Made by a program: the position numbers and the translations under genes
The notes under the pieces: model-generated
Database searches by the model: none
Told to the model about the DNA's origin: nothing
The model's input: only the letters and a program-made list of their open reading frames with translations
NCBI GenBank assembly: GCA_039649045.1
Contig: JBBWZL010000010.1
Location: 17,811-81,810 of the forward strand
Length of the DNA: 64,000 bases
Direction of reading: 5' to 3'
From: Verrucomicrobiota bacterium
GTDB lineage: Bacteria; Verrucomicrobiota; Verrucomicrobiia; Chthoniobacterales; UBA10450
In this document: positions 1 to 64,000 of the stretch, in pieces
How the letters are laid out: every line of letters begins with the position of its first letter
Position numbering within the stretch: position 1 is the first letter of the stretch

Positions 1-2585
1 AACTCGAGAACCGGGTCGGTCAGCTTTCCGTTAACCGGCAGGGAAGGGCCGAGAGCGCGAATAACCATTTTCTTGGGAGTCGCTCCCTGAACGATCAGAC
101 CCCCAATCAGCGCATCGTCGCCTGCGCCGACGCGGCCGCGAGTGGAAAGGTTTGCGGAGACACCGGAGAAGGCCGGCTTGTGGCCTCCAACGAATGGTTC
201 AATCGCAGCTCGGACATCGATCAACCCCCGGCCGTCGGTAGGAATAAATATCCTGAATAGTTGGTTGGCAAAGGCGTGGAACCGAGGAGTGGGCAAAGAC
301 CCTGTTATAATGGAAACGCTGGCGCCGCCTAGAAGGTCCGCTGAGTTTCCTCCGGCGTTTATCCCGGCAAGATCGCGATCGATTCCGAAAGACAAATTCT
401 TGCCAGTCGAAAAGCTGTTTCCAAAATCCAGAGTCAGGATACGCAAATCTGTCGACAAAGTCGGAGTGACAGAGATACCGCCGTTGTTTTGTCCGACGGT
501 GAAGGGAAAGCCAAGGTCCTGGCGAGGATCGAAGACCAGCGAAGTGCGGCTCAAGTCAATCGTGACCTGCCGCAGGGTTGTGCCGTCGTTTGGACCGGCA
601 AAGGTCAGCTTGAAAAAATTCGGACTGGTCGCGCTCTCGTTACTATCGTCCCCGGCAGCCTCGAGAAACGGCAAATAGGCATTGCCGGCCTGCGCATAGA
701 TCATGTTGGCCTGCGAATAATTCGGATCGCTGTCGTGGGGAAAAGTCGATTCCTGCAAAATGCCGCGAAGATTACCCGGACTCAGGGAACCTGGGCCACC
801 AGCGGCTTCCAGGAGCAAAGCGGCAAACGCTCCGGCATTAGGAGCGGCGGCGCTGGTTCCAAAGAAATTCGGGTAGCCGTCGTTGTCGTAATCCGATCCG
901 GCGTCCGTGGGAAAAAATGAAGTGTCGACGCCATCGGCCGCGGCGAACTCCGGTTTCAAGCGGAACTCGGGCGAAGCGAGCCGCTGGCCTTGGGCATCAA
1001 AATAAAAGGGGAGGTTGCCACCTGTTGCGGTGAACGATTCGAGCGCTGGTTCGTAGGGACCCGGCGGCGGATTGCTCTTTGCCGGGTTATAATTCGGCAC
1101 CGTGTCCGGAGTGTTGCTGTAAACATACGCAGCGACGGCATTCGCATTCGCCGCCGAAGGGTGTCCGTAGAGTGAAATGACATTGTTCGTGAAGTAAGGA
1201 CCAGTGATAAGCCCGTCACCATAAGAGATGAGGCGCAAGTGCCGCGCGTTCGGCGGAGCGGCGGAGCGCAGGCTGATGACAAGCTGATAATTCGTGTTCG
1301 GATTGAGATCGACGATCTCGATCGGCTCGCCCGTCGAGAAGCTGTTGTCCGTGCCGCTAAGCGTTGCGAGGTAGTTCCCGCTTTGGTCGAAAACAAGGAG
1401 GTTGTAATCGGTCGTGACCGAACCGGACAGAAACGGATCGTCCCACTGGAAGACGATTTCGTGGGAGCTGCCGGCGTCGGTGGTTACCGGGATAGCAATG
1501 ACCGGGGTGGAATTCGAACTAAAGTTGTGGAAGCCGCCGGCGTAAAGGTTCGCGGGCACTGATGTGAAGCGAAGAGTGCCTTTGGGCGTCGTCGAAGGAA
1601 CGATGTTCGCGTCGGCGGCATAACCACGATTGCTGCTGTTCCCCGCGGCGGAGAAGAAAGCGACTTTTTTTCCAGGAAGCGAATCGCTGGTCGCGAGGTC
1701 GTTGATCGCCTGGGAAATAATTCCATCGGAAAAGAATGGTTCGTCGGCGAAACCAATGTCATCGACGATGACATCGCAAAGCGTCTGGGAATTGGTGCGC
1801 AAATTCCGGATGCTTTGCGCCATTGAGACCTGGGTGTTTCCCGAAGCGGCGAAACAGATTTTCGCGGCCGGCGCAATATCGTGCACGATCTCAGCCATGC
1901 CCCGGCCTTCGTCCGACCCGGAAGTATCGTCGTCTCTCAGAATCACTACCGGCTGAGTGTAGCCGTCGGGATTGCCGGGACCCGGCAGATCGCCGGAAGC
2001 GACTCCGACGCTCGCCCGTGGAACTCCCGTTGCGCGATCGTACGAATCCGAGACCAGGCCGACACTGATGTTGCGGCCCAGAATACCTTGTGGAGTCAAC
2101 ACACCGGGCGCATTCACTTCCGCGGCGTGTTCCACCACGCTGCTCTCGGCCGTAACTACTCCGGCACGGCGCACGGGTCGGGGCGCGAGCATGATGCTGC
2201 GCACTCCTTTCATGTTCGCGGCCGCGATCGCCTGGGAAAGGGGCAACCAGGCCGAGACGACTCCGTTGCGCCAATGCAAATCGACCGCCATCACTTCGAC
2301 TTCCAAAGCAGTCAGGCCCGCGGTCACATCGGCGGCCGGGATCTCGCCGCTGAGATGAATATTGACCACCACGCGGCCGGAATTGTCGGACATGATCGAC
2401 CTCGCCGAACTGATCCTCGTCTGGAGCTGGCTTTGGTCCTGTTGGAATAACTCAACCAGTTGCTTTAGCCCCAATCCGAGATTCTCCGGCACCGGGGAAG
2501 TGACTGGATCATTCGCCGGCAAATTTTGCGCATGCACAGTGATGGCAAAACCAAAAATGCAGATGCAAAAAACAAATCGGTTCAT
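1..2585 (-). CDS. S8-family (subtilisin-like) secreted serine peptidase, 3'-partial (continues beyond left edge)
   Basis: Absent from the supplied ORF track because it has no in-window stop. My own translation from the ATG at 2585 stays open to nt 1, with frame checked at several points. Signal peptide MNRFVFCICIFGFAITVHA. S8-like Asp/His/Ser regions VGLVSDSYD, EGRGMAEIVHDIAP, FFGTSAAAPNAGAFAALLLEA. The last ~45 aa (LSTRGRVGAGDDALIGGLIVQGATPKKMVIRALGPSL..) begin the C-terminal module also present in the two BNR/PKD giants. Confidence 0.8.
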   Translation of the reverse strand, partial: MNRFVFCICIFGFAITVHAQNLPANDPVTSPVPENLGLGLKQLVELFQQDQSQLQTRISSARSIMSDNSGRVVVNIHLSGEIPAADVTAGLTALEVEVMAVDLHWRNGVVSAWLPLSQAIAAANMKGVRSIMLAPRPVRRAGVVTAESSVVEHAAEVNAPGVLTPQGILGRNISVGLVSDSYDRATGVPRASVGVASGDLPGPGNPDGYTQPVVILRDDDTSGSDEGRGMAEIVHDIAPAAKICFAASGNTQVSMAQSIRNLRTNSQTLCDVIVDDIGFADEPFFSDGIISQAINDLATSDSLPGKKVAFFSAAGNSSNRGYAADANIVPSTTPKGTLRFTSVPANLYAGGFHNFSSNSTPVIAIPVTTDAGSSHEIVFQWDDPFLSGSVTTDYNLLVFDQSGNYLATLSGTDNSFSTGEPIEIVDLNPNTNYQLVISLRSAAPPNARHLRLISYGDGLITGPYFTNNVISLYGHPSAANANAVAAYVYSNTPDTVPNYNPAKSNPPPGPYEPALESFTATGGNLPFYFDAQGQRLASPEFRLKPEFAAADGVDTSFFPTDAGSDYDNDGYPNFFGTSAAAPNAGAFAALLLEAAGGPGSLSPGNLRGILQESTFPHDSDPNYSQANMIYAQAGNAYLPFLEAAGDDSNESATSPNFFKLTFAGPNDGTTLRQVTIDLSRTSLVFDPRQDLGFPFTVGQNNGGISVTPTLSTDLRILTLDFGNSFSTGKNLSFGIDRDLAGINAGGNSADLLGGASVSIITGSLPTPRFHAFANQLFRIFIPTDGRGLIDVRAAIEPFVGGHKPAFSGVSANLSTRGRVGAGDDALIGGLIVQGATPKKMVIRALGPSLPVNGKLTDPVLE

Positions 2586-3060
2586 CGAGCGAATCAGCCC
2601 GGAGGCCGTCGCAAGACAATATCGCACGCCGGCGCCTCCGCCAAATCCACCTGCGCAACCGGCCTCGCCATTAATTTGCAGATGACGAACCGCGCTGGGT
2701 ATGTTGTCTTGAGCGTATGCACAAGGACCTGCCGCCGGGGATTTTTGATTTAAGCGAGCGGTCCACGCGATATGCCGCCGGCTTTTGTTTTGTCGTCGGC
2801 TTTATCCTCAGCGTGATCGTGCGAGTGGGGTTCGTTCTAGCCCGGGAACATTTCTCGCAAGTCTCGCCCTGGTCGGGCGAATGGTAAGCCGCAATAACGG
2901 TGTGACTGCGGAATGGGATTGCATCTTTATGCGGTTGATGGAATCTCTTCCCGCGTTCATGTTCGCCATCCGCAAATAATCAGAGAAATCTGAGAGCCTC
3001 AACAGGCGTAGCGGACCAATCCGAATTCTCCCCCCGAGCGATTTGGAAATAAGAAATTTT

Positions 3061-3471
3061 ATGATGCGAAATATTGTCCTGATCCTTGTCTCCACCGCAG
3101 TTGCCGGCGCCGCTATGCTCCACGCCGCGCCGACCCCAACGCCGAGTGCCCAAAAGGCGTCGACCAAGAATAAGACAGAGTTGAAACCGTCGTCGAAGAA
3201 TGTGACCGCGGCGGCGCCGCTGACCGCAGGCTGGTCACTCGCCAATGGCATCTGGGTTCATAGCGACGGCTACAAGTACGTAAACGGTCAGGTGATCCGG
3301 ACCGGCAACCAGACGCACAAACGAGTGCCGAAGCCGCCCACCAAGGCGCAGCTGGATGCCACAACGAAAAAGGCGCCGCCTTCACCCAAAGACCCCGCCG
3401 CGGCGAAGGCCGCCGAGCGGGAACGCAACCTCACTCCGCGGCCCGCGCCGCAAACCGGCACGCATCTGTAG
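3061..3471 (+). CDS. small secreted Lys/Pro-rich hypothetical protein
   Basis: ORF-track 3043..3471 trimmed to the first ATG. Signal-peptide-like MMRNIVLILVSTAVAGAAMLHA. No recognisable domain. A degenerate copy of its 3' end lies at 3932..4163. Confidence 0.5.
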   Translation: MMRNIVLILVSTAVAGAAMLHAAPTPTPSAQKASTKNKTELKPSSKNVTAAAPLTAGWSLANGIWVHSDGYKYVNGQVIRTGNQTHKRVPKPPTKAQLDATTKKAPPSPKDPAAAKAAERERNLTPRPAPQTGTHL

Positions 3472-3496
3472 GCAACCTGCGCCCGCGCAATCGGGG

Positions 3497-3526
3497 TTGG
3501 TCATCCGAGATCGATCATGATTTATT
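3497..3526 (+). promoter_or_regulatory. putative sigma70-type promoter of tRNA copy 1 (TTGGTC-N18-TTTATT)
   Basis: The same hexamers with the same 18-nt spacing, but a different spacer sequence, recur upstream of tRNA copy 2 (4801..4830). The -10-like element ends 12 nt before the mature tRNA 5' end. Confidence 0.4.
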
Positions 3527-3538
3527 CGTGATCGTGCG

Positions 3539-3610
<72 letters not shown>

Positions 3611-3611
<1 letters not shown>

Positions 3612-3648
3612 GCCTTCGCTTTGGCGCGCTAGCGCGAAAGCGAAGGCT
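3611..3648 (+). terminator. GC-rich hairpin immediately 3' of tRNA copy 1 (terminator or REP-like)
   Basis: AGCCTTCGCTTT(GG)CGCGC-TA-GCGCG-AAAGCGAAGGCT gives a 17-bp stem with a 2-nt bulge. There is no following T-tract, so its role as an intrinsic terminator is uncertain. Confidence 0.35.
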
Positions 3649-3931
3649 GCCACGCCGTAACGAAGTGGAGGCGGGCGATGCTGCGATTGCTTCCGGGCGC
3701 TCCGAAGACTACGGCTTGGCAGGCCACTTCCATTTTCGATTTTCGATTAGAAAGACGCCACGGATCTGCGGGCAACCGCCCCTCCGTTCACGATATCCCC
3801 GAGACAGACCTCTAGCTTCGGCGCAGCGTCCGGTTCTTTTGAGGCAGCCACGCCATCAAGAATCGTCGTGTCAGACAACTCAGCGCCAAGAGAGGCAAAG
3901 CCACCGCCAAGACTCGCGCGCGATGACTTAA

Positions 3932-4163
3932 ACGGAAGTTCATGGGCCGGTGCGACGCCGTCGTGTCGACCGTGATGGGCCAGTCTTTGATCCTCTCGGC
4001 CGCCAACTGAAGGCGCCGAAGCCTCCGACCAAAGCCGAGATGCGAACTTGCGCTCAAGAAAAAACCGGCGCCCCAAACTCCGGCGGAAGCTGCCGCGGCC
4101 AAGGCTGCCCAAGGTGAGCGCAACCTCACGCCGCGCCCGGCTCCGCAGACCGGCTCACTGTAA
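3932..4163 (+). pseudogene. frameshifted remnant of a paralog of 3061..3471
   Basis: One frame reads ..GRQLKAPKPPTKAEM. and another reads ..KKKPAPQTPAEAAAAKAAQGERNLTPRPAPQTGSL*. Compare the intact gene's ..HKRVPKPPTKAQLDATTKKAPPSPKDPAAAKAAERERNLTPRPAPQTGTHL*. There is no usable start codon and the frame is interrupted. Confidence 0.4.
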
Positions 4164-4261
4164 ACCGCCGGCCGCGCTGGAGCAGCGAATCCGCCCTGAA
4201 AACTTCACCGGCGGGGACTCGCGCTCCGCGTCGCTATTCTGCGGAAAAGGCAGGACTCCGG

Positions 4262-4642
4262 TCAGAGCCCCGTGTTGTCTACGTCCCAAGGTTCGATACT
4301 GGAATCGGTCATGCCCGCTTTGTAGGCGACTGCAAAGAAATACGCATACTGACCATTCCCAACTCCCAACGGCCCGTAGTACACCTGGCAATTAATCGGA
4401 GTCGGGCCATCGTGGGTCGGGACAGGGGGCGGGCCATACGGCCACAGGCTCCTGGTGTAAAAGATAATTGCTCCGCTGGTAGCGGTGGTTATCGAGACAT
4501 AAATAGTATTCGGATGGTGACCTGTCTGCGTAAATTCCGGCATCTCGACCTGGTCGGCCAGGACAGAAGAAGTGGGGAATACAATCAGCGCCAGCGCTGT
4601 GAGCAACGCATTAATGGTGCGGCAAATGGATTTTGGTTTCAT
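4262..4642 (-). CDS. small secreted protein with chitobiase/FN3-associated-like C-terminal-type domain
   Basis: Signal peptide MKPKSICRTINALLTALALIVFPTSSVLA. The pattern ..AIIFYT..P..G...YYGPL......AVAYKAGMTDSSI resembles CHB_HEX_C_1-type domains. This is pattern recognition only. Confidence 0.55.
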   Translation of the reverse strand: MKPKSICRTINALLTALALIVFPTSSVLADQVEMPEFTQTGHHPNTIYVSITTATSGAIIFYTRSLWPYGPPPVPTHDGPTPINCQVYYGPLGVGNGQYAYFFAVAYKAGMTDSSIEPWDVDNTGL

Positions 4643-4800
4643 AATAACTGACTCTTTCTTGGTGAGGGTTAACTTCGCCCTTCGCTCTGTTGCGGGTTTT
4701 TACAGCAGAATGTTTCCACTTATTGAATACGACATTCGCTTAGCGGAGTTCGCTAAAAGTTGTTGCGGCGTTGTGCCGGCGGCCGCAACCACATTCGAGG

Positions 4801-4830
4801 TTGGTCATCCATTGCCGGGCATGGTTTATT
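4801..4830 (+). promoter_or_regulatory. putative promoter of tRNA copy 2 (TTGGTC-N18-TTTATT)
   Basis: See 3497..3526. The hexamers and spacing are conserved while the spacer has diverged. Confidence 0.4.
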
Positions 4831-4842
4831 CATGGCCGAGGC

Positions 4843-4915
4843 GGGCCTATAGCTCAGCGATTAGAGCAGGGGACTCATAATCCCTTGGTTCCAGGTTCGA
4901 ATCCTGGTGGGCTCA
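4843..4915 (+). tRNA. second tRNA(CAT) copy, diverged at 3 positions; possibly impaired
   Basis: Same cloverleaf as 3539..3611, with three differences: D-loop AGCGATTA (G19 to A, normally a conserved tertiary partner of the T loop), variable loop TGGTT, and acceptor 3' side TGGGCTC (creates G2:U71). Confidence 0.75.
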
Positions 4916-4917
4916 GT

Positions 4918-4949
4918 TCAGAATCAGAGGTCAGAAGTCAGAGGTCAGA
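4918..4949 (+). repeat. heptamer word array (TCAGAGG/TCAGAAG) x ~4.5
   Basis: TCAG recurs at 4918, 4924, 4931, 4938 and 4945. The array fills the whole gap between the tRNA 3' end and the TTG start of the next ORF. Confidence 0.9.
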
Positions 4950-6530
4950 TTGAACCGGTTTCTTCGTGGCGGATTACGTGCGGCTGAGATCCTCATTTTC
5001 ACAGCGCTCATTCTCGGAACGCGTTGCGCGAATTATCAGGATGTCTTTGTCGGCGGCGACATCTATTTTACTGACGCTGATTGCTACTCGCGCATGACGC
5101 GCGCACGAATGTGCGCGGAACATCCGGGCCTCATTCTTCGCCATCATTCGTTTGAGAATTTTCCGGCGGGAACTACGCCGCACACGACGGCGCCCTTCGA
5201 TTATCTTATCGTCGCGCTCGCCGCGGCGCTGAAGCCGTTCACGGCGCGGGCGCTTGAGCTTGCGGGCGCGATTGTTTCGCCTCTTCTTGCCTTGCTCGGC
5301 GGGTGGTTTTTGTGGTGGTGGTCGCGCCGATCTGGATTGCGATATCGCGCCGGATTGTTGCTGCTTTATGCGGCGAGTCCCATTCTTGCCCACGGCGGCG
5401 AGCTCGGCCGGCCCGATCATCAGTCGCTTCTGATGCTGCTTCTGACGGTCGCGATTTGCGCGGAATGGACTTTGCAGACCGAACCATCGCGCAGATGGAG
5501 CTTGGTCAGCGGCGGCGCGTGGAGCTTTGCTTTGTGGGTATCGGTTTACGAGCCACTCATTTTGTTGTCGGTCATCCTTATTTCTCACGCGCTTTTCGCC
5601 CGGGAGAATTTCACGGCCCGATTTCGCGGACCGGGCTGGATTGTCTGCGGGATGATTGTCGCGCTCGTGCTCTTTATCGAACAACGGCTGCCCGGCTGGT
5701 CCGGCCTTGTCGCCGATCCGATCCTGGCGAATTGGGCGCGAACCATTGGAGAACTCAATCACGTCCCGGTCACCGACGTAATCTGGTTGAGCTGGGCCGG
5801 GCTGCTGCTCATTCCGCTTCCGGCGCTTCTCTGGATCGCCGTTCGAAAAACAAAAGCGGTTCCGCTTTTCCTGGCCGCGCTTTTGGTCGCGACGTTTGTG
5901 CTCACGGTCTGGCAGGCGCGCTGGGCTTATTTTTTTGTGACCATCTTCGCGCTGACGATCCCCGGACTGCTCGCAGTCGTTCCCGCGCGCCTCGTCGCGT
6001 ATGTCGCGATCGGCGTTTCGCTGTGGCCGGTCCTGAAAAACTGGGACGAGAAACTTTGGCCTAACGAGTTGGAAAATGCGCGTCGTTTTGAAAGCCGGTA
6101 CGAGGCGGCGAAATGGCGCGAAACAGCAAAGCTGCTTGTCGCAGAAACGAAAACCCCATTTCTGGCGCCGTGGTGGTGGTCGCCCTCGGTCGCGTATTGG
6201 TCTGGCCAGCCCGGCCTGGCTGGTTCATCACACGAATCGCTGGCCGGGATCGCGCAGAGCGCCCGGTTTTATCTCGCGCCGGATGCCGCCACGGCGCACG
6301 AGATCTTGATCACGAACAAGATCGAATGGGTGCTGGTTTACGATGCCGACCGCACGGTCCAGAATTCCTCGGCCCTTCTCGGCATTTCTCCGCCCGCCGA
6401 ACCGCTCGGTGGTGTCCTTGATCGCGCCCCCTCCCAAGCGCCTCGATTCCTCCAGCTGGTCTCTCAAAATGCGGTATGCAAACTTTTTCGGGTGCGATTT
6501 TCCGAGGAAAAAGAGGATTTCCCGAGGTAA
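4950..6530 (+). CDS. GT-C fold membrane protein, STT3/AglB-like putative oligosaccharyltransferase with degenerate WWDYG motif
   Basis: Multi-TM ORF with only a TTG start available. First-loop motif IYFTDADCYSRMTRAR (compare DPDxYYHxR of STT3/AglB). APWWWSPSVAYWSG sits at the WWDYG position. ARFYLAPDAATAHEILITNKIEWVLVYD resembles the STT3 C-terminal ..EILxxxxVxYVLV pattern. Confidence 0.55.
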   Translation: MNRFLRGGLRAAEILIFTALILGTRCANYQDVFVGGDIYFTDADCYSRMTRARMCAEHPGLILRHHSFENFPAGTTPHTTAPFDYLIVALAAALKPFTARALELAGAIVSPLLALLGGWFLWWWSRRSGLRYRAGLLLLYAASPILAHGGELGRPDHQSLLMLLLTVAICAEWTLQTEPSRRWSLVSGGAWSFALWVSVYEPLILLSVILISHALFARENFTARFRGPGWIVCGMIVALVLFIEQRLPGWSGLVADPILANWARTIGELNHVPVTDVIWLSWAGLLLIPLPALLWIAVRKTKAVPLFLAALLVATFVLTVWQARWAYFFVTIFALTIPGLLAVVPARLVAYVAIGVSLWPVLKNWDEKLWPNELENARRFESRYEAAKWRETAKLLVAETKTPFLAPWWWSPSVAYWSGQPGLAGSSHESLAGIAQSARFYLAPDAATAHEILITNKIEWVLVYDADRTVQNSSALLGISPPAEPLGGVLDRAPSQAPRFLQLVSQNAVCKLFRVRFSEEKEDFPR

Positions 6531-6569
6531 TCCGTTGACAGAGGCATCGGGTATTACCATAATGCCGCC

Positions 6570-7145
6570 GTGCTGAAGAAATTCATTCCGCAAAAGCCCA
6601 TGTCGTCGATCGGAGAAGGATCGTTAAGCGCGGGCCCTGAGCAGAACAACGGTCTCGCTCAGCGCGAAGAACCAAGGACATCACCACCAACAATCGATCC
6701 AAAAAAATATATGGCTGAACATTCTGGCAAAGACATTCTCTCAAGCGACGTCGAGATCAAAGGCTCGATCAAATTTCAAAAAGAACTGCTGATTGACGGC
6801 AAAGTGGAGGGCGAAATCAATTCCGATGGCGTCCTGACCATTGGCGAGAACGCCGATATCCGCGGCGAAATCAAAACCAAGTCGATCACCGTCTACGGTA
6901 AGATCCAGGGTAACATCACCGTGAGTGAGCGCTGCGAACTCAAATCGCGTTGCACGCTCCAGGGCGACCTGAAAGCCGCGCGTCTCGTCATCGAAGAAGG
7001 CGCGACCTTTATCGGGAAATCCGAGGTTACCAGCGCCGCGGGCGGCAATAAGAGTGTTGTTGCTCCCGCGGCCCCGCGACCGGAGATCGTTCGGAACGAA
7101 GAGCCGGCGTCGCCACCGAAGTCGGCCTTCGGCGCACGAGTCTAG
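6570..7145 (+). CDS. bactofilin (DUF583) family polymer-forming protein
   Basis: Beta-helical repeat signature ..SDVEIKGSIKFQKELLIDGKVEGEINSDGVLTIGENADIRGEIKTKSITVYGKIQGNITVSERCELKSRCTLQGDLKAARLVIEEGATFIGK. The start is uncertain: GTG 6570, ATG 6600 or ATG 6711. Confidence 0.8.
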   Translation: MLKKFIPQKPMSSIGEGSLSAGPEQNNGLAQREEPRTSPPTIDPKKYMAEHSGKDILSSDVEIKGSIKFQKELLIDGKVEGEINSDGVLTIGENADIRGEIKTKSITVYGKIQGNITVSERCELKSRCTLQGDLKAARLVIEEGATFIGKSEVTSAAGGNKSVVAPAAPRPEIVRNEEPASPPKSAFGARV

Positions 7146-7172
7146 GCAGCCACCTTTCGCCAGAGCTGCCCC

Positions 7173-8018
7173 GTGGCAAAGTCGTCGCCTGCAAAAGTCA
7201 GTGTGGATTGTCCCCACTGTGGCTTTAAGCAGATGGAGTATGCGGCGGCCAAGAGCACGATGTGCCGCCAATGCGGCTCGCATTTTGCGCCCGCGGCGCC
7301 GAAGCAGGAGATCCGCCTTCGGCCCAAGGACGAGCCGGTTGAAGCCGCTCCCGATCCATCGCTTTTCCGCAAACTTGAAGGCTACTGGAACAAGCATCAC
7401 AACTCGGAAATCGAATGTTTCGATTGCAAGGCGAAGCAGGAAGTCAGCTCCGCCGCCTCATCCACATTTTGCCCGAAATGCAGCACGCACATCGATCTGC
7501 GCGATTACAAGGTCACCACGAGCTTCAGCCGTTCCATTAAGACCCAGGGCGAAATCCATATTACCGCGAAAGGCGATCTCAGCAGCAGCACCGTGACCTG
7601 CCGCTCCGCGCTCCTCGAAGGCAAATTGCGCGGCAATATGCAATGCATGGGCACGGCCACGATCAATTTCATCGGCAAGATTCCCGGACGGTTGAAGGCC
7701 GAACACATTCTGGTCGACCGAAAATCTGACGTTCACTTTTTTCGTCAGGTCCGCGTCAGAAGCATCGAGATCAGAGGCAGGATGACAGGGGAAATTGTCG
7801 CGGAGGCGGCGGTCGTTATTCATCGCGGCGCGGTTCTGGACGGAAATGTGACGGCAAAATCGATCTCAGTGGAAAAAGGTGGAATTTTCACCGGCCAACT
7901 GATCATCGGCAGCGCCGGGCTCACGCAGGCTGAGCTTCTGCCCGAAGCGAAGCCGGCGGCGATCGCGCCGGAACAGATCGCTCCGGTGGCGGCGCCGCAT
8001 CCTCTGCCCGCGACCTAG
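7173..8018 (+). CDS. double zinc-ribbon / bactofilin-domain fusion protein
   Basis: N-terminus has CPHCG..CRQCG and CFDC..CPKC pairs. The C-terminal half has bactofilin-like repeats (IHITAKGDLSSSTVTCRSALLEGKLRGNM..GEIVAEAAVVIHRGAVLDGNVTAKSISVEKGGIFTGQL). GTG start. Confidence 0.7.
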   Translation: MAKSSPAKVSVDCPHCGFKQMEYAAAKSTMCRQCGSHFAPAAPKQEIRLRPKDEPVEAAPDPSLFRKLEGYWNKHHNSEIECFDCKAKQEVSSAASSTFCPKCSTHIDLRDYKVTTSFSRSIKTQGEIHITAKGDLSSSTVTCRSALLEGKLRGNMQCMGTATINFIGKIPGRLKAEHILVDRKSDVHFFRQVRVRSIEIRGRMTGEIVAEAAVVIHRGAVLDGNVTAKSISVEKGGIFTGQLIIGSAGLTQAELLPEAKPAAIAPEQIAPVAAPHPLPAT

Positions 8019-8028
8019 CCCGGGCTCA

Positions 8029-8448
8029 ATGCAAAAGCTGCGTCCACGCAGTCCCTACGAACGGCTCGGCGGTTTCGTCCATCTGCCGCGCTTGATCGAT
8101 AAGGCGAGGCTCCATCGCAAGGGATTGCTCGATGGCTACAACTACAAATCCACCGGGTTCGACAAGCATCTGCTCGCGTTCCTGAAATTGAATGCGGACG
8201 CGTTCGAAGAGGTGGCCCATCGTCTCGATGACGACGCAGCGATCCTCGATTGGGTCCAAGAAAATGGCGCGAAACATTCGCCCGAGGCGATCGAGCAGTG
8301 GAACGAAGCGATGATCGCGCGCCACCCCGATACCGCAGCGAAAAAAGCGCGCTTCCTCCATTTTCTTAAGGAAGCCGGCGGGTCCGGCCGCAAAGATATC
8401 CGCACTTACTTCGACCTGATCGAGTTCGACGAGGGGAGACTGAAATAA
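8029..8448 (+). CDS. DUF5069-domain protein
   Basis: N-terminal PRSPYERLGGFVHLPRLIDKAR pattern typical of DUF5069 (from memory). Confidence 0.6.
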   Translation: MQKLRPRSPYERLGGFVHLPRLIDKARLHRKGLLDGYNYKSTGFDKHLLAFLKLNADAFEEVAHRLDDDAAILDWVQENGAKHSPEAIEQWNEAMIARHPDTAAKKARFLHFLKEAGGSGRKDIRTYFDLIEFDEGRLK

Positions 8449-8451
8449 TTT

Positions 8452-9204
8452 TCAGCGCGCGAACTTTGCGAAAATCTGGTTCGCTTCTTCCAGCGTTTCT
8501 TTGCTGCCGATGTCGAACCAGGTGCCTCTGATCTGATACGCCTTCACCGGTTTGCGCTGGTAAAGCCACTGGATAAACCGACCGGGCTGATCCGGATTGT
8601 TGCCCGCGGCGATGTAGGTAGTGAATAGCGGAATGATCTCACGCGAAAAATAATAAAGCGCGATCCCGGCCATGGTGTTCTTCGGCTCGGCCGGCTTTTC
8701 TTCGAATTGGGTAATGACGCCGGCCGAGTCGATCGTGATGCTGCTGTATTTCTTGATCGCCTCCAGATCGCCGACATCGTAGGTCGCCAGGGTCGCCTCG
8801 GACCTCTTTGCTTCCCGCGCGAAATCGAGCAGCGGCTCGCTGAACAGATTGTCACCCGCGACGATGATTAGGTCATCCTTCGCCAATTCTTCGCGGGTGA
8901 TTACCAGGCAAATATCGCCGATCGCGCCGAGCTTGTCCGAATCGTCCGTCGAACCGTCGTCGATAATCTTGATCGCAAAGCCAGCTTTCTTTTTGCGGTA
9001 ATCCTCGGCCCACGCCTGAAAGTCTTTCACGAACTTGCTGTTCGTCACGACATAAACCGTTTCGAGATCGGGGACAGCCGCGAGATTATCGAGTACCCAA
9101 TCAATCATCGGTTTTCCGGCGACCTCGAGGAGCGGCTTCGCTTTATGCAAAGTCAGGGGATATAGCCGCGTGGCGTAACCGGCGGCGAGGATGAGAACAT
9201 TCAT
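8452..9204 (-). CDS. sugar-phosphate nucleotidyltransferase (NTP_transferase family)
   Basis: MNVLILAAGYATRLYPLTLHKAKPLLEVAGKPMIDW is the canonical G-x-G-T-R-L/PK-P-L N-terminus. Confidence 0.8.
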   Translation of the reverse strand: MNVLILAAGYATRLYPLTLHKAKPLLEVAGKPMIDWVLDNLAAVPDLETVYVVTNSKFVKDFQAWAEDYRKKKAGFAIKIIDDGSTDDSDKLGAIGDICLVITREELAKDDLIIVAGDNLFSEPLLDFAREAKRSEATLATYDVGDLEAIKKYSSITIDSAGVITQFEEKPAEPKNTMAGIALYYFSREIIPLFTTYIAAGNNPDQPGRFIQWLYQRKPVKAYQIRGTWFDIGSKETLEEANQIFAKFAR

Positions 9205-9239
9205 GGAGTCGGAGAAACTAGGCGCAAAGGACGATGCGG

Positions 9240-12029
9240 CTAGCTCGATTTCGTTTCTGATCGGTCGTGTCCCTGGCCGAGAGCCGCGCGCTGCAAGCGT
9301 TGCTGCAAGGCGGCGATCCGGGACGACTCGGTGATCTTTCCGCGCGTGGCGCGATCGGCGACATAAAACGTATCGATGGCGGCGCCTTTCTCGGTGCTGA
9401 TGCGCGAGAGCGCGATGGAAACACGTTCTTCGCCAAAAGCCGAGAGCAGCTCATAAAGCAAACCAAGCCGGTCGGGGGTTTGGATCTGGATGATGGTGTA
9501 GGTCGGGTGCGCTTTGTTCTCGACCGAGATGCGCGTCGGGAAATCGAGACCATGGCCGCTGCGTTTTGCGATTCTGCTCCGGGCCTGCTCGAGGAGCGGA
9601 GCGAAATCAAAATTCTCATCCGAGAGCGACGCGCGCAGAGTCGATTCGACCAGCGCCTGGTCGCGCTCGTCCGTCACCGCGCGAAACCTGGCGTCGCAGA
9701 CGCGAAAGATGTCGACCACCACGTTGTCACCGCGGGTGTAAATATCGGCGCTGAGAATATTGAGCGGAACCACGGCCAATGAACCCGCGATCTTCGCCAG
9801 GAGTTCCTGGCCGTCCCAGGCGCAGAAGGAAGCGATGCTATGACCCTGCTCGGGAAATGCCTGCCACGCGACCGCCGGGGCGAGCGGCGGCTCGTCGCGC
9901 ACGTAGAGGTTCTGCAAAAAGCGCCGGAAAAGCTTCAGGTGCGAAACGATTTCTTCCACCGCAAACGCGCGGAAATAATTGTCCGGCATCACTTCGAAAT
10001 GCGCTTCGACCTCTTCCCCATATTCGCTGCCCAGATGCTGCGTCACGCTCGTTTGCAACTGTTCACGCTCGATTTTCGTCTGCTCGTAAAAAGCTTCCTG
10101 GTCGGACAAGTATTGCGAAGTCGAGTGATACAGCGACCAGACCAGTGTTTCCTTCCAATCCGACCACGCATCCGCGCTCGTGCCCTGGCCATCCGCGAGC
10201 GTCAGTAGCATCAACGCATCGAGATTCTTCTGGTCCCGGACGATGCGCGCGAATTCCACCGCGGTTTCCGGGTCGTCGAGATTTCTCTGCTGCGCCATGT
10301 TCGAAAGCGTGAGGTGATGATCGACGAGCAGGACAAGGGAGCGGCGTTGCTCGGCCGAAAGGCGCAGCCGCACCGCCGCACCCTGGGCAAAAAGCGCGCT
10401 CGCTTCCGAGTGCGGCCGCGCGCCGACGGCACGCCCGGTGTCGTGCAAAAGAAGAGCCAGATAGAGAACAAACGGATCCTCCAATTTTTCAAATAACGCG
10501 CGGTAAGACCTCAACTTTGGGTCCTCGGTTTGCATCACCTGATCGAGTTTGTCGATGCAGACCAGGGTGTGTTCGTCCGCCGTGTAACGATGGAAAAATT
10601 CGTGCTGCACCAGGCAGGTGAGCTGGCCGAACTCCGGCATGTAGCGCCCGAGAAAATCGACCCGATGCATCATCCGCAGGACCCGGCCGACTTTGCCCTT
10701 GCGAGAAATGATGCTCTTGAACATTTCCTGAGGCGCGCGCGCGTTTCGAAATGTGCCGGTGACCACACCGAGATTTCTGGTGAAGAGATCCGAAAGGTCG
10801 GGGCTGAGATCGAGCTGGCGTTCCTGGGCCAACTGGAACACCTGCATCATCGCTTCCGGATTTTTTTCAAAAACATCCGGATGCTGGGCAAAGAGCTGGC
10901 CCTGGCGGATGCGAAACGAGCCTAACTTTTCTTCCGGCGCTTTCAGCCGGGGCAGGAAGCTGAAGAGCGAGCGCGTGGTCCGGGAAGACCGACCGCTCGC
11001 GAACTGTTCCGTGATCCGTTCCGTCACGCGAAAAATATTTCGCGTGTGCCCATAGTAATCCTTCATCAGCGCTTCGTTGCGGAGCGAACCGCGTTTCTGG
11101 GGGTAACCGAGGCGCTGCGCAATCTGATCCTGGAGAGTGAAATGCACGGTATCGGTGGCGCGGCCGGTCGCGTAATGAAGATCGGTGCGCAGCCGCAGGA
11201 GAAAATCGTAGGCCGCCTCGATCCGGCGTCGATCGGCTTCGCTCAGCCAGTCCTTGCCGACGAGATGAGTGGTCGTGAGCGCGCCTTCCTTGAAGAAGGT
11301 CATCCAAAGAAGATTTTGGTAATCGCGCAACCCGCCGCAGCCGCTCTTCAGATGCGGCTCCTGCACGTAAACGCTGTCGCCAAATTTAGCGTGGCGCGTC
11401 GCCTGGTCCTGCATGCGTAGCTCGACGTATTGGCGTTCATAGCCCCGCACGCAATGGTCTCGAAATGCCTTGCGAAAGCGACGCGCCAGCCTCTCATCGC
11501 CGGCGAGATGCCGCGATTCGAGCATCGCGGTTTTCGTCAGCATGTCTGTGTTCGCGAGGTCAATCGCTTCCGCGATCGAGCGGGTCGAGTGGCCCACCTT
11601 GAATCCGATGTCCCAAAGCAAATAGAGGATTTGTTCGACGACTCGCGCCGCATCCGGGGAAATCTCGGCGCCGTTTTGATCGTGGAGGAACATGATATCC
11701 ACATCGCTAAAGGGATTCAGCTCTCTCCGGCCGTAACCGCCGAGCGCGATCACGGTGAGGGGAGTGGGCGCCGCAGCTTTTCCGTGGTGCGGCAAATTTG
11801 CCGCCGAGGAAAAAATGTGGCGCAAGAGAACGTCGATCAGCTCGACGCGAAGGCCGCAGATTTCACGGCCACCGCCGCCATATTGATGCCGCAGGCGGAG
11901 ACGATGCTCCTCGATTTTTAGAAACTTTTTGTAAAGCGGGAGCGACTCCGCCGGCCGCATCGTTCGCGCCGAGGCGAGTTCACGCTCGGCATGCGCCAGG
12001 ACCTTTCCGAGATGACGGGATGCGGGCAT
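9240..12029 (-). CDS. glnD: [protein-PII] uridylyltransferase/uridylyl-removing enzyme
   Basis: 929 aa. Nucleotidyltransferase motif GGYGRRELNPFSDVDIMFLH, HD domain (LLHDTGR), and two C-terminal ACT-like regions. Confidence 0.9.
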   Translation of the reverse strand: MPASRHLGKVLAHAERELASARTMRPAESLPLYKKFLKIEEHRLRLRHQYGGGGREICGLRVELIDVLLRHIFSSAANLPHHGKAAAPTPLTVIALGGYGRRELNPFSDVDIMFLHDQNGAEISPDAARVVEQILYLLWDIGFKVGHSTRSIAEAIDLANTDMLTKTAMLESRHLAGDERLARRFRKAFRDHCVRGYERQYVELRMQDQATRHAKFGDSVYVQEPHLKSGCGGLRDYQNLLWMTFFKEGALTTTHLVGKDWLSEADRRRIEAAYDFLLRLRTDLHYATGRATDTVHFTLQDQIAQRLGYPQKRGSLRNEALMKDYYGHTRNIFRVTERITEQFASGRSSRTTRSLFSFLPRLKAPEEKLGSFRIRQGQLFAQHPDVFEKNPEAMMQVFQLAQERQLDLSPDLSDLFTRNLGVVTGTFRNARAPQEMFKSIISRKGKVGRVLRMMHRVDFLGRYMPEFGQLTCLVQHEFFHRYTADEHTLVCIDKLDQVMQTEDPKLRSYRALFEKLEDPFVLYLALLLHDTGRAVGARPHSEASALFAQGAAVRLRLSAEQRRSLVLLVDHHLTLSNMAQQRNLDDPETAVEFARIVRDQKNLDALMLLTLADGQGTSADAWSDWKETLVWSLYHSTSQYLSDQEAFYEQTKIEREQLQTSVTQHLGSEYGEEVEAHFEVMPDNYFRAFAVEEIVSHLKLFRRFLQNLYVRDEPPLAPAVAWQAFPEQGHSIASFCAWDGQELLAKIAGSLAVVPLNILSADIYTRGDNVVVDIFRVCDARFRAVTDERDQALVESTLRASLSDENFDFAPLLEQARSRIAKRSGHGLDFPTRISVENKAHPTYTIIQIQTPDRLGLLYELLSAFGEERVSIALSRISTEKGAAIDTFYVADRATRGKITESSRIAALQQRLQRAALGQGHDRSETKSS

Positions 12030-12034
12030 GGGAT

Positions 12035-12155
12035 CGTTGAATCGTTAAAGCGTTGAAGCGTTGAAGCGTTAAAGCGTTGAAGCGTTGAAGCGGGCGAGGA
12101 ACCAACGCCGTTAATTGTAACGCTTTTAACGCTTCAACGCTTTAACGATTCAACG
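12035..12155. repeat. octamer word hairpin (CGTTGAAG/CGTTAAAG x7, loop, complement x4)
   Basis: The outer 28 nt of the two arms (12035-12062 and 12128-12155) are perfectly complementary. The element fills the ntrC-like stop / glnD start spacer to within 5 nt on each side. Confidence 0.9.
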
Positions 12156-12160
12156 CCCGG

Positions 12161-13555
12161 TCACAGCTCGATCGCGTAGCGCTTCATCTTGTTGTAAAGC
12201 GTCGGACGCTGAATGCCGAGGACTTGCGCGGCCTTCTTCTTGTTCCCGTGACACTGGGCCAGCGCCTGGATGATGGCGTTGCGTTCGAGGTCGTCGAGGT
12301 TCTGGACGCCGCCCGTTCCATTGGTGCTACGCTCGCTCTGCTGGAGCGCGGCCGGCAATTGCACTTCCGCAGGCAATTCTTTTACGGTGATGGTGTCCTT
12401 CCGGGCCAGGACCACCGCGTACTCGATCGCGTTCTGCAATTCGCGCACGTTACCAGGCCACGAATAATCGAGCAGTTTTTGAAACGCTTCGGGCGCGATG
12501 GCGGGTTCCGGCTTGCTCAGCTCCTGCGCGAATCGTTTTAGAAAAGTGGAGACGAGCGGCGGAATATCTTCCTTCCGTTCGCGCAAGGGCGGGATCTCGA
12601 TCTGAAAAGTGTTGAGGCGATAGTAAAGATCGGCGCGCAATCGGTTTTCCGCGAGTGCGCTTGAGATCGGGCGGTTCGTCGCCGCGATCACCCGGAAATC
12701 GGCTTTGAGAGTTTTCGTGCTGCCGAGTGGGCGATATTCGCGTTCCTGCAAAACCCGGAGGAAACGGGTCTGCAACTCCGGCGGCATTTCCGAAATCTCG
12801 TCGAGAAAGAGAGTGCTCCCGGCGGCGGCGGCGATCATGCCGGAAAAATCATTCATCGCGCCGGTGAACGCGCCTTTGACGTAACCAAACAATTCCGACT
12901 CGATCATCGCCTGCGGAAAGGCAGCGCAGTTTAGTTTCACCATCGGCTTCTCGGCGCGGCGGCTGCGAGTGTGGATGACGTTGGCGATGACCTCCTTGCC
13001 CACGCCGCTTTCCCCCGTGATCAAAACGTTCGCTTCCGAAGGGGCCATCGCATCGATCAATTCCTGGATCTCCTGCATCGCCTTGCTCTTGATCACCGGC
13101 GCCAGCCGGGTCTCGGCAATTTCGAGGCGCTTCTCCAGTTGCTGCGTTTTCCGGCGGAGCTGCGCGGTCTCGCGGAGCAGCGATTGTTTCTCGAGCGCTT
13201 TCTCGATCAGGCTGAGCAATTCCTCCGGCGCATATGGTTTGCTGATGAAATGGTAGGCGCCGCGTTTGATCGACTCGATCGCATTGTTCAAGGAATCGTG
13301 CGCAGTCAGAATGATGACCTGCGTCTCAGGATGCTCGGTCTTGATCTGCGCGAGCATTTCGAGGCCATCCGCGTCTGGCAGCTGGAGATCGAGCAAAAGG
13401 ACAGCGGGTGGGTTCTCCTTCAGCACGCGGAGCCCGTACGACGCCGTCGCTGCGGTCTCGGGTTGGTAACCATGCCGGCCGAGAAGCGCTTCGAGCGTGA
13501 GCAGAATGGGCCGCTCATCGTCGATGATCAGAATGCGTCGGTTCTCAGCTGTCAT
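12161..13555 (-). CDS. sigma-54-dependent response regulator (NtrC family)
   Basis: Receiver domain (ILIIDDE..LLDLQLPD), AAA+ sigma54-interaction domain (GESGVGKE, ESELFGY, GAFTGA) and a C-terminal Fis-type HTH. Confidence 0.9.
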   Translation of the reverse strand: MTAENRRILIIDDERPILLTLEALLGRHGYQPETAATASYGLRVLKENPPAVLLLDLQLPDADGLEMLAQIKTEHPETQVIILTAHDSLNNAIESIKRGAYHFISKPYAPEELLSLIEKALEKQSLLRETAQLRRKTQQLEKRLEIAETRLAPVIKSKAMQEIQELIDAMAPSEANVLITGESGVGKEVIANVIHTRSRRAEKPMVKLNCAAFPQAMIESELFGYVKGAFTGAMNDFSGMIAAAAGSTLFLDEISEMPPELQTRFLRVLQEREYRPLGSTKTLKADFRVIAATNRPISSALAENRLRADLYYRLNTFQIEIPPLRERKEDIPPLVSTFLKRFAQELSKPEPAIAPEAFQKLLDYSWPGNVRELQNAIEYAVVLARKDTITVKELPAEVQLPAALQQSERSTNGTGGVQNLDDLERNAIIQALAQCHGNKKKAAQVLGIQRPTLYNKMKRYAIEL

Positions 13556-13665
13556 GATGGTGGGAACTCATTGTCGCGCGGGGGGGCTCATTCCGGAAGA
13601 GCAATCGACGTGCGCAGGCCGCTTTTCATTCAACGGGAAACGCGGCTGACTCCTGCGCCGGCCCT

Positions 13666-14379
13666 TTAATCGGGCGGAGCCACCGGAAGTGTGACCCTGG
13701 TGGCGAGACAGGATGCGCCCTTATCATAGTGTGCGTCCAACTCACCCTGGTGCGCCTCGATAATTCCGCGCGCACGATGAAGACCGAGACCGTAATGACC
13801 CTGCCGGACCGAGCGCAACGGCTCCCGACCCCACTTCTCAGTGGAACCTTCGAATTTCTGCTTCGGTTCGCGAATGGTGAAAACAAACCGATCGTTTTCG
13901 ATTCGGGCGGCGATCAAAATCGCGCCTTCGCCCGGATCGTGGCGGAAAGCGTTTGCGAAGAGCTCGATCAGCGCCGGCAGCAATAATTGCGGATCGATAT
14001 TCAAGGTAGCGCCGCCGACCTCGACATCCCATTTCAGGCCCGCGCTTTTGTCGGGGTAATCGGCAGCGACCTTCTGCCGAAGATCGTCGGTGAAATCCGC
14101 GGCCGGGTAGGACATTTCAGTCAGCTTGGCCGTGCTCAAGGCGGTCGTAACGCTTTGCAGATTCGCGCCGATCTCGCTGATCATTTTGCGCAGGCGCTTG
14201 ATTTCCTCTTTCGACTCTGCGTCTTCCAAAATCTCGGCCAGGTAAGCGGATTGGAGCTCCGCGGCATTAAGATGGTTGCGAACGTCGTGGGCGAGTTGCC
14301 GCACAAATTTCACCACGTCGGGCAGCGGGACCTGGATTCCAGGACCGGGAGACGGATCTGATTTCGGAGGCGCAGGCAT
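13666..14379 (-). CDS. short cytoplasmic histidine kinase without recognisable sensor domain
   Basis: H-box LAHDVRNHLNAA and HATPase region GLGLHRARGIIEAHQGEL. Trimmed from the track start (14499) to the ATG at 14379, which lies 14 nt after the pgi stop instead of overlapping pgi by ~100 nt. Confidence 0.7.
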   Translation of the reverse strand: MPAPPKSDPSPGPGIQVPLPDVVKFVRQLAHDVRNHLNAAELQSAYLAEILEDAESKEEIKRLRKMISEIGANLQSVTTALSTAKLTEMSYPAADFTDDLRQKVAADYPDKSAGLKWDVEVGGATLNIDPQLLLPALIELFANAFRHDPGEGAILIAARIENDRFVFTIREPKQKFEGSTEKWGREPLRSVRQGHYGLGLHRARGIIEAHQGELDAHYDKGASCLATRVTLPVAPPD

Positions 14380-14392
14380 GGGTGAAAGGATT

Positions 14393-15919
14393 TTATCCCG
14401 CCGCTTCGTTGGCTTCGAGATGACGCAGAATATGAAAGACATCCTCGGGATCCGCGTCGAGTTCGCGGGCGATTTCCTCGGGCGTCTTTTTTGATCCACT
14501 GCCGAGAACCTTCTGCACCCGGCCCTGGAGCTCGAGCACTCGGGTCGCCGCTTTCTTCCCGGCTTCCACGCCGGGCTGATGATAAGCGTTGATGTTGACC
14601 AGCGCCGCGTAGAAGCCGACCGCGCGTTCGTAAAGGGCGATCAGCGCGCCGACATAAAACGCGGTGACCTCAGGGATCGTGATCGTGATCGATTCGCGTC
14701 CGCTCTCATACAAAGCCGATCGCGTTCCGCGCAAGAATCCCTGCAAATAATCGCCGCTCGTCACTCCTTTCTCGACTTCGAAGCGGCCTTTCGAACGGTC
14801 TCTCCGCACTTCGATGAACGTAATGAAAAAATTCAGAACGCCGTCGCGCAGTTGCTGCACATAAGCATGCTGGTCGGTCGATCCCTTGTTTCCGTAAACT
14901 GCGATTCCCTGGTGAACCACATTCCCATCGAGATCTTTCTCCTTGCCTAACGACTCCATCACCAGTTGCTGGAGATATTTGCTGAACCACATCAGCCGGT
15001 CCTTGTAAGGCAGGATGACCATGTCTTTTTGTCCACGGCCGTTGCCGGCGTAATGCCACATCAAGGCGAGAAGCATCGCCGCGTTTTGCATCGCCTCGGG
15101 TGCCCGCGTTTTCGAGTCCATCGCGGCGGCGCCGGCGAGAAAGTCAGCGATGTCGAATCCTTCCAGCGCCGCTGGGACGAGACCGACCGCGCTCATGATG
15201 GAGGTGCGCCCGCCCACCCAATCGTGCATCGGGAAACGGGTGAGCCATCCGTTTTTCTCCGCATATTTGTCCAGCTCGCTGCCCACGCCGGTGACGGCGA
15301 CCGCGTGTTTTGCGAAGTCGAGGCCAGCCTCCTGGTAACGCGCGGCAGCCTCGAGCATTCCGTTCCGCGTCTCTTTCGTTCCCCCGGATTTCGAGATAAC
15401 GACAGTCAGCGTGTGGGCAAGGTGATCGTCGATCCGGTTGAAGACGCGATCGAACCCGTCGGGGTCCGTGTTATCGAGAAAATAAATGTCGAGCGGATCG
15501 CTCGCCTGGCCGAGCGCGTCGGCGATGAACTGGGGCCCGAGCGCTGAACCGCCGATCCCGACCAGAAGAACGTGCCCGAATTTGTCGCTTTTTTGCGGCG
15601 CGATTCTCCCGGCATGCACATCGGCCGCGAATGCTTTGATGAGGGCGTTCGTTTCCTCGATGCCGTTCCGGATTTCCGCAGTAGGCGCAATTCTCGGGTC
15701 GCGGAGCCAGTAATGGCCGACCATTCGCCCTTCGTCCGGGTTCGCGACGGCACCGGCTTCGAGTTCGCGCATCGCGGCCAGGGCTTTGTCCACGAGGGGC
15801 TGCAACTTTTGGAAAAATCCGTCCGGAAAACGCATTCGGCTGATGTCGATCGAGAAATCCAGATCGTCGTAACGCAGAAAATGCTGTTGGAAACGCGACC
15901 AAAGGGAGCTGGAAGCCAT
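14393..15919 (-). CDS. pgi: glucose-6-phosphate isomerase
   Basis: Full-length PGI-like ORF (..[15 protein letters not shown].. and conserved C-terminal half). ATG at 15919 preferred over GTG at 15925. Confidence 0.85.
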
Positions 15920-16269
15920 GCCCACTGTTTAGCAGAAAGAGCAAGGTGATTGGAACACGATTGTTTTACACCGATCCGGCGCGAGCGGACCATCGGAAGG
16001 ACGCCAAAAGGGGGAACCCACCATTACATTTCGGTCATAAGAAAACAGAGCTCTCCTCGTGTTTCCATTTCTACGGACTTTGCGAACTCTGCTTTTACCA
16101 AATATTAGCATCCGGCCCGCCCCTTGGGTTCCGAACTAAGCAATAACCCCGTAACGCCGAAGGAAATTCCTATGCGCCGAAACTCCACGACCCAAGCCGG
16201 CTTGTTTAATTCCCGGATTCTCGCTGCCGTCCCTCGGTGACTGGTGGCGCTGCCGTGAAAGAAGGAGTG

Positions 16270-16932
16270 ATGAGCACCAGGTGTCTTTTCGCGTCCATCT
16301 GCCTTTTCCTTATCGCGATTGGTGGATGCAAGAAACCTGCAAGCGATGCATCTTCCGATTCGCGCGTTGTCGCCGGTGCCAGTCCCAGTGGAGCGCAGAC
16401 TAGCCCTTCGCAGCCTAAGACTAACGAATCAAGCCAACCTGCCTTTGATGCCTGCGCCTTAATAACCAGCGAAGAAGTCGAAGCCATCCAGGGTTCGCCG
16501 ATCAAAGACAAAAAGAACAGCGGAAATTCCTCGGGCGGTCTTCGCGTTACGCAATGCTTCTACACCGCGGCTGAATTTAGCAGCTCGGTTAGCCTGGCAG
16601 TTACCCAAACCGATGCAACTAGCCCGGGCAAACAAAGTGCCGGGGGATTTTGGAAGGAGACTTTTGGCCGCTACTCAAAGCCCGAAGAAAAGCACGAACC
16701 CGACAAGAAGGAGGAGAAGCCTGGCAGGGAGAATGAGAAGGAAGCCGCTCCTCCCAGGAAAGTCGAAGGCCTGGGCGAGGAAGCCTTTTGGACCAGCACT
16801 CGAGTCGGCGGCACCCTTTATGTGCTGAAGAATGATGCTTTCCTCCGCATTAGTGTAGGCGGAGCCGATACCGATGAGGGGAGACTCAAGAAATGCAGGG
16901 CCCTCGCTGAAAAAGCGCTGACGCGTTTGTGA
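16270..16932 (+). CDS. lipoprotein, hypothetical
   Basis: AAGGAG lies 3 nt upstream of ATG 16270. Lipobox in MSTRCLFASICLFLIAIGGC. Confidence 0.65.
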   Translation: MSTRCLFASICLFLIAIGGCKKPASDASSDSRVVAGASPSGAQTSPSQPKTNESSQPAFDACALITSEEVEAIQGSPIKDKKNSGNSSGGLRVTQCFYTAAEFSSSVSLAVTQTDATSPGKQSAGGFWKETFGRYSKPEEKHEPDKKEEKPGRENEKEAAPPRKVEGLGEEAFWTSTRVGGTLYVLKNDAFLRISVGGADTDEGRLKKCRALAEKALTRL

Positions 16933-16957
16933 TGCGTACTTAAGACAAGGAATTCTT

Positions 16958-19900
16958 ATGAAAAAGAATCATGTGTCCGAATCCGGCCTTCTTAATCCGC
17001 GCGTCTTTGTGGCCTTCATTTTTTGTCTGACCGGCATCACCCTGGCCTTCTTCAGCTTTGCATCGACGCCACCGAACGCGATCCCTCCCGGAGCCTCGGG
17101 GCCCGCTTCGGCCGATGGCCCAGCAGCTCCCACCGTTTTGGGATTCAGCAACCCAATTCAAATGATACGGCCCTTGTCACCCGCTTTCTTTCAACAAGGC
17201 GGCGAGCCGGAGATCAAAGTCGACGTCTGGGGCAACATATATTTGACCGCGATCCAAGGCACGCCCGGTGGCGTGGATCTTTGGAAGTCGATCGACAAAG
17301 GCGCGACCTTTGTCTACCTGGGACAGCCAGATGGCGCGCAAGATAAGTGTGCATCCATCCCGCAGTGCGCCGGTTTCGGCGGCGGCGACGATTCCATTGA
17401 TGTCTCCAGTGGCGGTTATTTGTATGTCTCAAGCCTCTTCGGCGTGCAGGCGACACTTTCTGTGACGATGTCTGTATCAATGGACGGAGGAACGGGCGGC
17501 GTCCAGGAGGGACAAGCCTGGACCGTGAACCCTGCTTCAGCCGGGATTCCCGTAAACGACCGGCAATGGGTCGCGGCTTACGGTCCGCAAACGGTCTACA
17601 TGATTTTCGATCAGGCCCCCGCGAATACGGGCGTCTGGTTTACGAAATCCACGGATGCGGGAAAGACCTTTAGTGCGCCGAAGATGCTGACGGCCGTGGG
17701 CAGCATATCTCGGGAAAACAATCTGGTGGTGGACCAATATAACGGCAATCTCTACGCCACCTACATGCCGGTTAGTACGTTGAACCGGCTCAATCTCCTC
17801 AAATCGACGGATGGCGGTGCGACCTGGACAAATACTCCGATCTACACGGGGCCCGCCGGGACTTCCGTGCACAATGCCTTTCCCATCCTCGCAGTCGACC
17901 GCGGAGGCAACGTCCACCTTGTCTTTACCCAATCGGGCGGCACCCCGACCGCTCGGACAAATGCTCACGTTTTCTTGATGAGCTCGGCCAATGAGGGCGC
18001 GACCTGGTCGGCACCGGTCCAGGTCGATAGCGGCGCAAACACGCAGTCGACCGTGATGCCTTATATCGTCGCTGGCAGTCCGGGCGTGGTTGATATTACC
18101 TGGTACGGCTCGAGTTCGACGTCACCGGACGCGGCCCCGTTCGACTGGCATGTTTTCTTTGCCCAGACGACGAACGCGCTGGCCGCGAGCCCGACCTTTA
18201 CCCAGGTGCTGGTCTCACCGACTCAAGTCCACGATGATGCGATCTGCTCTGCTGGCGGAGGTTGCGCTGGTACAACCCGTCACATGCTCGAGTACTACAC
18301 TATGACCCTGGACAACGAGGGCTTCGCGAACATCGCCTTTGTTGACGGCCTGAACAATTGTCCTGTTGCCACTTGTAAGAGCAATGCCTGGTACGCGAAG
18401 CAAACCGGTGGGCAAAGCGCGTACATGCCGCCGGCGGCACCCGCGGCGGCGACGTTCTCCAATCTCACGCTGCCCGGATCAGATGGAGCGGCTGAGCCGA
18501 GCGTCGCGGTTGACTCACACAACTGCATCTATGGCGCGTCGAACGGCAACCCGTTTTTCTGGGCCTCGGAGAACAATGGCTTATCTTTCAGGAACACCAC
18601 GGTGCCTCCTGCCTTGGGCGGTGGCGACTCAGACCTAGCCACAATCCCGAAGCCGGACGGCTCGAGAAACGATTCGCTCTACTACACCGATCTCCTGCTC
18701 GCGGACGTCGATATCTTCAAATCGCTCGATCGGGGTGTCACTTGGGCCGGAACGACCGAAGCGTACGGCCACCTTAACGCCTCGTCCGACCGGCAATGGA
18801 TTATCGGCCACAGGTTCGGGACCGGTAGCGCGAACCAGGTTCTCTACGAGATGGATCACGAGTTAGTAAGTGAGGAGATCCGGTTCGCGGCTTCCGTTAA
18901 CGATTCGGCCTGGTCTCTTCCTGCCAGCGGAATCACCGAGCCCGAAATGATCCTTCCGCCGAACTCGACTTTCCCGAACACAAACCCCGGACCGGTCTTT
19001 GTCGACGTCCCGAGGAATATGGTCTACGGCGTTTTCACCGCGGCAACGATCAAGACGAACAGAGATCGGCCGCCCTTTGGCAAGTTGCCGAACGTCTGGG
19101 CTGCGTTTGGACCAGGGTCGACCACGGCCGGAGTGCCTCCGGGTCCATTCGTCAACCGCGCGGTATTCAGAGGTCTCTTCGATTCGCCCACCACGGCGCC
19201 GACGCCACCACCTGGCACACAGACGTTCGGTTCGAACGCGGCGAACGACTTTCCCTCTGCCACCATCGATAACGCCGGCAACATCTACGTCGTCTGGGCG
19301 ACACAAAATGCGCGGACAAACCAATTCTCAGTCTGGTTCGCTTCCTCGCATGATCACGGGCAGAATTTCTACGGCCCATTCGAGGTGGCCAAGTTTCCGG
19401 CACCGCTAATTGGCTCGGCTGAGATGCCATGGATCGCCGCCGGCGACAATGGCCGGGTCGCCATCGTCTATTACCAGACGAACGAGGCCGGCGATCCGAA
19501 CAGCACCAACCTGCATTGGAACACGATGTTCGCCCAATCGCTCAACGCCAACTCGCGTGAGCCTGTGTTTACCGTCTCGCAGGTGAGCGATCATGTGATG
19601 CACTTCGGCCCGATCTGTAACCTCGGGCTCCTCTGCGCTACTGGGACGCGCGTGTTGCTCGACTTCTTCGAAGTGGCGATTGGCCCCGACGGCCTGGCCA
19701 ACATTATCTTCGCCGACACGGGCAACGCCAACAGCCCGGTGCACACCACCTACGCGAGGCAGTTAAGCGGTCCGGTGTCGTTGACGAATCCAACCTTCCC
19801 TATCTGTAGCGAAGCACCGAATAACCCACCCACCGCGGTCCTGACGGCGATGCCCACCTCTGGGAGTGTGCCATTGACGGTAGCATTCGACGGCAGTCAC

Positions 19901-21172
19901 TCATCCGATACTGATTTTGGTGATACGATCGTCAGGTACACCTTCGACTTTGGTGACGGCACTCCGGTCGTCACCCAAGGAGCGCCTGCAGTTAATCATA
20001 CCTATGCCAATGCCGGTACTTTCACAGCCACTCTCGTCGTGACCGATTCACGTGGAGTGAGAAGCCAAAATACTGCCCAGCAAATAATCACAGTAACGCA
20101 AGGTAACGCTTCACCTACGCCCACGGCCACAGCAACGGCTACCCCAACCGCGACACCGACAGCTACAGCTACAGCGACGCCCACTGCTACAGCAACCGCC
20201 ACGGCAAGTCCGACGGCAACGCCCACTGCTACAGCAACCGCCACGGCAAGCCCGACGGCGACGCCCACTGCTACAGCGACCGCCACGGCAAGTCCGACGG
20301 CGACTGCAACAGCTACGCCCACAGCCACTGCTACAGCGACGCCGACAGCGACGCCGACAGCGACACCCACGGCCCCCCCTACGGCCACGCCCACTAACGT
20401 TCAGCTCTTGAACATTTCGGGCCGTGTCTTTGCCCAGACGGGGGATAAGGTCGGCATCGGCGGTTTTATTGTCACTGGTTCCGGAACAAAGCGCGTTATG
20501 GCGCGCGCCATTGGTCCCTCGATGAAAGTCAATGGGGCGCCAGTTCAAGGCCGGATCCTGGATCCCTACCTTGAGCTCCACGACAGCAGTGGAGGCATCA
20601 TTATCAACAATGATTGGCGCAGCGACCAGCAAGACGAAATTATCCAGACTGGGCTGGCGCCCACCGATGACCGCGAGTCAGCCATCGTGAAGAGGCTGCC
20701 GGCGGGCAATTACACCGCCTTCATCCGCGCCGCCGATGGCACCCCGGGTATCGGATTAGTAGAGTTATACGACCTTGACACCACGGATCCGGGAGAGCTC
20801 GGCAATCTGTCTGTGCGCGCGGATGTCCGCACTGATGACAATGTCCTCATCGATGGCTTGATTCTGCGGGGCGGCAATCCGAAACGCGTTCTGTTCCGAG
20901 CCCTTGGTCCTTCGATCACGACGCCGCCTGGGACCCTGCAAAACCCGATGATGTCACTCTACAATGCCCAGGGAACGCTTCTGCGCGCCAACGACGATTG
21001 GGGACAAGCCACCAATGCCAGTGAGATCCAGATGACAGGCCTTGCGCCACCTAACAATAAAGAGCCGGCAATCCTCTTGAGCTTAACAGCCGGGAACTAC
21101 ACCTGCGTCGTGGAAGGTGTAGGTCGAACGACCGGAATTGCTGTCGAGGAAGTCTACAAGCTCGATAACTAA
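16958..21172 (+). CDS. giant secreted BNR/Asp-box (sialidase-fold-like) + PKD protein with (TATP)n linker and tandem C-terminal module
   Basis: N-terminal signal anchor. Asp-box motifs (KSIDKGATF, KSTDAGKTF, KSTDGGATW, SANEGATW). PKD domain (..[42 protein letters not shown]). ~95-aa Thr/Ala/Pro linker. Two copies of a ~115-aa C-terminal module. Confidence 0.8.
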   Translation: MKKNHVSESGLLNPRVFVAFIFCLTGITLAFFSFASTPPNAIPPGASGPASADGPAAPTVLGFSNPIQMIRPLSPAFFQQGGEPEIKVDVWGNIYLTAIQGTPGGVDLWKSIDKGATFVYLGQPDGAQDKCASIPQCAGFGGGDDSIDVSSGGYLYVSSLFGVQATLSVTMSVSMDGGTGGVQEGQAWTVNPASAGIPVNDRQWVAAYGPQTVYMIFDQAPANTGVWFTKSTDAGKTFSAPKMLTAVGSISRENNLVVDQYNGNLYATYMPVSTLNRLNLLKSTDGGATWTNTPIYTGPAGTSVHNAFPILAVDRGGNVHLVFTQSGGTPTARTNAHVFLMSSANEGATWSAPVQVDSGANTQSTVMPYIVAGSPGVVDITWYGSSSTSPDAAPFDWHVFFAQTTNALAASPTFTQVLVSPTQVHDDAICSAGGGCAGTTRHMLEYYTMTLDNEGFANIAFVDGLNNCPVATCKSNAWYAKQTGGQSAYMPPAAPAAATFSNLTLPGSDGAAEPSVAVDSHNCIYGASNGNPFFWASENNGLSFRNTTVPPALGGGDSDLATIPKPDGSRNDSLYYTDLLLADVDIFKSLDRGVTWAGTTEAYGHLNASSDRQWIIGHRFGTGSANQVLYEMDHELVSEEIRFAASVNDSAWSLPASGITEPEMILPPNSTFPNTNPGPVFVDVPRNMVYGVFTAATIKTNRDRPPFGKLPNVWAAFGPGSTTAGVPPGPFVNRAVFRGLFDSPTTAPTPPPGTQTFGSNAANDFPSATIDNAGNIYVVWATQNARTNQFSVWFASSHDHGQNFYGPFEVAKFPAPLIGSAEMPWIAAGDNGRVAIVYYQTNEAGDPNSTNLHWNTMFAQSLNANSREPVFTVSQVSDHVMHFGPICNLGLLCATGTRVLLDFFEVAIGPDGLANIIFADTGNANSPVHTTYARQLSGPVSLTNPTFPICSEAPNNPPTAVLTAMPTSGSVPLTVAFDGSHSSDTDFGDTIVRYTFDFGDGTPVVTQGAPAVNHTYANAGTFTATLVVTDSRGVRSQNTAQQIITVTQGNASPTPTATATATPTATPTATATATPTATATATASPTATPTATATATASPTATPTATATATASPTATATATPTATATATPTATPTATPTAPPTATPTNVQLLNISGRVFAQTGDKVGIGGFIVTGSGTKRVMARAIGPSMKVNGAPVQGRILDPYLELHDSSGGIIINNDWRSDQQDEIIQTGLAPTDDRESAIVKRLPAGNYTAFIRAADGTPGIGLVELYDLDTTDPGELGNLSVRADVRTDDNVLIDGLILRGGNPKRVLFRALGPSITTPPGTLQNPMMSLYNAQGTLLRANDDWGQATNASEIQMTGLAPPNNKEPAILLSLTAGNYTCVVEGVGRTTGIAVEEVYKLDN

Positions 21173-21286
21173 GGCTTTAATCGCGTATGTGAATACTACG
21201 TTTAGCGAAGGCAGAAACGCAGTGTGCAGAGAGTTTCGGGATCGGAGCTATACCGCTTCGAAGCCACCTTGTTCTCACTAAGCAAT

Positions 21287-24200
21287 ATGAAACCATCATC
21301 GCTCCGCTCCTATTTCTTTCCCCTATTTCTAATCGCGACCGTCGTTGCATTTCCAGTTTTGCGCGTTTCAGCGCAGAATCCATGCGTAGCGCCCGGCATC
21401 ACGATCCTGACTGACCCGACTGGGGATGCGGCCGTTCAGGGCGTAAAAGATCCGGAGCCAGGCCGCGACGTCCAAAGCCTTTCAGTGGCTGAACCAAGCA
21501 GCATTGGGGCGGGTAAGATTCTGTTCACACTGAAGGTAGCGAGCCTCGGTTCTGTTCCGCCTGATACTTACTGGCCAGTGCAGTTCAAGGTCGGCGCAAC
21601 CAATTACGTTGCGCGAATGAGTACTGTTCCGCCTGCTTCGCCGGCGGCTCCGCAGTTTCAATACTATCAAGGAACGTACAACACCATCGCGCTCCCCCTT
21701 ACGGCTGATCCTTCCAGTACCTTCAGTGCCGATGGCACGATCAAGATCGTCGTGCCAAGAAGCGGTGTGGGCAATCCCGCCGTCGGAGCAAATTTGACTG
21801 AGTTCCTCGTGCGGATCGCGATTTTCGGCGGAGGTATCTTCGTTACTCCCGACAATATGCCTGACAGCCTGACGGCCTCGGGCACTTACGCCGTAGTGGG
21901 CAGTGAGAGCTGCGGAGGCATTACCCCAAGTCCAACGCCCACGCCCAGTCCCACGGCGACTCCCAGCGGAGCTGGTCGCCCCCGGATGTTCAATTACGAA
22001 GCTCCCCTGGGTATGGCGGAAAGCGCCGGCGAACCATCGATCGGAGTGAACTGGACAACGGAGCGATCCTTCTTCAACAGTCTCTTTACGACGCCCAATG
22101 GCGGCACTTCGATGTATTTCGGCGGTTTCATGACCGCGGCTCTCAAGGTTACGTTTAGCGATTGCTCTTCGCCGGCGACGGTGATTTGGGACCAAAAGGC
22201 GCTGACTACTCCCAATGCGCCGCGCGTTTTTGGCGACCCGATTCTTTTCACCGACGCCACGCTCGGCCGCACCTTCGTGTGCCAGCTCCTGGGCCTGACC
22301 CCGGCGGGCAGCACGGTCGATGTCACCGACAACGACGGCGATACGTTTCTTCCCAGCGAAGGATCGAGCCTGCCCTCGGATATCGACCATGAGACCTTAG
22401 GCGGTGGACCGGCCCATTCACCGTTGGATACAGTTTTCAACGCGCTGCCTTACAAGCACCCGGTTTACTACTCGTCCCAGAGTATCAGCGAAGCGAGAGC
22501 GGCGCGAAGCGACGATGGCGGCTTCACCTTCGGCCCGGGCACGTTGATGTACACCGCGGCGGATTGCTCGGGCTTACATGGTCATACCAAGGTGGCACCT
22601 GATGGGACAGTCTACATCCCTAACAATGGCTGCGGAGGCGCGGATGTTCTGAACCATTCCGATGGCCAGCAGGCGGTGATCGTGTCGGAAGATAACGGAG
22701 TTACCTGGAGTATCCGCAAAGTGCCGGGATCAACCACCAAAGGCGATGATGACGCAGCGGTGGGCGTATCGATAAATGTCGATCCCGTGACTCAGAAGGA
22801 AGTCATTTATCTGGGAATGCAATCGGCGGACGGCCATCCCCGCATCGCCGTTTCGAAGAACAAAGGTGTGACCTGGTCCGTTCCCTACGACGTGGGTGCT
22901 GTAGTCGTGAATGGCAATCCAGTCGTCAACTGTGTATTTCCGGAAGTGGTCGCAGGGGATTTCGATCGGGCTGCCTTTGCTTTCTTTGGCACCGAGACAG
23001 CGGGGGCCTACGATTCTGCAAATTTTTCCGGCGTCTGGTATCTTTACCTCGCCACTACCTTTGACGGTGGAACAACGTGGACGACGGAGAACATTACCGC
23101 GGGCGATCCGATTCAGCGTGGTGGAGTTTGCGCAGGCGGTCTCTGCCGTAACTTGCTCGATTTTTTTGACATAACAATCGACAAAGAAGGACGTATCCTA
23201 GTCGGCGGAGAAGACGGTTGCATCGGAAATTGCTCGAATGGTCCTCCGAATTCCTTCACTGCCAAAGCCCTTATTTCTCGCCAATCGGGCGGCAAACGGC
23301 TCCTCAAGCTATATGACCCAACGGAACCAGCGTTAGCCGGCGCGCCCCGCGTGAGTGGGTTCTTCAACCCTTATACCACGGCCAACCTATTCTGGCCGGC
23401 GCCGGACAACGGCGGGTCGGTTATTACCAATTATAACATTTACCGCAACACTGGCTCCGGTTTCGCGCTTTATGCCAGCGTGCCACAGCCCGGCTTTATC
23501 GATACCGGCTCCGGCGCGAACGTTCGTTATCGTGTTACAGCGGTGAACGGACGAGGGGAAGGCCCGTTCTGCCAGGAGTTCCTACCGGTAGCGGCGCCTC
23601 CTCCGAAAGCGTGCGTGTTGCCCGGCATCCTGACGGTTAACGATGTCCTAACCAGCGGCGTGAATAACGATTTCGGCGCCAATCAACCGCCGGAGCCCAG
23701 TGTCAACATCCGCAATCTCTTTATCGCGGAACCTCAAACCGGCAAACTCGTCTTCACCATTAACGTAGGAGCGTCTCCGACCGGTACCCCACCGCCGCAA
23801 AGTCAATGGTACATTATTTGGAACAAGCTTGCCGCCATCCCTAACTTCGACCGCAATTGGGTGGGAATGAAAACCAGCCAGACCGGTGCCATCACTTTCG
23901 AGTATGGCAATTTCGGCGTGGCGCTTGACCCGCTCAATCCGAACACGAACGCGAACATGGCCGTCAAAGTAGGCGACGCTGACAGCGGCAGCTACAACCC
24001 CGCGACGGGCGAAATCCGGATTACGGTCTCCAACAGCAAGCTGGAGAATATCCAGGTAGGGCAATCGATGACCGGGATAATAGTACGGACGTTTCTGGCC
24101 AAGGATCCAAACCAGGCAAAGGCGGTCCAGAGCGCAAGCGACACGACTGACCCCAGCCATTACGATCTGGTCGGTACTGCTCCGTGTCTTGTTAATACAG

Positions 24201-25489
24201 CGCCAGTTGCGGTGTTGACCGCGACGCCGACCTCCGGCGCAGCGCCGCTCAATGTCAAATTCGACGGCACCGGCTCGTCCGACCCTGATTTTAGCGACAC
24301 GCTCGTAAGTTACACATTCAAGTTTGGCGACGGCACTCCTGACGTCACGCAGGGATCGCCTGTGGTTAATCACACCTATACTAGCGGCGGAACTTACACC
24401 GCGCGGCTGGTTGTGACTGATTCACGTGGAGCGATGAGCCAAAACCCTGCCGAGCAAGTAATCACTGTAACACAAACAAACCCATCGCCCACGCCGACAG
24501 CTACTGCCACTCCTACCGCGACGCCAACGGCGAGCCCCACTGCTACGCCAACGGCGACACCCACTGCTACGCCTACCGCAACACCGACCGCAACTCCAAC
24601 AGCGACGCCTACCGCTACACCCACAGCGACGCCTACGGCTACGCCGACCGCAACGCCTACCGCCACACCCACAGCGACGCCTACTGCCACGCCGACCGCC
24701 TCTCCGGTTAACGTTCAGCTGGTTAATATATCGGGCCGCGTCTTCGCCCAGACCGCCGATAAGGTCGGAATCGGCGGCTTCATTGTGACCGGTCCCGGGA
24801 CCAAGCGCGTGATGGCGCGTGCCATAGGCCCGTCGATGAAAGTCAATGGGACCCCAGTTCCTGGCCGGATCCAAAATCCCTACCTCGAGCTCCACGACAG
24901 CAACGGAAGTCCACCGATTATTAATGATGACTGGCGCTCCGACCAGCAGGACGAGATTATCGAGACCGGTCTTGCGCCCCCGGACAACCGCGAGTCGGCA
25001 ATCGTGAAACGGCTACCAGCGGGCAATTATACTGCCATTATCCGCGCCGCGGATGGCACCCCGGGCATAGGATTAGTAGAGCTATACGACCTCAGTGTCA
25101 CAGATCCGGGAGAGCTCGGCAATCTGTCTGTGCGCGCTGATGTTGGCCTCGATGATAATGTTCTCATCGATGGTTTGATCCTGCAGGGCGGCAATCCGAA
25201 ACGCGTTCTGTTCCGAGCCCTTGGTCCTTCGATCACGACGCCACCTGGGACCCTGCAAAACCCGATGATGTCACTCTACAATTCCCAGGGGACGCTCCTG
25301 CGCGCCAACGATGACTGGGGGCAGGCGACAAATGCCAGCGAAATCCAGATGACCGGCCTTGCGCCACCTAACAGTAAGGAACCGGCTATCCTCTTGAGCT
25401 TAATAGCCGGAAACTACACCTGTATCGTGGAAGGGGTAGGTCGCACGACAGGAATCGCAGTTGAGGAAGCCTACAAGCTCGATAACTAG
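21287..25489 (+). CDS. paralogous giant secreted BNR/Asp-box + FN3-like + PKD protein with (TATP)n linker and tandem C-terminal module
   Basis: Trimmed to ATG 21287 ([30 protein letters not shown]). Asp-boxes ([24 protein letters not shown]). The PKD domain, (TPTA)n linker and C-terminal ~260 aa are ~90% identical in DNA to 16958..21172. Confidence 0.8.
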
Positions 25490-25539
25490 ATCTCTTCGGT
25501 GGGGCGGGGCGAGAGCCGCCTCGCCCTACCGGATCGCGC

Positions 25540-26853
25540 CTACATGTGGGCGATCACGTTATCGCCGAACTCGCTGCACTTGATCTCGGTCGCGCCTTCC
25601 ATCAGGCGCGCAAAATCGTAGGTCACGCGCTTGCTGGCGATCGCCCCGTTCAGACCTTTCACAATTAGTTCCGCGGCGTCGTTCCAGCCCATGTAACGAA
25701 ACATCATCTCGCCGGAAAGGATCACCGAACCCGGATTCACTTTGTCGAGGTTCGCGTACTTCGGCGCGGTGCCGTGGGTCGCTTCGAAAACGGCGTGGCC
25801 GCTGATGTAATTGATGTTCCCACCGGGCGCGATTCCAATGCCGCCCACTTGCGCCGCGAGCGCGTCACTCAAGTAATCGCCGTTCAGGTTCAACGTCGCG
25901 ATCACGTCAAAATCTTCCGGCCGCGTCAGCACCTGTTGCAAAGTGATGTCCGCGATTGCGTCCTTGATCACGATTCCGGCGCCCGGTTTGCCCAGGGGAA
26001 TTTTGCACCACGGGCCGCCGTCGATTTCCTCCGCGCCGAAATATTGTTTCGCGATTTCGTAGCCCCAATCGCGGAACGCGCCCTCGGTGAATTTCATGAT
26101 GTTCCCCTTGTGCACCATCGTTACGCTCTTGCGCTTTTCCATGATGGCGTAACTGATCGCGCTGTGAATCAGGCGCACGCTGCCGGCGCGGCTCACCGGC
26201 TTGATCCCGACGCCCACCATGATGTCGTCGCCTTCCGGCGCGCCCACTGTTTTCCAAAAATCCGCGGCCTTTTGCTTTGTTCCGAAACGGATCTTGTCGA
26301 ACGCCTTCGGGAATTCCTTCTCCAGGAAACCGAGAATCTTCGTCGATTCTTCGCTGCCGGCCTTGTATTCGATCCCGGCATAAATGTCTTCGGTGTTCTC
26401 GCGGAAGATCACCATGTTTACTTTTTCCGGATGCTTCACGGGCGAGGGGACGCCTTCGAAATATTGCACCGGCCGGAGACAGACGAATAGATCGAGCATT
26501 TGACGCAAGGCGACATTGAGCGACGAAATGCCACCGCCCACTGGCGTGGTCAGCGGTCCTTTGATGCCGACGAGATATTCGCGAAATGCATCGACCGTGT
26601 CCTGCGGCAGCCATTCGTCGAATTTGTCCTTGGCCGCCTGGCCCGCGAAAACTTCGAACCAAACAATCTTTTTCTTTCCGCCATACGCTTTCTCCACCGC
26701 GGCATCGAGGACGCGTTCGCTTGCCGCCCAGATATCGGGCCCAGTCCCGTCTCCGCGAATGAACGGAATGACTGGCCGATCCGGTACCGTTAATCTGCCT
26801 TCTGATTTCGAAATCTTGTCGCCGGCCGGCGGGGTGAGGTCTTTGTAAGCCAT
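25540..26853 (-). CDS. icd: NADP-dependent isocitrate dehydrogenase
   Basis: 437 aa. [16 protein letters not shown] and [20 protein letters not shown] motifs. Confidence 0.9.
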
Positions 26854-26894
26854 AGGGGGAGGAATCTAATTAGAAATTACGAAGTAGAAAGTAG

Positions 26895-27110
26895 AATGGA
26901 GCCGGCGGGAGCCGAGCGACATAGACGAAGCCCGCAGGGTGAGCGAGCGGGAGCGAGCGAATCAATGGAGCGAGCGGGACGAGCGACATAGACGGTCAGC
27001 GCGAGCGTAGCGGAGAGCGAAGCGGGAGCTTCGCGAATCAATGGAGCCGGCGGGAGCCGAGCGACATAGACGAAGCCCGAAGGGTGAGCGAGCGGGAGCG
27101 AGCGAATCAA
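26895..27110. repeat. three tandem ~70-76-bp units upstream of icd
   Basis: Units at 26895-26964, 26965-27040 and 27041-27108. Units 1 and 3 differ by about one base. All share ATGGAGC...GAGCGACATAGACG...GCGAATCA. The block is flanked on both sides by GTAGAAA heptamers in direct orientation. Confidence 0.85.
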
Positions 27111-27293
27111 AGTGGGAAGTAGAAAACGGCGGCGGAAAACGGCGAGCCGGATCTCCACGTTGCCAAACACAATCCCGCGCAACGAGGCGAATAAAGCCAC
27201 GCTGGAGAACGTCGAACAATAACTGGGCCGCAGTTTGGGAGCGGATCATGCATTGGTTCGTGCTGCGGAATCCAAAATACAGGGAGTAAACTT

Positions 27294-27731
27294 ATGAAAA
27301 TCAACATCAAACAAACTTTCGGCCTCGCCGCAGCTTCGTGCCTTGCGCTCGCCGGACAATCTTTCGCCGCACCGCCAGCTGGTCACGGCTCCGGCTTCAG
27401 CGCGCCGGGCAATTCCGCGTTTGGTCACAGCCAGGGCATGAGCCCAACGACCGGTTCGATCAATTCGAGCTACGGCCGGACGAACGCAGCCAACGCTCGC
27501 GCGAAATCCAACAGCGATGTCGAGGATCAGGACGATCAGGACCGTGCCGAGGTGAAGACGAAAAAAGTTAAGAAGACCAAATTGACGAACCCGGGCAACT
27601 CCGCTTTCGGCCGCAGCCAGCGCATCAATCATCTCAAGGGCTCGGGCAACAACATTTACGGAAAGACCACCTCCGCGAACGCCAAGATCAAGAACGCGAA
27701 CAAGAAAAACTCGCACGCAACCGATCGCTAA
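27294..27731 (+). CDS. small secreted protein with internal duplication (PGNSAFG[HR]SQ...YG[RK]T..ANA[RK])
   Basis: Signal peptide MKINIKQTFGLAAASCLALAGQSFA. Followed by a strong intrinsic terminator. Confidence 0.6.
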   Translation: MKINIKQTFGLAAASCLALAGQSFAAPPAGHGSGFSAPGNSAFGHSQGMSPTTGSINSSYGRTNAANARAKSNSDVEDQDDQDRAEVKTKKVKKTKLTNPGNSAFGRSQRINHLKGSGNNIYGKTTSANAKIKNANKKNSHATDR

Positions 27732-27757
27732 GAGCGATTGGTTGCTTGAAAACAAAA

Positions 27758-27795
27758 CTGCGGCAAGGGGGAACCCTGCCGCAGTTTTCTTTTTC
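27758..27795 (+). terminator. rho-independent terminator
   Basis: CTGCGGCA(A)GGG-GGAA-CCCTGCCGCAG gives an 11-bp stem followed by TTTTCTTTTTCC. Confidence 0.8.
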
Positions 27796-27900
27796 CAGGA
27801 TGGTTTGCCCCACAATTGGCTTGCCTTCACGCCGCCGACGAATCCATGAATCGTTCATGGCCGACAACCGATACGCGTCCTATTCGAAAACGTCCGTGCG

Positions 27901-28671
27901 ATGAAGACCAAATCCGATATCGTCGCCAACTGGCTGCCGCGTTACACCGGCACGCCTATCAAGGAGTTCTCGAAATATGTGCTGCTGGTCAACTTCACCC
28001 AGTATGTAAATCTTTTCGCGGAATGGCACGGCGTGGAGGTGCGCGGCCGCGACCGCCCGATGGCCAACGCCACCGCCGACGGCATCACCATCCTTAATTT
28101 CGGCATGGGCAGCGCCAGCGCCGCGACCGTCATGGACCTGCTCACCGCCGTTCGCCCCAAGGCTGTGCTCCTCCTCGGCAAATGCGGCGGCTTGAAGCGC
28201 AAAAACAAACTCGGCGACCTCATCCTTCCCATCGCGGCCATTCGGGGCGAGGGGACATCCACCGACTACTTCCCTCCTGAGGTGCCGGCGCTCCCGGCGT
28301 TCTCCCTCCAAAAAGCGATTTCGACCACCATCCGGAATCACGACCTCGATTACTGGACCGGCACTGTCTACACCACCAACCGCCGTGTCTGGGAGCATGA
28401 CGAGGCGTTCAAGAAATATCTCACGCGCATCCGTTGCATGGGGATCGACATGGAGACTGCCACTCTCTTCATCACCGGTTTCCATAACGAGATCCCAACC
28501 GGCGCGCTCTTGTTAGTCTCCGACCAACCAATGGTGCCCGAAGGCGTCAAGACCGCGGTCAGCGACGACATCGTGACCTCGAAGTTCATGGATCTTCATT
28601 TGCGGATCGGGATCGATTCGCTCAGCGAACTCATCAACCACGGCCAGACCGTAAAACACCTGCGGTTCTGA
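27901..28671 (+). CDS. AMP nucleosidase-like (short form, PNP_UDP_1 fold)
   Basis: LPRYTGTPIKEFSKYVLLVNFTQYVNLFA and GIDMETATLF motifs resemble the catalytic domain of Amn. Confidence 0.6.
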   Translation: MKTKSDIVANWLPRYTGTPIKEFSKYVLLVNFTQYVNLFAEWHGVEVRGRDRPMANATADGITILNFGMGSASAATVMDLLTAVRPKAVLLLGKCGGLKRKNKLGDLILPIAAIRGEGTSTDYFPPEVPALPAFSLQKAISTTIRNHDLDYWTGTVYTTNRRVWEHDEAFKKYLTRIRCMGIDMETATLFITGFHNEIPTGALLLVSDQPMVPEGVKTAVSDDIVTSKFMDLHLRIGIDSLSELINHGQTVKHLRF

Positions 28672-28684
28672 GGGGCGAAGAAGA

Positions 28685-28771
28685 GCTGAAACGCTGAAAA
28701 ACTGAAAAGCGAAAATATGCGAAAGTGCTCATTTCAGCGTTTCTGAATCTCAGTGTTTTAGCATTTTTTCA
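28685..28771. repeat. octamer word hairpin (GCTGAAAC/GCTGAAAA...; complement arm TTTCAGCG...)
   Basis: Left arm 28685-28716 (4 units), 14-nt spacer, right arm 28731-28771 in inverse orientation. Complementarity is imperfect. Lies directly after the stop at 28671. Confidence 0.8.
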
Positions 28772-28816
28772 GAATAGGCGTGACTTGTTCCGCCATTCTC
28801 TTCACACTGGACGCCG

Positions 28817-29752
28817 ATGAAATCGCTGCCTCGCCTTGCGCTGGCTGCACTGCTCCTGGCGGCCTGCGCAGCCACTCGCGCCCAGACCATTGCCGACTTG
28901 CCGGACGACAAATTCAAATTAGTCGTCGATAAGACCCAGCTTTACACCCAGGCGATCAACGCCACCCGCGCCGTCCAGAAGTCCTACGATCGCTACGCCT
29001 CATGGGTCGACGTCAAGGTTGGACCTACCGGCAAAGAGAAGTCGATCGATTCCGGCGTGCCCGATATCAGCGGCGCACTCCCGGAGATTGTGGAGGCGGG
29101 AAAAAAAGGGGCCGGGATGTGGCCGCCGTTGCCGAGCGTTGACGCCACGGCGCAAAAACTGGTGGAGGCGACAACCGCTCTCGCGCCGGTGGTGAAGAGC
29201 GCCTCCGATTATTACGCGCAACGCCAATACAAAAGCGACGGCGCCAAACGCGGCCAGGAGCTGCATGGGCAGATGGTGCCGCTCTTCGAGCAATTCTTCG
29301 CGAGCGAGCTGGCGTTGCGGCGGGAGTTGAGCGCAGTCCGGGAAGATATCGAGCGAAGGAACCTGGCGCAGATCGAGAAAGAGCACGGCAAAAACTACGA
29401 ATGGCATCTGCGCGGCTTCCTCGTCGCAGCAAGGCCGCTGGCCGACTTGCTGCCGAATAACGCCGCCGCGGCCATGATCGAGGCCGGGCGCTACCGGGCG
29501 CGCTTCGCTAAACTTCAGGCGGCCTACTCTCTATTTACTCAATACTGTGTCGAGCACCCGGCCGAAGTGCCGAAGGCAATGCTCGCCACTTCGCTCGAAG
29601 ATTTCTTTGCCGCCACCCGGGTTCTCCTTGGCGTCTTAGCCGCGCCCAAGCCCGACCGGGTGGTTTACCTCGCCAAGGTGAGCGATCTCGCCGCGAAGTA
29701 CGATGCTTTGGTCGAGCGGACCACGTTGCCGACGCCGACGGCGTCGCGGTAA
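28817..29752 (+). CDS. secreted hypothetical protein (possibly DUF3829/YiiG-like)
   Basis: Signal peptide MKSLPRLALAALLLAACAATRAQ. The domain call is a weak recollection only. Confidence 0.5.
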   Translation: MKSLPRLALAALLLAACAATRAQTIADLPDDKFKLVVDKTQLYTQAINATRAVQKSYDRYASWVDVKVGPTGKEKSIDSGVPDISGALPEIVEAGKKGAGMWPPLPSVDATAQKLVEATTALAPVVKSASDYYAQRQYKSDGAKRGQELHGQMVPLFEQFFASELALRRELSAVREDIERRNLAQIEKEHGKNYEWHLRGFLVAARPLADLLPNNAAAAMIEAGRYRARFAKLQAAYSLFTQYCVEHPAEVPKAMLATSLEDFFAATRVLLGVLAAPKPDRVVYLAKVSDLAAKYDALVERTTLPTPTASR

Positions 29753-29886
29753 ATCTGTTCACTCCTTGCTCCTGAACTCCCGCTCCCAAATTGCGCTTTG
29801 GAAATGTCCTCTGCGAATGAAGCCAAGCTTCGAAGTGGATGCGCGCATTCCCAAGTGCAACTTGGGAACGAGGAGACTACTAACCT

Positions 29887-32800
29887 CTAACCAATAACTC
29901 GCGAGCGCCTTGCGAAGCGCTTCCGCTGCGTAAATCCGATCGCGGCCAGCGCGAGCGCGCCGACGATCCAAGTGCTCGGCTCGGGGATCGCTTGCAACGT
30001 AAGAGAAATATCGTTGCCGGCCAATCCGCCACCGAAGTCGTCGAGGTAATTGATCAGGAAAGTGTCGCTGCCTGAGGTCACGGTCCCGCCCTGGGCGAAC
30101 GCTCCGAGGACTGGATCGGTACCATCGTTGACCACGACAAAGAATTTGTCGCCGACTTGGAGACCCCCTCCGGCGATGACCACGATGTTCCCGAGGTTCA
30201 AAGTCACCGAGCCATTCACGACCAATTGATCGTAACCGGTCCCCGGCGTCGTGTTGTTCAGCTCAAGCACGAAATTGGATCCCGAATTCAAGGTCACCGA
30301 TCCGGTCGTGATGATCCCGGTGCTGCTGCCGGGGGCGAGGTTGGCGCCGCTGTTCACGGTTACCGGACCGCCGATGATGCCGTTGCCGCCGAGCGTGGTC
30401 CCGCTGTTATTTACCGTGACCGCGCCGGTGGCTGCCGATTGGTTGCCGTTTACGAGGAGCGTGCCGACGTCAACGGTCGTCGTTCCAGTGTAGGTATTGT
30501 TGCCGCTGAGAACGAGCGTGCCCTGACCGATTTTTGCCAGGTTTCCGCCGCCATTGATGATCCCTGCGATGCCGAAGGTATTGGCGTTGCTGTCGAATGT
30601 TGCGGTCGCTCCGCTGGCGATATTGATGTTGCGAGTGGCACCGAGCGTGATCGCGGCCGCATCCGCCCGCAACGTTGGCCCGATCGAATCGTTGTTCGTG
30701 TTGAACGCGCTTGAGTTAAAGAAGACGTTGTTCGTGGCTGTCGTCGGCGCGAGACCCAGGCTGCCATCCCCAAAGATACCCAGGATGCCGCCGCGAATCG
30801 TAGTGCCATTGGGATTCAGGGCGGCGGGATTGGTGCCCGTATAGGTGTTGCTCGTGCCTTGGAGAATCAACGTGCCCGATCCGTCTTTCACCACCGAGCC
30901 GCCGGTGGCGAGACTGCTACCGAGAACCTCATTGATTCTCACCGTGCCTTGAATCGAATAGGTATCCGCGTTGTTCCCGCGCAGGTTCGAGTTCATCATA
31001 AACGCGTTGTCCAACACGTCGATGGTGCCGCCTTGAAAGAGAAGAATGCCGGGGCCGTTGGCCACCGTACTCCCAACCGCAGCCGATTGAACCGTCAGGT
31101 CGGTATTCAGGGTGATATTTCCCGTCCACGTATTCGTGTTCCCGCTCGTCGCCAGCCCGAGGATGGTGCGCGTTCCCTCGGTGCCGCTGGCCGACGCCTG
31201 CACGATCGTCGGATTCGCAATCGTTTCTCCGCCAGCGGTGTCGCCAAAGGTAAACATGGCGGACGGGCTGTTTATGGCCGTGTCGCCGAGGCGGATCGTG
31301 CTGGCAGTGGCGAGCGATCCGCTCGGAGTAAGGAGAAGTTCCCCGGCCGCGATCGTAGTGCTGCCGGTGTAACCGTTCGAGCCGGACAGGATCAGGATGC
31401 CCGAGCCAGTTTTCGTTAGGCCGCCGGTGCCCGAGCTCGTGCCCGCGTAGGTGAAGATGTTTTCGTTATTAGCGCCGACCGTGAGAGTGCCGCTGCCCAA
31501 AAGAATTGACGCTCCGGATGAACCGTTGAGCGCATCAAAAGTCTCCGAGCTATTATCCAGATTGAGTACGCCGGTATCGTTGACCGTCACGTCGGAAGTG
31601 TCCTTGATTTGGTTGCTGTGGTTCCAAGCGAGTATTCCCGTTCCATTCACCAAGACATTGCCCGCGATTGCATCTGTGCCTGCGGTCTTGGTGAGCACGG
31701 CCGTGCCGGCGCTTACCGTTGTCAGTCCGGTATAGGTGTTGGCGTTGGCATCCTGGTTGCTTCCGGTTGTGCTGGTGCTTCCGATGTTCAAAGTTCCGGC
31801 ACCGAGTTTCGTTATTCCGAAACCTCCGGAAACGGCCCCTATGAGATCGACGGTTACTGTGTTGTTCACCGTGAATTGATTCGTGCGCGTCAAAACAATT
31901 GTGTTCGGGGTCGTCAGCAAGCTCGCGCCAGCACCGGTCCCAGAGTAAAGCGTGTTGAGCGCAATCCGACCGGATGCACCGGTTGTGGCAAAAATGATGT
32001 CGCCGTCGAGACTGATATTATTTTCGATCGTGCGCGGCGTACTTGAGGCAGCGTTCGTTTGTAGCGTTACGACACCGGCCGCGGAGCCGATATTGAATGT
32101 GCCCGTCCCAACCGCTCCGGAAGCGAGAACTCCACTCGTCACGACGGAGGAAATGCCGAGCGTGATTGTCCCGCCGGTCAAAGAGGTGCCGCCAGAGTAA
32201 GTGTTCGCGCCCGATAGGGTCAGAGTTCCCGCCCCACTTTTCACGAGCGATATCACTCCGCTTCCGTTGCCAATTACGCCGCTGATCGTGACGAGACCAG
32301 TAGAAGTGCTGAGCGTCTTGGTGCCGGCAGTCGCAGCCGTAATCCCTCCCGAGCTGAGAGTCAGCGTGTTGGCTGACGCATTCGTAATATCGAGGGAAGT
32401 GGTCAACGTCACCGGCGCGGAAATTGTATTGTTGTTACTCGTGCTCAATTGATTGAGCTGCGCGTTGGCGCCATCTCCGTCGAAATTCAGAATGCCAGCG
32501 GCGGTTCCAGCCGAGATCGTAAAGGTGTTCGAGCCATCACTGTCGCCAATATCCAATCGCCCGACGGTTTTCACCGCGGTGCCACCGTTACCTGTGTTGA
32601 ACAGTGTTATGGTAGCATTTGCGGTCGGGTTTGTGTTGATCGTAACGTAGATGCCCGGCGCACTTGGACCTCCTGTTGGGGCAGTTGGAGTCCAGTTGGT
32701 GGTTGTGCTCCAGCTTGAACCGCCATTCACATTCCACGCGAAATCAACCGATCCTGAGAGTGCGGATGGCACAGCGGCCGGCGATGTCTTCGATGAAACG

Positions 32801-33216
32801 AAACCCGTGGCCGGCGCGAAACCATTCAACTGATTTGGATTGAAGAGAACGTAGCCGCCCGAAGTGGGCGCGTTAAAGTTTCCCCCTGTTTCGAAGCCGA
32901 GGCGGTCCCCTGAACTTTCGAGCAATGAATACCAGGCGAGACGCGCGCTTCCGGACGAGTACCCCGGGAGCACATTCATCAGCCACTCGGGCGCCGCCTG
33001 CGCCGGCGAGTACTGGAAGTTCGCGGGCACGGGTCGCGCATCGGGCTGCGGGGCCAGCGCCTCATCAAACAGGAAATCGCCTTCCTCCGAATCATATGCC
33101 AGGGGCGACTGGAACATGCCCGAGAGCGCGCAGACGTATCCGGTCATGCTCACAAGGAGAATCGCCGCCACTGCGAGTCCCGCCACGGGTGCCCCACCAC
33201 GATTGTCTTTCTTCAT
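29887..33216 (-). CDS. PEP-CTERM-anchored protein with autotransporter-associated beta-strand (PATR) repeats
   Basis: Repeated ..GTLTLSGANTYSGGT..-type units. C-terminus IPEPSTWIVGALALAAIGFTQRKRFARRSR (PEP motif, TM helix, basic tail). Trimmed to ATG 33216 (MKKDNRGG..). Confidence 0.85.
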   Translation of the reverse strand: MKKDNRGGAPVAGLAVAAILLVSMTGYVCALSGMFQSPLAYDSEEGDFLFDEALAPQPDARPVPANFQYSPAQAAPEWLMNVLPGYSSGSARLAWYSLLESSGDRLGFETGGNFNAPTSGGYVLFNPNQLNGFAPATGFVSSKTSPAAVPSALSGSVDFAWNVNGGSSWSTTTNWTPTAPTGGPSAPGIYVTINTNPTANATITLFNTGNGGTAVKTVGRLDIGDSDGSNTFTISAGTAAGILNFDGDGANAQLNQLSTSNNNTISAPVTLTTSLDITNASANTLTLSSGGITAATAGTKTLSTSTGLVTISGVIGNGSGVISLVKSGAGTLTLSGANTYSGGTSLTGGTITLGISSVVTSGVLASGAVGTGTFNIGSAAGVVTLQTNAASSTPRTIENNISLDGDIIFATTGASGRIALNTLYSGTGAGASLLTTPNTIVLTRTNQFTVNNTVTVDLIGAVSGGFGITKLGAGTLNIGSTSTTGSNQDANANTYTGLTTVSAGTAVLTKTAGTDAIAGNVLVNGTGILAWNHSNQIKDTSDVTVNDTGVLNLDNSSETFDALNGSSGASILLGSGTLTVGANNENIFTYAGTSSGTGGLTKTGSGILILSGSNGYTGSTTIAAGELLLTPSGSLATASTIRLGDTAINSPSAMFTFGDTAGGETIANPTIVQASASGTEGTRTILGLATSGNTNTWTGNITLNTDLTVQSAAVGSTVANGPGILLFQGGTIDVLDNAFMMNSNLRGNNADTYSIQGTVRINEVLGSSLATGGSVVKDGSGTLILQGTSNTYTGTNPAALNPNGTTIRGGILGIFGDGSLGLAPTTATNNVFFNSSAFNTNNDSIGPTLRADAAAITLGATRNINIASGATATFDSNANTFGIAGIINGGGNLAKIGQGTLVLSGNNTYTGTTTVDVGTLLVNGNQSAATGAVTVNNSGTTLGGNGIIGGPVTVNSGANLAPGSSTGIITTGSVTLNSGSNFVLELNNTTPGTGYDQLVVNGSVTLNLGNIVVIAGGGLQVGDKFFVVVNDGTDPVLGAFAQGGTVTSGSDTFLINYLDDFGGGLAGNDISLTLQAIPEPSTWIVGALALAAIGFTQRKRFARRSRVIG

Positions 33217-33501
33217 GATTCTTGAAGGAATTGAGGTTCCCCACGAGAACACCCGTTCCGTGGCGAATTGTCGACAAGAAACTGCAATTTCCAGACAATT
33301 TTTTTCCGGACGGTGGTTTTGCTGGGGAACGCGTGCTGAAGGCCGAGCAGCTTAACCGCGGATTACCCGCCTTTGCCCGGGACGGGCTACGCCGTGGCGA
33401 GCGCAGATGACGCGGATGGAGGGAAGCTGTCCGCCGTACTCCTGGCGAAGGAGGATTAACCGATCACTCGCGAGCGCTTCGCGATCCTGCCCCTCAGCGT
33501 T

Positions 33502-36500
33502 TCAGCTTTTTAGCGTTTCAGTTTTTCTGTTGAAGCGCTTGCGCGACATGAACCCGATCGCCGCCAGCGCGAGAGCGCCGCCGATCCAGGTGCTCGGCTC
33601 GGGGATGGCGGTGAGAGTCAATGAGATATCATTGCCGGGCGTGAGGTCGCCGGTATCGACGTAGTTAATGGCGAAAACATAACCGTTGTCGGCGGTCACA
33701 GTGGCACCTTGCGCAAATGTGCCAGTGTTGGTTGTAAGGCTGCTGTTTTCGAGAACGAAAAACTTATCCAAAAGCTGAAGACTATTCGACGCCGTGACGA
33801 CGATGTTGGCACCGGTCAGAACAATCGCGCCGGAGGAGATGACTTGATCGTACCCAGTGCCGGCGGTAGTGCCATTAAGATCGACCGCGAAGTTCGATGC
33901 GGCGACGAGCGTCAACGCTCCGGTATGCAATATTGCGGTTGTACCGCTGCCATTGCCTGACGTGCCAGGCGATAGTTTTGCATCTGGGTTTATGGCAACC
34001 TGCCCGGTAATACCGCCGACACCTGTAGTTGTTCCCCCAGATAATATCGTCCCGGCGTTTGAAACAACGACCGAGCTCGTGCCCGTGCCAGACCCTGTCG
34101 TGTTAACCACGAGTAAGGTACCGCCGGTGACGCTGGTGCCGCCCGAATAAATATTTGCGCCACTGAGTGTCCAAGTTCCCGCTCCGGTCTTGTTGACTGT
34201 AGTGACGTTCGTTGAAGTGCCGTTGGCAATGACGTCGCTTTCGGAACCCGTGGTTGATCCGGTAAGAGTTAGCGTGGTCGTTCCGGAGGTACCAGCGCTA
34301 GTGACACCACCGCTGAGGGAAAATGTCGTCGCACCTGAGGCGTCGAGGCTGCCTGCGCCGCCAGTCGCGCCGGTGAGATTGATCACGCGATCGCTACTGC
34401 CCGCAGTGCTACCCGTATATTGCAGGGTTCCAGCCAGATCAATGATGCTGTTCGCCCCGACTGCCGGTTCGCCCAACGAATTAGGCGTGGTGCTGCCAGC
34501 GTTCTGAATCGAATTGATCGACAGAGTGCCAGCAGTAATAGTTGTTTTCCCAGTGTAGGTATTCGCGCCGGAAAGGACCATCGTGCCAGAGGACTGCTTG
34601 CTAATGCCGCTGGAACCTGAGCCATCTTGGATGATCGAGCCTATCGTCAGCTCAGTTGTCGTGGCGGTGGAGTCGCCGATGCTAAACGTGCGCGTTCCAT
34701 TCAAACTGACTGCCCCGGCGCCTGAAATTGTTGCGCTGTTCGGATTGTTAGTCTGGGAATACGTGACCGTGCCGCCGAGGTTCAGCGTGCCGCCGCCAAG
34801 GGTTATGTTGGGAGTTGTAGCGGAGCCACCCCCGAGCGTGATGTTCCCAACCGTTTGTGTAGTACCGTTTAGATCAAGCGTTCCGCCGCGGAGGATTAGG
34901 ACATTAGAGGTGGAGCCGAGGGTTCCAGCACCTGAAAGCCGCAGCGTGCCAGCGTCTGCAGACGTAGAGCCAATCGTGGTGCCAGCGGCATTACCGGAGT
35001 AGCTGTTGGCAGCTGTAAGAAGAACAGTACCGGTACTCAGGTCGATAAACCCCCCTGTCGTGCCGCTACCGTTGCTGATGATTCCGCCGAACGTCGTATC
35101 GCCCGTGCCGGCGATCGTCAAAGTTCGCGCGGTCGAGCTACTCGACAGGTTGAATGCCCCGAGCGTGAACACCTTACCCGCCCCAATGTTGTTCGTTATT
35201 TGATTCGAATTCGTCTGCGTCCACGTGCCGCCCAACGTCAGGTTTTGGGAACCGTTGATCGTCGCGTCTGTCGTTATCGCCACAGCGTTATTCAAAGTGT
35301 GACTCGCGCCGACGGCCTGCACCGCGATCCCCGTTCCGGTGTTGGTAAGCGTAAATGTGCCGGTGCCTAGCGGTCCATTGGTAATGGCGCCAGTTGAATC
35401 GGCACCGAGGGCAACCGTTCCGGAGTTGAGCGTAAAACCGCCACCAAATGTACTCGCTCCGGAAAGCGTCAAGGTTCCGGTGCCGGCGTAGGTGAGCTTG
35501 CTGGCAGTAGCGGTGCTGCCATTCGAAACTATTCCAGTAATAGTGACGTTGCCCGTGCCGTTAAATATACCGGTGCGGCTGGTGGCGGTGTTAGCGAGAG
35601 CGTAGCTTCCTAAGGAAAAAGTGTTCCCGGCGCCGTTAACCGTAGTCGTTTGTGTGCCACCGACAGTGTTAGTCATGAGGCCACCCAACGTCAATGTGCT
35701 GCCGACTCCATTAAGAGTGATCGTTCGACTACCAGCATTAGTTATTGCACCAGTTCCTAAATTCAGATCCTTTGTTCCCCCAAAGGTGAAATTGCCGCCT
35801 AATGTAATTGCGTTGTTGGTTGTGAGCGTAATCGCGCCCGCCGTTGTGTTGTCGATCGTTGTGCCAACGTTGATCGTGAACGCACCGGTACCTATCGCAG
35901 ACGTATTATTAATGTTTAATGTGCCGCCCGAAAGCGTCGTGCCGCCGCTGTAGGAGTTTCCTCCGGCAAGTGTTATCGTTCCAGCGCCTGGCAGATTCAA
36001 CGTGATACCGGAACCGGATATTCCGCCATTTATGATAAGTGTGCCACTAGCGCCCTGATTAAAAGTGGAAATGCCGCCACTAACCGGGGCAAGAATTATG
36101 GAAGCGTCGATTGTGTTTGTGCCAGTGCTGACGGAAGCGATGGCAGCCGAGTCTGAGTTAGTGAGTCCAGTAGTTGTTGTAGCTTGATTCGCAGTCAGCG
36201 TAAACGTCGCAGCGCCGGTGCTTGTGATATCGTATCCAGAAGAGGCCGCCGACGAGAAATAGAGAGCTGCGATGTTAACGGAGGCGCTTAAATTTGGCTG
36301 CGTTACAGCCGCACTTGTGAACCACCCTACGTCTCCGACACCCGGCGCCAGACCGCCGGTGCCGGCGGACCAATTCGCATTCGTGTTGAAGTCGGTTCCC
36401 GTGTTACCCCAATCCCTTCGGGCATCGACAGGTGTTGCCGAGGGCATCGGAATGGGCGTCGGCGATCTTTTTGACCCAGTGACTGTAGCCGACGGCGACG

Positions 36501-36717
36501 CGCTGGCGGAGGGTGAGGGCTTGGCGGTGGGTGTCGGCGAAGGCTTCGGCGCGCTCAGCGCGGACGAGGCGACGAGGAAAGTAGAAAGTAGGAAGTAGGA
36601 AGTAGGAAGTAGAACGGAGCGAACCAAGAGGGAAGAAAACGCCGAACGCCCAAGGCCCAACGTCCAACGTCCAATGACAAAAGCAGAGGTGAGAGATGTG
36701 GGAATTACGCGAATCAT
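33502..36717 (-). CDS. PEP-CTERM-anchored PATR-repeat protein
   Basis: PATR units throughout. C-terminus IPEPSTWIGGALALAAIGFMSRKRFNRKTETLKS. The N-terminal ~45 codons are encoded by heptamer word arrays and the start codon is uncertain. Confidence 0.8.
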   Translation of the reverse strand: MIRVIPTSLTSAFVIGRWTLGLGRSAFSSLLVRSVLLPTSYFLLSTFLVASSALSAPKPSPTPTAKPSPSASASPSATVTGSKRSPTPIPMPSATPVDARRDWGNTGTDFNTNANWSAGTGGLAPGVGDVGWFTSAAVTQPNLSASVNIAALYFSSAASSGYDITSTGAATFTLTANQATTTTGLTNSDSAAIASVSTGTNTIDASIILAPVSGGISTFNQGASGTLIINGGISGSGITLNLPGAGTITLAGGNSYSGGTTLSGGTLNINNTSAIGTGAFTINVGTTIDNTTAGAITLTTNNAITLGGNFTFGGTKDLNLGTGAITNAGSRTITLNGVGSTLTLGGLMTNTVGGTQTTTVNGAGNTFSLGSYALANTATSRTGIFNGTGNVTITGIVSNGSTATASKLTYAGTGTLTLSGASTFGGGFTLNSGTVALGADSTGAITNGPLGTGTFTLTNTGTGIAVQAVGASHTLNNAVAITTDATINGSQNLTLGGTWTQTNSNQITNNIGAGKVFTLGAFNLSSSSTARTLTIAGTGDTTFGGIISNGSGTTGGFIDLSTGTVLLTAANSYSGNAAGTTIGSTSADAGTLRLSGAGTLGSTSNVLILRGGTLDLNGTTQTVGNITLGGGSATTPNITLGGGTLNLGGTVTYSQTNNPNSATISGAGAVSLNGTRTFSIGDSTATTTELTIGSIIQDGSGSSGISKQSSGTMVLSGANTYTGKTTITAGTLSINSIQNAGSTTPNSLGEPAVGANSIIDLAGTLQYTGSTAGSSDRVINLTGATGGAGSLDASGATTFSLSGGVTSAGTSGTTTLTLTGSTTGSESDVIANGTSTNVTTVNKTGAGTWTLSGANIYSGGTSVTGGTLLVVNTTGSGTGTSSVVVSNAGTILSGGTTTGVGGITGQVAINPDAKLSPGTSGNGSGTTAILHTGALTLVAASNFAVDLNGTTAGTGYDQVISSGAIVLTGANIVVTASNSLQLLDKFFVLENSSLTTNTGTFAQGATVTADNGYVFAINYVDTGDLTPGNDISLTLTAIPEPSTWIGGALALAAIGFMSRKRFNRKTETLKS
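36581..36677. repeat. two heptamer word arrays (GTAGGAA x5 at 36581-36615; CCAACGT-type x5 at 36643-36677) inside the 5' end of 33502..36717
   Basis: Direct reading of the sequence. On the sense strand they encode ..IGRWTLGLGRSAF..VLLPTSYFLLSTF.. Confidence 0.85.
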
Positions 36718-36825
36718 GACCGGAAAACTACGGAAGTGCGCATCACATCCCTTTCCGCAAAGCGTGTCAACGAAATTTCCAGAATTATCTAAGAAAAGTT
36801 ATTCACACGTAAGAAGGCGGGGGAA

Positions 36826-36854
36826 GTGACGCGTGACGAGTGACAAGTGAAGTG
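36826..36854. repeat. heptamer word array GTGACGC/GTGACGA/GTGACAA/GTGAAGT
   Basis: Four phase-locked units in the intergenic region. Confidence 0.8.
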
Positions 36855-36867
36855 TTTTTGAGGGAGA

Positions 36868-36902
36868 GCCTTGCCAAGACGGAGCCTTGGCGGAGGCTGG
36901 AG
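36868..36902. promoter_or_regulatory. conserved GC-rich hairpin motif, copy A (GCCT-T-GCCAAG-N7-CTTGGC-GG-AGGC-TGGAG)
   Basis: Same architecture as 40653..40688 and 43400..43435. Lies ~150-185 nt upstream of PEP-CTERM gene 33502..36717. Confidence 0.5.
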
Positions 36903-37031
36903 ATGGCGACTTGGAGACGGCACGCCCTCGTGTGCCGCGAGATTTTGATTGGGACGAGGGAACAATCGGCACGAGGGCGCGCCGGCCCAGCGAGCGATCA
37001 GGGGAATACGGTCGAGACCGGGGCGGCCGGA

Positions 37032-37634
37032 CTATTGTTTCATCCCGGGAAGCTTTTCGAGCTTCAGGGTGGCCTTGATGTCGTTCCTCATGCCCTGTCG
37101 GACCGCCCAGCCTTTGCCTTGCAGACCTTCGGGTCCTTCGATCTCAGTCCGTTTGCCATCTTTTTTCAGGACCGCGAGCCGGGCGCAGCCCCAATACTGC
37201 ATTTGGTCGCCGCCCGGTTCTTCGAAGTGAGCGAAGGAAAGCGCCATCGTGCCATCGGCGATCTGGTAAATAAAGAGGTGGAACAAAAGAGGCGCGCCGA
37301 GGTTTGGCCGCTCGATGGAATAATAGCCGGAGATGACGATTTCATTCGCCATTTTGATCGCGTAGGCATCCCAAGCCCCGTTAAGATCCGAGCGGACCAC
37401 TTGCGCTCCCACCAAACGAGTACCCGTGAGATTGCCGCGAACGGCGATCCATCCCTGAAGGGGTGAAACCAGAAGGCTTTTGTAAAATTTGGGACTGATC
37501 GATCGCTGCAAGACGCGGGTGGGGACAACGTTTAGCTCGGTGATCCTGCGGCCCTTGGCGATCGGCAGCGCCGCGTTGCTGCTGCTGAGAGAATTGAAGA
37601 GAATAAGTGCAACGAGTAACGTGATCGGCTTCAT
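37032..37634 (-). CDS. secreted hypothetical protein
   Basis: Trimmed to ATG 37634 (MKPITLLVALILFNSLSSSNA signal peptide). No recognisable domain. Confidence 0.55.
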   Translation of the reverse strand: MKPITLLVALILFNSLSSSNAALPIAKGRRITELNVVPTRVLQRSISPKFYKSLLVSPLQGWIAVRGNLTGTRLVGAQVVRSDLNGAWDAYAIKMANEIVISGYYSIERPNLGAPLLFHLFIYQIADGTMALSFAHFEEPGGDQMQYWGCARLAVLKKDGKRTEIEGPEGLQGKGWAVRQGMRNDIKATLKLEKLPGMKQ

Positions 37635-37705
37635 GCGCCGATTTTGGTCACGCGAAGGGTAAACGGTCAAGACAGTTCGCGGGGGAAGCGAGGGAAGTCC
37701 CGAGG

Positions 37706-37768
37706 CGAGGATCGAGGGTTGAGGATCGAAGATGGAGGTCGGAGGTCGGAGGTCGAGAGACCGAGAGG
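37706..37768. repeat. heptamer word array (CGAGGAT.., GGAGGTC x3, ..) ~9 units
   Basis: Constant 7-bp phase from 37706 to 37768, upstream of 37032..37634. Confidence 0.8.
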
Positions 37769-37967
37769 CCAAGACGATTTAGATTGCACTGCGATGGGCG
37801 GTCGACCTAGGGTCGCTTCCAACACTTCCTCCATGCCGGTCTTATCTTCGCCATGCACGCTCACCAGGCGAAACTCCCCCCTCTGTTTCCCGTAATTCTC
37901 GTCAGACGAATTCGATTCATCACTCAACGCGAAGCTCCTCTGCACCGAACCTAAACCGAACCGACTT

Positions 37968-38777
37968 ATGGCCGAACCGAACGAGGGAAATCAACAGCAA
38001 GGATCTGGGGCTCCAGCAACGCCGGCTCAGATAGTAGCGCCGAAACCTGATCAATCGAGCGGCCACGCCAAAGCTAAAGAGGGCGATGGCGGGGAAACGA
38101 AGTGGAGAAGATTTGTGAGCGCATGGCCAGCTCTTAGCTCATTCGCAATTGGGGCCGTCGGTGTTGGCCTCGGTATGGTTATCATGTGGGGCTTATTCAG
38201 CCCCAATTCCATCGTTCGCCAGCTCGGCAATGCGGATTTAGCGCGAGGAGTAATCACATTTATTTTCGCCATTGGTACTATTGGCATCGCGCTCCTCGTC
38301 ACGCTCGGCGCGTTAATTGGCGACCATCAGGGCGACCAATTAGCGAAGGCGAAGGAGGTCCTGACCGTTCTTATCGGCGTCTTTGGTACTATTTTGGGAT
38401 TTTATTTTGGCACGGCTGCGAATGGAAATGCCCAGAAGCTGGAGTTCGCGGAGATCAAGATCGAGAAGAATCAGTTGATGACCCATGTGGCAGGTGGCAC
38501 TCCACCTTACCGGTTCTCGATCACGCCCAGCGAAAACGAATTCAAGCCGATCAAAGACATCTCGACCGATGGCTGGATTGTCAAGGCGATCGACCCTGTT
38601 CCGACGAAGGGAAAGATCACCGTGGACGTTACCGATAGCCGCGACCTGAAAGGTTCGCGCGATCAGACGGTGTCCGCCGCATCGCCAACGCCGCCGCCGA
38701 GCGCAGCGGCGGCCACGCCCGGGACGCAAGTGTCGCCGACCCCCACAGCGACGCCGAGTCCGACGGCAAAACCATGA
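37968..38777 (+). CDS. membrane protein, hypothetical (3 predicted TM helices, C-terminal Pro/Thr-rich tail)
   Basis: Hydrophobic segments FAIGAVGVGLGMVIMWGLF, VITFIFAIGTIGIALLVTLGALI and VLTVLIGVFGTILGFYFG. Confidence 0.55.
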   Translation: MAEPNEGNQQQGSGAPATPAQIVAPKPDQSSGHAKAKEGDGGETKWRRFVSAWPALSSFAIGAVGVGLGMVIMWGLFSPNSIVRQLGNADLARGVITFIFAIGTIGIALLVTLGALIGDHQGDQLAKAKEVLTVLIGVFGTILGFYFGTAANGNAQKLEFAEIKIEKNQLMTHVAGGTPPYRFSITPSENEFKPIKDISTDGWIVKAIDPVPTKGKITVDVTDSRDLKGSRDQTVSAASPTPPPSAAAATPGTQVSPTPTATPSPTAKP

Positions 38778-38964
38778 ACGCCAAGTCCTGTGCTGCAGTC
38801 AGAGCTCAGAGGTCGGAGTTAGGCCGTCCGATCGGAAGAACGAGCGAAGCTTCGGGGTCATTGGAATCTCCCGTTTCATACTTTGGTCACTCATGCTCCC
38901 ACGCTCGCGCCAGCTACGCTAGCTACGTGACCGCCTACCCGCTGGCTTCCCAGCTCAGCGTGTT

Positions 38965-40518
38965 CTAACTCCTACTTTTCAACCGACGCTTCCGTTGTCG
39001 GCTGAAGGCCATCGCGCCGAGCGCGAGTGCGCCGCCGATCCAGGTGGCGGGCTCTGGGATCGGGACCAGCCGGATATCGTGGTCGTGGTAAACCAGCGTA
39101 TAGTTGGGATAGCTGCTGCTGTTATCGACTGCGAACATCGTGCCGAAGCGGTCGTCGAATGTTGCCAGGGTATAAGTCGTAATCCCGTCGGCCAGGCCTT
39201 GAATGGAAAGGGTAGTCTGGGATCCCAGGGTGAGATCGCCGAGTATTTTGAGCAGGTCGCTCGTGCTGCCGCTCAGGTTCGCGAGGTAAGTGCCCCCCGC
39301 GCCTTCGTTGGTCGCCATGATCAGATTTTGGTTCAACGTAAGGGTGCCGACGGTGGTGGCGGTGGCGCCGGTTATTGTCTGGCCGAACATGTAAACCGTG
39401 CCGCCGATGGTGCCGGTGCCGCCAAGAAGCGAGCCACTGCCGGAGAGCTGCACGATACCGGTGGCCCCGGAGTTATCGCCATTCACCAGGAGCGTCCCTC
39501 CCTGCACGTAGGTCCCGCCGTTGTAAGTGTTCGTGCCGGTAAGATTGACGAGGCCGCTGCTCACTTGGACGCTCAGCTGGCTGGTCGTGCCGGTGGTGAT
39601 GTTGCCGCTTACATTAACGGTGCCGCCGGTGAACGAAAGAGTCTGGAAATTTCCGGTCGGTGCGCTCGAGCTGATGTTGGCGCTAATCGTCAGTGGGTTT
39701 GTCAGGGAAGAGTTACTGACGTTGAGATCGCCCTTGAGCGACAGTGGCACCGAGATCGTGTCGCCGGCGCTGTTGGAAGTCTGGTGGAGCGTCGCGGCGT
39801 TCACACCGTTGTCGAAGGTGAGGCTGGTCCCGGCGCCGGGCGCGATCGTGTAACTGTGGCTTCCATTTGTGTCGCCGACGTTCAATTGTCCGACGGTGCG
39901 CGAGACGTCGAGCGTGACCGTCCGGTTTGCCGTCAAATTAACCGTGCCGAAATCTGCGGTCGTGGTAGCCCCATCGGGGACGTTGCTGCTCAGCCAATTC
40001 GCCGCATCGCTCCAATTGCCCGAAGCATCGACATTCCATGTGCCGGTGCCAGTCGTGATGATGGTGTTCGGCGTGATTGTGCTCGCGCTGCTGACGGGGC
40101 GCGTGCTAGCCGCCACTAACGTGACGCTGGCTGGCGCACTAAAGCCGCCGAAGTTATCGCTGCGCTGATTTTGATTTATCGGATCGAACTCAGTAATTCT
40201 TCCGCCGAAATGCGATCGACTTTCGTCGGCTGACGCACTGAGCATCCAACCGCGCGCGGACGGCGAGAAGAGAAGCCCGTTGACGAGCCGGCCCATCGAG
40301 AGCTGCGCCCGCGGATGAATTTCCTGCGGAGCGGGCAGGGCCACGTCGACGGCGCGTGAATCGTTCAATGGCGCGGTCGAGAACCAGGAGCCGGGATAGG
40401 CAAAGTCGAGGTCGAAGGTATTGATCCAGGTATTGTCGGCGGCGAGAATACCGCCGGCGCAAGCGACGAGGAGCAGGCAACGAATGGGACGCCAAATGCC
40501 CTGTGCTGCGGGTTTCAT
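38965..40518 (-). CDS. PEP-CTERM-anchored PATR-repeat protein (paralog 1)
   Basis: Start MKPAAQGIWRPIRCLLLVACAGG. C-terminus IPEPATWIGGALALGAMAFSRQRKRRLKSRS. Confidence 0.8.
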   Translation of the reverse strand: MKPAAQGIWRPIRCLLLVACAGGILAADNTWINTFDLDFAYPGSWFSTAPLNDSRAVDVALPAPQEIHPRAQLSMGRLVNGLLFSPSARGWMLSASADESRSHFGGRITEFDPINQNQRSDNFGGFSAPASVTLVAASTRPVSSASTITPNTIITTGTGTWNVDASGNWSDAANWLSSNVPDGATTTADFGTVNLTANRTVTLDVSRTVGQLNVGDTNGSHSYTIAPGAGTSLTFDNGVNAATLHQTSNSAGDTISVPLSLKGDLNVSNSSLTNPLTISANISSSAPTGNFQTLSFTGGTVNVSGNITTGTTSQLSVQVSSGLVNLTGTNTYNGGTYVQGGTLLVNGDNSGATGIVQLSGSGSLLGGTGTIGGTVYMFGQTITGATATTVGTLTLNQNLIMATNEGAGGTYLANLSGSTSDLLKILGDLTLGSQTTLSIQGLADGITTYTLATFDDRFGTMFAVDNSSSYPNYTLVYHDHDIRLVPIPEPATWIGGALALGAMAFSRQRKRRLKSRS

Positions 40519-40591
40519 CGGGAGCCGATTGAAAGCGATTTGCCTACGCGGAGTCAACAGAAATAATGCTCAGTATGGAGGGTATGCGGGA

Positions 40592-40728
40592 TCAGAGGTC
40601 AGAGGTCAGAGGTTCGCCGCGGCGAACCCCGTCCTTCGGCGGATCGGAGGTCGGCCTGCCAAGCCAGAGCCTTGGCGTAGGATGGAGGAAGGCGACGCGG
40701 CCAGAGATCAGAGGTCGGAGGCCGGAAG
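40592..40728. repeat. mosaic spacer made of four elements
   Basis: Elements in order: TCAGAGG x3 (40592-40612), an 18-nt perfect palindrome GGTTCGCCGCGGCGAACC (40611-40628), GC hairpin copy B (40653-40688), and a TCAGAGG/TCGGAGG array (40701-40728). The two heptamer arrays are in direct orientation. Confidence 0.8.
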
Positions 40729-40784
40729 GGGGAGCTTGATTTTCGGAGTTGTGATGTTGATCTCGGGGTGAGTAGATTTTGTTT

Positions 40785-41675
40785 ATGTCTCCTCGAAAGG
40801 TGATGCGCTTTTTTTGCTCCCTCTTTTCCAACGTCATCAGGCAACGCCGTCTTATTTCCCGATCGGCGAGCGGCCCCATGGCGGGTTCCGTTTTGGCCGC
40901 ACTTTTTTTCGTTGCGCCGGCGGCCGGTGCGCCGCAACTCGACACATTAACGAAGGAGGCCGGGCGCAATTTCCAGACGCCGCAAGGGCGACGCTACTAC
41001 GACCAGTTCGAAAAGGTCATCCTGCCAGTATTCGTCAAAGCGCTCAGCAATTGCAGCAAGCGCACTCCGGACACGAAGGAACCGGCAATGTTCGTTTTTG
41101 TCATCGCCGCCGACGGCAGAGTCAAACAGCTCCTTTATTCGAGGAGAATTCCGTTGGCCGAATGCATGGCGCCGCATTTGCGAACGATCACAACCCTGCC
41201 GCCGCCGCCGCGTGATTCCTGGGTGATGGCCTTCATGGCCGCGAACCATCAGCAGGAGGAACGGGCGAAAGGTCCGCCGGACATGCCGAAGCGACTCGAT
41301 ACTGCGAAGAAGATGGCCGCGTACGAAAAAGCGATCGCTCCTTACGTAGCCAAGGCGCGTGCGACTTATCCGGCGGCGAAGAAACGCTTCCTCGCCTGGT
41401 TGCCGCCGGGGCACCGGTTCTCAGTCCGCGTTCCGCTGATTGATCGTGCCGGCCTGAGACGCGAAGATACGTTCGTCCGCGTCGAAAAGATCCAAGGCGG
41501 TAACATTACGGGCATGATCCTAAATGAATTGTCCGTGGTGAAGGATTACAAAACCGGTCAGCGGATCACATTTCCCGAAAGCAAAATCGACAACTGGCTG
41601 ATTCTGCGGCCCGACGGAACCGAAGAAGGCAACGCGGTCGGAAAGTTTCTCGACACCTACAATCCGAAGAGGTGA
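40785..41675 (+). CDS. hypothetical protein with C-terminal DUF2314 (YegJ-like) domain
   Basis: The C-terminal ..FSVRVPLIDRAGLRREDTFVRVEKIQGGNITGMILNEL..ITFPESKIDNWLI pattern resembles DUF2314. The start is uncertain (ATG 40785 or 40878). Confidence 0.5.
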   Translation: MSPRKVMRFFCSLFSNVIRQRRLISRSASGPMAGSVLAALFFVAPAAGAPQLDTLTKEAGRNFQTPQGRRYYDQFEKVILPVFVKALSNCSKRTPDTKEPAMFVFVIAADGRVKQLLYSRRIPLAECMAPHLRTITTLPPPPRDSWVMAFMAANHQQEERAKGPPDMPKRLDTAKKMAAYEKAIAPYVAKARATYPAAKKRFLAWLPPGHRFSVRVPLIDRAGLRREDTFVRVEKIQGGNITGMILNELSVVKDYKTGQRITFPESKIDNWLILRPDGTEEGNAVGKFLDTYNPKR

Positions 41676-41738
41676 CGAGGCGAAAAAGCAGAAGGTGGAA
41701 CGTAGTCGACGACCGGACGCCAGCACTACAGAGGACTA

Positions 41739-43274
41739 CTACGTCTTTATTCGCAGCCGGCGTCGCGACGCGAACGCGATCGCGCCGAGCGCGAGTGCGC
41801 CGCCGATCCAGGTCGCTGGCTCGGGGATCGCAGTCGGAACGAGGAGCAGATCATTGTCGCCGTACACGAGCGTGTAATTCGCGGGCATGTTATCGACGGA
41901 ACTGAACTGTCCGCTCCGGCCGAGATACGTGGCGAGGGTGTAGACCGTGAACCCATCCGGCGTCCCGACGAGGTCGAGATGGCTCGAGCCGGAGATGTTG
42001 AGGGTTCCCATGATCGCGAGAGTGTCGCTGATGTTGCCGATAATATTAGCCAGGTAAGTGGAGGTGGATTCGCCGCCGTTGAAGGTAACATTCTGGTTCA
42101 GGGTGAGTGTGCCGATGTGCAGCGTGCCTGTACCGGTCGCGGTGCCGCCGGTGATAATGCCATTTCCGACGGCGACCGAGCCGCCAATGGTGCCGGTGCC
42201 GCCGAGGGTGCCGGAATTAACCACGGACACGCTTCCGGTGGCGCCGGAGTTATTGCCGTTGATCAGGCCGGTGGCGCCGTTCAAAACTGTCGTGGCGCCG
42301 GTGTAGGTGTTCGTGCCGCTAAGAGTCACCACGCCGCTGGCGATGCCGACCCGCAGGGAATTGCCGGTGGTGCCGTTGCTGAGGACGCCGGTCACGTTGA
42401 CGACGCCGCCGTCGAATTGGATGAGCTTGTCGAATCCGCCGGCGCTGATGTTTCCGGAAAGGGTGAAGGCCCGGGTCGTGGAGTCGTTTCGAACCGAAAG
42501 ATAGTTCACGTTTCCAATGATGATCGGCGCCGAAACGGTGTCGCCAAAAGTGGCTACGGCTTGATTCAAGAGGCCGGTGCCCCCGCCGTTGTCAAAAGTG
42601 AGCGTGCTGCCGCCGCTGGCCGCGAGGGTATACGAGTTGCCGCGGAGTGGGTCGCCGATAAAGAGCTGGCCGACCGTGCGGCTCGTGTCCAGCGTAACGG
42701 TGACCGCGCCGGAAAAAAGAGGGTGGCTGTCCAGGTGGGCGATCGAGCCTGCGCCATCCGGAATAGCGAAGCCGGCCCAGTTTCCGAAGTTGCCCCAGTT
42801 TCCCGAGAAGTCGCTACTCCAAAAACCAATGGCAGCCGCCGGGGCGTCTGGAAGCAGCGAGGAGCTTGAGCCTGGGCTGCTGAGGAACGCGGGCGAACCA
42901 AACGCGCTCGGCCCATAAGGAGCGCTCGAGTCAGTTACAGCGGGCGCTGTCTGCTCCGTCATCCAGGCGGACGTGATCTCAGGCTGGGCGGGCGTCAGCG
43001 TCCAAGTGCGAGAGGGTCGCGAGAAGAGGAGACCATTTACGAGATGGCCCATCGAGAGCTGCGCTCGTGCGTTAGTTTCCAGCGGAGCGGGCGGGGCCAC
43101 GTCGGCGGTGTGGGCGTCGTTCAACGGCAGAGCGGAGAACCAAGAGCCCGGATAGGCAAAGTCGAGGTCGAAGGTATTGCTCCAGGTATTGTCGGCGGCG
43201 AGAATACCCCCGGCACAGGCGACGAGGAGCAGGCAACGAATGGGACGCCAAATGCCCTGTGCTGCGGGTTTCAT
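41739..43274 (-). CDS. PEP-CTERM-anchored PATR-repeat protein (paralog 2)
   Basis: The first 31 aa are identical to 38965..40518 and the N-terminal ~85-90 aa are about 80% identical overall. C-terminus IPEPATWIGGALALGAIAFASRRRLRIKT. Confidence 0.8.
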   Translation of the reverse strand: MKPAAQGIWRPIRCLLLVACAGGILAADNTWSNTFDLDFAYPGSWFSALPLNDAHTADVAPPAPLETNARAQLSMGHLVNGLLFSRPSRTWTLTPAQPEITSAWMTEQTAPAVTDSSAPYGPSAFGSPAFLSSPGSSSSLLPDAPAAAIGFWSSDFSGNWGNFGNWAGFAIPDGAGSIAHLDSHPLFSGAVTVTLDTSRTVGQLFIGDPLRGNSYTLAASGGSTLTFDNGGGTGLLNQAVATFGDTVSAPIIIGNVNYLSVRNDSTTRAFTLSGNISAGGFDKLIQFDGGVVNVTGVLSNGTTGNSLRVGIASGVVTLSGTNTYTGATTVLNGATGLINGNNSGATGSVSVVNSGTLGGTGTIGGSVAVGNGIITGGTATGTGTLHIGTLTLNQNVTFNGGESTSTYLANIIGNISDTLAIMGTLNISGSSHLDLVGTPDGFTVYTLATYLGRSGQFSSVDNMPANYTLVYGDNDLLLVPTAIPEPATWIGGALALGAIAFASRRRLRIKT

Positions 43275-43399
43275 CGTGAGCCGATTGAAATCAATTTGCC
43301 CACGCAGAGTCAATAGGAATCATGGGGAAAGTAGAAATTAGGAAGGAGGAGTTTCAGAGGTCCCGCCTTCGCAAAAGCTACGGCGTGGCGAGCACGGTC

Positions 43400-43435
43400 G
43401 GCCTGCCAAGCCGTAGCCTTGGCGTAGGCTGGAGG
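43400..43435. promoter_or_regulatory. conserved GC-rich hairpin motif, copy C (GGCCTGCCAAG-CCGTAGC-CTTGGCGTAGGCTGGAGG)
   Basis: Abuts the TPR gene stop (43436) and lies ~125-160 nt upstream of PEP-CTERM paralog 2. It could act as a terminator, a leader structure, or both. Confidence 0.5.
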
Positions 43436-45250
43436 TCAGCGGATGTTTTCGACAAGCGCGGCCTCCTCCGGCAAAAGCCGCTTCCGGTCGACCTCGCGCA
43501 TCTCCGTGGCTGCATCCTCGCTCCGCCCGTTCGCGGCCAGGACCGCGGCATGCACCGCCAGGGCAGACGGCGTCAACGCGCCGCGGGCGACCTGAATACC
43601 CGAATACGCATCCATTGCGTCGCTCAATTTTCCCAGGCGAAACCGCGCCAGAGCGAGCAGAGTCCGATGCGGCAGACTGGACGGCTCTCGCTGGACGAGC
43701 TGAGCAGCAAGTTGCTCAAGCGTTATCAGTTCTTGGTTATTTGTTACTCGTTCTGACCTCTGACTTCCGTCCTCCGACCTCTGCGATTGCTGCGCATTCA
43801 TGAGCAGCAATCGCGTATACGCTTCGTCGTTTTGCACCGCCGGGTCGTTAGGCCAGATCGCCAGCATCTCCGCGAGGACGGCATGGATTTTCTTGGTCTC
43901 GCCCGTGACCTGCGCGAGCCGCAGCCGGCCCTGGTGCGCCGCGCGCAGCCGGGGCGACTCGGCCACGGCCTCGTCGTAGGCAGCGCGCGCCACATCGGTC
44001 ACGCCATTTTTTTCCGCATAACCTGCGAGCGTAATCAGCTTGCCCGGATCGCCCCGGGCTGCCTCCAGCGCGCGCTGCCAATTATTTTCCGACGCGGCTT
44101 TTTCGCCGAGCTGTGCGTTGCAGCGCGCGAGATACATTTTCTGCACGAACGGATCGAGCGGGTAACGATCGCGATCGAGCAATTCCTTGATCTCTTTCCA
44201 GCGGCCGAGACCGCCGAGCGCATCGACGTATTGCAGGAAAAGCTCGCGCGATTGCAGCGCTCTCTCGATCGGGATGGCATCGAGCACGCGCTGGAATTCA
44301 CTCTTGCCATTCAACCACGTCGCGAGCGCCGCCGCTTCATCCGGTGTTCCATCTTTCCATTGCGCGACCGCTTTCGCGATCAGCTCGGCGCGCGTTTCAG
44401 GTTGCTGGCGCATCTTCAAATCGACCGCGAGCAATTTCTGCGGCGCGCGGGCGAGGGGATGCGCCTCGAGCTTTTCCGACAAATCGAGCGGCGCGATCGG
44501 GAAAGTTTCCGGGATTTTTTCCGATGAAAGCGCTGTCTGCGCCAGGACCGTGAGCGCATCGACCCCGGCGGCATCGCCCGTTTCCGATATTTTCTTCAAC
44601 CAGGACCAGGCTTCGCTGCGCCAGTTTTCGTTGCCCGCGGAAATCGCGATGTCCAGCAGCGCGGCCTGTAGTTTTCCCCGGCCGCTCGCCCGCGCATCGC
44701 CGAAAATTTTTTGCAACGCATCGTGCGCTTCGATAGCGGCGCCCTGCCGGGCGGAGAGTTGCGCCGAGAGCAAATAGTCCAACGGCATAACGGGGCCGTT
44801 CGTTCCACTGAGGAGCGCGCGGATCGCGCGGGTCGCGCGGGCATCGTCGCCCGCGAGTAGCGCGATGGTCGCCTCATCGGTGAGATCAACGCGGGTGAGA
44901 CGGGTGCGTTGCTCTAGCCGGTCCCAGAATTCCAGCGCCTGCGCCTGCCGGGTTCGCGAAAGAAAACGGGCGATGGCCCGAATCGCTTCCGGTTCGTCCG
45001 GCCACAATTGATAAGCGCTCGCCACTTCCTTGCGGGCTTCGTTCCAATCCTCTTTCTCCATCAGCGCAAAGGCCGTGCGAGCGTGGCGTCGCGCCTGCCA
45101 GGCCTTGATACCATGCAGGACAGGCCGCCCGCCGAAGATTCCGCCGAGCCCGAGAACGAGGACGAGGAGGAGCGCGACGATAATGCGTTTGCGCCTGCGA
45201 GTTCGAAGCCGCAGCTCCTCCTCGGTCAACATGAAGTCGTCGGCGCGCAT
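43436..45250 (-). CDS. membrane-anchored TPR-like repeat protein (possible exosortase-system accessory)
   Basis: N-terminal TM helix (IIVALLLVLVLGLGGIFGG), then a helical-repeat composition. Last gene of the exosortase operon. Contains an in-frame heptamer array (43753-43787) encoding SQRSEDGSQRSE. Confidence 0.65.
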   Translation of the reverse strand: MRADDFMLTEEELRLRTRRRKRIIVALLLVLVLGLGGIFGGRPVLHGIKAWQARRHARTAFALMEKEDWNEARKEVASAYQLWPDEPEAIRAIARFLSRTRQAQALEFWDRLEQRTRLTRVDLTDEATIALLAGDDARATRAIRALLSGTNGPVMPLDYLLSAQLSARQGAAIEAHDALQKIFGDARASGRGKLQAALLDIAISAGNENWRSEAWSWLKKISETGDAAGVDALTVLAQTALSSEKIPETFPIAPLDLSEKLEAHPLARAPQKLLAVDLKMRQQPETRAELIAKAVAQWKDGTPDEAAALATWLNGKSEFQRVLDAIPIERALQSRELFLQYVDALGGLGRWKEIKELLDRDRYPLDPFVQKMYLARCNAQLGEKAASENNWQRALEAARGDPGKLITLAGYAEKNGVTDVARAAYDEAVAESPRLRAAHQGRLRLAQVTGETKKIHAVLAEMLAIWPNDPAVQNDEAYTRLLLMNAQQSQRSEDGSQRSERVTNNQELITLEQLAAQLVQREPSSLPHRTLLALARFRLGKLSDAMDAYSGIQVARGALTPSALAVHAAVLAANGRSEDAATEMREVDRKRLLPEEAALVENIR

Positions 45251-45681
45251 CAGAAGTCAGAAGTCAGAGGTCGGAACTGCGGAATGATTCGTTCTTCCGT
45301 ATCATTCCGCCGAGCATTCGTCCGATCTCAGCGCCACGCGAAGTAAGTTGCTTATGTTGATCGTGCGAGATGTAACCGCACGCCAGGGCAAAATCGAGGG
45401 ATGAATCCGTTTCGCTGTTTTCAACGTCACAATCCGTCAGCTTGCTTAGAAAATGCGCTTCATAAGGTCGTTTGGCCCACGCTTCTCGGAGATTCAAACA
45501 GACAGATCTCGAGGATCGCCTGATTTGACTGGTCAAAGCGTATTTTTCTTCTGACGGAAAAGTTTTTGTGGCGTCAAAAATCTCCATCGCGAGCTGATAC
45601 GCGGATTTGTAAACCTCCAGATCCTTAGCCGTTTCAATCTTCACGCTTTCTGACCTCCGCTTTCTGACCTCCGACCTCCGG
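45250..45681 (-). mobile_element. IVS-like cassette: four-helix-bundle gene bracketed by inverted heptamer arms (45250-45277 and 45647-45681)
   Basis: The arms are 21/28 complementary. On the sense (minus-strand) RNA, 3 of the mismatches become G:U pairs. The cassette lies exactly between the exosortase and TPR ORFs. Calling it a mobile element is inference. Confidence 0.35.
45264..45644 (-). CDS. four-helix-bundle protein (23S rRNA intervening-sequence protein / Avd family, TIGR02436-like)
   Basis: KDLEVYKSAYQLAMEIFDATKTFPSEEKYALTSQIRRSSRSVCLNLREAW..FL..CDVENSET matches the family pattern. Trimmed to GTG 45644, which overlaps the exosortase stop by 11 nt. Its TGA stop lies inside the heptamer arm. 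Confidence 0.75.
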   Translation of the reverse strand: MKIETAKDLEVYKSAYQLAMEIFDATKTFPSEEKYALTSQIRRSSRSVCLNLREAWAKRPYEAHFLSKLTDCDVENSETDSSLDFALACGYISHDQHKQLTSRGAEIGRMLGGMIRKNESFRSSDL

Positions 45682-47376
45682 TTCAACCGTTTCCCTGAGG
45701 AGTTCTGCGAATTTGTCTTCGGCCATTTGATCGTCCATCGGTTGCGAGCTGACAAAAATCACTTCCAGAACTTGCTGCCCCAGATTCCGAATTCCATTTC
45801 GCACCGTCCGGAAACGCGCCTTCATGGACCAATCGGGCTGCACGCCTTCGGCGAGCTGTAGATCTGGCCGCGGCTCATCGGCGTGCGTCTTGTCTTCCTG
45901 CAAACAAAAAAACGTGTGCGCGACAGCGTTCCCGTTGCCCTGCCGAAAGGTGATGTGCCGCGCCACGATCGGAATATTCTCGCGCGCGAGATAAGTTTTT
46001 GCGCCGCGATCGGCGAGTTGCTGCCAGCCGATGCTCGGCAGGCAAATGTCCGGCCGGTGGGCCCGCGCCCGCAGCACGCTCGCGCTGCCTGGATTCCAGC
46101 GAAAGAAAAACAGATAATTGGTCGTCGAAAAACCGGGTGCGGCGTCTGCAATCGTTCTCCAAGTCACTTCGCGGCCCAAATCGAACCGCAATGTTTGCCG
46201 GACCGATTCATCGATTTTGATTTCGCGAAATCCCGGCGCCTTTTCCGGCGGACGAACACTCCAATTGCCGCGCGCAGTGAGATTCTTCTCATGCGCCCGA
46301 TACCACTCATGGGCTCCAGCTTCGACCGCAACGAGCCAGAGAAGGCAAAGGATGAAGGATGAAGGATGAAGGAGGAAGTGGGGCCGGAGGTCGGAGGTCG
46401 GCTCTGACTTCTGACTTCTGCCCTCTGCCCTCCGACCTCCGTTTCCGCCTTCCGCCTTCCGCCTTCCGCCTTTCTCCAACAACGCGGCGAGCAAGAGCGA
46501 GCCGCAGAAAACAGCCGCAACAATCGTGTATCCGGCAAAATCGTGCCATCGATCCACGGCCGAGATGCTTTGGGTCGCGGCGATCCAGACGAGGAAAAAG
46601 GCGCGCGCAAAGTTGGCGATGATGGCGATGGCCAGCGCGCCCAGAACAAGAAGAATTCGGCGCGTAACCGACAGCCGCTTCAGTTCGCCGAAGAGCAAGC
46701 CAATCATGATCGAAGTCTGCAATGAACGCACGCCGCTGCACGCTTCGTTCACGCCGACCAGGCCAGTGCTGACGCGGATGAGATTGCCTTCGAGTTGCGC
46801 GGGAATGCCGAAAAGGGTGATCGTCTCACTCGCCACCGCCGCGACGATCCGCATAAGGCCCTGGACGATTGGTTGCTCAATCGGAGAAACCCACGGCACC
46901 GCGACGAAAAAAAACGCGACGGGAAAAGCGAAATGCCGCACCCACGGTTTGCCGCCCGCCAACCAAAGCACGAGCAAAGTCATCGTCACCACCACGCCTG
47001 TGTGCACCCAACCCAGCGGCCGCCAATCCGGGTTCGCGATTTCAAACAACCGGATCGGCAACAGGAGCAGCAGCGCCCCAATTGCAATCGCGATCGCAAT
47101 TCCGCGTTTCCTCCTTCCTCCTTCCTCCTTCCTACTTTCCCCCCGATCGTCCCAGCGCAACCAAAACAAAAACAGCGCGAAGAACGGAACGAACCATCCG
47201 TAGCTGTATTGCTCGTTGTCCGACCACTCGCCGCTCAGTTGCCGGCAGAGAACAAACCAGAGCGCGAGCAATAACAGGCCCGACAGCAGAATCCTCGAAA
47301 GTTTGCTTCGGCGCACCGACTCTGGTTTCAACCGAATCGAAATGGCGTCGTTCACGGCGGGGCGAAGATATTCCAC
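45634..47376 (-). CDS. exosortase (PEP-CTERM type) fused to a C-terminal EpsI-like domain
   Basis: Multi-TM N-terminal half with NEACSGVRSL (catalytic Cys), ANFARA (Asn/Arg) and WHDFAGY (His) motifs. The C-terminal ~230 aa are EpsI-like. Three word-array segments are in frame (47110-47137, 46349-46474, 45647-45681). Confidence 0.85.
   Translation of the reverse strand: MEYLRPAVNDAISIRLKPESVRRSKLSRILLSGLLLLALWFVLCRQLSGEWSDNEQYSYGWFVPFFALFLFWLRWDDRGESRKEEGGRRKRGIAIAIAIGALLLLLPIRLFEIANPDWRPLGWVHTGVVVTMTLLVLWLAGGKPWVRHFAFPVAFFFVAVPWVSPIEQPIVQGLMRIVAAVASETITLFGIPAQLEGNLIRVSTGLVGVNEACSGVRSLQTSIMIGLLFGELKRLSVTRRILLVLGALAIAIIANFARAFFLVWIAATQSISAVDRWHDFAGYTIVAAVFCGSLLLAALLEKGGRRKAEGGNGGRRAEGRSQKSEPTSDLRPHFLLHPSSFILCLLWLVAVEAGAHEWYRAHEKNLTARGNWSVRPPEKAPGFREIKIDESVRQTLRFDLGREVTWRTIADAAPGFSTTNYLFFFRWNPGSASVLRARAHRPDICLPSIGWQQLADRGAKTYLARENIPIVARHITFRQGNGNAVAHTFFCLQEDKTHADEPRPDLQLAEGVQPDWSMKARFRTVRNGIRNLGQQVLEVIFVSSQPMDDQMAEDKFAELLRETVEPEVGGQKAEVRKRED
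46349..46474. repeat. 18 phase-locked heptamers (126 bp) forming an imperfect hairpin inside the exosortase ORF
   Basis: Units in order: AGGATGA x3, AGGAGGA, AGTGGGG, CCGGAGG, TCGGAGG, TCGGCTC, TGACTTC x2, TGCCCTC x2, CGACCTC, CGTTTCC, GCCTTCC x3, GCCTTTC. The core CGGAGGTCGGAGG and CCTCCGACCTCCG are perfectly complementary. Confidence 0.9.
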
Positions 47377-47429
47377 ATTCGCCCGGGCACGAAAGTTAAT
47401 AGCTGGGTTCTCCCGCCGCAGACCGCATA

Positions 47430-47458
47430 TTGAGCATTGGCGGTCATGAGTTTATAAG
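47430..47458 (+). promoter_or_regulatory. putative sigma70-type promoter of the EPS operon (TTGAGC-N17-TATAAG)
   Basis: Lies in the 92-bp divergent spacer. The -10 element ends 10 nt before ATG 47469, implying a near-leaderless transcript. Motif match only. Confidence 0.35.
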
Positions 47459-47468
47459 GGCGTGCTGA

Positions 47469-48461
47469 ATGACACAGAAACAGTGTGAGATCGTGGTGGG
47501 CGGGGCCGGCGGTTTTATCGGCGGACACCTCGTGGCCGATCTGCGCAAGGCGGGCGCAGAAGCTATTCGCGCCGTGGATATCAAGCCCGCCTCGGAATGG
47601 TATCAGCGCTTCGATGACGTGGAGAACCTCACTCTGGATCTACAGGACCGCGCCGCGTGTGAAAGCGCGTTGGAGGGCGGCGCGCGGGAAGTTTACAATC
47701 TTGCCGCCGACATGGGCGGCATGGGTTTCATCGAGCACAACAAAGCGCTCTGCATGCTCTCGGTCCTGATCAACACGCATCTGCTCATGGCGGCGCGGGC
47801 GGCGAAGGTGGAAAAATTCTTTTTCGCCAGCAGCGCCTGCGTTTATGCGGCCGATAAACAAACTTCCCCGGACGTGACCGCGCTCAAGGAAGAAGACGCC
47901 TATCCCGCCATGCCGGAAGACGGCTACGGGTGGGAGAAGCTTTTCAGCGAGCGGATGTGCCGGCATTACACGGAGGATTTTGGCCTAACGACTTGTGTCG
48001 CGCGTTATCACAACGTCTATGGACCGCATGGCACCTACGACGGCGGACGCGAGAAAGCGCCGGCCGCGATCTGTCGCAAAGTCATCGCGGCGAAGCTGAG
48101 CGGCCGCCATGAAATCGAGATTTGGGGAGACGGTCAGCAGACCCGGAGCTTCATGTACATCGACGATTGCCTCAAAGGAACGCGCCTGATGATGGACCGC
48201 GCCATTCCCGGCCCGCTCAACGTCGGCAGCAACGAGCTGGTCACGATCGATCGCCTGGTCGACCTCGCGGAAGAGATCGCCGGCGTGAAACTAAAGCGCA
48301 ATTACAACCTGCAAGCGCCCAAAGGGGTCAACGGCCGGAACAGCGACAATGCCCGAATCCGCGAGGTCATGGATTGGGAGCCGTCCATTAGTTTGCGTGA
48401 TGGTTTGGAAAAAACCTACCGCTGGATTCACGATCAAATGACTGTCAGCAAAGCGCTCTGA
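47469..48461 (+). CDS. NAD-dependent epimerase, GDP-mannose 3,5-epimerase-like
   Basis: GGAGFIGGHL Rossmann motif. Strong resemblance to the GME pattern: ADMGGMGFI..., FFFASSACVY, YGWEKL, ARYHNVYGPHGTYDGGREKAPAAICRK, IWGDGQQTRSFMYIDDC. Confidence 0.7.
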   Translation: MTQKQCEIVVGGAGGFIGGHLVADLRKAGAEAIRAVDIKPASEWYQRFDDVENLTLDLQDRAACESALEGGAREVYNLAADMGGMGFIEHNKALCMLSVLINTHLLMAARAAKVEKFFFASSACVYAADKQTSPDVTALKEEDAYPAMPEDGYGWEKLFSERMCRHYTEDFGLTTCVARYHNVYGPHGTYDGGREKAPAAICRKVIAAKLSGRHEIEIWGDGQQTRSFMYIDDCLKGTRLMMDRAIPGPLNVGSNELVTIDRLVDLAEEIAGVKLKRNYNLQAPKGVNGRNSDNARIREVMDWEPSISLRDGLEKTYRWIHDQMTVSKAL

Positions 48462-48496
48462 AACGTGCGCTCCATTTGGGCCACCTCATTCTTGCC

Positions 48497-49270
48497 ATGT
48501 CATCCGGAGTTGCGGCGGGTTCGTCCGAAAGATTTCAGCAGATCCTCGGCATCCGCTTCTTCGATGGCACTCCGGCGGGGGCGGTCGCTTATCTCAAGCG
48601 CGTTGGCGGATACGTGGTTGTGCCCGCGGCGCCAGCGCTGGTGAAACTGCGTTACGATGAAGCTTTTCGCGCGGCGCTTGTGCAATCCGATCTCGCAATT
48701 GCCGACAGCGGATTGATGGTCTTACTCTGGAAACTTTTTGAACGCCGGCGCATTTCCCGCATCTCCGGGCTCGCTTACTTGAAGCGCCTTCTGGAGCTGC
48801 GGGAAATCCACGAGGCTGGAAAAGCCTTTTGGATTCTTCCCGCGGCATCCGCCGCCGAGAGCGCAAAGAAATGGCTCCGCGATGCGGGATTCGGCGTGTC
48901 GGACGAAGACTTTTACATCGCGCCTTTTTACGGAGCGGAGGTGAGCGACGAAGTTCTGGCTGCGGCCATCAATGCCCGGCGGCCCACCGACGTCATCATT
49001 GCCATTGGCGGCGGGCCGCAGGAAAAACTGGGATTATTCCTCCGAGACCATCTCGGATATCGCCCGGCCATCCATTGCATCGGGGCCGCGCTCGGTTTTC
49101 TGACGGGCGACCAGATCGCGATCCCGGATTGGGCCGACCGGCTTTACCTCGGCTGGCTCTTTCGCCTTTTCGCGCAACCGCGCGTGTTCATCCCGCGGCT
49201 CTGGAGTGCGCACGAGCTCCCATGGCTTATTTTCAAGTATCGTGAAAAACTGCCCCCCCTGAAAAACTGA
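48497..49270 (+). CDS. WecG/TagA/CpsF-family (GT26) glycosyltransferase
   Basis: ILGIRFFDGT..AVAYL...GGYVVVPAAPALV.. and ..VIIAIGGGPQEKL patterns. ATG 48497 preferred over TTG 48476. The stop codon lies inside the octamer array. Confidence 0.65.
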   Translation: MSSGVAAGSSERFQQILGIRFFDGTPAGAVAYLKRVGGYVVVPAAPALVKLRYDEAFRAALVQSDLAIADSGLMVLLWKLFERRRISRISGLAYLKRLLELREIHEAGKAFWILPAASAAESAKKWLRDAGFGVSDEDFYIAPFYGAEVSDEVLAAAINARRPTDVIIAIGGGPQEKLGLFLRDHLGYRPAIHCIGAALGFLTGDQIAIPDWADRLYLGWLFRLFAQPRVFIPRLWSAHELPWLIFKYREKLPPLKN

Positions 49271-49692
49271 AAAACTGAAATGCTGAAAGACTAAAAAATG
49301 CGCCTCCCAGAAGCGTTTCGAGAACGAACGAAAAAATATGCTTCAGCGATCATTCGGTTGTATGCGCAATTGCCGAGGACCCGGAAGGAAGTGGAAGTGT
49401 TGGGACATCAACTTCTTCGGTCTGGTACCTCAGTCGCAGCGCTCACCCGCGAAGCATCACGAGCTCGATCTGATGCTGAGTTCTGTTCCAAGATCGACGG
49501 AGCATTGCAGGAAGCGGATGAATCTCAGCTATGGATTGAACTTCTGCGGGAGGACTGCGGCATCGACGGCGCGCCTATCGAACACCTGCATCGGGAAACA
49601 AGCGAACTAATTGCGATCCTGGTAACAATGGCAAACAAGACAAAGCGCACTCTTAGATAATTTCAGCTTTTCAGTATTTTCGCGTTTCAGCC
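49259..49692 (+). mobile_element. IVS-like cassette: four-helix-bundle gene bracketed by inverted octamer arms (49259-49297 and 49661-49692)
   Basis: Left arm (CTGAAAAA x2, CTGAAATG, CTGAAAGA, CTAAAAAA). Right arm (TTTCAGCT, TTTCAGTA, TTTTCGCG, TTTCAGCC). 24/30 complementary. Sits exactly between the GT26 and carbamoyltransferase ORFs. Mobility is inference. Confidence 0.35.
49298..49660 (+). CDS. four-helix-bundle protein (23S rRNA intervening-sequence protein / Avd family)
   Basis: FRERTKKYASAIIRLYAQLP....VLGHQLLRSGTSVAALTREASRARSDAEFCSKI..ALQEADESQLWIELL matches the second common subtype of this family. Confidence 0.75.
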   Translation: MRLPEAFRERTKKYASAIIRLYAQLPRTRKEVEVLGHQLLRSGTSVAALTREASRARSDAEFCSKIDGALQEADESQLWIELLREDCGIDGAPIEHLHRETSELIAILVTMANKTKRTLR

Positions 49693-49699
49693 TTTGCCC

Positions 49700-51490
49700 A
49701 TGCTCATCCTCGGCCTCAATGCTTATCACGGCGATTCCGCGGCGTGTTTAATCAAGGATGGCCGGCTTGTCGCCGCGGCGGAGGAGGAGCGGTTTCGGCG
49801 CATCAAACATTGGGCCGGCCTGCCCACTCAGGCGATCGATTATTGCCTGCGCGAAGGCGGCGTCACGCTGCAGGACGTCGATCACATCGCGATCAATCGG
49901 AAACCTGGCGTGAACAACTGGCGGCGGCTTGCCTTTGTCCTGCGGCATCGGCCCGATCCGCGGTTGATGATGCAGAAAGTCCGCAACATTCGCAGCGCTT
50001 CATCGGTGCAGGAAGCTCTCGAGCGCGCCTACAAGGTGTCGTTAGGCGCCCAGGTCCATCACATCGAACATCATCTCGCGCATCTCGCCTCCGCCTTTCT
50101 CGTCTCGCGCTTCGACGAAGCGGCCTGCATTTCGATCGATGGCTTTGGCGACTTTGCCAGCACGGCGATGGGGAGCGGCCAGGGGAACCGGATCGCGATC
50201 GAGGAGCGCGTTTATTTTCCGCACTCGTTAGGCATCTTTTATTCGGCCCTGACCCAGTTCATCGGCTTCCCGCACTTTGGCGACGAATACAAAGTGATGG
50301 GCCTGGCGCCGCTGGGCGAACCGAAATATCTCCAGGAAATGCGCCAGCTCGTTCGGATCCAGCCGGACGGCACCTTCAAGTTGAATCTCAAATATTTCCG
50401 GCATCACACCGATAACGTTTCCTACACTTGGAACGACTGCGCCCCGGAAGTCGGCACGCTTTACACCGGGAAATTGAGCGAGCTGCTCGGATCCGAACGC
50501 GGCGAAGGCGATCCTCTCGAACAACGACACAAGGACCTGGCTCGCTCGGCCCAGGCGATGTATGAGAAAGCGTTTTTCGGTCTGCTGAACGCGCTTCATA
50601 AAAAACATCCTTCGCCGAACCTCGCGCTCGCGGGCGGGTGCGCGATGAACTCGGTCGCGAATGGCAAAGTCTATTTGCGCACCCCGTTCCGAAAAATGTA
50701 TCTGCCCGCTGCCGCGGGCGACGCCGGCGGCGCCATCGGCGCAGCGGCGGTTGTGCAAGCACAACTCGCGGAGGTCAGACGTCAGAAGTCAGAGGTCAGC
50801 CAGAGGCGCATCGCCTTGGACGATGCTTATAGCGGTCCGCAGTTCTCCGACGAGGAAATCCATCAACTGCTGCGAGATCGCGGCGTTGTCTCATCTGACC
50901 TCCGATCTCCGACCTCCGACCTCTCGGTCGAACACATGACCGATAGCAACGAACTTTGTCGCCGCACCGCAGCCGCCATCGCAGATGGCAAAGTCGTCGG
51001 TTGGTTTCAAGGACGGATGGAGTGGGGGCCTCGCGCTCTCGGGAACCGCTCGATCCTGTGCGATCCGCGGCGTTGGGACATGAAGGAAATTCTGAATCTC
51101 AAGATCAAGCGCCGCGAATCGTTCCGTCCGTTCGCGCCTTCGATTTTGCGCGAAGCTGTCGCCGAATGGTTCGAGCAGGACGATGACGTGCCCTTCATGA
51201 TGGAAGTCTTCCAAGTTCGCCCGATAAAACGCGCTTTCATTCCGGCGGTCACGCACGTCGATGGCTCCGGCCGGCTCCAAACCGTGCATCGCGAAACCAA
51301 TCCGCTTTATCACCATCTGATCTCCGACTTCTATTCGCTGACCTCGGTCCCGATGGTGTTGAACACCTCCTTCAACGAAAACGAACCGGTCGTTTGCCGC
51401 CCCGAAGAAGCGCTCGATTGTTTTCTGCGCACGAAAATGGATCTGCTCGTCATGGGCAATTTCCTGATCACCCGTTCGAACGCTCTCTAA
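49700..51490 (+). CDS. carbamoyltransferase (NodU/CmcH family)
   Basis: MLILGLNAYHGDSAACL.., EERFRRIKH, GWFQGRMEWGPRALGNRSIL.DPR, VTHVDGSGRLQTV. ATG 49700 preferred over TTG 49694. Two in-frame heptamer arrays at 50768-50802 and 50891-50925. Confidence 0.85.
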   Translation: MLILGLNAYHGDSAACLIKDGRLVAAAEEERFRRIKHWAGLPTQAIDYCLREGGVTLQDVDHIAINRKPGVNNWRRLAFVLRHRPDPRLMMQKVRNIRSASSVQEALERAYKVSLGAQVHHIEHHLAHLASAFLVSRFDEAACISIDGFGDFASTAMGSGQGNRIAIEERVYFPHSLGIFYSALTQFIGFPHFGDEYKVMGLAPLGEPKYLQEMRQLVRIQPDGTFKLNLKYFRHHTDNVSYTWNDCAPEVGTLYTGKLSELLGSERGEGDPLEQRHKDLARSAQAMYEKAFFGLLNALHKKHPSPNLALAGGCAMNSVANGKVYLRTPFRKMYLPAAAGDAGGAIGAAAVVQAQLAEVRRQKSEVSQRRIALDDAYSGPQFSDEEIHQLLRDRGVVSSDLRSPTSDLSVEHMTDSNELCRRTAAAIADGKVVGWFQGRMEWGPRALGNRSILCDPRRWDMKEILNLKIKRRESFRPFAPSILREAVAEWFEQDDDVPFMMEVFQVRPIKRAFIPAVTHVDGSGRLQTVHRETNPLYHHLISDFYSLTSVPMVLNTSFNENEPVVCRPEEALDCFLRTKMDLLVMGNFLITRSNAL

Positions 51491-52158
51491 TGATTGAGCC
51501 TCTCTGTTACGGAGCCGTTAATCAGCAAATTGCCTCGCGGGTACCTGCCGGTGCGCAACGGATTCTGGATATCGGATGCGGCACGGGGACGCTTGGGCGG
51601 GAGCTTAAAAAGCGACGCCAACGAGAAATTATTGGAGTGACGCATTCGGAAGAGGAAGCAGTTTTGGCTTCCGAATATTTGGACGACGTTCTCGTTTGCG
51701 ATTTGAATCGCCCTGCTTTGGATTCCCTCGGGCTTTTCGATTGCATTATCTGTAGCCACGTCCTTGAGCACCTCTCCAATCCTTCCGAGCTGCTCATACA
51801 ATTAAAGCAACATCTCTTGCCTGATGGCATTCTCCTGGTCGCATTGCCCAACATTCTTTTTTGGAAACAACGATTCGAGTTCATGCGCGGCCGTTTTCGC
51901 TATACATCCGGAGGGCTCATGGATTCGACCCATTTTCGATTTTTTGATTGGGAGAGCGCATGTAACCTGATCGAAGCCGCCGGGTACAAACTGGTAGAGC
52001 GCGCGGCCGAGGGAAGTTTTCCCATGCCCTTTTTGCGCCGATTAGTGCCTCGCTTTGCGGGAAGGATGGACGAAATGGCCTGCTCGTTCCTGCCAGGGCT
52101 TTTCGGCTGGCAATTTGTTTTTGTGGCGATGAAACCTGAAGCACCTGGGCATTCCTGA
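51490..52158 (+). CDS. class I SAM-dependent methyltransferase
   Basis: ILDIGCGTGTLGREL motif. ATG overlaps the upstream TAA (TAATG). Confidence 0.75.
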   Translation: MIEPLCYGAVNQQIASRVPAGAQRILDIGCGTGTLGRELKKRRQREIIGVTHSEEEAVLASEYLDDVLVCDLNRPALDSLGLFDCIICSHVLEHLSNPSELLIQLKQHLLPDGILLVALPNILFWKQRFEFMRGRFRYTSGGLMDSTHFRFFDWESACNLIEAAGYKLVERAAEGSFPMPFLRRLVPRFAGRMDEMACSFLPGLFGWQFVFVAMKPEAPGHS

Positions 52159-55100
52159 TGTGCGGTATCGCAGCCATTTTTGGATACGGCGTTGATGCTC
52201 CACCGGTCGATCGTGATGAGCTGATCGCCATTCGCGATCGGATGATTCGCCGCGGGCCCGATGGCGAAGGCCTCTGGATCTCGGAGGATCGCCGCGTAGG
52301 CCTGGCCCATCGACGCCTCACGATCGTAGATCTCACGGACGCGGGCCTGCAACCGATGTGGACCAGCGATCGCGCGCTCTGCGTTTCGTTCAACGGCGAA
52401 ATCTACAACTATCCTGCGCTACGCGCGCAATTATCCGAGCGTGGTTATCAGTTCAGATCGAATTGCGACACCGAAGTATTACTCCATCTCTATGCCGAGA
52501 AGGGGCCTGAGATGGTCCACGATCTTCGCGGGATGTATGCCTTCGCCATCTGGGACGTAAAGCAGCGGAGCCTGTTTTGCGCGCGCGACCCCTTCGGGAT
52601 CAAGCCGCTTTACTATGCGGACGACGTCCGAACGATTCGCATCGCCTCACAGGTCACGGCTCTCCGGGCAGGAGGGCACATCGATACGACGCCTGAGCCT
52701 GCCGGGCACGTTGGATTTTTTCTCTGGGGCTCGGTGCCGGATCCGTTCACCCTTTATCGCGGGATCAGCGCACTGCCCGCAGGCCACACGCTCACAATCC
52801 GCGAAGGGGGCACACCCGAGATTCGTTCGTATTGTTTTATCCCGGATATCTTGCGTGAAGCAGAATTAGAGATCGGAGATCAGAAGTCAGAAGTCGGTGG
52901 GGAACAACGCGAAATTCTTCACGCCGCGTTGCGCGACAGCGCCGAGCATCATCTTATGGCCGATGTGCCGGTGGGCATTTTCCTTTCCGCCGGACTCGAT
53001 TCATCCACGCTCACCGCGCTGATCAGCGAACGGCATGAGGACGTCCGCACGGTCACACTCGGCTTCAACGAATACCGCGGCGGCGAACAGGACGAGACGC
53101 TGCTGGCGGAAGTGGTCGCGCGCACTTGCAAAACCAATCACCAAACCATCTGGGTCACGCGCCGTGATTTTGAAGGAGACGCCGCCCGGCTCTTCGAGGC
53201 AATGGACCGGCCGACGATCGATGGCGTGAACACCTATTTCGTCAGCCTCGCGACCAGGCGGGCCGGACTGAAAGTGGCGATCTCCGGCCTGGGCGGCGAC
53301 GAATTATTCGGCGGTTACCCCAGTTTCCAGGATGTTCCTCGCATCGCCAACCGACTCCGCCATTTCCGCCGATTCGGAAAACTTGCGCGCGGCTTTCGCA
53401 TCGTAACGCAGGATGTGATCAAACATTTCGCTTCGCCGAAGTACGCCGGAATTTTCGAATACGGCTCGAGTTATCCCGGCGCCTATTTGTTGCGCCGCAG
53501 TCTTTTCATGCCGTGGGAACTCCCCGAATTTCTCGACCCGGAATTGGTGCGCGAAGGCTGGGCGCGCTTGAACACTTTCGGCGAGTTGGCGGGGATTTGC
53601 GATTCGCTCGATTCCGAGCGGCTCAAAGTCTCGGCGCTCGAACTTTGCTGGTATATGCGCCACCAGCTTTTGCGCGATTCCGATTGGGCCGGCATGGCCC
53701 ATTCGCTCGAAATCCGCGTGCCGCTCGTCGATGTGAAGCTGCTGCGGGAAATTGCGCCCTTGCTCGCTTCGCCGCGCCCGCCTGGAAAACGCGACATGGC
53801 GTTGTCTCCCCGCACGCCATTGCCCGAAGCGGTCCTCTCTCGTCCAAAGACCGGTTTCACCATGCCGGTGCGCGACTGGCTTTTGCAATCGTTCGATCCC
53901 CTGTCGGCCGGCGAACGTGGTCTGCGCGGTTGGGCGCGTTACGTCCATGGTGAATTCGTGCAGGACTCCGGCGCGGCCTCTACGGTCTTGCGCCGCTCGC
54001 GCGCCACGCGCGCTCGTGCCACTGGCGCGCGCAAAATTTCACGGATCCTTGTTTATCGCATCGGCCAGCTCGGCGACACCATCGTGGCGTTGCCCGCCAT
54101 GTGGGCGATAAAGGAAAATTTTCCTGACGCGGAGCTGACGCTGCTTTGCGATCAACATCCGCACACCAACTACATTCTCGCTTCCGGCCTGCTGCGAGAC
54201 GCCGGAATATTTCACGATTTCCTGGCGTATCCGGTGGAGAAACTTGGCACCAGCTCTGCGCGCCGCGCGACTGAGCTCGTGAAAAAATTGCGCGAACGGA
54301 ATTTTGATACCCTCGTCTATCTGGCCCCATCGGCTCGAGGGCCGGGGCGCGTCCGGCGCGATCGCTGGTTTTTCCGCGCGGCCGGCATCCGCACTTTTAT
54401 TGGGATGACCGGTTTCCCGCGGTTTCAGAAAAGGACCAGCGGCGCCGCGCTCGCCAGCGCCCCGCGCGAATTCGAATTATTGCTCCTGCGTCTGCGTGAA
54501 TCCGGGTTGCGTGTCTCTTTGCAAAATCCACGCTTCGACCTCGGGCTCGGCCAGCGCGAAGAAACAGACATAGCGCGCTGGCTCGAGACGCAACCTCAAC
54601 CCGACGGCCATCGTCGCTGGATTGCGGTAGGCCCGGGATCCAAAATGCCGGCGAAGCAATGGCCCCTCGAACGTTACGACCAGGTCGTGCGCGATCTGAT
54701 TGCCGGCTTCGACATCTGGCCCGTCGTTTTCGGCGGGGAAGAGGACCGCGAGATTGGCGATGGATTGATTGAGCGCTGGGGTCGCGGCTATAACGCCGCC
54801 GGCGCGCTCGGTGTTCGCGCCGCTGGCGTCGCCTTAAAACGTTGCGAGCTTTACCTCGGCAACGACACCGGCACGATGCACCTCGCTGCCGCCGCCGGCA
54901 TCCGGTGCGTTGCCGTCTTCTCGTCACGCGAGCGTCCCGGTCTGTGGTATCCTGCCGGAAGTGACAACCGCGTTTTCCGTTCCGAGATCGACTGCGAAGG
55001 ATGCGGCCTGAAGGTGTGCATCACTCGAAACATCGAATGCCTTCGCCGGATTGATTCACAATCGGTCACGGCTGCGTGCACCGAGCTGCTGGCTGGTTCG

Positions 55101-55160
55101 GCTGTGCGGGATAAGATTGCGCAATCCACTTCCACGGCGCTTAATTCTCTTGCGGTTTGA
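52158..55160 (+). CDS. asparagine synthase-family glutamine amidotransferase fused to a GT9 (heptosyltransferase-like) domain
   Basis: MCGIAAIFGY Ntn start and an AsnB-like synthetase domain (SAGLDSS). From ~aa 650, ILVYRIGQLGDTIVALPAMWAIKENFPDAELTLLCD.. and ..LYLGNDTGTMHLAAAAG match GT9. One in-frame heptamer array at 52866-52900. Confidence 0.8.
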   Translation: MCGIAAIFGYGVDAPPVDRDELIAIRDRMIRRGPDGEGLWISEDRRVGLAHRRLTIVDLTDAGLQPMWTSDRALCVSFNGEIYNYPALRAQLSERGYQFRSNCDTEVLLHLYAEKGPEMVHDLRGMYAFAIWDVKQRSLFCARDPFGIKPLYYADDVRTIRIASQVTALRAGGHIDTTPEPAGHVGFFLWGSVPDPFTLYRGISALPAGHTLTIREGGTPEIRSYCFIPDILREAELEIGDQKSEVGGEQREILHAALRDSAEHHLMADVPVGIFLSAGLDSSTLTALISERHEDVRTVTLGFNEYRGGEQDETLLAEVVARTCKTNHQTIWVTRRDFEGDAARLFEAMDRPTIDGVNTYFVSLATRRAGLKVAISGLGGDELFGGYPSFQDVPRIANRLRHFRRFGKLARGFRIVTQDVIKHFASPKYAGIFEYGSSYPGAYLLRRSLFMPWELPEFLDPELVREGWARLNTFGELAGICDSLDSERLKVSALELCWYMRHQLLRDSDWAGMAHSLEIRVPLVDVKLLREIAPLLASPRPPGKRDMALSPRTPLPEAVLSRPKTGFTMPVRDWLLQSFDPLSAGERGLRGWARYVHGEFVQDSGAASTVLRRSRATRARATGARKISRILVYRIGQLGDTIVALPAMWAIKENFPDAELTLLCDQHPHTNYILASGLLRDAGIFHDFLAYPVEKLGTSSARRATELVKKLRERNFDTLVYLAPSARGPGRVRRDRWFFRAAGIRTFIGMTGFPRFQKRTSGAALASAPREFELLLLRLRESGLRVSLQNPRFDLGLGQREETDIARWLETQPQPDGHRRWIAVGPGSKMPAKQWPLERYDQVVRDLIAGFDIWPVVFGGEEDREIGDGLIERWGRGYNAAGALGVRAAGVALKRCELYLGNDTGTMHLAAAAGIRCVAVFSSRERPGLWYPAGSDNRVFRSEIDCEGCGLKVCITRNIECLRRIDSQSVTAACTELLAGSAVRDKIAQSTSTALNSLAV

Positions 55161-55197
55161 ATATTGGCTTCCTATTTCCTCAGCCACGCCCATCCCC

Positions 55198-55941
55198 GTG
55201 ACAACTGACTCATCGAAGCAAGTCCGGGATCAATATGATACCTGGCATGCGCGCCGCGCGGCGGCCCGAGAAGATAGGACTTTGCGTCCTTGGCATCGAA
55301 CGGTGCTGAAGCTGTTGCCCGACCTCAACGGGTTGTCCGTTTTGGAAATCGGCTGCGGCTCAGGATCCTTTTCCCTTTTGCTCGCGGCCCGCTATCCGGA
55401 AGCGAAAATAACGGCGGTCGATTTTTCCGAAAGAGCGATCGAGGCAGCACTCGATCGGCAGCGTCAAGCGGGAACGCGGATCGAATTCATGGTGAAGGAT
55501 GCGCAACGGCTGACTTTTCCCGATGGCCGCTTCGACTTTGTCTTTTCCTGCGAATGCCTGGAACACCTTCCCGAACCGGGGAGGATGTGTCAGGAAATCG
55601 CGCGAGTCCTCAAGCCGCGAGGCGAATGGATTCTGACAACGGAAAATTATTTTAACGGGATGGTTCTAGCCTGGTTGATGTCCATCGCGAAAAGACGTCA
55701 TTTCGATTCCGGTTCCGGCGTCCAGCCCCACGAGAATTTTTTTCTATTCTGGCGTGTCCGGCGAATGGTGGAGCAAGCCGGCCTCGAGATTCGTCACATG
55801 GAGAGCAATCACTTTCAGTGGCTCCTGCTCCCCAGAGTCGCGCCCGACAAACTTCGCACAGACGATTTTCAGACGCCTTTTCTCAGGCGCCTTTTGCGTC
55901 CGTTTGGACGGCACTTCACCTTCAAGGGGACGAAAGCCTAG
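55198..55941 (+). CDS. class I SAM-dependent methyltransferase
   Basis: VLEIGCGSGSFSLLLA motif. Start set to GTG 55198, the first start codon after the upstream stop. Uncertain. Confidence 0.7.
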   Translation: MTTDSSKQVRDQYDTWHARRAAAREDRTLRPWHRTVLKLLPDLNGLSVLEIGCGSGSFSLLLAARYPEAKITAVDFSERAIEAALDRQRQAGTRIEFMVKDAQRLTFPDGRFDFVFSCECLEHLPEPGRMCQEIARVLKPRGEWILTTENYFNGMVLAWLMSIAKRRHFDSGSGVQPHENFFLFWRVRRMVEQAGLEIRHMESNHFQWLLLPRVAPDKLRTDDFQTPFLRRLLRPFGRHFTFKGTKA

Positions 55942-55945
55942 CACC

Positions 55946-56557
55946 TTGGCCCAGGGACAAACCATCCTCCACGCGCTCCGTTACCATTTGGGCTGGGACA
56001 CAGCGCATTCCCAAACGAGCGACGCGGAGCGCGAGATTCTCGTGCAGTATGCGCGTGAGCGACACACGCTCGCGGAGATCGGTGTGTTCGAGGGCAAAAC
56101 GACTGCGGCCCTGGCGCGCGCCATGGCCCCGAACGGAGTTCTCTACGCCATCGATCCCCACTTTCCAGGGCGGTTGGGAATATGTTGGAGCAAGGGGATC
56201 GCGCGCCGGGAAGTGGCGAGAGCGCGCGCTTTGGGACGCGTTGTGTTTCTGGAGCAGCTTAGCTTTGAGGCCGTGAAAGCGATGCAGGCGCCGCTGGACT
56301 TCCTCTTCATCGATGGCGACCATTCGCGCCAGGGAATCCAGCGAGATTGGAATGACTGGGCGCCTTTGATATCGCAAGGCGGTATTGTCGCCCTGCACGA
56401 TACGCATTTCTCTGCCGAGTACCCGGATTCGGCCGAGTGGGAATCCGTTCGCTACTTCGAGGAACAGATACGATACGATTCGAGATTCAAGCTCTTAGAC
56501 CAGGTGGAGCTCCTTTCCTTCATGCAACGGCGCGAGAGCCCGGAATTGGAGACATGA
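55946..56557 (+). CDS. class I SAM-dependent methyltransferase (Methyltransf_24-like)
   Basis: LAEIGVFEGKTT...LFIDGDHSRQGIQRDWNDWAPLISQGGIVALHD pattern. TTG 55946 is a tentative start. Confidence 0.6.
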   Translation: MAQGQTILHALRYHLGWDTAHSQTSDAEREILVQYARERHTLAEIGVFEGKTTAALARAMAPNGVLYAIDPHFPGRLGICWSKGIARREVARARALGRVVFLEQLSFEAVKAMQAPLDFLFIDGDHSRQGIQRDWNDWAPLISQGGIVALHDTHFSAEYPDSAEWESVRYFEEQIRYDSRFKLLDQVELLSFMQRRESPELET

Positions 56558-56597
56558 GAAAGGCGGGGACGATGCCGCCGCCAAGTGGTGCAATCGA

Positions 56598-58127
56598 ATG
56601 AAACAAGATCCACTCCTCATTCGCTCTTCTCCCCAAAAACCCGGCAGAGAGCGACGCTCGGTCATTGCACAGGGCATTCTCTGGAGCGGTTTTTTCCAGG
56701 TCTTTCTCGTGGGAACGAACTTCGTTTCCATGCTGGTGCTGGTTCGATTACTGCCGCCCGGGGAGTTTGGACGGGCTGCGGCCGCAACCGGCATTCTGGC
56801 GGTCCTGAATTGTTTCAATTGTAGCCTTTTCATCGCGCAGGCGCTCCAGTTGCGCGAGGGCGAAGAACCGGATTGGACCGCTCATTGGCGGGCGGGATTG
56901 TACATTCAACTCGCGCTTTTCTTGGTCTGTAACGCGATGGCCGGATTGGCCTGGCTCGTTCCTCCATATCAGCCAATGGCGGCATTGTTGCATCTGGCCT
57001 CGATCGGTCTGCTGATCGATTGTCCAAATCAGATCGGTTTAACTTCATTGCGGCGAGCGCTCGATTATCGGAGCCTGCGCGTCGTGCAGGCCGCTTGTAC
57101 CTTTCTCACCATGATCAGCAGCATTGCCCTCGCTTTCCTCGGCTTTGGAGCGTTTGCCTTGATCATCGGGAGCAACGTCCTCCACGGCATCCCGGTAGCA
57201 GTTCATCTTTTCGCGGTGCGCAAATGGCGGCCGCCGCGGACTTGGTGGCAATGGCCGGACTGGCATGGTTATCGTGCGCCCTTGCGGTTCGGGGCGCAGA
57301 TGTCTGGCTCCGCGTTGCTCACGGCTGGGCGCGCTTTTCTGGAATCGCTGGTGCTGCCGGGCGCGATCGGCTACGAGGCGTTCGGTCTCTTGAATCGGGC
57401 GCAAGTCCTCTTCGCCACGACAGTGGGCCGCGTTAATTCACTCGTGCTCGAAACCGTTTACCCGGTGCTTCCCCGCAGCGCCGACAACCCTACGCAATTT
57501 GCCCGGCACGCCGGCTTGTATGTCGAGACGATGCTTCTTCTTTCCATTCCAGGCGCGATCTTCGTCGGTCTCGAAGGCCCGCTCCTTTCGCGTTTGCTTT
57601 ACGGACCGAAATGGATCGCGGCCGATCCACTGATCTGGCCGGGAACAATTCTGGCGTGGGGCGTTGCGGCCACCCTGATTTTTACCGCGGTCTTGCAAGC
57701 GCAAAACCGGCTACGCCTGGCGTTCGCCTGCAGCCTCGTGGCCGCCTGTGCCTGTCTGCCCGCCATTGTCTTGGTGTCGTTAGGCCAGAGCACACGCATT
57801 TATGCCTGGGCACTTGCGTTAGGGCAAGTCGCCGCCGCGGGAGTATCCGCCTTTCTGGCGAGCCATTTCCTGCGCGAAGGTTGGTGGCAACGCGGATTCG
57901 CGGTCCCGGTTCTCGTTGCGAGCTGCGCCGCAGTAGTCGTGATCATCAGCAACGCCTGGGTGACGCCATTCTCAGCCCCGGTGAAATTGCTGATCCATTC
58001 CGCTCTCTTTGCGGGTGTGGCTCTGTTGATTCTGCGCGGCTGTTTCCCGGAGTTGCTCCGCGAGTTGGTCCTGCGCCTGCCCGGCCACGCCTACTTCGCA
58101 AAAGCGCTTAGGTTGCAAGTTCGATGA
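56598..58127 (+). CDS. polysaccharide flippase (Wzx/MOP superfamily)
   Basis: 509 aa, ~12-14 hydrophobic segments, N-terminal ..ILWSGFFQVFLVGTNFVSMLVLVRLLPPGEFG typical of this family. Confidence 0.7.
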   Translation: MKQDPLLIRSSPQKPGRERRSVIAQGILWSGFFQVFLVGTNFVSMLVLVRLLPPGEFGRAAAATGILAVLNCFNCSLFIAQALQLREGEEPDWTAHWRAGLYIQLALFLVCNAMAGLAWLVPPYQPMAALLHLASIGLLIDCPNQIGLTSLRRALDYRSLRVVQAACTFLTMISSIALAFLGFGAFALIIGSNVLHGIPVAVHLFAVRKWRPPRTWWQWPDWHGYRAPLRFGAQMSGSALLTAGRAFLESLVLPGAIGYEAFGLLNRAQVLFATTVGRVNSLVLETVYPVLPRSADNPTQFARHAGLYVETMLLLSIPGAIFVGLEGPLLSRLLYGPKWIAADPLIWPGTILAWGVAATLIFTAVLQAQNRLRLAFACSLVAACACLPAIVLVSLGQSTRIYAWALALGQVAAAGVSAFLASHFLREGWWQRGFAVPVLVASCAAVVVIISNAWVTPFSAPVKLLIHSALFAGVALLILRGCFPELLRELVLRLPGHAYFAKALRLQVR

Positions 58128-59269
58128 GCTCATTAACCCGACGGGTCTTGTCTATTTTCGGCACGCGTCCTGAAGCGATCAAGATGGCGCCCCTTATTCT
58201 CGCGATGACGCGGGAGGAGCGCTTTGCCCCAGTCGTCTGTGTGACGGGACAACATCGGGAAATGCTCGATCAAGTGCTGAAGGCGTTCGAGATCGTTCCC
58301 GAGATTGATCTCGCGATCATGTCCCACGATCAGACCTTGGCGCAACTGAGTGCGCGCGTTCTCGAATCAGTCGATGAAGTGCTTGTGCGGATGAAACCGG
58401 ACATCGTTCTGGTGCAGGGTGACACAACGACGGCGGCGGCGAGCGCGCTGGCGGCTTTTTATCGCCAGATTCCGGTCGGCCATGTTGAAGCAGGCCTTCG
58501 CACCGGCGATCTGGCCGACCCATTTCCAGAAGAGGCAAATCGCATTCTGATCGACCAGCTCGCTTCCTTCTGCTTCGCGCCCACCGATTACAATCGGCAA
58601 ACGCTGCTGAAAGAAGGCGTGAAGCCAGAGCGCATCTTCGTGACTGGCAATACCGGGATCGACGCGCTCCTCCTCACGCGAGACAAAGTTGTTGAGAAGA
58701 ATGCAGACGCGTGGGGGAGCGATTTCGGCGCGGCCACTGCAGCGATCGCGGACGCGGCGAAAGAAATCGTCCTCATCACTCTACATCGGCGAGAGAGTTT
58801 CGGCCCAAAACTTCGCGGCGTATTTGAGAGCATCCGGCGGATTGCGTCCAAGTGGAAAGAAGTCTCCTTCATCTATCCGGTCCATCTAAATCCGAACGTC
58901 AGCTTGCCCGCGGAGGAAATCCTGGCCGGGATCAGCAATGTGCATCTAATCCCTCCGCTCTCGTATGAGCCGTTCGTGTTCCTGATGAACCGCGCGCGCC
59001 TGATCGTGACCGATTCCGGCGGCATCCAGGAAGAAGCGCCTTCGATTGGCAAGCCGGTGCTCGTGGTTCGCGAACGGACCGAACGCCAGGAAGCGCTCGA
59101 AGCCGGAACCGTCAAGCTCGCGGGCACAGACGGAGCGGCACTTGAGAGAATGATCGACGTGATTTTGAACGCCTCGCCATCTGATTACGAGGCGCGTCCA
59201 AATCCTTATGGCGACGGTACGGCGTCGGCCCGGATTCTGAGCGCATTATATGAAGCGTCAGGCCGATAG
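58124..59269 (+). CDS. wecB: UDP-N-acetylglucosamine 2-epimerase (non-hydrolysing)
   Basis: IFGTRPEAIKMAPL, VCVTGQHREMLDQVL, VQGDTTT, HVEAGLRT, DSGGIQEEAPSIGKPVLV motifs. ATGA overlap with the flippase gene. Confidence 0.9.
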   Translation: MSSLTRRVLSIFGTRPEAIKMAPLILAMTREERFAPVVCVTGQHREMLDQVLKAFEIVPEIDLAIMSHDQTLAQLSARVLESVDEVLVRMKPDIVLVQGDTTTAAASALAAFYRQIPVGHVEAGLRTGDLADPFPEEANRILIDQLASFCFAPTDYNRQTLLKEGVKPERIFVTGNTGIDALLLTRDKVVEKNADAWGSDFGAATAAIADAAKEIVLITLHRRESFGPKLRGVFESIRRIASKWKEVSFIYPVHLNPNVSLPAEEILAGISNVHLIPPLSYEPFVFLMNRARLIVTDSGGIQEEAPSIGKPVLVVRERTERQEALEAGTVKLAGTDGAALERMIDVILNASPSDYEARPNPYGDGTASARILSALYEASGR

Positions 59270-60527
59270 CCCAGCGACGTTGCGGGTTTGCGTTTGCACC
59301 TCTTATTCCGTCGGCGCGGAGCCGAGGGCACCGCGGCATGCGCTGGCGATCGCGGCGCTCGAACCTGGAATCGAGGTGACATTCGTGGAGTGCGTTCCCG
59401 AAGGTGCGCGCGTCGAGAAATATGATCCTTTTGCCGGCTGCGCGAACATCCGTCGCGAGACATATCGATTCGCTCACCGCGGCGTAGGGAAAATGCGGCT
59501 GGCGGGGGGGAAACTGCTGCGCCTTGCGTATCGGCTGCTCTTCCGGTTCTTCGGATATTTGCATCCCGGAGCGCTCAACACTCGCTTCCTCGGTTTCGGG
59601 CGCTTTCTAGGCCGCATCGAGGCGGACGTCTATCTTGCGCACAATGTCGAAACGCTGCTGCCCGCACTCCAGGCAGCGCAAAAATATGGCAGCCTCGCCA
59701 TGTTCGACAGCATGGAATTCCATTCCGACATGGGGGAATCGCAGAATCCAATGGACCGCGAGATCGTCGCCCGGATCGAGCGCCGTTGCCTTCCGCAGTG
59801 TGCGCTTGTCCTGGCCAGCAGCGATGAAATGGCGGATGCGCTCAGCGCGGCGTATGGCATTCGCCGGCCCCTCGCCCTCTACAATGTGCCGCCGATCGAT
59901 TCGCACCAGCACCACTGCGATCACGAAGGAGTTTCGCTTTACTGGCGAAACGCTGTACTCGGATTCGGTCAGCGCGGTCTACAGGACGCGATGGCCGCGC
60001 TAACAAAGCTGCCCGAAGACGTCGTGCTTCATTTGCAAGGACGGCTGCCCTTGGATGGCGGCGTGGAATTACGCGAAAAGATCCACGCGCTCGGAATCAC
60101 GCAACGCGTTTTCCTTCACGCACCTTACTCGCCGCCTGACGCGGTGCGAATTGCCGCGCACTATTGCATGGGCCTATGCCTCGAGCATGGCGGCATCCGA
60201 AATCACGAGCTCACTGTTTCCAATAAGATGTTCGATTACCTTATGGGCGGTCTGGTGGTGATCGCAAGCGACCTGCCCGGGCTCCGCGGAGTAATCGAGC
60301 GCTCCGGCGGCGGGCTCTGTTTTGAACCGGGCAACGCCGTCGATCTCGCGGAAAAAATCCTGGAGCTCAAAAACAATCTTCCTTTGCGATTGCAGTTGGC
60401 CTCCAATGCACGGGTCTTCGCTCTCCAGACAGCAAACCGTGAAATGGAAATGGCGCGATTTCGGCACGCTTTCTTTCAGGCGGCGCATCCGCCACGCGAA
60501 GTAGGTACGCCTCTCGCCTCCGCATGA
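59250..60527 (+). CDS. glycosyltransferase, GT4-like (GT-B fold)
   Basis: C-terminal ..SNKMFDYLMGGLVVIASDLPGLRGVIERSGGGLCFEPGNAVDLAEKI pattern. Confidence 0.7.
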   Translation: MKRQADSPATLRVCVCTSYSVGAEPRAPRHALAIAALEPGIEVTFVECVPEGARVEKYDPFAGCANIRRETYRFAHRGVGKMRLAGGKLLRLAYRLLFRFFGYLHPGALNTRFLGFGRFLGRIEADVYLAHNVETLLPALQAAQKYGSLAMFDSMEFHSDMGESQNPMDREIVARIERRCLPQCALVLASSDEMADALSAAYGIRRPLALYNVPPIDSHQHHCDHEGVSLYWRNAVLGFGQRGLQDAMAALTKLPEDVVLHLQGRLPLDGGVELREKIHALGITQRVFLHAPYSPPDAVRIAAHYCMGLCLEHGGIRNHELTVSNKMFDYLMGGLVVIASDLPGLRGVIERSGGGLCFEPGNAVDLAEKILELKNNLPLRLQLASNARVFALQTANREMEMARFRHAFFQAAHPPREVGTPLASA

Positions 60528-61360
60528 TCGCAAATCTCCTGCGCAAGAGCGTCCAGCTCGTTCCCTGGAAATATCGGCAGCGAATAAAGGATTGGCCGCT
60601 GGTCGCTCCGGCGCAGCGGTGGATGGTCGATCGCTTTCTTGGCCACGGCTCGTTTCTTCACACAATAGACGCCGGCCCAGCAAAAGGACTTCGCATTTGG
60701 ATCGAGCTGCCCGAAGACAAGGCTCTTTGGACCGGCGCTTATGAAGCGAAGTTTTCCGCGGCGCTCGCCGGCGGGGTGCGAAGGGGCGATGTCTGTTACG
60801 ACGTGGGAGCGTATCGTGGTTTTTTCGCCGGCGTTTGCGCGCTGGTTGGAGCGAGCGCCGTGCACATTTTCGAGCCCCTCCCGGCAAACATCAGTCGCAT
60901 CCAATCTTTAATCGAAGCCAATCCCGCTTTGCCGCTGACTCTGCATCCGTTCGCGCTAGGCGCTGAAGTCGGCGAGACGGAATTCGCCGTCATGCCCGAA
61001 GCCAGCATGGGCAAGTTGTCCGGAAGCAGCTTTCAACATGACGCGAGGAGCAAGGAAATGTTGCGCGTAGGAATTGAAACCCTCGACCATCTTCGTGACG
61101 CGGGAGCGATTCCGCTGCCGAACATCATCAAGATCGACGTGGAAGGGGCGGAAGCGATGGTGCTACGCGGCGCCCAACGTCTCTTTTCCGAAAGCCGGCC
61201 GCGTCTCTTCATCGAGATTCATTCCCGCGCTCTCGGTCGTGAATGCGCCGAGATCCTCACAGGACACGAATATGACGTGAACACTTTGGAAACCGGAGCG
61301 AAGCCGGATTTCCGCACCGAGCCCGAGGTTTGTCACTTCATTGGGGCCTCGCGTTGTTGA
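60524..61360 (+). CDS. FkbM-family methyltransferase
   Basis: CYDVGAYRGFF...HIFEP.P.N...L......FALG...GE.EF...IIKIDVEGAE..VL.GA pattern. ATGA overlap with the upstream gene. Confidence 0.8.
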   Translation: MIANLLRKSVQLVPWKYRQRIKDWPLVAPAQRWMVDRFLGHGSFLHTIDAGPAKGLRIWIELPEDKALWTGAYEAKFSAALAGGVRRGDVCYDVGAYRGFFAGVCALVGASAVHIFEPLPANISRIQSLIEANPALPLTLHPFALGAEVGETEFAVMPEASMGKLSGSSFQHDARSKEMLRVGIETLDHLRDAGAIPLPNIIKIDVEGAEAMVLRGAQRLFSESRPRLFIEIHSRALGRECAEILTGHEYDVNTLETGAKPDFRTEPEVCHFIGASRC

Positions 61361-61375
61361 TCGGATTCGAGGCGG

Positions 61376-62632
61376 ATGAAAAATGTCCTTCTGATTTCCC
61401 CGTATTTTCTGCCAAGCAACCTCGCGGCGGTGCACCGGGTTCGGCTCATGAGCGGTCATCTCGCCTCTTTCGGCTGGCATCCGATAATTATTACGGTGGA
61501 TTCCTCGCTCTATGAGGAGCGGCCTGCTGTTCCAGAACTATTACATCTGGTACCGAGCAGCGTTGAGATCGTAAGTGTGCGCGCCTTTCCTGCCAGCCTG
61601 TGTCGGCCACTCGGAATCGGTGATATTTCTCTGAGGGCGCAAGCCTCCCTTCGTCGGACCGTGGCTGAGTTGGTGGAAAAGCTCACCCCAGCAGTGATCT
61701 TTGTTACGGTTCTCCCAGGCTACGCGAGTCTCATTGGAGCGTGGGCGAAACGACGCTTCAATATTCCATTCGTGCTCGATTACCAGGATCCTTGGGTCCC
61801 CCGGGGCCCCAAACCACCGCTCGAATGGACCAAGGCTGGCATGTCAAAGCGGTTAGCTCGATGGCTGGAACCGCAGGTGTTGCCCTTCGTCGACGCTATC
61901 ACTGCCGTTTCTGACGAAACTCTCGCTAGCTTACGTGAGCGGAAACTCCTGAGTGCCGCAACGCCGGTGGAAATCATTCCGATCGGTGCGGATGTCGCGG
62001 ACTTTGCAATCGCGCGGCAATTTGGCCGTAGTTCAATTGACCCGCGGACGGGTGGCTTTCATGTTGCCTATCTTGGGACAATTACGCATCGAATGCGGCC
62101 TGCGCTGGAGGCGTTTCTGCAAGCCGTGCGCACGGTGCGAGACAGCGAGACAAAGAGCATCCTCATTCACCTGATCGGTACGTTCGAGCCTGACATGAAA
62201 GGGTTGGTGGAGCAGATGGGGCTGCACTCATGCGTCCGAGTGACGCCTACACGAATTTCTTACCTGGATGCCCTCTGCAGCATGGAGGATGCGGATCTGC
62301 TGTTGTTGCTAGGATCAACCGATTCTCACTACACTGCTTCCAAACTCTTCCCTTATTGGCTGAGCGGAAAGCCGATCATGGCTATCTTTCATGAGGCTAG
62401 TGAGGTAGTGCCGCTTTCACGAGAACTTGGTGGCGTCCATTTATCTTTGTTCAATTCGCAAAACAATCCTGCGATGAACATCGATCAAATAGCCTCCGTA
62501 CTTCGAAGGGCGATGAAGGGGGAACTAACGATGCCGGCGAGAAGGGAAAATGCTTTTGTGCAGTATTCTGCGAAGAGCGTCGCGAAGCGTTACGCCGAGA
62601 TTTTTACTAAGGTGTCAACTAGATCGGCCTAA
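61376..62632 (+). CDS. glycosyltransferase (GT-B fold, GT4-like)
   Basis: MKNVLLISPYFLPSNLAAVHRVR N-terminus, plus size and context. The family call is approximate. Confidence 0.6.
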   Translation: MKNVLLISPYFLPSNLAAVHRVRLMSGHLASFGWHPIIITVDSSLYEERPAVPELLHLVPSSVEIVSVRAFPASLCRPLGIGDISLRAQASLRRTVAELVEKLTPAVIFVTVLPGYASLIGAWAKRRFNIPFVLDYQDPWVPRGPKPPLEWTKAGMSKRLARWLEPQVLPFVDAITAVSDETLASLRERKLLSAATPVEIIPIGADVADFAIARQFGRSSIDPRTGGFHVAYLGTITHRMRPALEAFLQAVRTVRDSETKSILIHLIGTFEPDMKGLVEQMGLHSCVRVTPTRISYLDALCSMEDADLLLLLGSTDSHYTASKLFPYWLSGKPIMAIFHEASEVVPLSRELGGVHLSLFNSQNNPAMNIDQIASVLRRAMKGELTMPARRENAFVQYSAKSVAKRYAEIFTKVSTRSA

Positions 62633-62654
62633 CACAACAGGCGACCGGCTTAGA

Positions 62655-63665
62655 ATGACCCAGAAAGAAGATATGAACATGGATTGTCCAGTGTGCGGAT
62701 GCCCGTGTCACGGCGTCCCCTCAGCTCGATATTCCATTGCAAAAGCAGCTGCGCATTTTTGTCCGCCCGGGCGCGACTTGGATCGGTACAATCGGCTTGT
62801 CGAATGCATTGACCGCCTCTGGAATCACCGTGATTGCGTCGTGCTCCATTGTCCTGAATGCGGTTTTGGGTTCGGTTTACCCTTTAGGAGCGGCGATGAA
62901 GAGTTTTACGGCATCCTGCATGAGGAGCATAGCTACCCAACATGGCGCTGGGATTACGGCCTCGCGATGCGACTCGCGATTGACCGTCTCGGCGGCGGCC
63001 GCATCCTAGATGTCGGCGCCGGCACGGGGGCATTTTTGACCAGTTTGCCTAAAACTTGGGCGCCGCACGCTATCGAAGGAAGTGACACGATTCGCACCCA
63101 ACTTCGTAGCAACGAGATCATTGTCTTTGACAACATGCAGGCGGCAAAAGAAGCCGTCGGCGGAACCGTCGACGTCGTGACACTTTTTCAGGTTCTCGAG
63201 CACATCGCAGAGTTCAGGGAGATGTTATCTGATTGCCGATCTTTGCTGAGGGCGGGCGGAATACTCATCGTAACTGTGCCGGAGGCGAGTGCGATGCTGC
63301 GACAGGAGAAAATCACCGGCTGTGCGGACATGCCACCCAACCACATCAACAAGTGGACAACCAAAAGCCTGGCCATCGCCCTCGAGAACGCTGGCTTCCA
63401 CCCCGGCGAAGCTTTTTTTGAGCCCGTCTCCTTACGGTCGATTCGCGGGGTCCTCCACCTGCGCATACTCGCAGATCGAAAGGGACCCGGATCGTGGGCA
63501 AGCAGAATATATCGTTTTCAAAACCGAAAAGTCCGAGCCGCTCTATTAGCGCTCCTGGCGCTTCCGGCCTTTTTCAAGCTTGCACCTCATCTTACGCATC
63601 TCTGTCGCCGAACCGCGTTCGCCATGGTCGCTGTTGCCAACAGCTCAGCTCCGCAGTCTAGGTAG
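62655..63665 (+). CDS. class I SAM-dependent methyltransferase with N-terminal zinc-ribbon
   Basis: CPVCGC...CPECG cysteine pairs, then ILDVGAGTGAF and VVTLFQVLEHI motifs. Trimmed to ATG 62655. Confidence 0.7.
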   Translation: MTQKEDMNMDCPVCGCPCHGVPSARYSIAKAAAHFCPPGRDLDRYNRLVECIDRLWNHRDCVVLHCPECGFGFGLPFRSGDEEFYGILHEEHSYPTWRWDYGLAMRLAIDRLGGGRILDVGAGTGAFLTSLPKTWAPHAIEGSDTIRTQLRSNEIIVFDNMQAAKEAVGGTVDVVTLFQVLEHIAEFREMLSDCRSLLRAGGILIVTVPEASAMLRQEKITGCADMPPNHINKWTTKSLAIALENAGFHPGEAFFEPVSLRSIRGVLHLRILADRKGPGSWASRIYRFQNRKVRAALLALLALPAFFKLAPHLTHLCRRTAFAMVAVANSSAPQSR

Positions 63666-63673
63666 GCCTGGTT

Positions 63674-64000
63674 ATGCGCATAGGCTTTCTCGTCAGCCAT
63701 CCGATCCAGTATTATTCGCCCTGGTTTCGCGCCCTCGCGAAGCGAGTGGACCTGCATGTCTTCTATGCCCATCGGCCGAATCCGAAACAACAGGGAGAAG
63801 GCTTCGGCCACGCGTTCGAGTGGGACACCGATTTGTTCTCGGGTTACGAGCATTCTTTTCTCGTAAATTGTTCGCCCAGTCCCGGCACTCATCACTTTTC
63901 TGGTTGCGACACTCCGGAAATTGCCACCATTATCCGGGAAAGTTCCTTCGACGTTTTCGTTGTCTTCGGCTGGTTCTTGAAAAGCTTCTGGCAAGCCGCG
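63674..64000 (+). CDS. glycosyltransferase-like protein, 5'-partial view (runs off right edge)
   Basis: Not in the ORF track because it has no in-window stop. ATG 63674. MRIGFLVSHPIQYYSPWFRALAK.. is typical of a GT-B N-terminus. Confidence 0.5.
   Translation, partial: MRIGFLVSHPIQYYSPWFRALAKRVDLHVFYAHRPNPKQQGEGFGHAFEWDTDLFSGYEHSFLVNCSPSPGTHHFSGCDTPEIATIIRESSFDVFVVFGWFLKSFWQAA

Follow-up and report, generated by a model that had tools for sequence, protein, structure and literature searches.

Proteins of the PF05635/TIGR02436 type form a very large orphan family with, to our knowledge, no known function outside DGRs. Several described elements resemble in part the locus presented here. In REPtrons, RAYT genes are reportedly flanked by cognate REP sequences; together with the ends of Mu and Tn7, REPtrons serve as models for terminal inverted repeats that consist of binding sites in tandem. 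The Correia elements of Neisseria and the palindromic elements of Rickettsia are short inverted repeats that lie at operon junctions or in frame and are co-transcribed as hairpins. Integron cassettes carry one attC site downstream of their ORF and require an integrase.

In Coxiella, the 23S rRNA intervening sequence (IVS) contains an S23p ORF in the loop of a 28-bp terminal-inverted-repeat stem that is cleaved by RNase III (PMC4990558). In the Avd pentamer all five protomers touch an RNA stem-loop, with bases flipped out between protomers (10.1101/2023.10.23.563531). Heptamer simple-sequence repeats (SSRs) are described as GGGAATC in Xanthomonas and GGGGA(C/T)T in Nostoc (PMC4692102), and as TAACTGA in Beggiatoaceae, Cyanobacteria and Bacteroidetes (PMC4679880). 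A four-unit preference of heptamer arrays was reported by Rehm et al.

The locus analysed here lies in a 64,000-nt stretch of Verrucomicrobiota DNA, called the window, to which all coordinates refer. It consists of a small, strongly conserved gene of this family, set between two genes of sugar pathways, and two flanking arms of tandem words; gene and arms together form a real, portable and discrete cassette, independent of its neighbours.

Anatomy of the cassette

The cassette gene (Table 1) matches PF05635 at 53 bits (cut-off 33.8) and TIGR02436 at 70.8 bits (cut-off 24) in HMM searches and is therefore a member of this four-helix-bundle (4HB) family, annotated as "23S rRNA IVS protein". The preliminary description had assigned it to the same family as the first cassette of the window but to a different subtype. 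This is correct: both are family members, but their proteins can scarcely be aligned (BLASTP E 0.07, 32% over 60 aa), and phmmer gives no cross-match between them.

Table 1 Features of the subtype-A cassette and of related elements in the window
Feature	Positions	Strand	Description	Identified by
Cassette, whole	49259-49695	+	between GT26 and carbamoyltransferase genes	
Cassette gene	49298-49660	+	120 aa, 4HB, subtype A, MRLPE...KEVEVLGHQLLRSGTSVAA...	
Left arm	49259-49298	+	five octamers of type (N R) CTGAAA	TRF (period 8, 5.0 copies); direct-repeat family D1
Right arm	49661-49695	+	four inverse words TTTCAG NN	TRF; inverted repeats I1/I2
Upstream host gene	48476-49270	+	WecG/TagA/CpsF (GT26) glycosyltransferase	PF03808, 77 bits
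Downstream host gene	49700-51490	+	NodU/CmcH-type carbamoyltransferase	PF02543 and PF16861
First cassette	45250-45680	-	subtype-C 4HB, between exosortase and TPR genes	
First-cassette ORF	45264-45755	-	subtype C	
Solo hairpin of subtype-A words	28680-28775	+	CTGAAA-type words, 17-nt loop from ATGCG, TTTCAG-type words	
Orphan antisense subtype-A array	33496-33530	+	AGCGTTTCAGCTTTTT x1.9	TRF, sequence

The arms are built of CTGAAANN octamers upstream (five units) and TTTCAGNN octamers downstream (four units). The left-arm words are, in order, CTGAAAAA, CTGAAAAA, CTGAAATG, CTGAAAGA and CTAAAAAA, and their logo, (N R) CTGAAA, was derived from 173 words in homologous loci. The right-arm words, TTTCAGCT, TTTCAGTA, TTTTCGCG and TTTCAGCC, occupy 49661-49692, the first directly abutting the TAA stop of the cassette gene. 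The left arm encodes the last three GT26 codons and the stop (CTG AAA AAC TGA, 49259-49270), the stop codon itself (49268-49270) falling within the second word, and the TGA triplets at 49260, 49268 and 49276 place a stop in each of the three frames. The cassette ATG starts at A 49298, the final base of the fifth left-arm word. Orthologue alignment sets the carbamoyltransferase start at ATG 49700, 7 nt past the last word, rather than at the TTG 49694 of the ORF list. The GT26 stop, the cassette ATG, the cassette stop and the carbamoyltransferase ATG all adjoin one of the arrays. The preliminary description had read the number and positions of the words, the GT26 stop inside the left arm, the one-base overlap of the ATG and the nearby carbamoyltransferase start in the same way, and both TRF and the sequence itself bear this out. 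Its observation that the two window cassettes share one architecture, the left arm supplying the host stop, was likewise accurate.

The neighbours within ~6 kb encode TPR, exosortase, epimerase, GT26, carbamoyltransferase, methyltransferase and AsnB/GT9 proteins. A promoter and terminator scan found neither an own promoter nor an intrinsic terminator above shuffle expectation in or around the cassette. Rfam contains no family for the arms and gives no rRNA match in 44000-52000. The sole Rfam matches in that interval are chance miRNA-hairpin matches at the hairpin 46350-46477. PADLOC matches the cassette to no defence system, and the subtype-A protein is unmatched in PHROGs.

Fold of the cassette protein

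The AF2 model of the cassette protein (pLDDT 95) has four helices. Foldseek matches it to 2RLD (E 1e-5, TM 0.79-0.90) and 2GSC (TM ~0.77-0.81), as well as to Avd 4DWL and the DGR RNP 8UB7 (TM ~0.7-0.78), and phmmer against the PDB recovers 2RLD at E 4e-16. The model thus predicts an up-down four-helix bundle like that of 2RLD and 2GSC. The depositions of 2RLD, 2GSC and Avd 4DWL each contain five chains; by analogy with these solved relatives, the cassette protein most likely forms a pentamer. HMM, PADLOC and PHROG searches recognised no catalytic domain in the 120-aa ORF. The protein alone cannot explain mobility, since it is without such a domain. A HEPN-like RNase was considered and rejected because the Rx4-6H motif is absent from the conserved core.

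Pairing between the arms

The arms are 30-35 nt long and 71-80% complementary, the inverted repeat I2 covering 30 nt at 80% (24/30, the count given in the preliminary description). Better pairing than in shuffled sequence had been named there as decisive for the arms. The arm-arm RNA duplex reaches -26.5 kcal/mol vs -13.7 ± 2.9 for dinucleotide shuffles, none of which was as good (0/1000), and all tested arm pairs, including those of cassettes beyond this one, beat their shuffles (0/500). The RNA folding that had been proposed as a check gave a divided answer: the arms close both the MFE and the centroid fold of the whole cassette, but the energy of that fold is not exceptional (z -1.29) and only the arm-arm duplex is significant.

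For a given left arm, pairing with the right arm of the same locus is no stronger than with right arms of other loci (permutation p = 0.94), and no locus-specific compensatory change was found in the spacers of 11-12 arm pairs. Across homologous loci the word cores are conserved and the spacers drift; among four orthologous right arms, 3/24 core columns are variable vs 6/8 spacer columns. Selection for pairing alone could account in part for the conservation of the cores on both arms. The closest orthologue, L026, carries a local antisense array after its left arm, so that the long-range stem enclosing the ORF is not strictly conserved.

Words co-vary with protein subtypes

A contingency table of words and subtypes gives 2.9/3.5 cognate words per flank (upstream/downstream) for subtype A, 2.0/1.5 for B and 2.4/2.1 for C. 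Non-cognate words amount to at most 0.07 per flank at subtype A and at most 0.23 over all subtypes, with a background of 0.04-0.13 per 100 nt. A separate word belongs to each of five or more subtypes, for example GTTATC to subtype D and GTGAGAG to the Aureispira type. Subtype-fixed words, uncompensated spacers, the lack of an own-arm pairing preference and conserved cores argue for word-specific recognition co-evolving with the protein. These sequence patterns suggest that each protein subtype, with a word unlike those of the others, recognises the repeats around its own gene. The preliminary description had concluded that the mechanism needs structure rather than a specific sequence; the fixed word of each subtype, the drifting spacers and the indifference of an arm to its own partner do not support this.

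Array copy number peaks at 4-5 units and drops sharply above five. Period-7/8 arrays, counted by lineage, occur at 9.6 per 10 kb with 24 4HB genes vs 0.2-0.5 per 10 kb with none, a comparison confounded by phylogeny.

Within the window, the first cassette has heptamer arms of the GGAGGTC/AGAAAGC type (45644-45680) and of the TCTGACY type (45250-45276). Words of subtype A recur away from any cassette gene. The solo hairpin, also picked up by a scan for CTGAAA clusters, takes up the space between a PNP_UDP_1 and a DUF3829 gene and is likely a gene-less derivative or a trans target. The orphan antisense array lies at the 3' end of a minus-strand PEP-CTERM/PATR protein gene. In-frame word arrays also sit, partnerless, in coding linkers.

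Junction occupancy and selection

An exact-sequence look-up of the cassette protein gave no match; the closest relative, at 89% identity, is L026, a Verrucomicrobiota MAG. Homologues at 64-90% identity occupy different gene junctions in Verrucomicrobiota: between GT4 and Wzt genes, between GT26 and a 520-aa uncharacterised gene, downstream of a carbamoyltransferase gene in reversed orientation, and many others. CTGAAA/TTTCAG arms are found on at least one side in 28/30 subtype-A loci, down to 64% identity and in several orders. The co-orientation with the host operon seen in both window cassettes had been presented as part of the architecture; it is not universal, P0005 being convergent with its neighbours in L001-L004.

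The GT26/carbamoyltransferase junction itself is polymorphic. It holds an A cassette in the window, L026, L040 and L076, a B cassette in 12 loci and a C cassette in 7. Bare hairpins occupy it in six loci (L001, L036, L037, L044, L046, L063), a DUF433/PIN-like TA pair in L043, and nothing is found there in more distant relatives. The 4HB gene is thus no conserved member of the operon; ancestral, conserved membership without arms had been named in the preliminary description as a finding that would overturn its reading. The empty-site comparison that it had proposed recovered no truly empty GT26/carbamoyltransferase site, each relative with GT26 upstream having arms, a cassette or the TA pair. 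Similarly, the junction orthologous to that of the first cassette is occupied by a subtype-B cassette in L006-L009. The repeat listing contains no direct repeat bracketing the arms; the only flank-related pair, D5, lies inside the right arm, and the arm ends are fuzzy.

The dN/dS of the cassette gene, 0.05-0.13, indicates purifying selection. Between the window and L026, dS is 0.38 for the cassette, 0.42 for GT26 and 0.53 for the carbamoyltransferase, a similarity that indicates vertical co-inheritance with the host genes. Paralogues within one genome are old (dS 0.7-1.7), and pseudogenes account for at least five of the 26 genome copies. The age of the paralogues and the vertical inheritance of the window copy imply that mobility is slow or past. 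The density of 4HB genes in exosortase/EPS clusters reaches two per 5 kb in the window and four per 8 kb in L002.

Spread beyond Verrucomicrobiota

The association of gene and word extends to Cyanobacteria, Bacteroidota and Xanthomonas. Cyanobacterial plasmids carry copies with heptamer arms, one of them between cas6 and cas4; the architecture also occurs in plasmid T4SS regions. In Xanthomonas, the XCC0516 orthologues lie between accB and accC and are flanked by GGGAATC x4 and its complement. Database searches returned 5,742 clusters for subtype A and 7,867 clusters for the Xanthomonas type. In a search of the openly accessible literature no paper emerged that connects PF05635 genes with arms of tandem words; we could not find this widespread class of operon-junction cassettes described.

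Alternative explanations

One alternative, in line with the view of the preliminary description that structure matters rather than a specific sequence, is an IVS-type element defined by structure only. RNase III would cleave its long RNA stem and so remove the cassette from the operon transcript, as happens with rRNA intervening sequences, and its protein would be unrelated to the arms. Such an element agrees with the significant pairing of the arms and their closing of the MFE fold, with the precedent of the Coxiella and Leptospira IVS (same protein family), and with the different words of different cassettes. We nevertheless judge it distinctly unlikely: the word is invariant within a subtype across a phylum though synonymous sites are saturated, spacers are uncompensated and own-arm pairing is no better than pairing across loci, L026 has a competing local hairpin, and single orphan arrays as well as in-frame arrays are found that have no partner. 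A second alternative is a transposon-like element acting at the DNA level. Its arms would be TIRs of tandem binding sites, which the 4HB protein, with a host or unlinked nuclease, would bind so as to move the cassette and its gene-less hairpin derivatives, RNA pairing being incidental. The co-variation of protein and word recalls that of RAYT and REP, three subtypes occupy the same junctions in polymorphic fashion, bare hairpins are made of the same words, word arrays lie in frame in coding linkers, pseudogene copies are present, and the TA module at the same junction marks a sink for selfish DNA. This explanation also appears unlikely, since a catalytic domain is missing, target-site duplications were not seen, recent identical copies are absent (paralogue dS >= 0.7) and purifying selection persists through vertical descent. 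Moreover, a six-nt word repeated every 7-8 nt is more usual in targets read as single strands than in those read as duplex DNA.

Strong purifying selection in situ, the high density in exosortase/EPS clusters and the start codons of the cassette gene and of the downstream gene adjoining the arms would suit a host regulatory module, that is a domesticated post-transcriptional 4HB regulator of exopolysaccharide operons with the arms as its operators. We consider this very unlikely, as presence, absence and subtype replacement are seen at the same junction in close relatives, the same architecture recurs in unrelated operons (accBC, cas6/cas4, plasmid T4SS regions) and pseudogenes are frequent. 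As for chance or replication slippage, which would make the arms ordinary simple-sequence repeats unconnected with the gene, the over-representation of heptamer SSRs in some bacteria has already been attributed to slippage. However, the association of cognate words is diagonal across subtypes, the orientation is inverted between the two sides of the gene, units vary at spacer positions instead of being identical, and copy number peaks at 4-5 with a sharp drop above five, so that slippage is hardly credible here.

Proposed mechanism and significance

On balance, the cassette is probably an IVS-like, slowly mobile element of operon junctions, with a pentameric, Avd-like protein that recognises the word arrays of its cassette. 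Its unit is an Avd/"23S rRNA IVS protein"-type gene enclosed, from start to stop codon, by inverted arrays of a short, subtype-specific word, here CTGAAA at an 8-nt period. The pentamer would recognise the arrays that flank its own gene as well as gene-less copies at other genomic sites, and word and protein would co-vary because of this recognition. The subtype-A protein is predicted to bind (CUGAAANN)4-5, in RNA or DNA form, or else the duplex of the two arms. Within the transcript of the host operon, the arrays would pair as 6-bp word helices with unpaired spacer bases between them, looping out the ORF. The geometry of such an interrupted stem would fit that of 23S rRNA intervening sequences with the same protein family, and would also resemble the RNA stem of the Avd pentamer with its flipped-out bases. 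The contact between Avd and its RNA is a plausible template, by analogy, for the recognition of a periodically interrupted stem.

The arms may moreover insulate the host genes. The left arm would halt translation in every frame, since TGA is part of the word and a period indivisible by three shifts it from frame to frame, and the foot of the stem would place the upstream stop beside the downstream start. The unit would be, or have been, slowly mobile and would accumulate at permissive gene junctions; after insertion it would be inherited vertically under purifying selection, with occasional decay to pseudogenes or bare hairpins. The sequence data establish how the cassette is built, that its arms can pair, that word and subtype are linked, that sites are polymorphic, that the gene is under purifying selection and inherited vertically, and that the pattern extends across phyla. 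We infer that the protein binds the word, that the cassette acts or is processed at the RNA level (for example by RNase III) and that it has a mechanism of mobility.

A broader reading, which we hold only tentatively, is that PF05635 proteins could be the long-missing trans-acting pentamer partners of dispersed heptamer and octamer arrays, with the gene inside an inverted array pair and the IVS as no more than the best-known landing site of a general element of operon junctions. The arrays that it would cover are Xanthomonas GGGAATC, the cyanobacterial G-rich heptamers/STRR, the TAACTGA type and the arrays of this Verrucomicrobial genome. The layout would be REPtron-like without an HUH nuclease, each subtype reading its own word.

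Since each subtype is bracketed by its own word, the family may consist of nucleic-acid binders that are specific for a word and act in autoregulation or propagation. Three old puzzles would then be joined: the ORF-bearing rRNA IVS (1993 onwards), the over-represented heptamers of Xanthomonas, cyanobacteria and Beggiatoaceae, and the density of 4HB genes, which is high in operons for polysaccharides, in cas operons and in those of plasmids. The accB-XCC0516-accC locus of Xanthomonas campestris offers a tractable test system, with a crystal structure of XCC0516 and about 170 catalogued genomic GGGAATC arrays. If word recognition is real, the family would provide, ready-made in nature, small and modular pentamers that bind RNA or DNA with sequence specificity, and so a possible tool.

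Comparison with known systems

The cassette shares with the 23S rRNA IVS of Leptospira and Coxiella burnetii a protein of the same family and an ORF looped out by stem-forming terminal inverted repeats (PMC4990558). As for the cassette, the distribution of the IVS is sporadic, and the IVS is regarded as a selfish element with an unexplained mobility mechanism (PMC4990558). However, the cassette sits in an mRNA operon between protein genes and not in rRNA helix 9, 25 or 45. Its arms are subtype-specific arrays of 7-8-nt words with unpaired spacers instead of a near-perfect 28-bp stem, and one of them supplies the host stop codon.

Avd (bAvd; 4DWL, 8UB7) has the same four-helix-bundle fold according to Foldseek, whereas sequence identity is ~17%. 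The Avd equivalog NF033474 does not match the subtype-A protein and scores the first cassette at 38.8, below its cut-off of 80; the PHROG "Avd" family matches the first cassette only. Membership of a DGR/Avd system was rejected, as the neighbours within ~6 kb include no RT and no template or variable repeat and the Avd model is unmatched.

Among transposons and MITEs, terminal inverted repeats and insertion polymorphism are shared with the cassette, while HMM, PADLOC and PHROG searches found no encoded transposase. The solo hairpins and in-frame arrays seen here resemble RNA-active MITEs such as the Correia elements, which differ from the cassette in having no protein gene of their own and in not being built of tandem words. 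Integron cassettes are similar in combining small ORFs with imperfect inverted repeats that are recognised by structure, in operon-like arrays. In contrast, the present cassettes have arms on both sides, their word sequence matters and they are scattered among resident genes; with two-sided word arrays and no integrase among the annotated neighbours, this assignment was rejected. An analogy with type III toxin-antitoxin systems, in which tandem RNA repeats go together with a protein, was set aside, the units being 7-8 nt instead of about 36 nt and no nuclease fold being present.

The likeness to REPtrons is twofold: inverted copies of a repeat that also occurs elsewhere in the genome, mostly at gene junctions, stand on either side of a gene, and protein subfamily and repeat co-vary. 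Both traits are found here, in the subtype-word contingency, the arrays at 28680 and 33496 and the Xanthomonas GGGAATC arrays. The differences concern the protein, which is a 4HB without HUH/Y1 nuclease motifs (PF05635 only), and the repeats, which are tandem word arrays and not single palindromes. Finally, heptamer SSRs, including the cyanobacterial STRR, are tandem 7-nt repeats, mostly intergenic, in many cases only a few nt from start codons and often in convergent pairs (PMC4692102, PMC4679880). About four units are preferred, forward words stop all frames, and function and binding partner are left unexplained in these studies. The cassette has the same features in its period of 8, its TGA in three frames and its arrays beside start and stop codons. 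The two studies draw no link to PF05635; here, such arrays bracket PF05635 genes, and GGGAATC itself brackets XCC0516.

Architecture of the cassette

The 120-aa ORF lying between the GT26 and carbamoyltransferase genes encodes a four-helix-bundle (4HB) protein that clears the cut-offs of PF05635 (23S_rRNA_IVP) and of TIGR02436 (four helix bundle protein) by a wide margin. Five octamers precede it (CTGAAAAA, CTGAAAAA, CTGAAATG, CTGAAAGA, CTAAAAAA) and four follow immediately 3' of its TAA (TTTCAGCT, TTTCAGTA, TTTTCGCG, TTTCAGCC); both arms were recovered by TRF and as repeat families, and they are complementary at 24/30 positions (inverted repeat I2). Packing is tight, running from the host stop through arm, ORF and second arm to the downstream host start. 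The 3' end of the GT26 gene (PF03808), CTG AAA AAC TGA, falls within the left arm, the final A of the fifth word is the first base of the cassette ATG, and the carbamoyltransferase ATG, set at 49700 by its orthologues, lies 7 nt past the last right-arm word. The anatomy given in the preliminary description is sound. The left arm also carries TGA at 49260, 49268 and 49276, providing stops in all three frames. The first cassette encodes a protein of the same Pfam family but of a distinct subtype (C, against A here), an assignment that is right since the two proteins are barely alignable. Arm-encoded host stops had been attributed to both cassettes. This is true of the second; in the first, the exosortase reads through the entire left arm because C-type words are stop-free in that orientation.

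Words follow the protein subtype

In the 100-nt flanks of 57 non-redundant 4HB genes from the collected loci, cognate words occur at 2.9 and 3.5 per flank for subtype A, 2.0 and 1.5 for B, and 2.4 and 2.1 for C, against at most 0.23 for non-cognate words and a background of 0.04-0.13. Subtype D, found between carbamoyltransferase and AsnB genes in five loci (L052-L056), has GTTATCN words, and a Bacteroidota type (Aureispira) has GTGAGAGR. Word and protein subtype co-vary, and structure alone is insufficient to account for the arms.

The cassette protein has 5,742 database relatives, of which the best 120 are 76-90% identical and come from Verrucomicrobia metagenomes wherever a source is named. 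Subtype-A homologues are flanked by a GT4 and a Wzt ABC-transporter gene in L005 and by GT26 and an unrelated 520-aa gene in L006-L009; in L001-L004 they lie downstream of carbamoyltransferase in opposite orientation. In every one of these contexts CTGAAANN words lie ahead of the gene and TTTCAGNN words behind it. Species-representative genomes, when scanned, yielded a further 26 loci with the same arms, down to 64% identity, spanning Chthoniobacterales, Pedosphaera, Akkermansiaceae, Luteolibacter, Terrimicrobiaceae and Kiritimatiellae. The word logo is N-R-CTGAAA (n=173 words), its six core positions being set by the search pattern; one spacer position is free and the other purine-biased. Successive words are 8 nt apart in 94 of about 130 intervals. 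The cassette is a portable unit.

In three loci with subtype-A arms (L002, L005, L011), the variant CTGAGA on the left and its complement TCTCAG on the right tend to occupy equal ordinal positions, first or second in both arrays read 5' to 3', where a simple reverse-complement arm predicts mirrored positions. This may be chance.

Junction polymorphism and age

The N-terminus of the carbamoyltransferase was used as a probe to collect 80 metagenomic loci, and the sequence directly upstream of its conserved start was read. Among relatives with an at least 70% identical carbamoyltransferase, the junction holds a subtype-A cassette with TTTCAG arms (the window, L026, L040, L076), subtype B (114 aa) with GTAGRAA / TYCTAC arms (12 loci, e.g. 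L002, L038), subtype C with GGTCAGA / TCTGACC arms (7 loci), gene-less short-loop hairpins of B-type or other words (L001, L036, L037, L044, L046, L063) or an armless DUF433 + PIN-like toxin-antitoxin pair (L043). In relatives at or below 69% identity both arms and 4HB gene are absent from it. The second window junction, exosortase|TPR, carries subtype C in the window and subtype B in L006-L009. Such varied occupancy is not that of an ancestral, conserved operon member. The junctions are colonised again and again by small selfish-looking modules, and the EPS cluster behaves as a sink for them, with signs of rearrangement at the cassettes.

Polysaccharide clusters related to that of the window (L001-L003, L043) also gather toxin-antitoxin pairs (PIN, HepT/MNT, DUF433), along with a stray fragment of a carbamoyltransferase C-terminus, 58-68 aa long. 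One of them, L002, contains four 4HB cassettes within 8 kb.

Subtype-A genes have dN/dS values of 0.05-0.13. Between the window and L026, its closest relative with the same junction, dS is 0.38 for the cassette, close to that of GT26 (0.42) and carbamoyltransferase (0.53), which indicates that the cassette was inherited together with its neighbours. Three subtype-A paralogues on a single contig (L002) differ by pairwise dS of 0.7-1.7, so no recent burst has occurred. Premature stops or frameshifts disrupt at least 5 of the 26 genome copies, and gene-less hairpins of the same words are further products of decay. The gene of the cassette is functional and under purifying selection, and the window copy is an old resident.

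Pairing of the arms

The arms form an RNA duplex of -26.5 kcal/mol, compared with -13.7 +/- 2.9 for dinucleotide shuffles (0/1000 as good), and all arm pairs tested surpassed their own shuffles (0/500). When the whole cassette is folded, the arms close both the MFE and the centroid structure; the total energy of the fold is unremarkable (z -1.29). The preliminary description had argued for structure rather than sequence. Were pairing alone important, the two arms of a locus should match each other more closely than they match those of other loci. No such preference is seen: the mean is -29.8 kcal/mol for own pairs and -31.9 for cross-locus pairs (permutation p 0.94), and spacer dinucleotides are complementary in 30% and 38% of cases within loci versus 29% and 49% between them, these compensation tests being based on about a dozen arm pairs. 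Pairing alone therefore does not explain the arms, whose word is tied to the protein subtype. Among four orthologous right arms at this junction, 3/24 core columns vary against 6/8 spacer columns. With cores kept and spacers uncompensated, the predicted stem is a series of 6-bp word helices split by mostly unpaired spacers; Xanthomonas arms have a like pattern with a 7-nt period. In L026 a 23-nt loop and then four antisense words stand between the left arm and the ORF, so a simple ORF-enclosing stem is not invariant.

Occurrence in other phyla

Plasmid matches to the first-cassette protein (tblastn) are almost exclusively cyanobacterial. The cyanobacterial 4HB genes inspected have heptamer arrays alongside, and in 4/6 the opposite flank carries the complement. 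Examples are AGCAGGG in Nostoc punctiforme (pNPUN02), TCTGCCC in PCC 7120 (downstream side only) and the Anabaena sp. 90 gene between cas6 and cas4 of a CRISPR-Cas operon (Table). In Xanthomonas campestris and X. citri, the essential genes accB and accC enclose orthologues of XCC0516 (2GSC), with four GGGAATC-type heptamers after the accB stop and four NATTCCC heptamers ending at the accC ATG. The GGGAATC heptamer, which has no known function, occurs about 170 times in a Xanthomonas genome and forms 70-75 convergent pairs there (Rehm et al., PMC4692102); neither S23 nor four-helix proteins appear in the text of that paper. TAACTGA heptamers, with stops in all frames, have been described directly upstream of start codons, their binding protein unnamed (MacGregor, PMC4679880). 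Across the carbamoyltransferase loci, period-7/8 arrays and 4HB genes go together by lineage, at 9.6 arrays per 10 kb alongside 24 genes against 0.2-0.5 per 10 kb where there are none, a comparison confounded by phylogeny. The gene-plus-word rule extends beyond Verrucomicrobiota. A frameshift at the 3' end of the X. citri ORF carries its reading frame through the right arm and on into the start of accC.

Other word arrays of the window

At least 20 period-7/8 arrays occur in the window (Table). No cognate 4HB gene for the words of the 12035-12156 hairpin and none of subtype B was found there. Orthologues of the carbamoyltransferase have other word-derived inserts at both linker sites, or none (L026, L043), and that of L001 contains an entire arm-loop-arm in frame. 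These in-frame inserts resemble Rickettsia palindromic elements.

Table. Location of the cassettes, word arrays and repeats
Sequence	Position	Strand	Feature
Window	4918-4949; 40592-40613; 43752-43783; 47108-47137; 52880-52895; 55869-55895		Short TCAGAAG / TCAGAGG / TCTGACC / TTCCTCC arrays, one inside an AsnB/GT9 fusion gene (translated DQKSEVGGEQ)
Window	12035-12156		Near-perfect solo hairpin, CGTTGAAG x7.2, 25-nt loop, TAACGCTT x4.8; duplex -63.8 kcal/mol, z -9.2; fills exactly the gap from the stop of one minus-strand gene to the start of the next
Window	20115-20394; 24501-24699		Long imperfect repeats, periods 12, 24, 42 and 84 nt, units such as GCTACAGCAACC, CTACCGCGACGC; probably low-complexity coding repeats, seemingly unrelated to word arrays
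Window	28680-28775		Gene-less hairpin of subtype-A words
Window	33496-33530		Orphan array of subtype-A words
Window	36577-36674; 36825-36850		Adjacent non-complementary arrays, GAAAGTA x5.4 (subtype-B word) and AACGCCC x5.3, in 5' region of PEP-CTERM/PATR protein gene; AGTGACG array 150 nt further
Window	45264-45755	-	First cassette, subtype C
Window	45634-45643	-	Exosortase TGA overlapping first 4HB codons (GTG AAG ATT GAA) of first cassette
Window	46348-46472	-	Long hairpin of four heptamer arrays (AAGGATG x4, GGAGGTC, CTCTGAC, TTCCGCC x4) inside exosortase ORF 45634-47376, read in frame as ...GGRRKAEGG...QKSE...TSDLRP...HPSSFIL...; Rfam matches are miRNA precursors only, rejected as chance
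Window	49259-49695	+	Second cassette, subtype A
Window	49298-49660	+	4HB ORF of second cassette
Window	50774-50799; 50897-50923		Subtype-C-type arrays in frame in the inter-domain linker of carbamoyltransferase (EVRRQKSEVSQ, SDLRSPTSDL)
pANA02 (L126)	598-966		4HB gene of Anabaena sp. 90 with GGTGACA / TGTCACC arms
X. campestris, X. citri (L120 / L123)	1424-1873		XCC0516 orthologues

Possible mechanism and relation to known systems

The AlphaFold model of the cassette protein is a four-helix bundle (pLDDT 95). Its best structural matches are BT_0352 (2RLD), XCC0516 (2GSC) and the accessory protein Avd of diversity-generating retroelements (DGRs; 4DWL and the 8UB7-series ribonucleoprotein); the 2RLD, 2GSC and 4DWL depositions each contain five chains. 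In the Avd pentamer every protomer touches an RNA stem-loop (10.1101/2023.10.23.563531). Array length peaks sharply at 4-5 units, both beside 4HB genes and elsewhere in the examined loci, and a like preference is reported for Xanthomonas and Nostoc arrays (Rehm et al., PMC4692102). This fits a pentamer, although it is no proof of one. The protein had no defence-system match. DGR membership was rejected, as there is no reverse transcriptase nearby and no match to the Avd model.

We lean towards the cassette being a cognate protein-word unit of the intervening-sequence (IVS) type. A pentameric 4HB protein would bind arrays of its own word, either as single strands or as the interrupted stem. Within the operon transcript, the arms could loop out the ORF and insulate the host genes, and the loop would perhaps be open to RNase III-type processing, for which the 23S rRNA IVS is a precedent (PMC4990558). 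Word binding may feed back on the start codon of the cassette itself, located in the last word, and the unit would spread slowly. That accBC, cas and EPS operons tolerate the cassette speaks for a nearly neutral effect on downstream expression.

The strongest rival, though an unlikely one, is a DNA-level transposon-like element whose arms are binding-site TIRs. No target duplication was found around the cassette, and no truly empty site among the GT26|carbamoyltransferase junctions of the collected relatives. An RNase III stem acting by structure only has the pairing in its favour and the word-subtype association against it, and seems improbable. We give still less credence to a domesticated EPS regulator, a role matching the location in the window and not the accBC and cas operons. 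Slippage, which the tandem words might evoke, is scarcely credible beside their co-variation with the protein.

A search of openly accessible literature found no paper tying PF05635 genes to tandem-word arms or heptamer SSRs. More broadly, and tentatively, the PF05635 family might be the partner of dispersed word arrays. The protein-word unit itself is a variant of the known ORF-bearing intervening sequences. Avd, where flipped-out RNA bases sit between protomers (10.1101/2023.10.23.563531), is a direct precedent for recognition, by a four-helix-bundle fold, of a stem whose bases are periodically unpaired.

Follow-up and report, generated by a model that had tools for sequence, protein, structure and literature searches.

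The stretch of DNA analysed here (the window, 64,000 nucleotides from the genome of a soil bacterium of the Chthoniobacterales) contains the gene of a carbamoyltransferase, a sugar-modifying enzyme, in which two short arrays of heptamers, arranged as an inverted pair, are translated in frame. The setting of this gene is an exosortase/EPS locus. The features considered are as follows.

45248-45682, minus strand: GGTCRGA cassette, a PF05635 gene (45309-45626, minus strand) between inverted GGTCRGA arrays (45248-45275 and 45649-45682)
46383-46436, unstranded: compact in-frame GGTCRGA-word hairpin in the exosortase gene (45634-47376, minus strand)
49259-49695, plus strand: the second cassette with a PF05635 gene (49325-49621), flanked by inverted octamer arrays, CTGAAAAA / TTTCAGCT
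49694-51490, plus strand: host gene, a TobZ/NodU/CmcH-type O-carbamoyltransferase, recognised from its ORF and its Pfam and PDB matches
50766-50800, plus strand: arm 1 (site 1), five NGTCRGA heptamer units, four of them clean (50773-50800)
50801-50893, plus strand: host coding sequence lying between the arms (..QRRIALDDAYSGPQFSDEEIHQLLRDRGVVS..), a conserved stretch that opens the C-terminal region
50894-50925, minus strand: arm 2 (site 2), four units of the word of arm 1
52872-52898, plus strand: solo GGTCRGA-word array inside the next large ORF (52158-55160)

The open reading frame at 49694-51490 encodes 598 amino acids from a TTG start, with no internal stops; the database protein P0002, a carbamoyltransferase, begins at the ATG at 49700. 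It has the two-domain arrangement of the family in one chain, namely a Kae1/ASKHA-like N-domain (PF02543, Carbam_trans_N, residues 5-351, E = 2.6e-60) and a YrdC-like C-domain (PF16861, Carbam_trans_C, residues 426-594, E = 2.2e-71). Full-length matches to TobZ, NovN-like and GdmN structures were found in the PDB (E = 3e-84 to 1e-75), and the protein aligns end to end with 9s2t, 7xb6, 3ven and 7vyj. In a 69-sequence alignment, every invariant column is kept. Because the family-invariant residues are retained and no internal stop is present, the gene is likely functional.

Both arms are in frame and consist of approximately four heptamers each. The first-pass annotation described arm 1 at 50768-50802 (GCGGAGG TCAGACG TCAGAAG TCAGAGG TCAGCCA) and arm 2 at 50891-50925 (TCATCTG ACCTCCG ATCTCCG ACCTCCG ACCTCTC), and these sequences and coordinates are exact. 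Read in word phase, arm 1 is GGTCAGA CGTCAGA AGTCAGA GGTCAGC (50773-50800), and arm 2 on the minus strand is GGTCGGA GGTCGGA GATCGGA GGTCAGA (50894-50921), with the word GGTCRGA on arm 1 and its complement on arm 2. TRF detects both arrays, and an inverted-repeat search returns arms of 29 nt with 79% complementarity and a spacing of 95 nt. Arm 1 encodes residues 359-370, AEVRRQKSEVSQ (..AEVRRQKSEVS..), directly after the helix that ends the N-terminal domain, and arm 2, read in the plus-strand coding sequence, gives ..SSDLRSPTSDLS.. at residues 400-411. The host coding sequence between them measures from 88 nt in the original phasing to 93 nt (50801-50893), and its DAYSGPxFSDEEI block is found in all homologues, armed or armless. 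As the annotation had proposed, this segment belongs to the host; since the block is universal, a single inserted element with cargo is ruled out, and the arms are not the termini of such an element.

The Pfam domains stop at residue 351 and resume at residue 426, and both arms lie in between. Solved homologues show gaps of 7-10 residues opposite both arms in the structure alignment. In an AF2 model of mediocre quality, built from 69 close homologues (mean pLDDT 64), arm 1 forms the end of a helix (343-362) followed by low-confidence coil, and both arms are modelled as coil with low to moderate confidence.

Comparison with homologues shows that both arms are lineage-specific additions. Site 1 is most often 17-19 residues long in loci from other taxa versus 27 in the window protein, and the distance from GP to GWFQG, which spans site 2, is exactly 48 residues in 26 of 29 such loci versus 53 here. 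The closest sister of the window protein, P0010 (support 94), has both sites empty. Equal-length, non-repetitive sequence at both positions, which would speak against the proposed insertions, was not what the homologue alignment revealed. The suggestion that the arms are in-frame insertions in variable loops stands in part: they are in frame, but the loop at site 2 does not vary in general, its length being fixed in 26 of the 29 loci, and arm 2 is no clean insertion, as it partly supplants an ancestral ..KQEIRNxGCEV.. stretch, with 16 residues in place of 11.

Among relatives, the arms turn over quickly. A tree of 80 orthologues, built with the variable columns excluded, requires at least 24 state changes at site 2 and at least 21 at site 1, counts that chimeric contigs could inflate because many orthologues come from metagenome assemblies. 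At site 1, relatives carry at least five different words, in both orientations and as full hairpins, and the 7-residue period occurs there in one to four copies; congeners have a nested element of approximately 75 nt at this site. Some relatives combine a complete hairpin at site 1 with a separate minus-orientation array at site 2. The combinations observed, given as (site 1, site 2), include (-,-), (+,0), (0,-) and empty, with (+,-) being the commonest filled state. Gains and losses of the plus array at site 1 and the minus array at site 2 tend to go together (4.7 same-way contrasts versus 0.1 opposite, of 8, p ~0.06). A supposed octamer array at site 2 of G026 was rejected, being ancestral TQELRNE codons.

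The arms belong to a repeat class that is distributed throughout the genome. In 3.93 Mb, 325 period-7 arrays were counted, of which 46% are intergenic in a genome that is approximately 86% coding according to a crude gene caller. The GGTCRGA word accounts for 45 of the 325, with a modal size of four units; 27 of these are intergenic, nine lie at gene edges and nine inside coding sequences, and the carbamoyltransferase arms are thus part of an intragenic minority. Neighbouring arrays are predominantly inverted (25 of 43 pairs, versus one direct pair). Within the window, a three-unit pattern of the word (up to two mismatches) gives 26 matches where shuffled sequences lead one to expect 0.02; such arrays are therefore far beyond chance, and a low-complexity artefact is likewise ruled out. 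With approximately four 7-nt units at many sites, mostly intergenic and near ORF ends, these arrays have the properties of the heptanucleotide tandem-repeat class.

Another characteristic of this class is its association with genes of PF05635, the 23S rRNA IVS/Avd-like four-helix-bundle family. Inverted arrays bracket 14 of the 16 PF05635 genes in the genome, each gene having its own word, and bracketed PF05635 genes are likewise found in three relatives. The nearest gene-carrying copy of the GGTCRGA word is the cassette at 45248-45682, 5 kb upstream of the arms. The second cassette (49259-49695) adjoins the start of the carbamoyltransferase gene and is missing from that position in the P0010 locus. 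In the window and in relatives G030 and G032, an intact GGTCRGA-word cassette lies 3-5 kb upstream and the arms are filled; in G026, which retains a cassette remnant, and P0010, whose cassette has another word, the arm sites are empty. In G005, the gene arrays are built from the octamer word that its own cassette nearby also carries. In effect, the in-gene word tracks the presence and word of a nearby cassette in six of seven loci, which are related and share common ancestry. The exception is G015, with GGTCRGA arms in the gene and a same-word cassette nowhere in its 99%-complete genome. Around the GGTCRGA cassette, six other same-word arrays lie within 15 kb versus 0.26 expected, and for all 12 cassettes pooled there are 10 versus 1.87 expected. 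A strict-word test for same-word clustering near cassettes gave nothing, and clustering as a general rule was rejected; in this genome it is limited to the GGTCRGA word. The membership of the arms in a genome-wide, cassette-linked repeat class had been missed in the first-pass annotation.

In the arms, agreement with the constant positions of the word is 0.90, 0.94 and 0.87 at codon positions 1, 2 and 3, respectively, which places conservation at the level of the nucleotide rather than the peptide. The reading frame is nevertheless under selection, with in-frame TGA purged from the arms: YGA in frame is C in seven of seven cases and never T, whereas the other phases have 19 C and nine T. DNA identity to close orthologues falls from approximately 0.9 to 0.5-0.75 over the arms and the enclosed segment. 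Between the same orthologues, third-codon identity drops from 0.52-0.77 in the backbone to 0.27-0.62 in the segment between the arms, and all 36 orthologue pairs fall short of the mean for the backbone there; the segment is a local hot spot of synonymous divergence. Taken with the even conservation of the word over codon positions and the purging of TGA, this points to turnover and block exchange at the DNA level.

The arms are probably best explained as a copy of a dispersed heptamer-array repeat that is split in two, lies in frame and is tolerated by the linker between the domains. Relatives quickly acquire them, drop them and exchange one for another, so that they resemble tolerated repeat DNA rather than a designed RNA switch. 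The repeat class consists of arrays of approximately 28 nt, with four heptamers of one word, whose native layout is an inverted pair. In the carbamoyltransferase, the arms would occupy its sole tolerant part, where the Kae1-like N-domain is linked to the YrdC-like C-domain. Every 21 nt, an array of heptamers runs through all three frames, and it encodes RSQKSEV or, in the other orientation, SDLRPPT; because of this cycling, the same hydrophilic 7-residue peptide results from any entry frame, and the required editing is limited to in-frame TGA codons. Arrays come and go, give way to other words and pass between lineages; at the DNA level, this would happen through copying from or recombination with further arrays of the same word and through deletions that span hairpins. 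Selection would retain only stop-free, frame-preserving versions in both loops, and the inverted layout around 88-93 nt of host sequence would be a by-product of array turnover. Sequence comparison demonstrates that the arms belong to the repeat class, are specific to the lineage, turn over rapidly, keep their word as nucleotides and are cleared of stops; we infer the copying mechanism, as well as the neutrality of the arms for the enzyme. The outcome for the enzyme is probably ordinary, namely extra linker residues.

Several observations weigh against this view of tolerated repeats. The arms are preserved beyond what is expected of neutral DNA; they are upheld or renewed by some force, and may have a nucleic-acid-level function. 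The coordinated changes at the two sites would also fit a selected pair. Both the occurrence of arms in G015, which lacks a same-word cassette, and the restriction of clustering to a single word of the genome are likewise difficult for it. One alternative attributes the writing and upkeep of the arms to a system that is specific for the word and tied to the PF05635 cassette nearby; the protein would recognise its own word, and arrays would be copied in cis to DNA close by, where they could bracket arbitrary segments, including host coding sequence, after which the bracketed block would be exchanged or mutated as a unit. The word shared by cassette and arms 5 kb apart, the six matching loci and the six neighbouring arrays would all follow from such a system, as would a word kept at all codon positions and an enclosed segment with high synonymous divergence. 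However, local clustering is slight or absent at the other eleven cassettes, G015 does not conform, the locus correlation comes from seven relatives with common ancestry, and the protein is a 106-aa helical bundle without obvious catalytic activity in a genome lacking reverse transcriptase. On balance, such a system appears unlikely, and the broader proposal of an undescribed PF05635-cassette system that deposits and refreshes arms, overwrites permissive loops of nearby genes and brackets swappable host blocks is similarly doubtful.

Far less probable is a selected mRNA stem-loop, close to the clamp suggested in the first-pass annotation, in which the inter-domain message would be closed into a long bulged helix; this helix would act on RNase III processing or stability as a site in the message, or would make translation pause from one domain to the next. 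The predicted fold does pair the arms (MFE -75.3 kcal/mol, z = -3.27), duplexes of -36 to -61 kcal/mol are predicted between the arms of two-armed orthologues, IVS-like cassettes are flanked by the same arm architecture, and (+,-) prevails among filled states. Nevertheless, the stem is not conserved, close relatives have empty, (-,-), (+,0) and (0,-) alleles, and pairing is not orthologue-specific: within-orthologue duplexes average no better than cross-orthologue ones (-41.7 versus -39.9 kcal/mol, 339/5040 permutations), and covariation support was rejected on this ground. The antisense strand folds better (z = -4.12), because A.C mismatches of the mRNA become G.U pairs on that strand. In Rfam, no family passed the gathering threshold anywhere in the window, and none matched positions 50600-51100 with E <= 1; a known RNA family was accordingly rejected. 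The clamp is not supported beyond a predicted stem, and a selected mRNA function is, we infer, absent. Least credible of all is a contingency locus, in which the frame would shift whenever a heptamer is added or removed, toggling exopolysaccharide carbamoylation. Seven is not divisible by three, the gene lies among exosortase/EPS genes, and unit number varies among relatives, as with the one to four copies at site 1. Phase-variable tracts, however, are near-perfect and vary out of frame, whereas the arms have approximately four imperfect units with unlike neighbours, the same arrays are mostly intergenic and of fixed size genome-wide, and 120 of 120 retrieved homologues are full-length and in frame, with length changes of whole codons, a sample of limited power.

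Tandem heptamers, of unexplained origin, are the commonest type of long simple repeat in many bacteria. Small elements are reportedly nested in cyanobacterial heptamer repeats, as Elhai et al. are said to have described in 2008. Other bacterial heptanucleotide repeats include the cyanobacterial STRR, GGGAATC in Xanthomonas and GGGGAYT in Nostoc (Rehm et al. 2015, PMC4692102), as well as TAACTGA repeats (MacGregor 2015, PMC4679880). The arrays described here resemble these in their 7-nt tandem units, four-unit bias and dispersed, mostly intergenic location near ORF ends, with some arrays paired in inverted orientation and a minority intragenic. They differ in the many words per genome, the tie between words and PF05635 cassettes, the in-frame translation at two recurrent loops of one enzyme and the inverted pair around conserved host codons; moreover, the GGTCRGA word is not G-rich and is therefore unable to form a quadruplex. 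The carbamoyltransferase gene offers a clean natural experiment, in which arrays have repeatedly entered two loops of a conserved enzyme, left them and been succeeded by arrays of other words among congeners. It illustrates how a protein can absorb repeats, through a frame-independent peptide and purged stops, and the cassette-word match in most compared loci provides a testable handle on their spread. Word-specific propagation by PF05635, if true, would explain a long-unexplained class of bacterial repeats.

Other mobile or repeated elements share some of these characteristics. In the 23S rRNA intervening sequences of Leptospira and Coxiella, an S23p/PF05635 ORF lies between inverted termini. 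GGTCRGA arrays similarly bracket the PF05635 gene 5 kb upstream, but the carbamoyltransferase arms are translated and have no ORF of their own; the 93 nt enclosed were found to be carbamoyltransferase codons and not a PF05635 ORF. A mechanism like that of diversity-generating retroelements was rejected, as reverse transcriptase (PF00078) has no match in the 94%-complete genome. In REPINs, RAYT transposases mobilise doublets of the REP sequence, which form hairpins, lie largely outside genes and have been proposed to act as non-autonomous mobile DNA (PMC3116915). The likeness lies in short dispersed repeats forming inverted, hairpin-forming doublets; the arms, however, are tandem heptamers without a fixed palindromic REP, and the associated gene encodes a PF05635 four-helix bundle. 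No array-flanked RAYT (Y1 transposase) was found, the four weak PF01797 (Y1_Tnp) matches all being without flanking heptamer arrays, and a REPIN/RAYT origin was rejected for this reason.

A further parallel exists with Rickettsia palindromic elements (RPE), reportedly intragenic and translated in frame according to Ogata et al. in 2000. These are units of 100-150 bp inserted whole, in frame, in housekeeping genes. As in RPE and intragenic MITE-like insertions, hairpin-forming repeat DNA is present in frame and would add a peptide at a surface or linker with the protein left intact, and, as in RPE, presence of the element varies among close relatives. Unlike RPE, the unit is a 28-nt word array, two separate sites are occupied with host sequence between them, and several words compete for one loop. 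No target duplication was seen at the arms. The window gene does not contain a contiguous RPE-like in-frame hairpin, its arms having 88-93 nt of conserved host coding sequence between them; a contiguous hairpin at site 1 occurs only in relatives, for example, G030 and G032. Beyond the exosortase gene, another gene of the genome carries a compact in-frame GGTCRGA hairpin (C24:29589-29671).

The two heptamer arrays lie in frame within a carbamoyltransferase gene, and re-reading of 50768-50802 and 50891-50925 gave the same sequences as the first-pass annotation. In the phase of their common word, GGTCRGA (NGTCRGA), the features are:

49694-51490, carbamoyltransferase ORF (protein P0002), both arms in frame
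50773-50800, plus strand, arm 1 (site 1): GGTCAGA CGTCAGA AGTCAGA GGTCAGC, with a degenerate unit just before
50894-50921, read on the minus strand, arm 2 (site 2): GGTCGGA GGTCGGA GATCGGA GGTCAGA

Both arrays were detected by TRF, and a repeat search returned them as inverted arms of 29 nt, 79% complementary and 95 nt apart. A three-unit word pattern has 26 matches in the 64-kb window, against 0.02 expected from shuffles. Over its full length the protein can be aligned to TobZ, a NovN-like enzyme and GdmN, and it carries two domains, PF02543 (residues 5-351) and PF16861 (residues 426-594). The arm-encoded residues, 359-370 and 400-411, both fall between them.

The arms are probably dispersed heptamer-array repeats that stand in frame, are tolerated in a linker and are turned over at the DNA level. 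Turnover would proceed through copying, deletion and block recombination of DNA, with the split inverted pair arising as its by-product rather than as a device. The linker would tolerate arrays because any frame yields the same hydrophilic, nearly stop-free heptapeptide. A similar in-frame tolerance is known for the Rickettsia palindromic elements.

The source genome (Chthoniobacterales, Verrucomicrobiota, going by its nearest relatives; 3.93 Mb, 58% GC, 94% complete) contains 325 period-7 arrays built from dozens of distinct units, of which 151 are intergenic, 41 gene-edge and 133 within ORFs, as placed by a crude custom gene caller (~86% coding). Forty-five are NGTCRGA arrays (27 intergenic, 9 gene-edge, 9 intragenic), most commonly of exactly four units, and numerous ones are placed exactly between neighbouring genes. 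Of 43 adjacent array pairs, one word is repeated in inverted orientation in 25 and in direct orientation in just one; inverted pairing is thus native to these arrays. The GGTCRGA word also forms compact in-frame hairpins in other genes, for instance at 29589-29671 of contig C24, encoding ..EVRGLRSEVSEKRTEDNPISDFRPLTSD... A four-unit GGTCAGA-word array at window 4923-4949 begins 8 nt past the 3' end of a tRNA gene (4843-4915). Bacterial heptamer repeats are a published class (Rehm et al. 2015, PMC4692102; MacGregor 2015, PMC4679880), which these arrays resemble in the size of the unit, the bias to four units, the preference for intergenic DNA and the occasional pairing as inverted copies. A literature search found no description of heptamer repeats in Verrucomicrobia, of inverted arrays that stand in frame on either side of conserved host codons, or of a heptamer-repeat link to PF05635.

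Both arms had been proposed to be lineage-specific insertions; the specificity holds at both sites, but arm 2 is not a clean insertion. Solved homologues show gaps of 7-10 residues facing both arms. Across 29 loci from diverse taxa, 17-39 residues (mode 17-19; 27 in the window) separate the GDAGGAIGAA motif from the [YF]xGP motif, so that site 1 is a generally variable linker. From GP to GWFQG, 26 of the 29 loci have exactly 48 residues and the window has 53; in this comparison site 2 is usually fixed in length and expanded only in Chthoniobacterales. Aligned with the closest empty allele, P0010 (~90% DNA identity across the gene), arm 2 swaps about 11 ancestral residues (KQEIRNEGCEV) for 16.

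In a set of 120 close homologues sharing 75-90% identity, site contents vary widely. Site 1 holds, in some of them, one to four plus-orientation periods of RSQKSEV/GGQRSEV, and in others minus-orientation TSDLRSPTSD, a complete hairpin (RSQKSEVSKE..PTSDLRPPTSG), peptides of other words (TNNQSPITNN, VESGKEKGEN, KLKFEIRNSK), a nested element of ~75 nt, or nothing. Site 2 is either ancestral in sequence or holds other repeats or a minus-orientation array, in some cases a lengthened one. A tree of 80 orthologues, made once the variable columns had been taken out, requires no fewer than 24 changes of state at site 2 and no fewer than 21 of the plus state at site 1. Neither site is filled in P0010, sister to the window protein (support 94), and similar contrasts separate P0015 from P0067, P0027 from P0035, and P0013 from P0064/P0065. 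The two sites switched the same way in 4.7 contrasts and oppositely in 0.1, of 8 (p ~0.06), as expected if one tract spanning both were exchanged, since they lie only ~100 nt apart. At site 1 an empty allele still has one or two units (GTCAGAGCTGACTTCTGG for P0010, TCAGAGGTCAGC for the relative G026), which could be deletion scars or seeds.

Two further observations concern the gene's 3' part and surroundings. In the relative G005 (record L147), a third array (11515-11546, TTTCTAC x4.6, the AAGTAGG word) is found in frame close to the carbamoyltransferase C-terminus, where it encodes ..LFHLLLSTFYFQTG.. and replaces a conserved ..LYHHLISDFYSLTS.. helix; the linker is thus not the sole overwritable region. 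The genes 3' of the carbamoyltransferase (window 51394-55160 compared with records L111, L113 and L115) are wholly different among close relatives: a 254-aa ORF and a 1000-aa AsnB-GT9 fusion in the window, and unrelated ORFs, methyltransferase or glycosyltransferase genes in the others. The carbamoyltransferase thus lies on the margin of a part of the exosortase/EPS locus that is variable and recombining.

At the nucleotide level, the arms in eight orthologues' DNA match the six constant word positions at 0.90, 0.94 and 0.87 for codon positions 1, 2 and 3, values with some ascertainment bias because arrays are defined by word similarity; third-codon identity in the backbone of the same genes is only 0.52-0.77. 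Third positions are thus kept in the arms, unlike under protein-level selection, which argues for arrays that are young, renewed lineage by lineage or under constraint at the nucleic-acid level. For YGA in minus-orientation units, Y is C in 7/7 in-frame cases and C 19 to T 9 in other phases, and intergenic arrays prefer the A/T form (38 vs 24); by this base usage, the reading frame of the arms is under selection. The enclosed host segment is a local divergence hot spot. Over it and the arms, DNA identity to P0010 and P0004 drops from ~0.9 to 0.5-0.75. In 36/36 orthologue pairs the segment falls short of the mean backbone value for third-codon identity, and among 26-codon windows its median rank is the 5th percentile. 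The pattern is compatible with an exchange of blocks between diverged lineages, or with hairpin-associated mutagenesis.

The suggestion that the arms clamp a piece of mRNA into a stem-loop is not supported, although a stem can form. In the predicted fold of 50755-50940 the arms pair as a helix with a bulge at each seventh base (MFE -75.3 kcal/mol, z = -3.27), and orthologues with the word in plus orientation at site 1 and minus at site 2 give strong predicted folds (z = -3.2 to -5.9), except in G030 (z ~ -0.1). Predicted folds are weak for P0026, with minus orientation at both sites (z = -0.3), and for the empty P0010 (z = 0.0). A comparative sign of selection is missing: arm-arm duplexes reach -41.7 kcal/mol within and -39.9 kcal/mol between orthologues (339/5040 permutations), and since the former are no better, pairing stems from the common word rather than from co-evolution. 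The antisense strand folds more strongly (-86.8 kcal/mol, z = -4.12), as the mRNA's A.C mismatches become G.U pairs there, and an Rfam search matched no family. A selected mRNA switch is improbable, and phase variation more improbable still.

The main rival, unlikely but well ahead of those two, is a process linked to PF05635 (23S rRNA IVS / Avd-like four-helix-bundle) genes that actively writes and maintains arrays of a specific word. Of the 16 such genes in the source genome, 14 stand between inverted arrays of short period, and each has a word of its own. The cassettes near the arms, and a degenerate one in the relative G026, are:

45309-45626, PF05635 gene of the GGTCRGA-word cassette, 5 kb upstream of the arms
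49259-49695, octamer cassette with inverted CTGAAAAA / TTTCAGCT arrays, PF05635 gene at 49325-49621
L145 of G026 (reverse-complemented) 2850-3110, degenerate cassette with GGTCAGA-type arms kept, ~205 nt vs 318 nt of the PF05635 gene

The gene-and-word layout is repeated in three relatives. Three loci, the window and those of G030 and G032, each have an intact same-subtype PF05635 gene (78-92% identity) flanked by GGTCRGA arms 3-5 kb upstream, and GGTCRGA arrays occur inside the carbamoyltransferase in 3/3. Where the GGTCRGA cassette is an internally deleted remnant (G026), the carbamoyltransferase is empty. It is also empty at the P0010 locus, where another PF05635 gene stands between AAGTAGG arms and AAGTAGG arrays lie close by. 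G005 has no GGTCRGA cassette, and its carbamoyltransferase carries other words, one of them the octamer word of a cassette lying 2.2 kb downstream. G015 breaks the pattern: its carbamoyltransferase has GGTCRGA arms, but its one related PF05635 gene (54% identity) carries GAGGATG arms. In the source genome, six other GGTCRGA-word arrays lie within 15 kb of their own cassette, against 0.26 expected; around the remaining eleven cassettes, same-word arrays cluster little or not at all. Taken from sequence comparison, the word link between nearby cassette and arms is suggestive, not established.

The octamer cassette fills the gap from a GT26 gene to the carbamoyltransferase start; its position is empty at the P0010 locus (12 nt only) and occupied in G026, whereas G005 has this cassette 2.2 kb beyond the carbamoyltransferase, on the downstream side. 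A DGR-like mechanism is unsupported, as no reverse transcriptase was found in the source genome, and so is a REPIN/RAYT mechanism, as no array-flanked Y1 transposase was found there. The hairpin doublets resemble REPINs (PMC3116915), but the arrays are without a RAYT. Weak PF01797 (Y1-transposase) matches at C36:217223-217516, C11:24318-24536 and C26:114008-114289 sit in very long open frames (906-1468 aa), unusual for IS200-type genes.

Two kinds of longer repeat element were also seen. Palindromes of ~135 nt consist of AAGCTCC heptamers, an AGAGAA joint, further units, a variable centre and the mirror image; the same word also brackets a PF05635 gene at C27:11557-11841. An element of ~73-79 nt (ATGGAGCC..GACATAGAC..GCGAATCA) is nested within heptamer arrays. 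They occur at:

C11:12742-12877, C30:44508-44638, C31:1714-1853, C36:92652-92780 and C11:63121-63240, ~135-nt palindromes, intergenic or at gene starts
window 26884-27125, nested element, three tandem copies in a GTAGAAA array upstream of a gene
C1:57545-57623 and C6:46903-46982, nested element, single copies adjoining GGTCGGA arrays
L086 (G032) and L087 (G018), nested element, one or two in-frame copies in the site-1 array

The nested element looks like a second-order element targeting heptamer arrays, and is reminiscent of small dispersed repeats reportedly described by Elhai et al. in 2008 as nested in cyanobacterial heptamer repeats.
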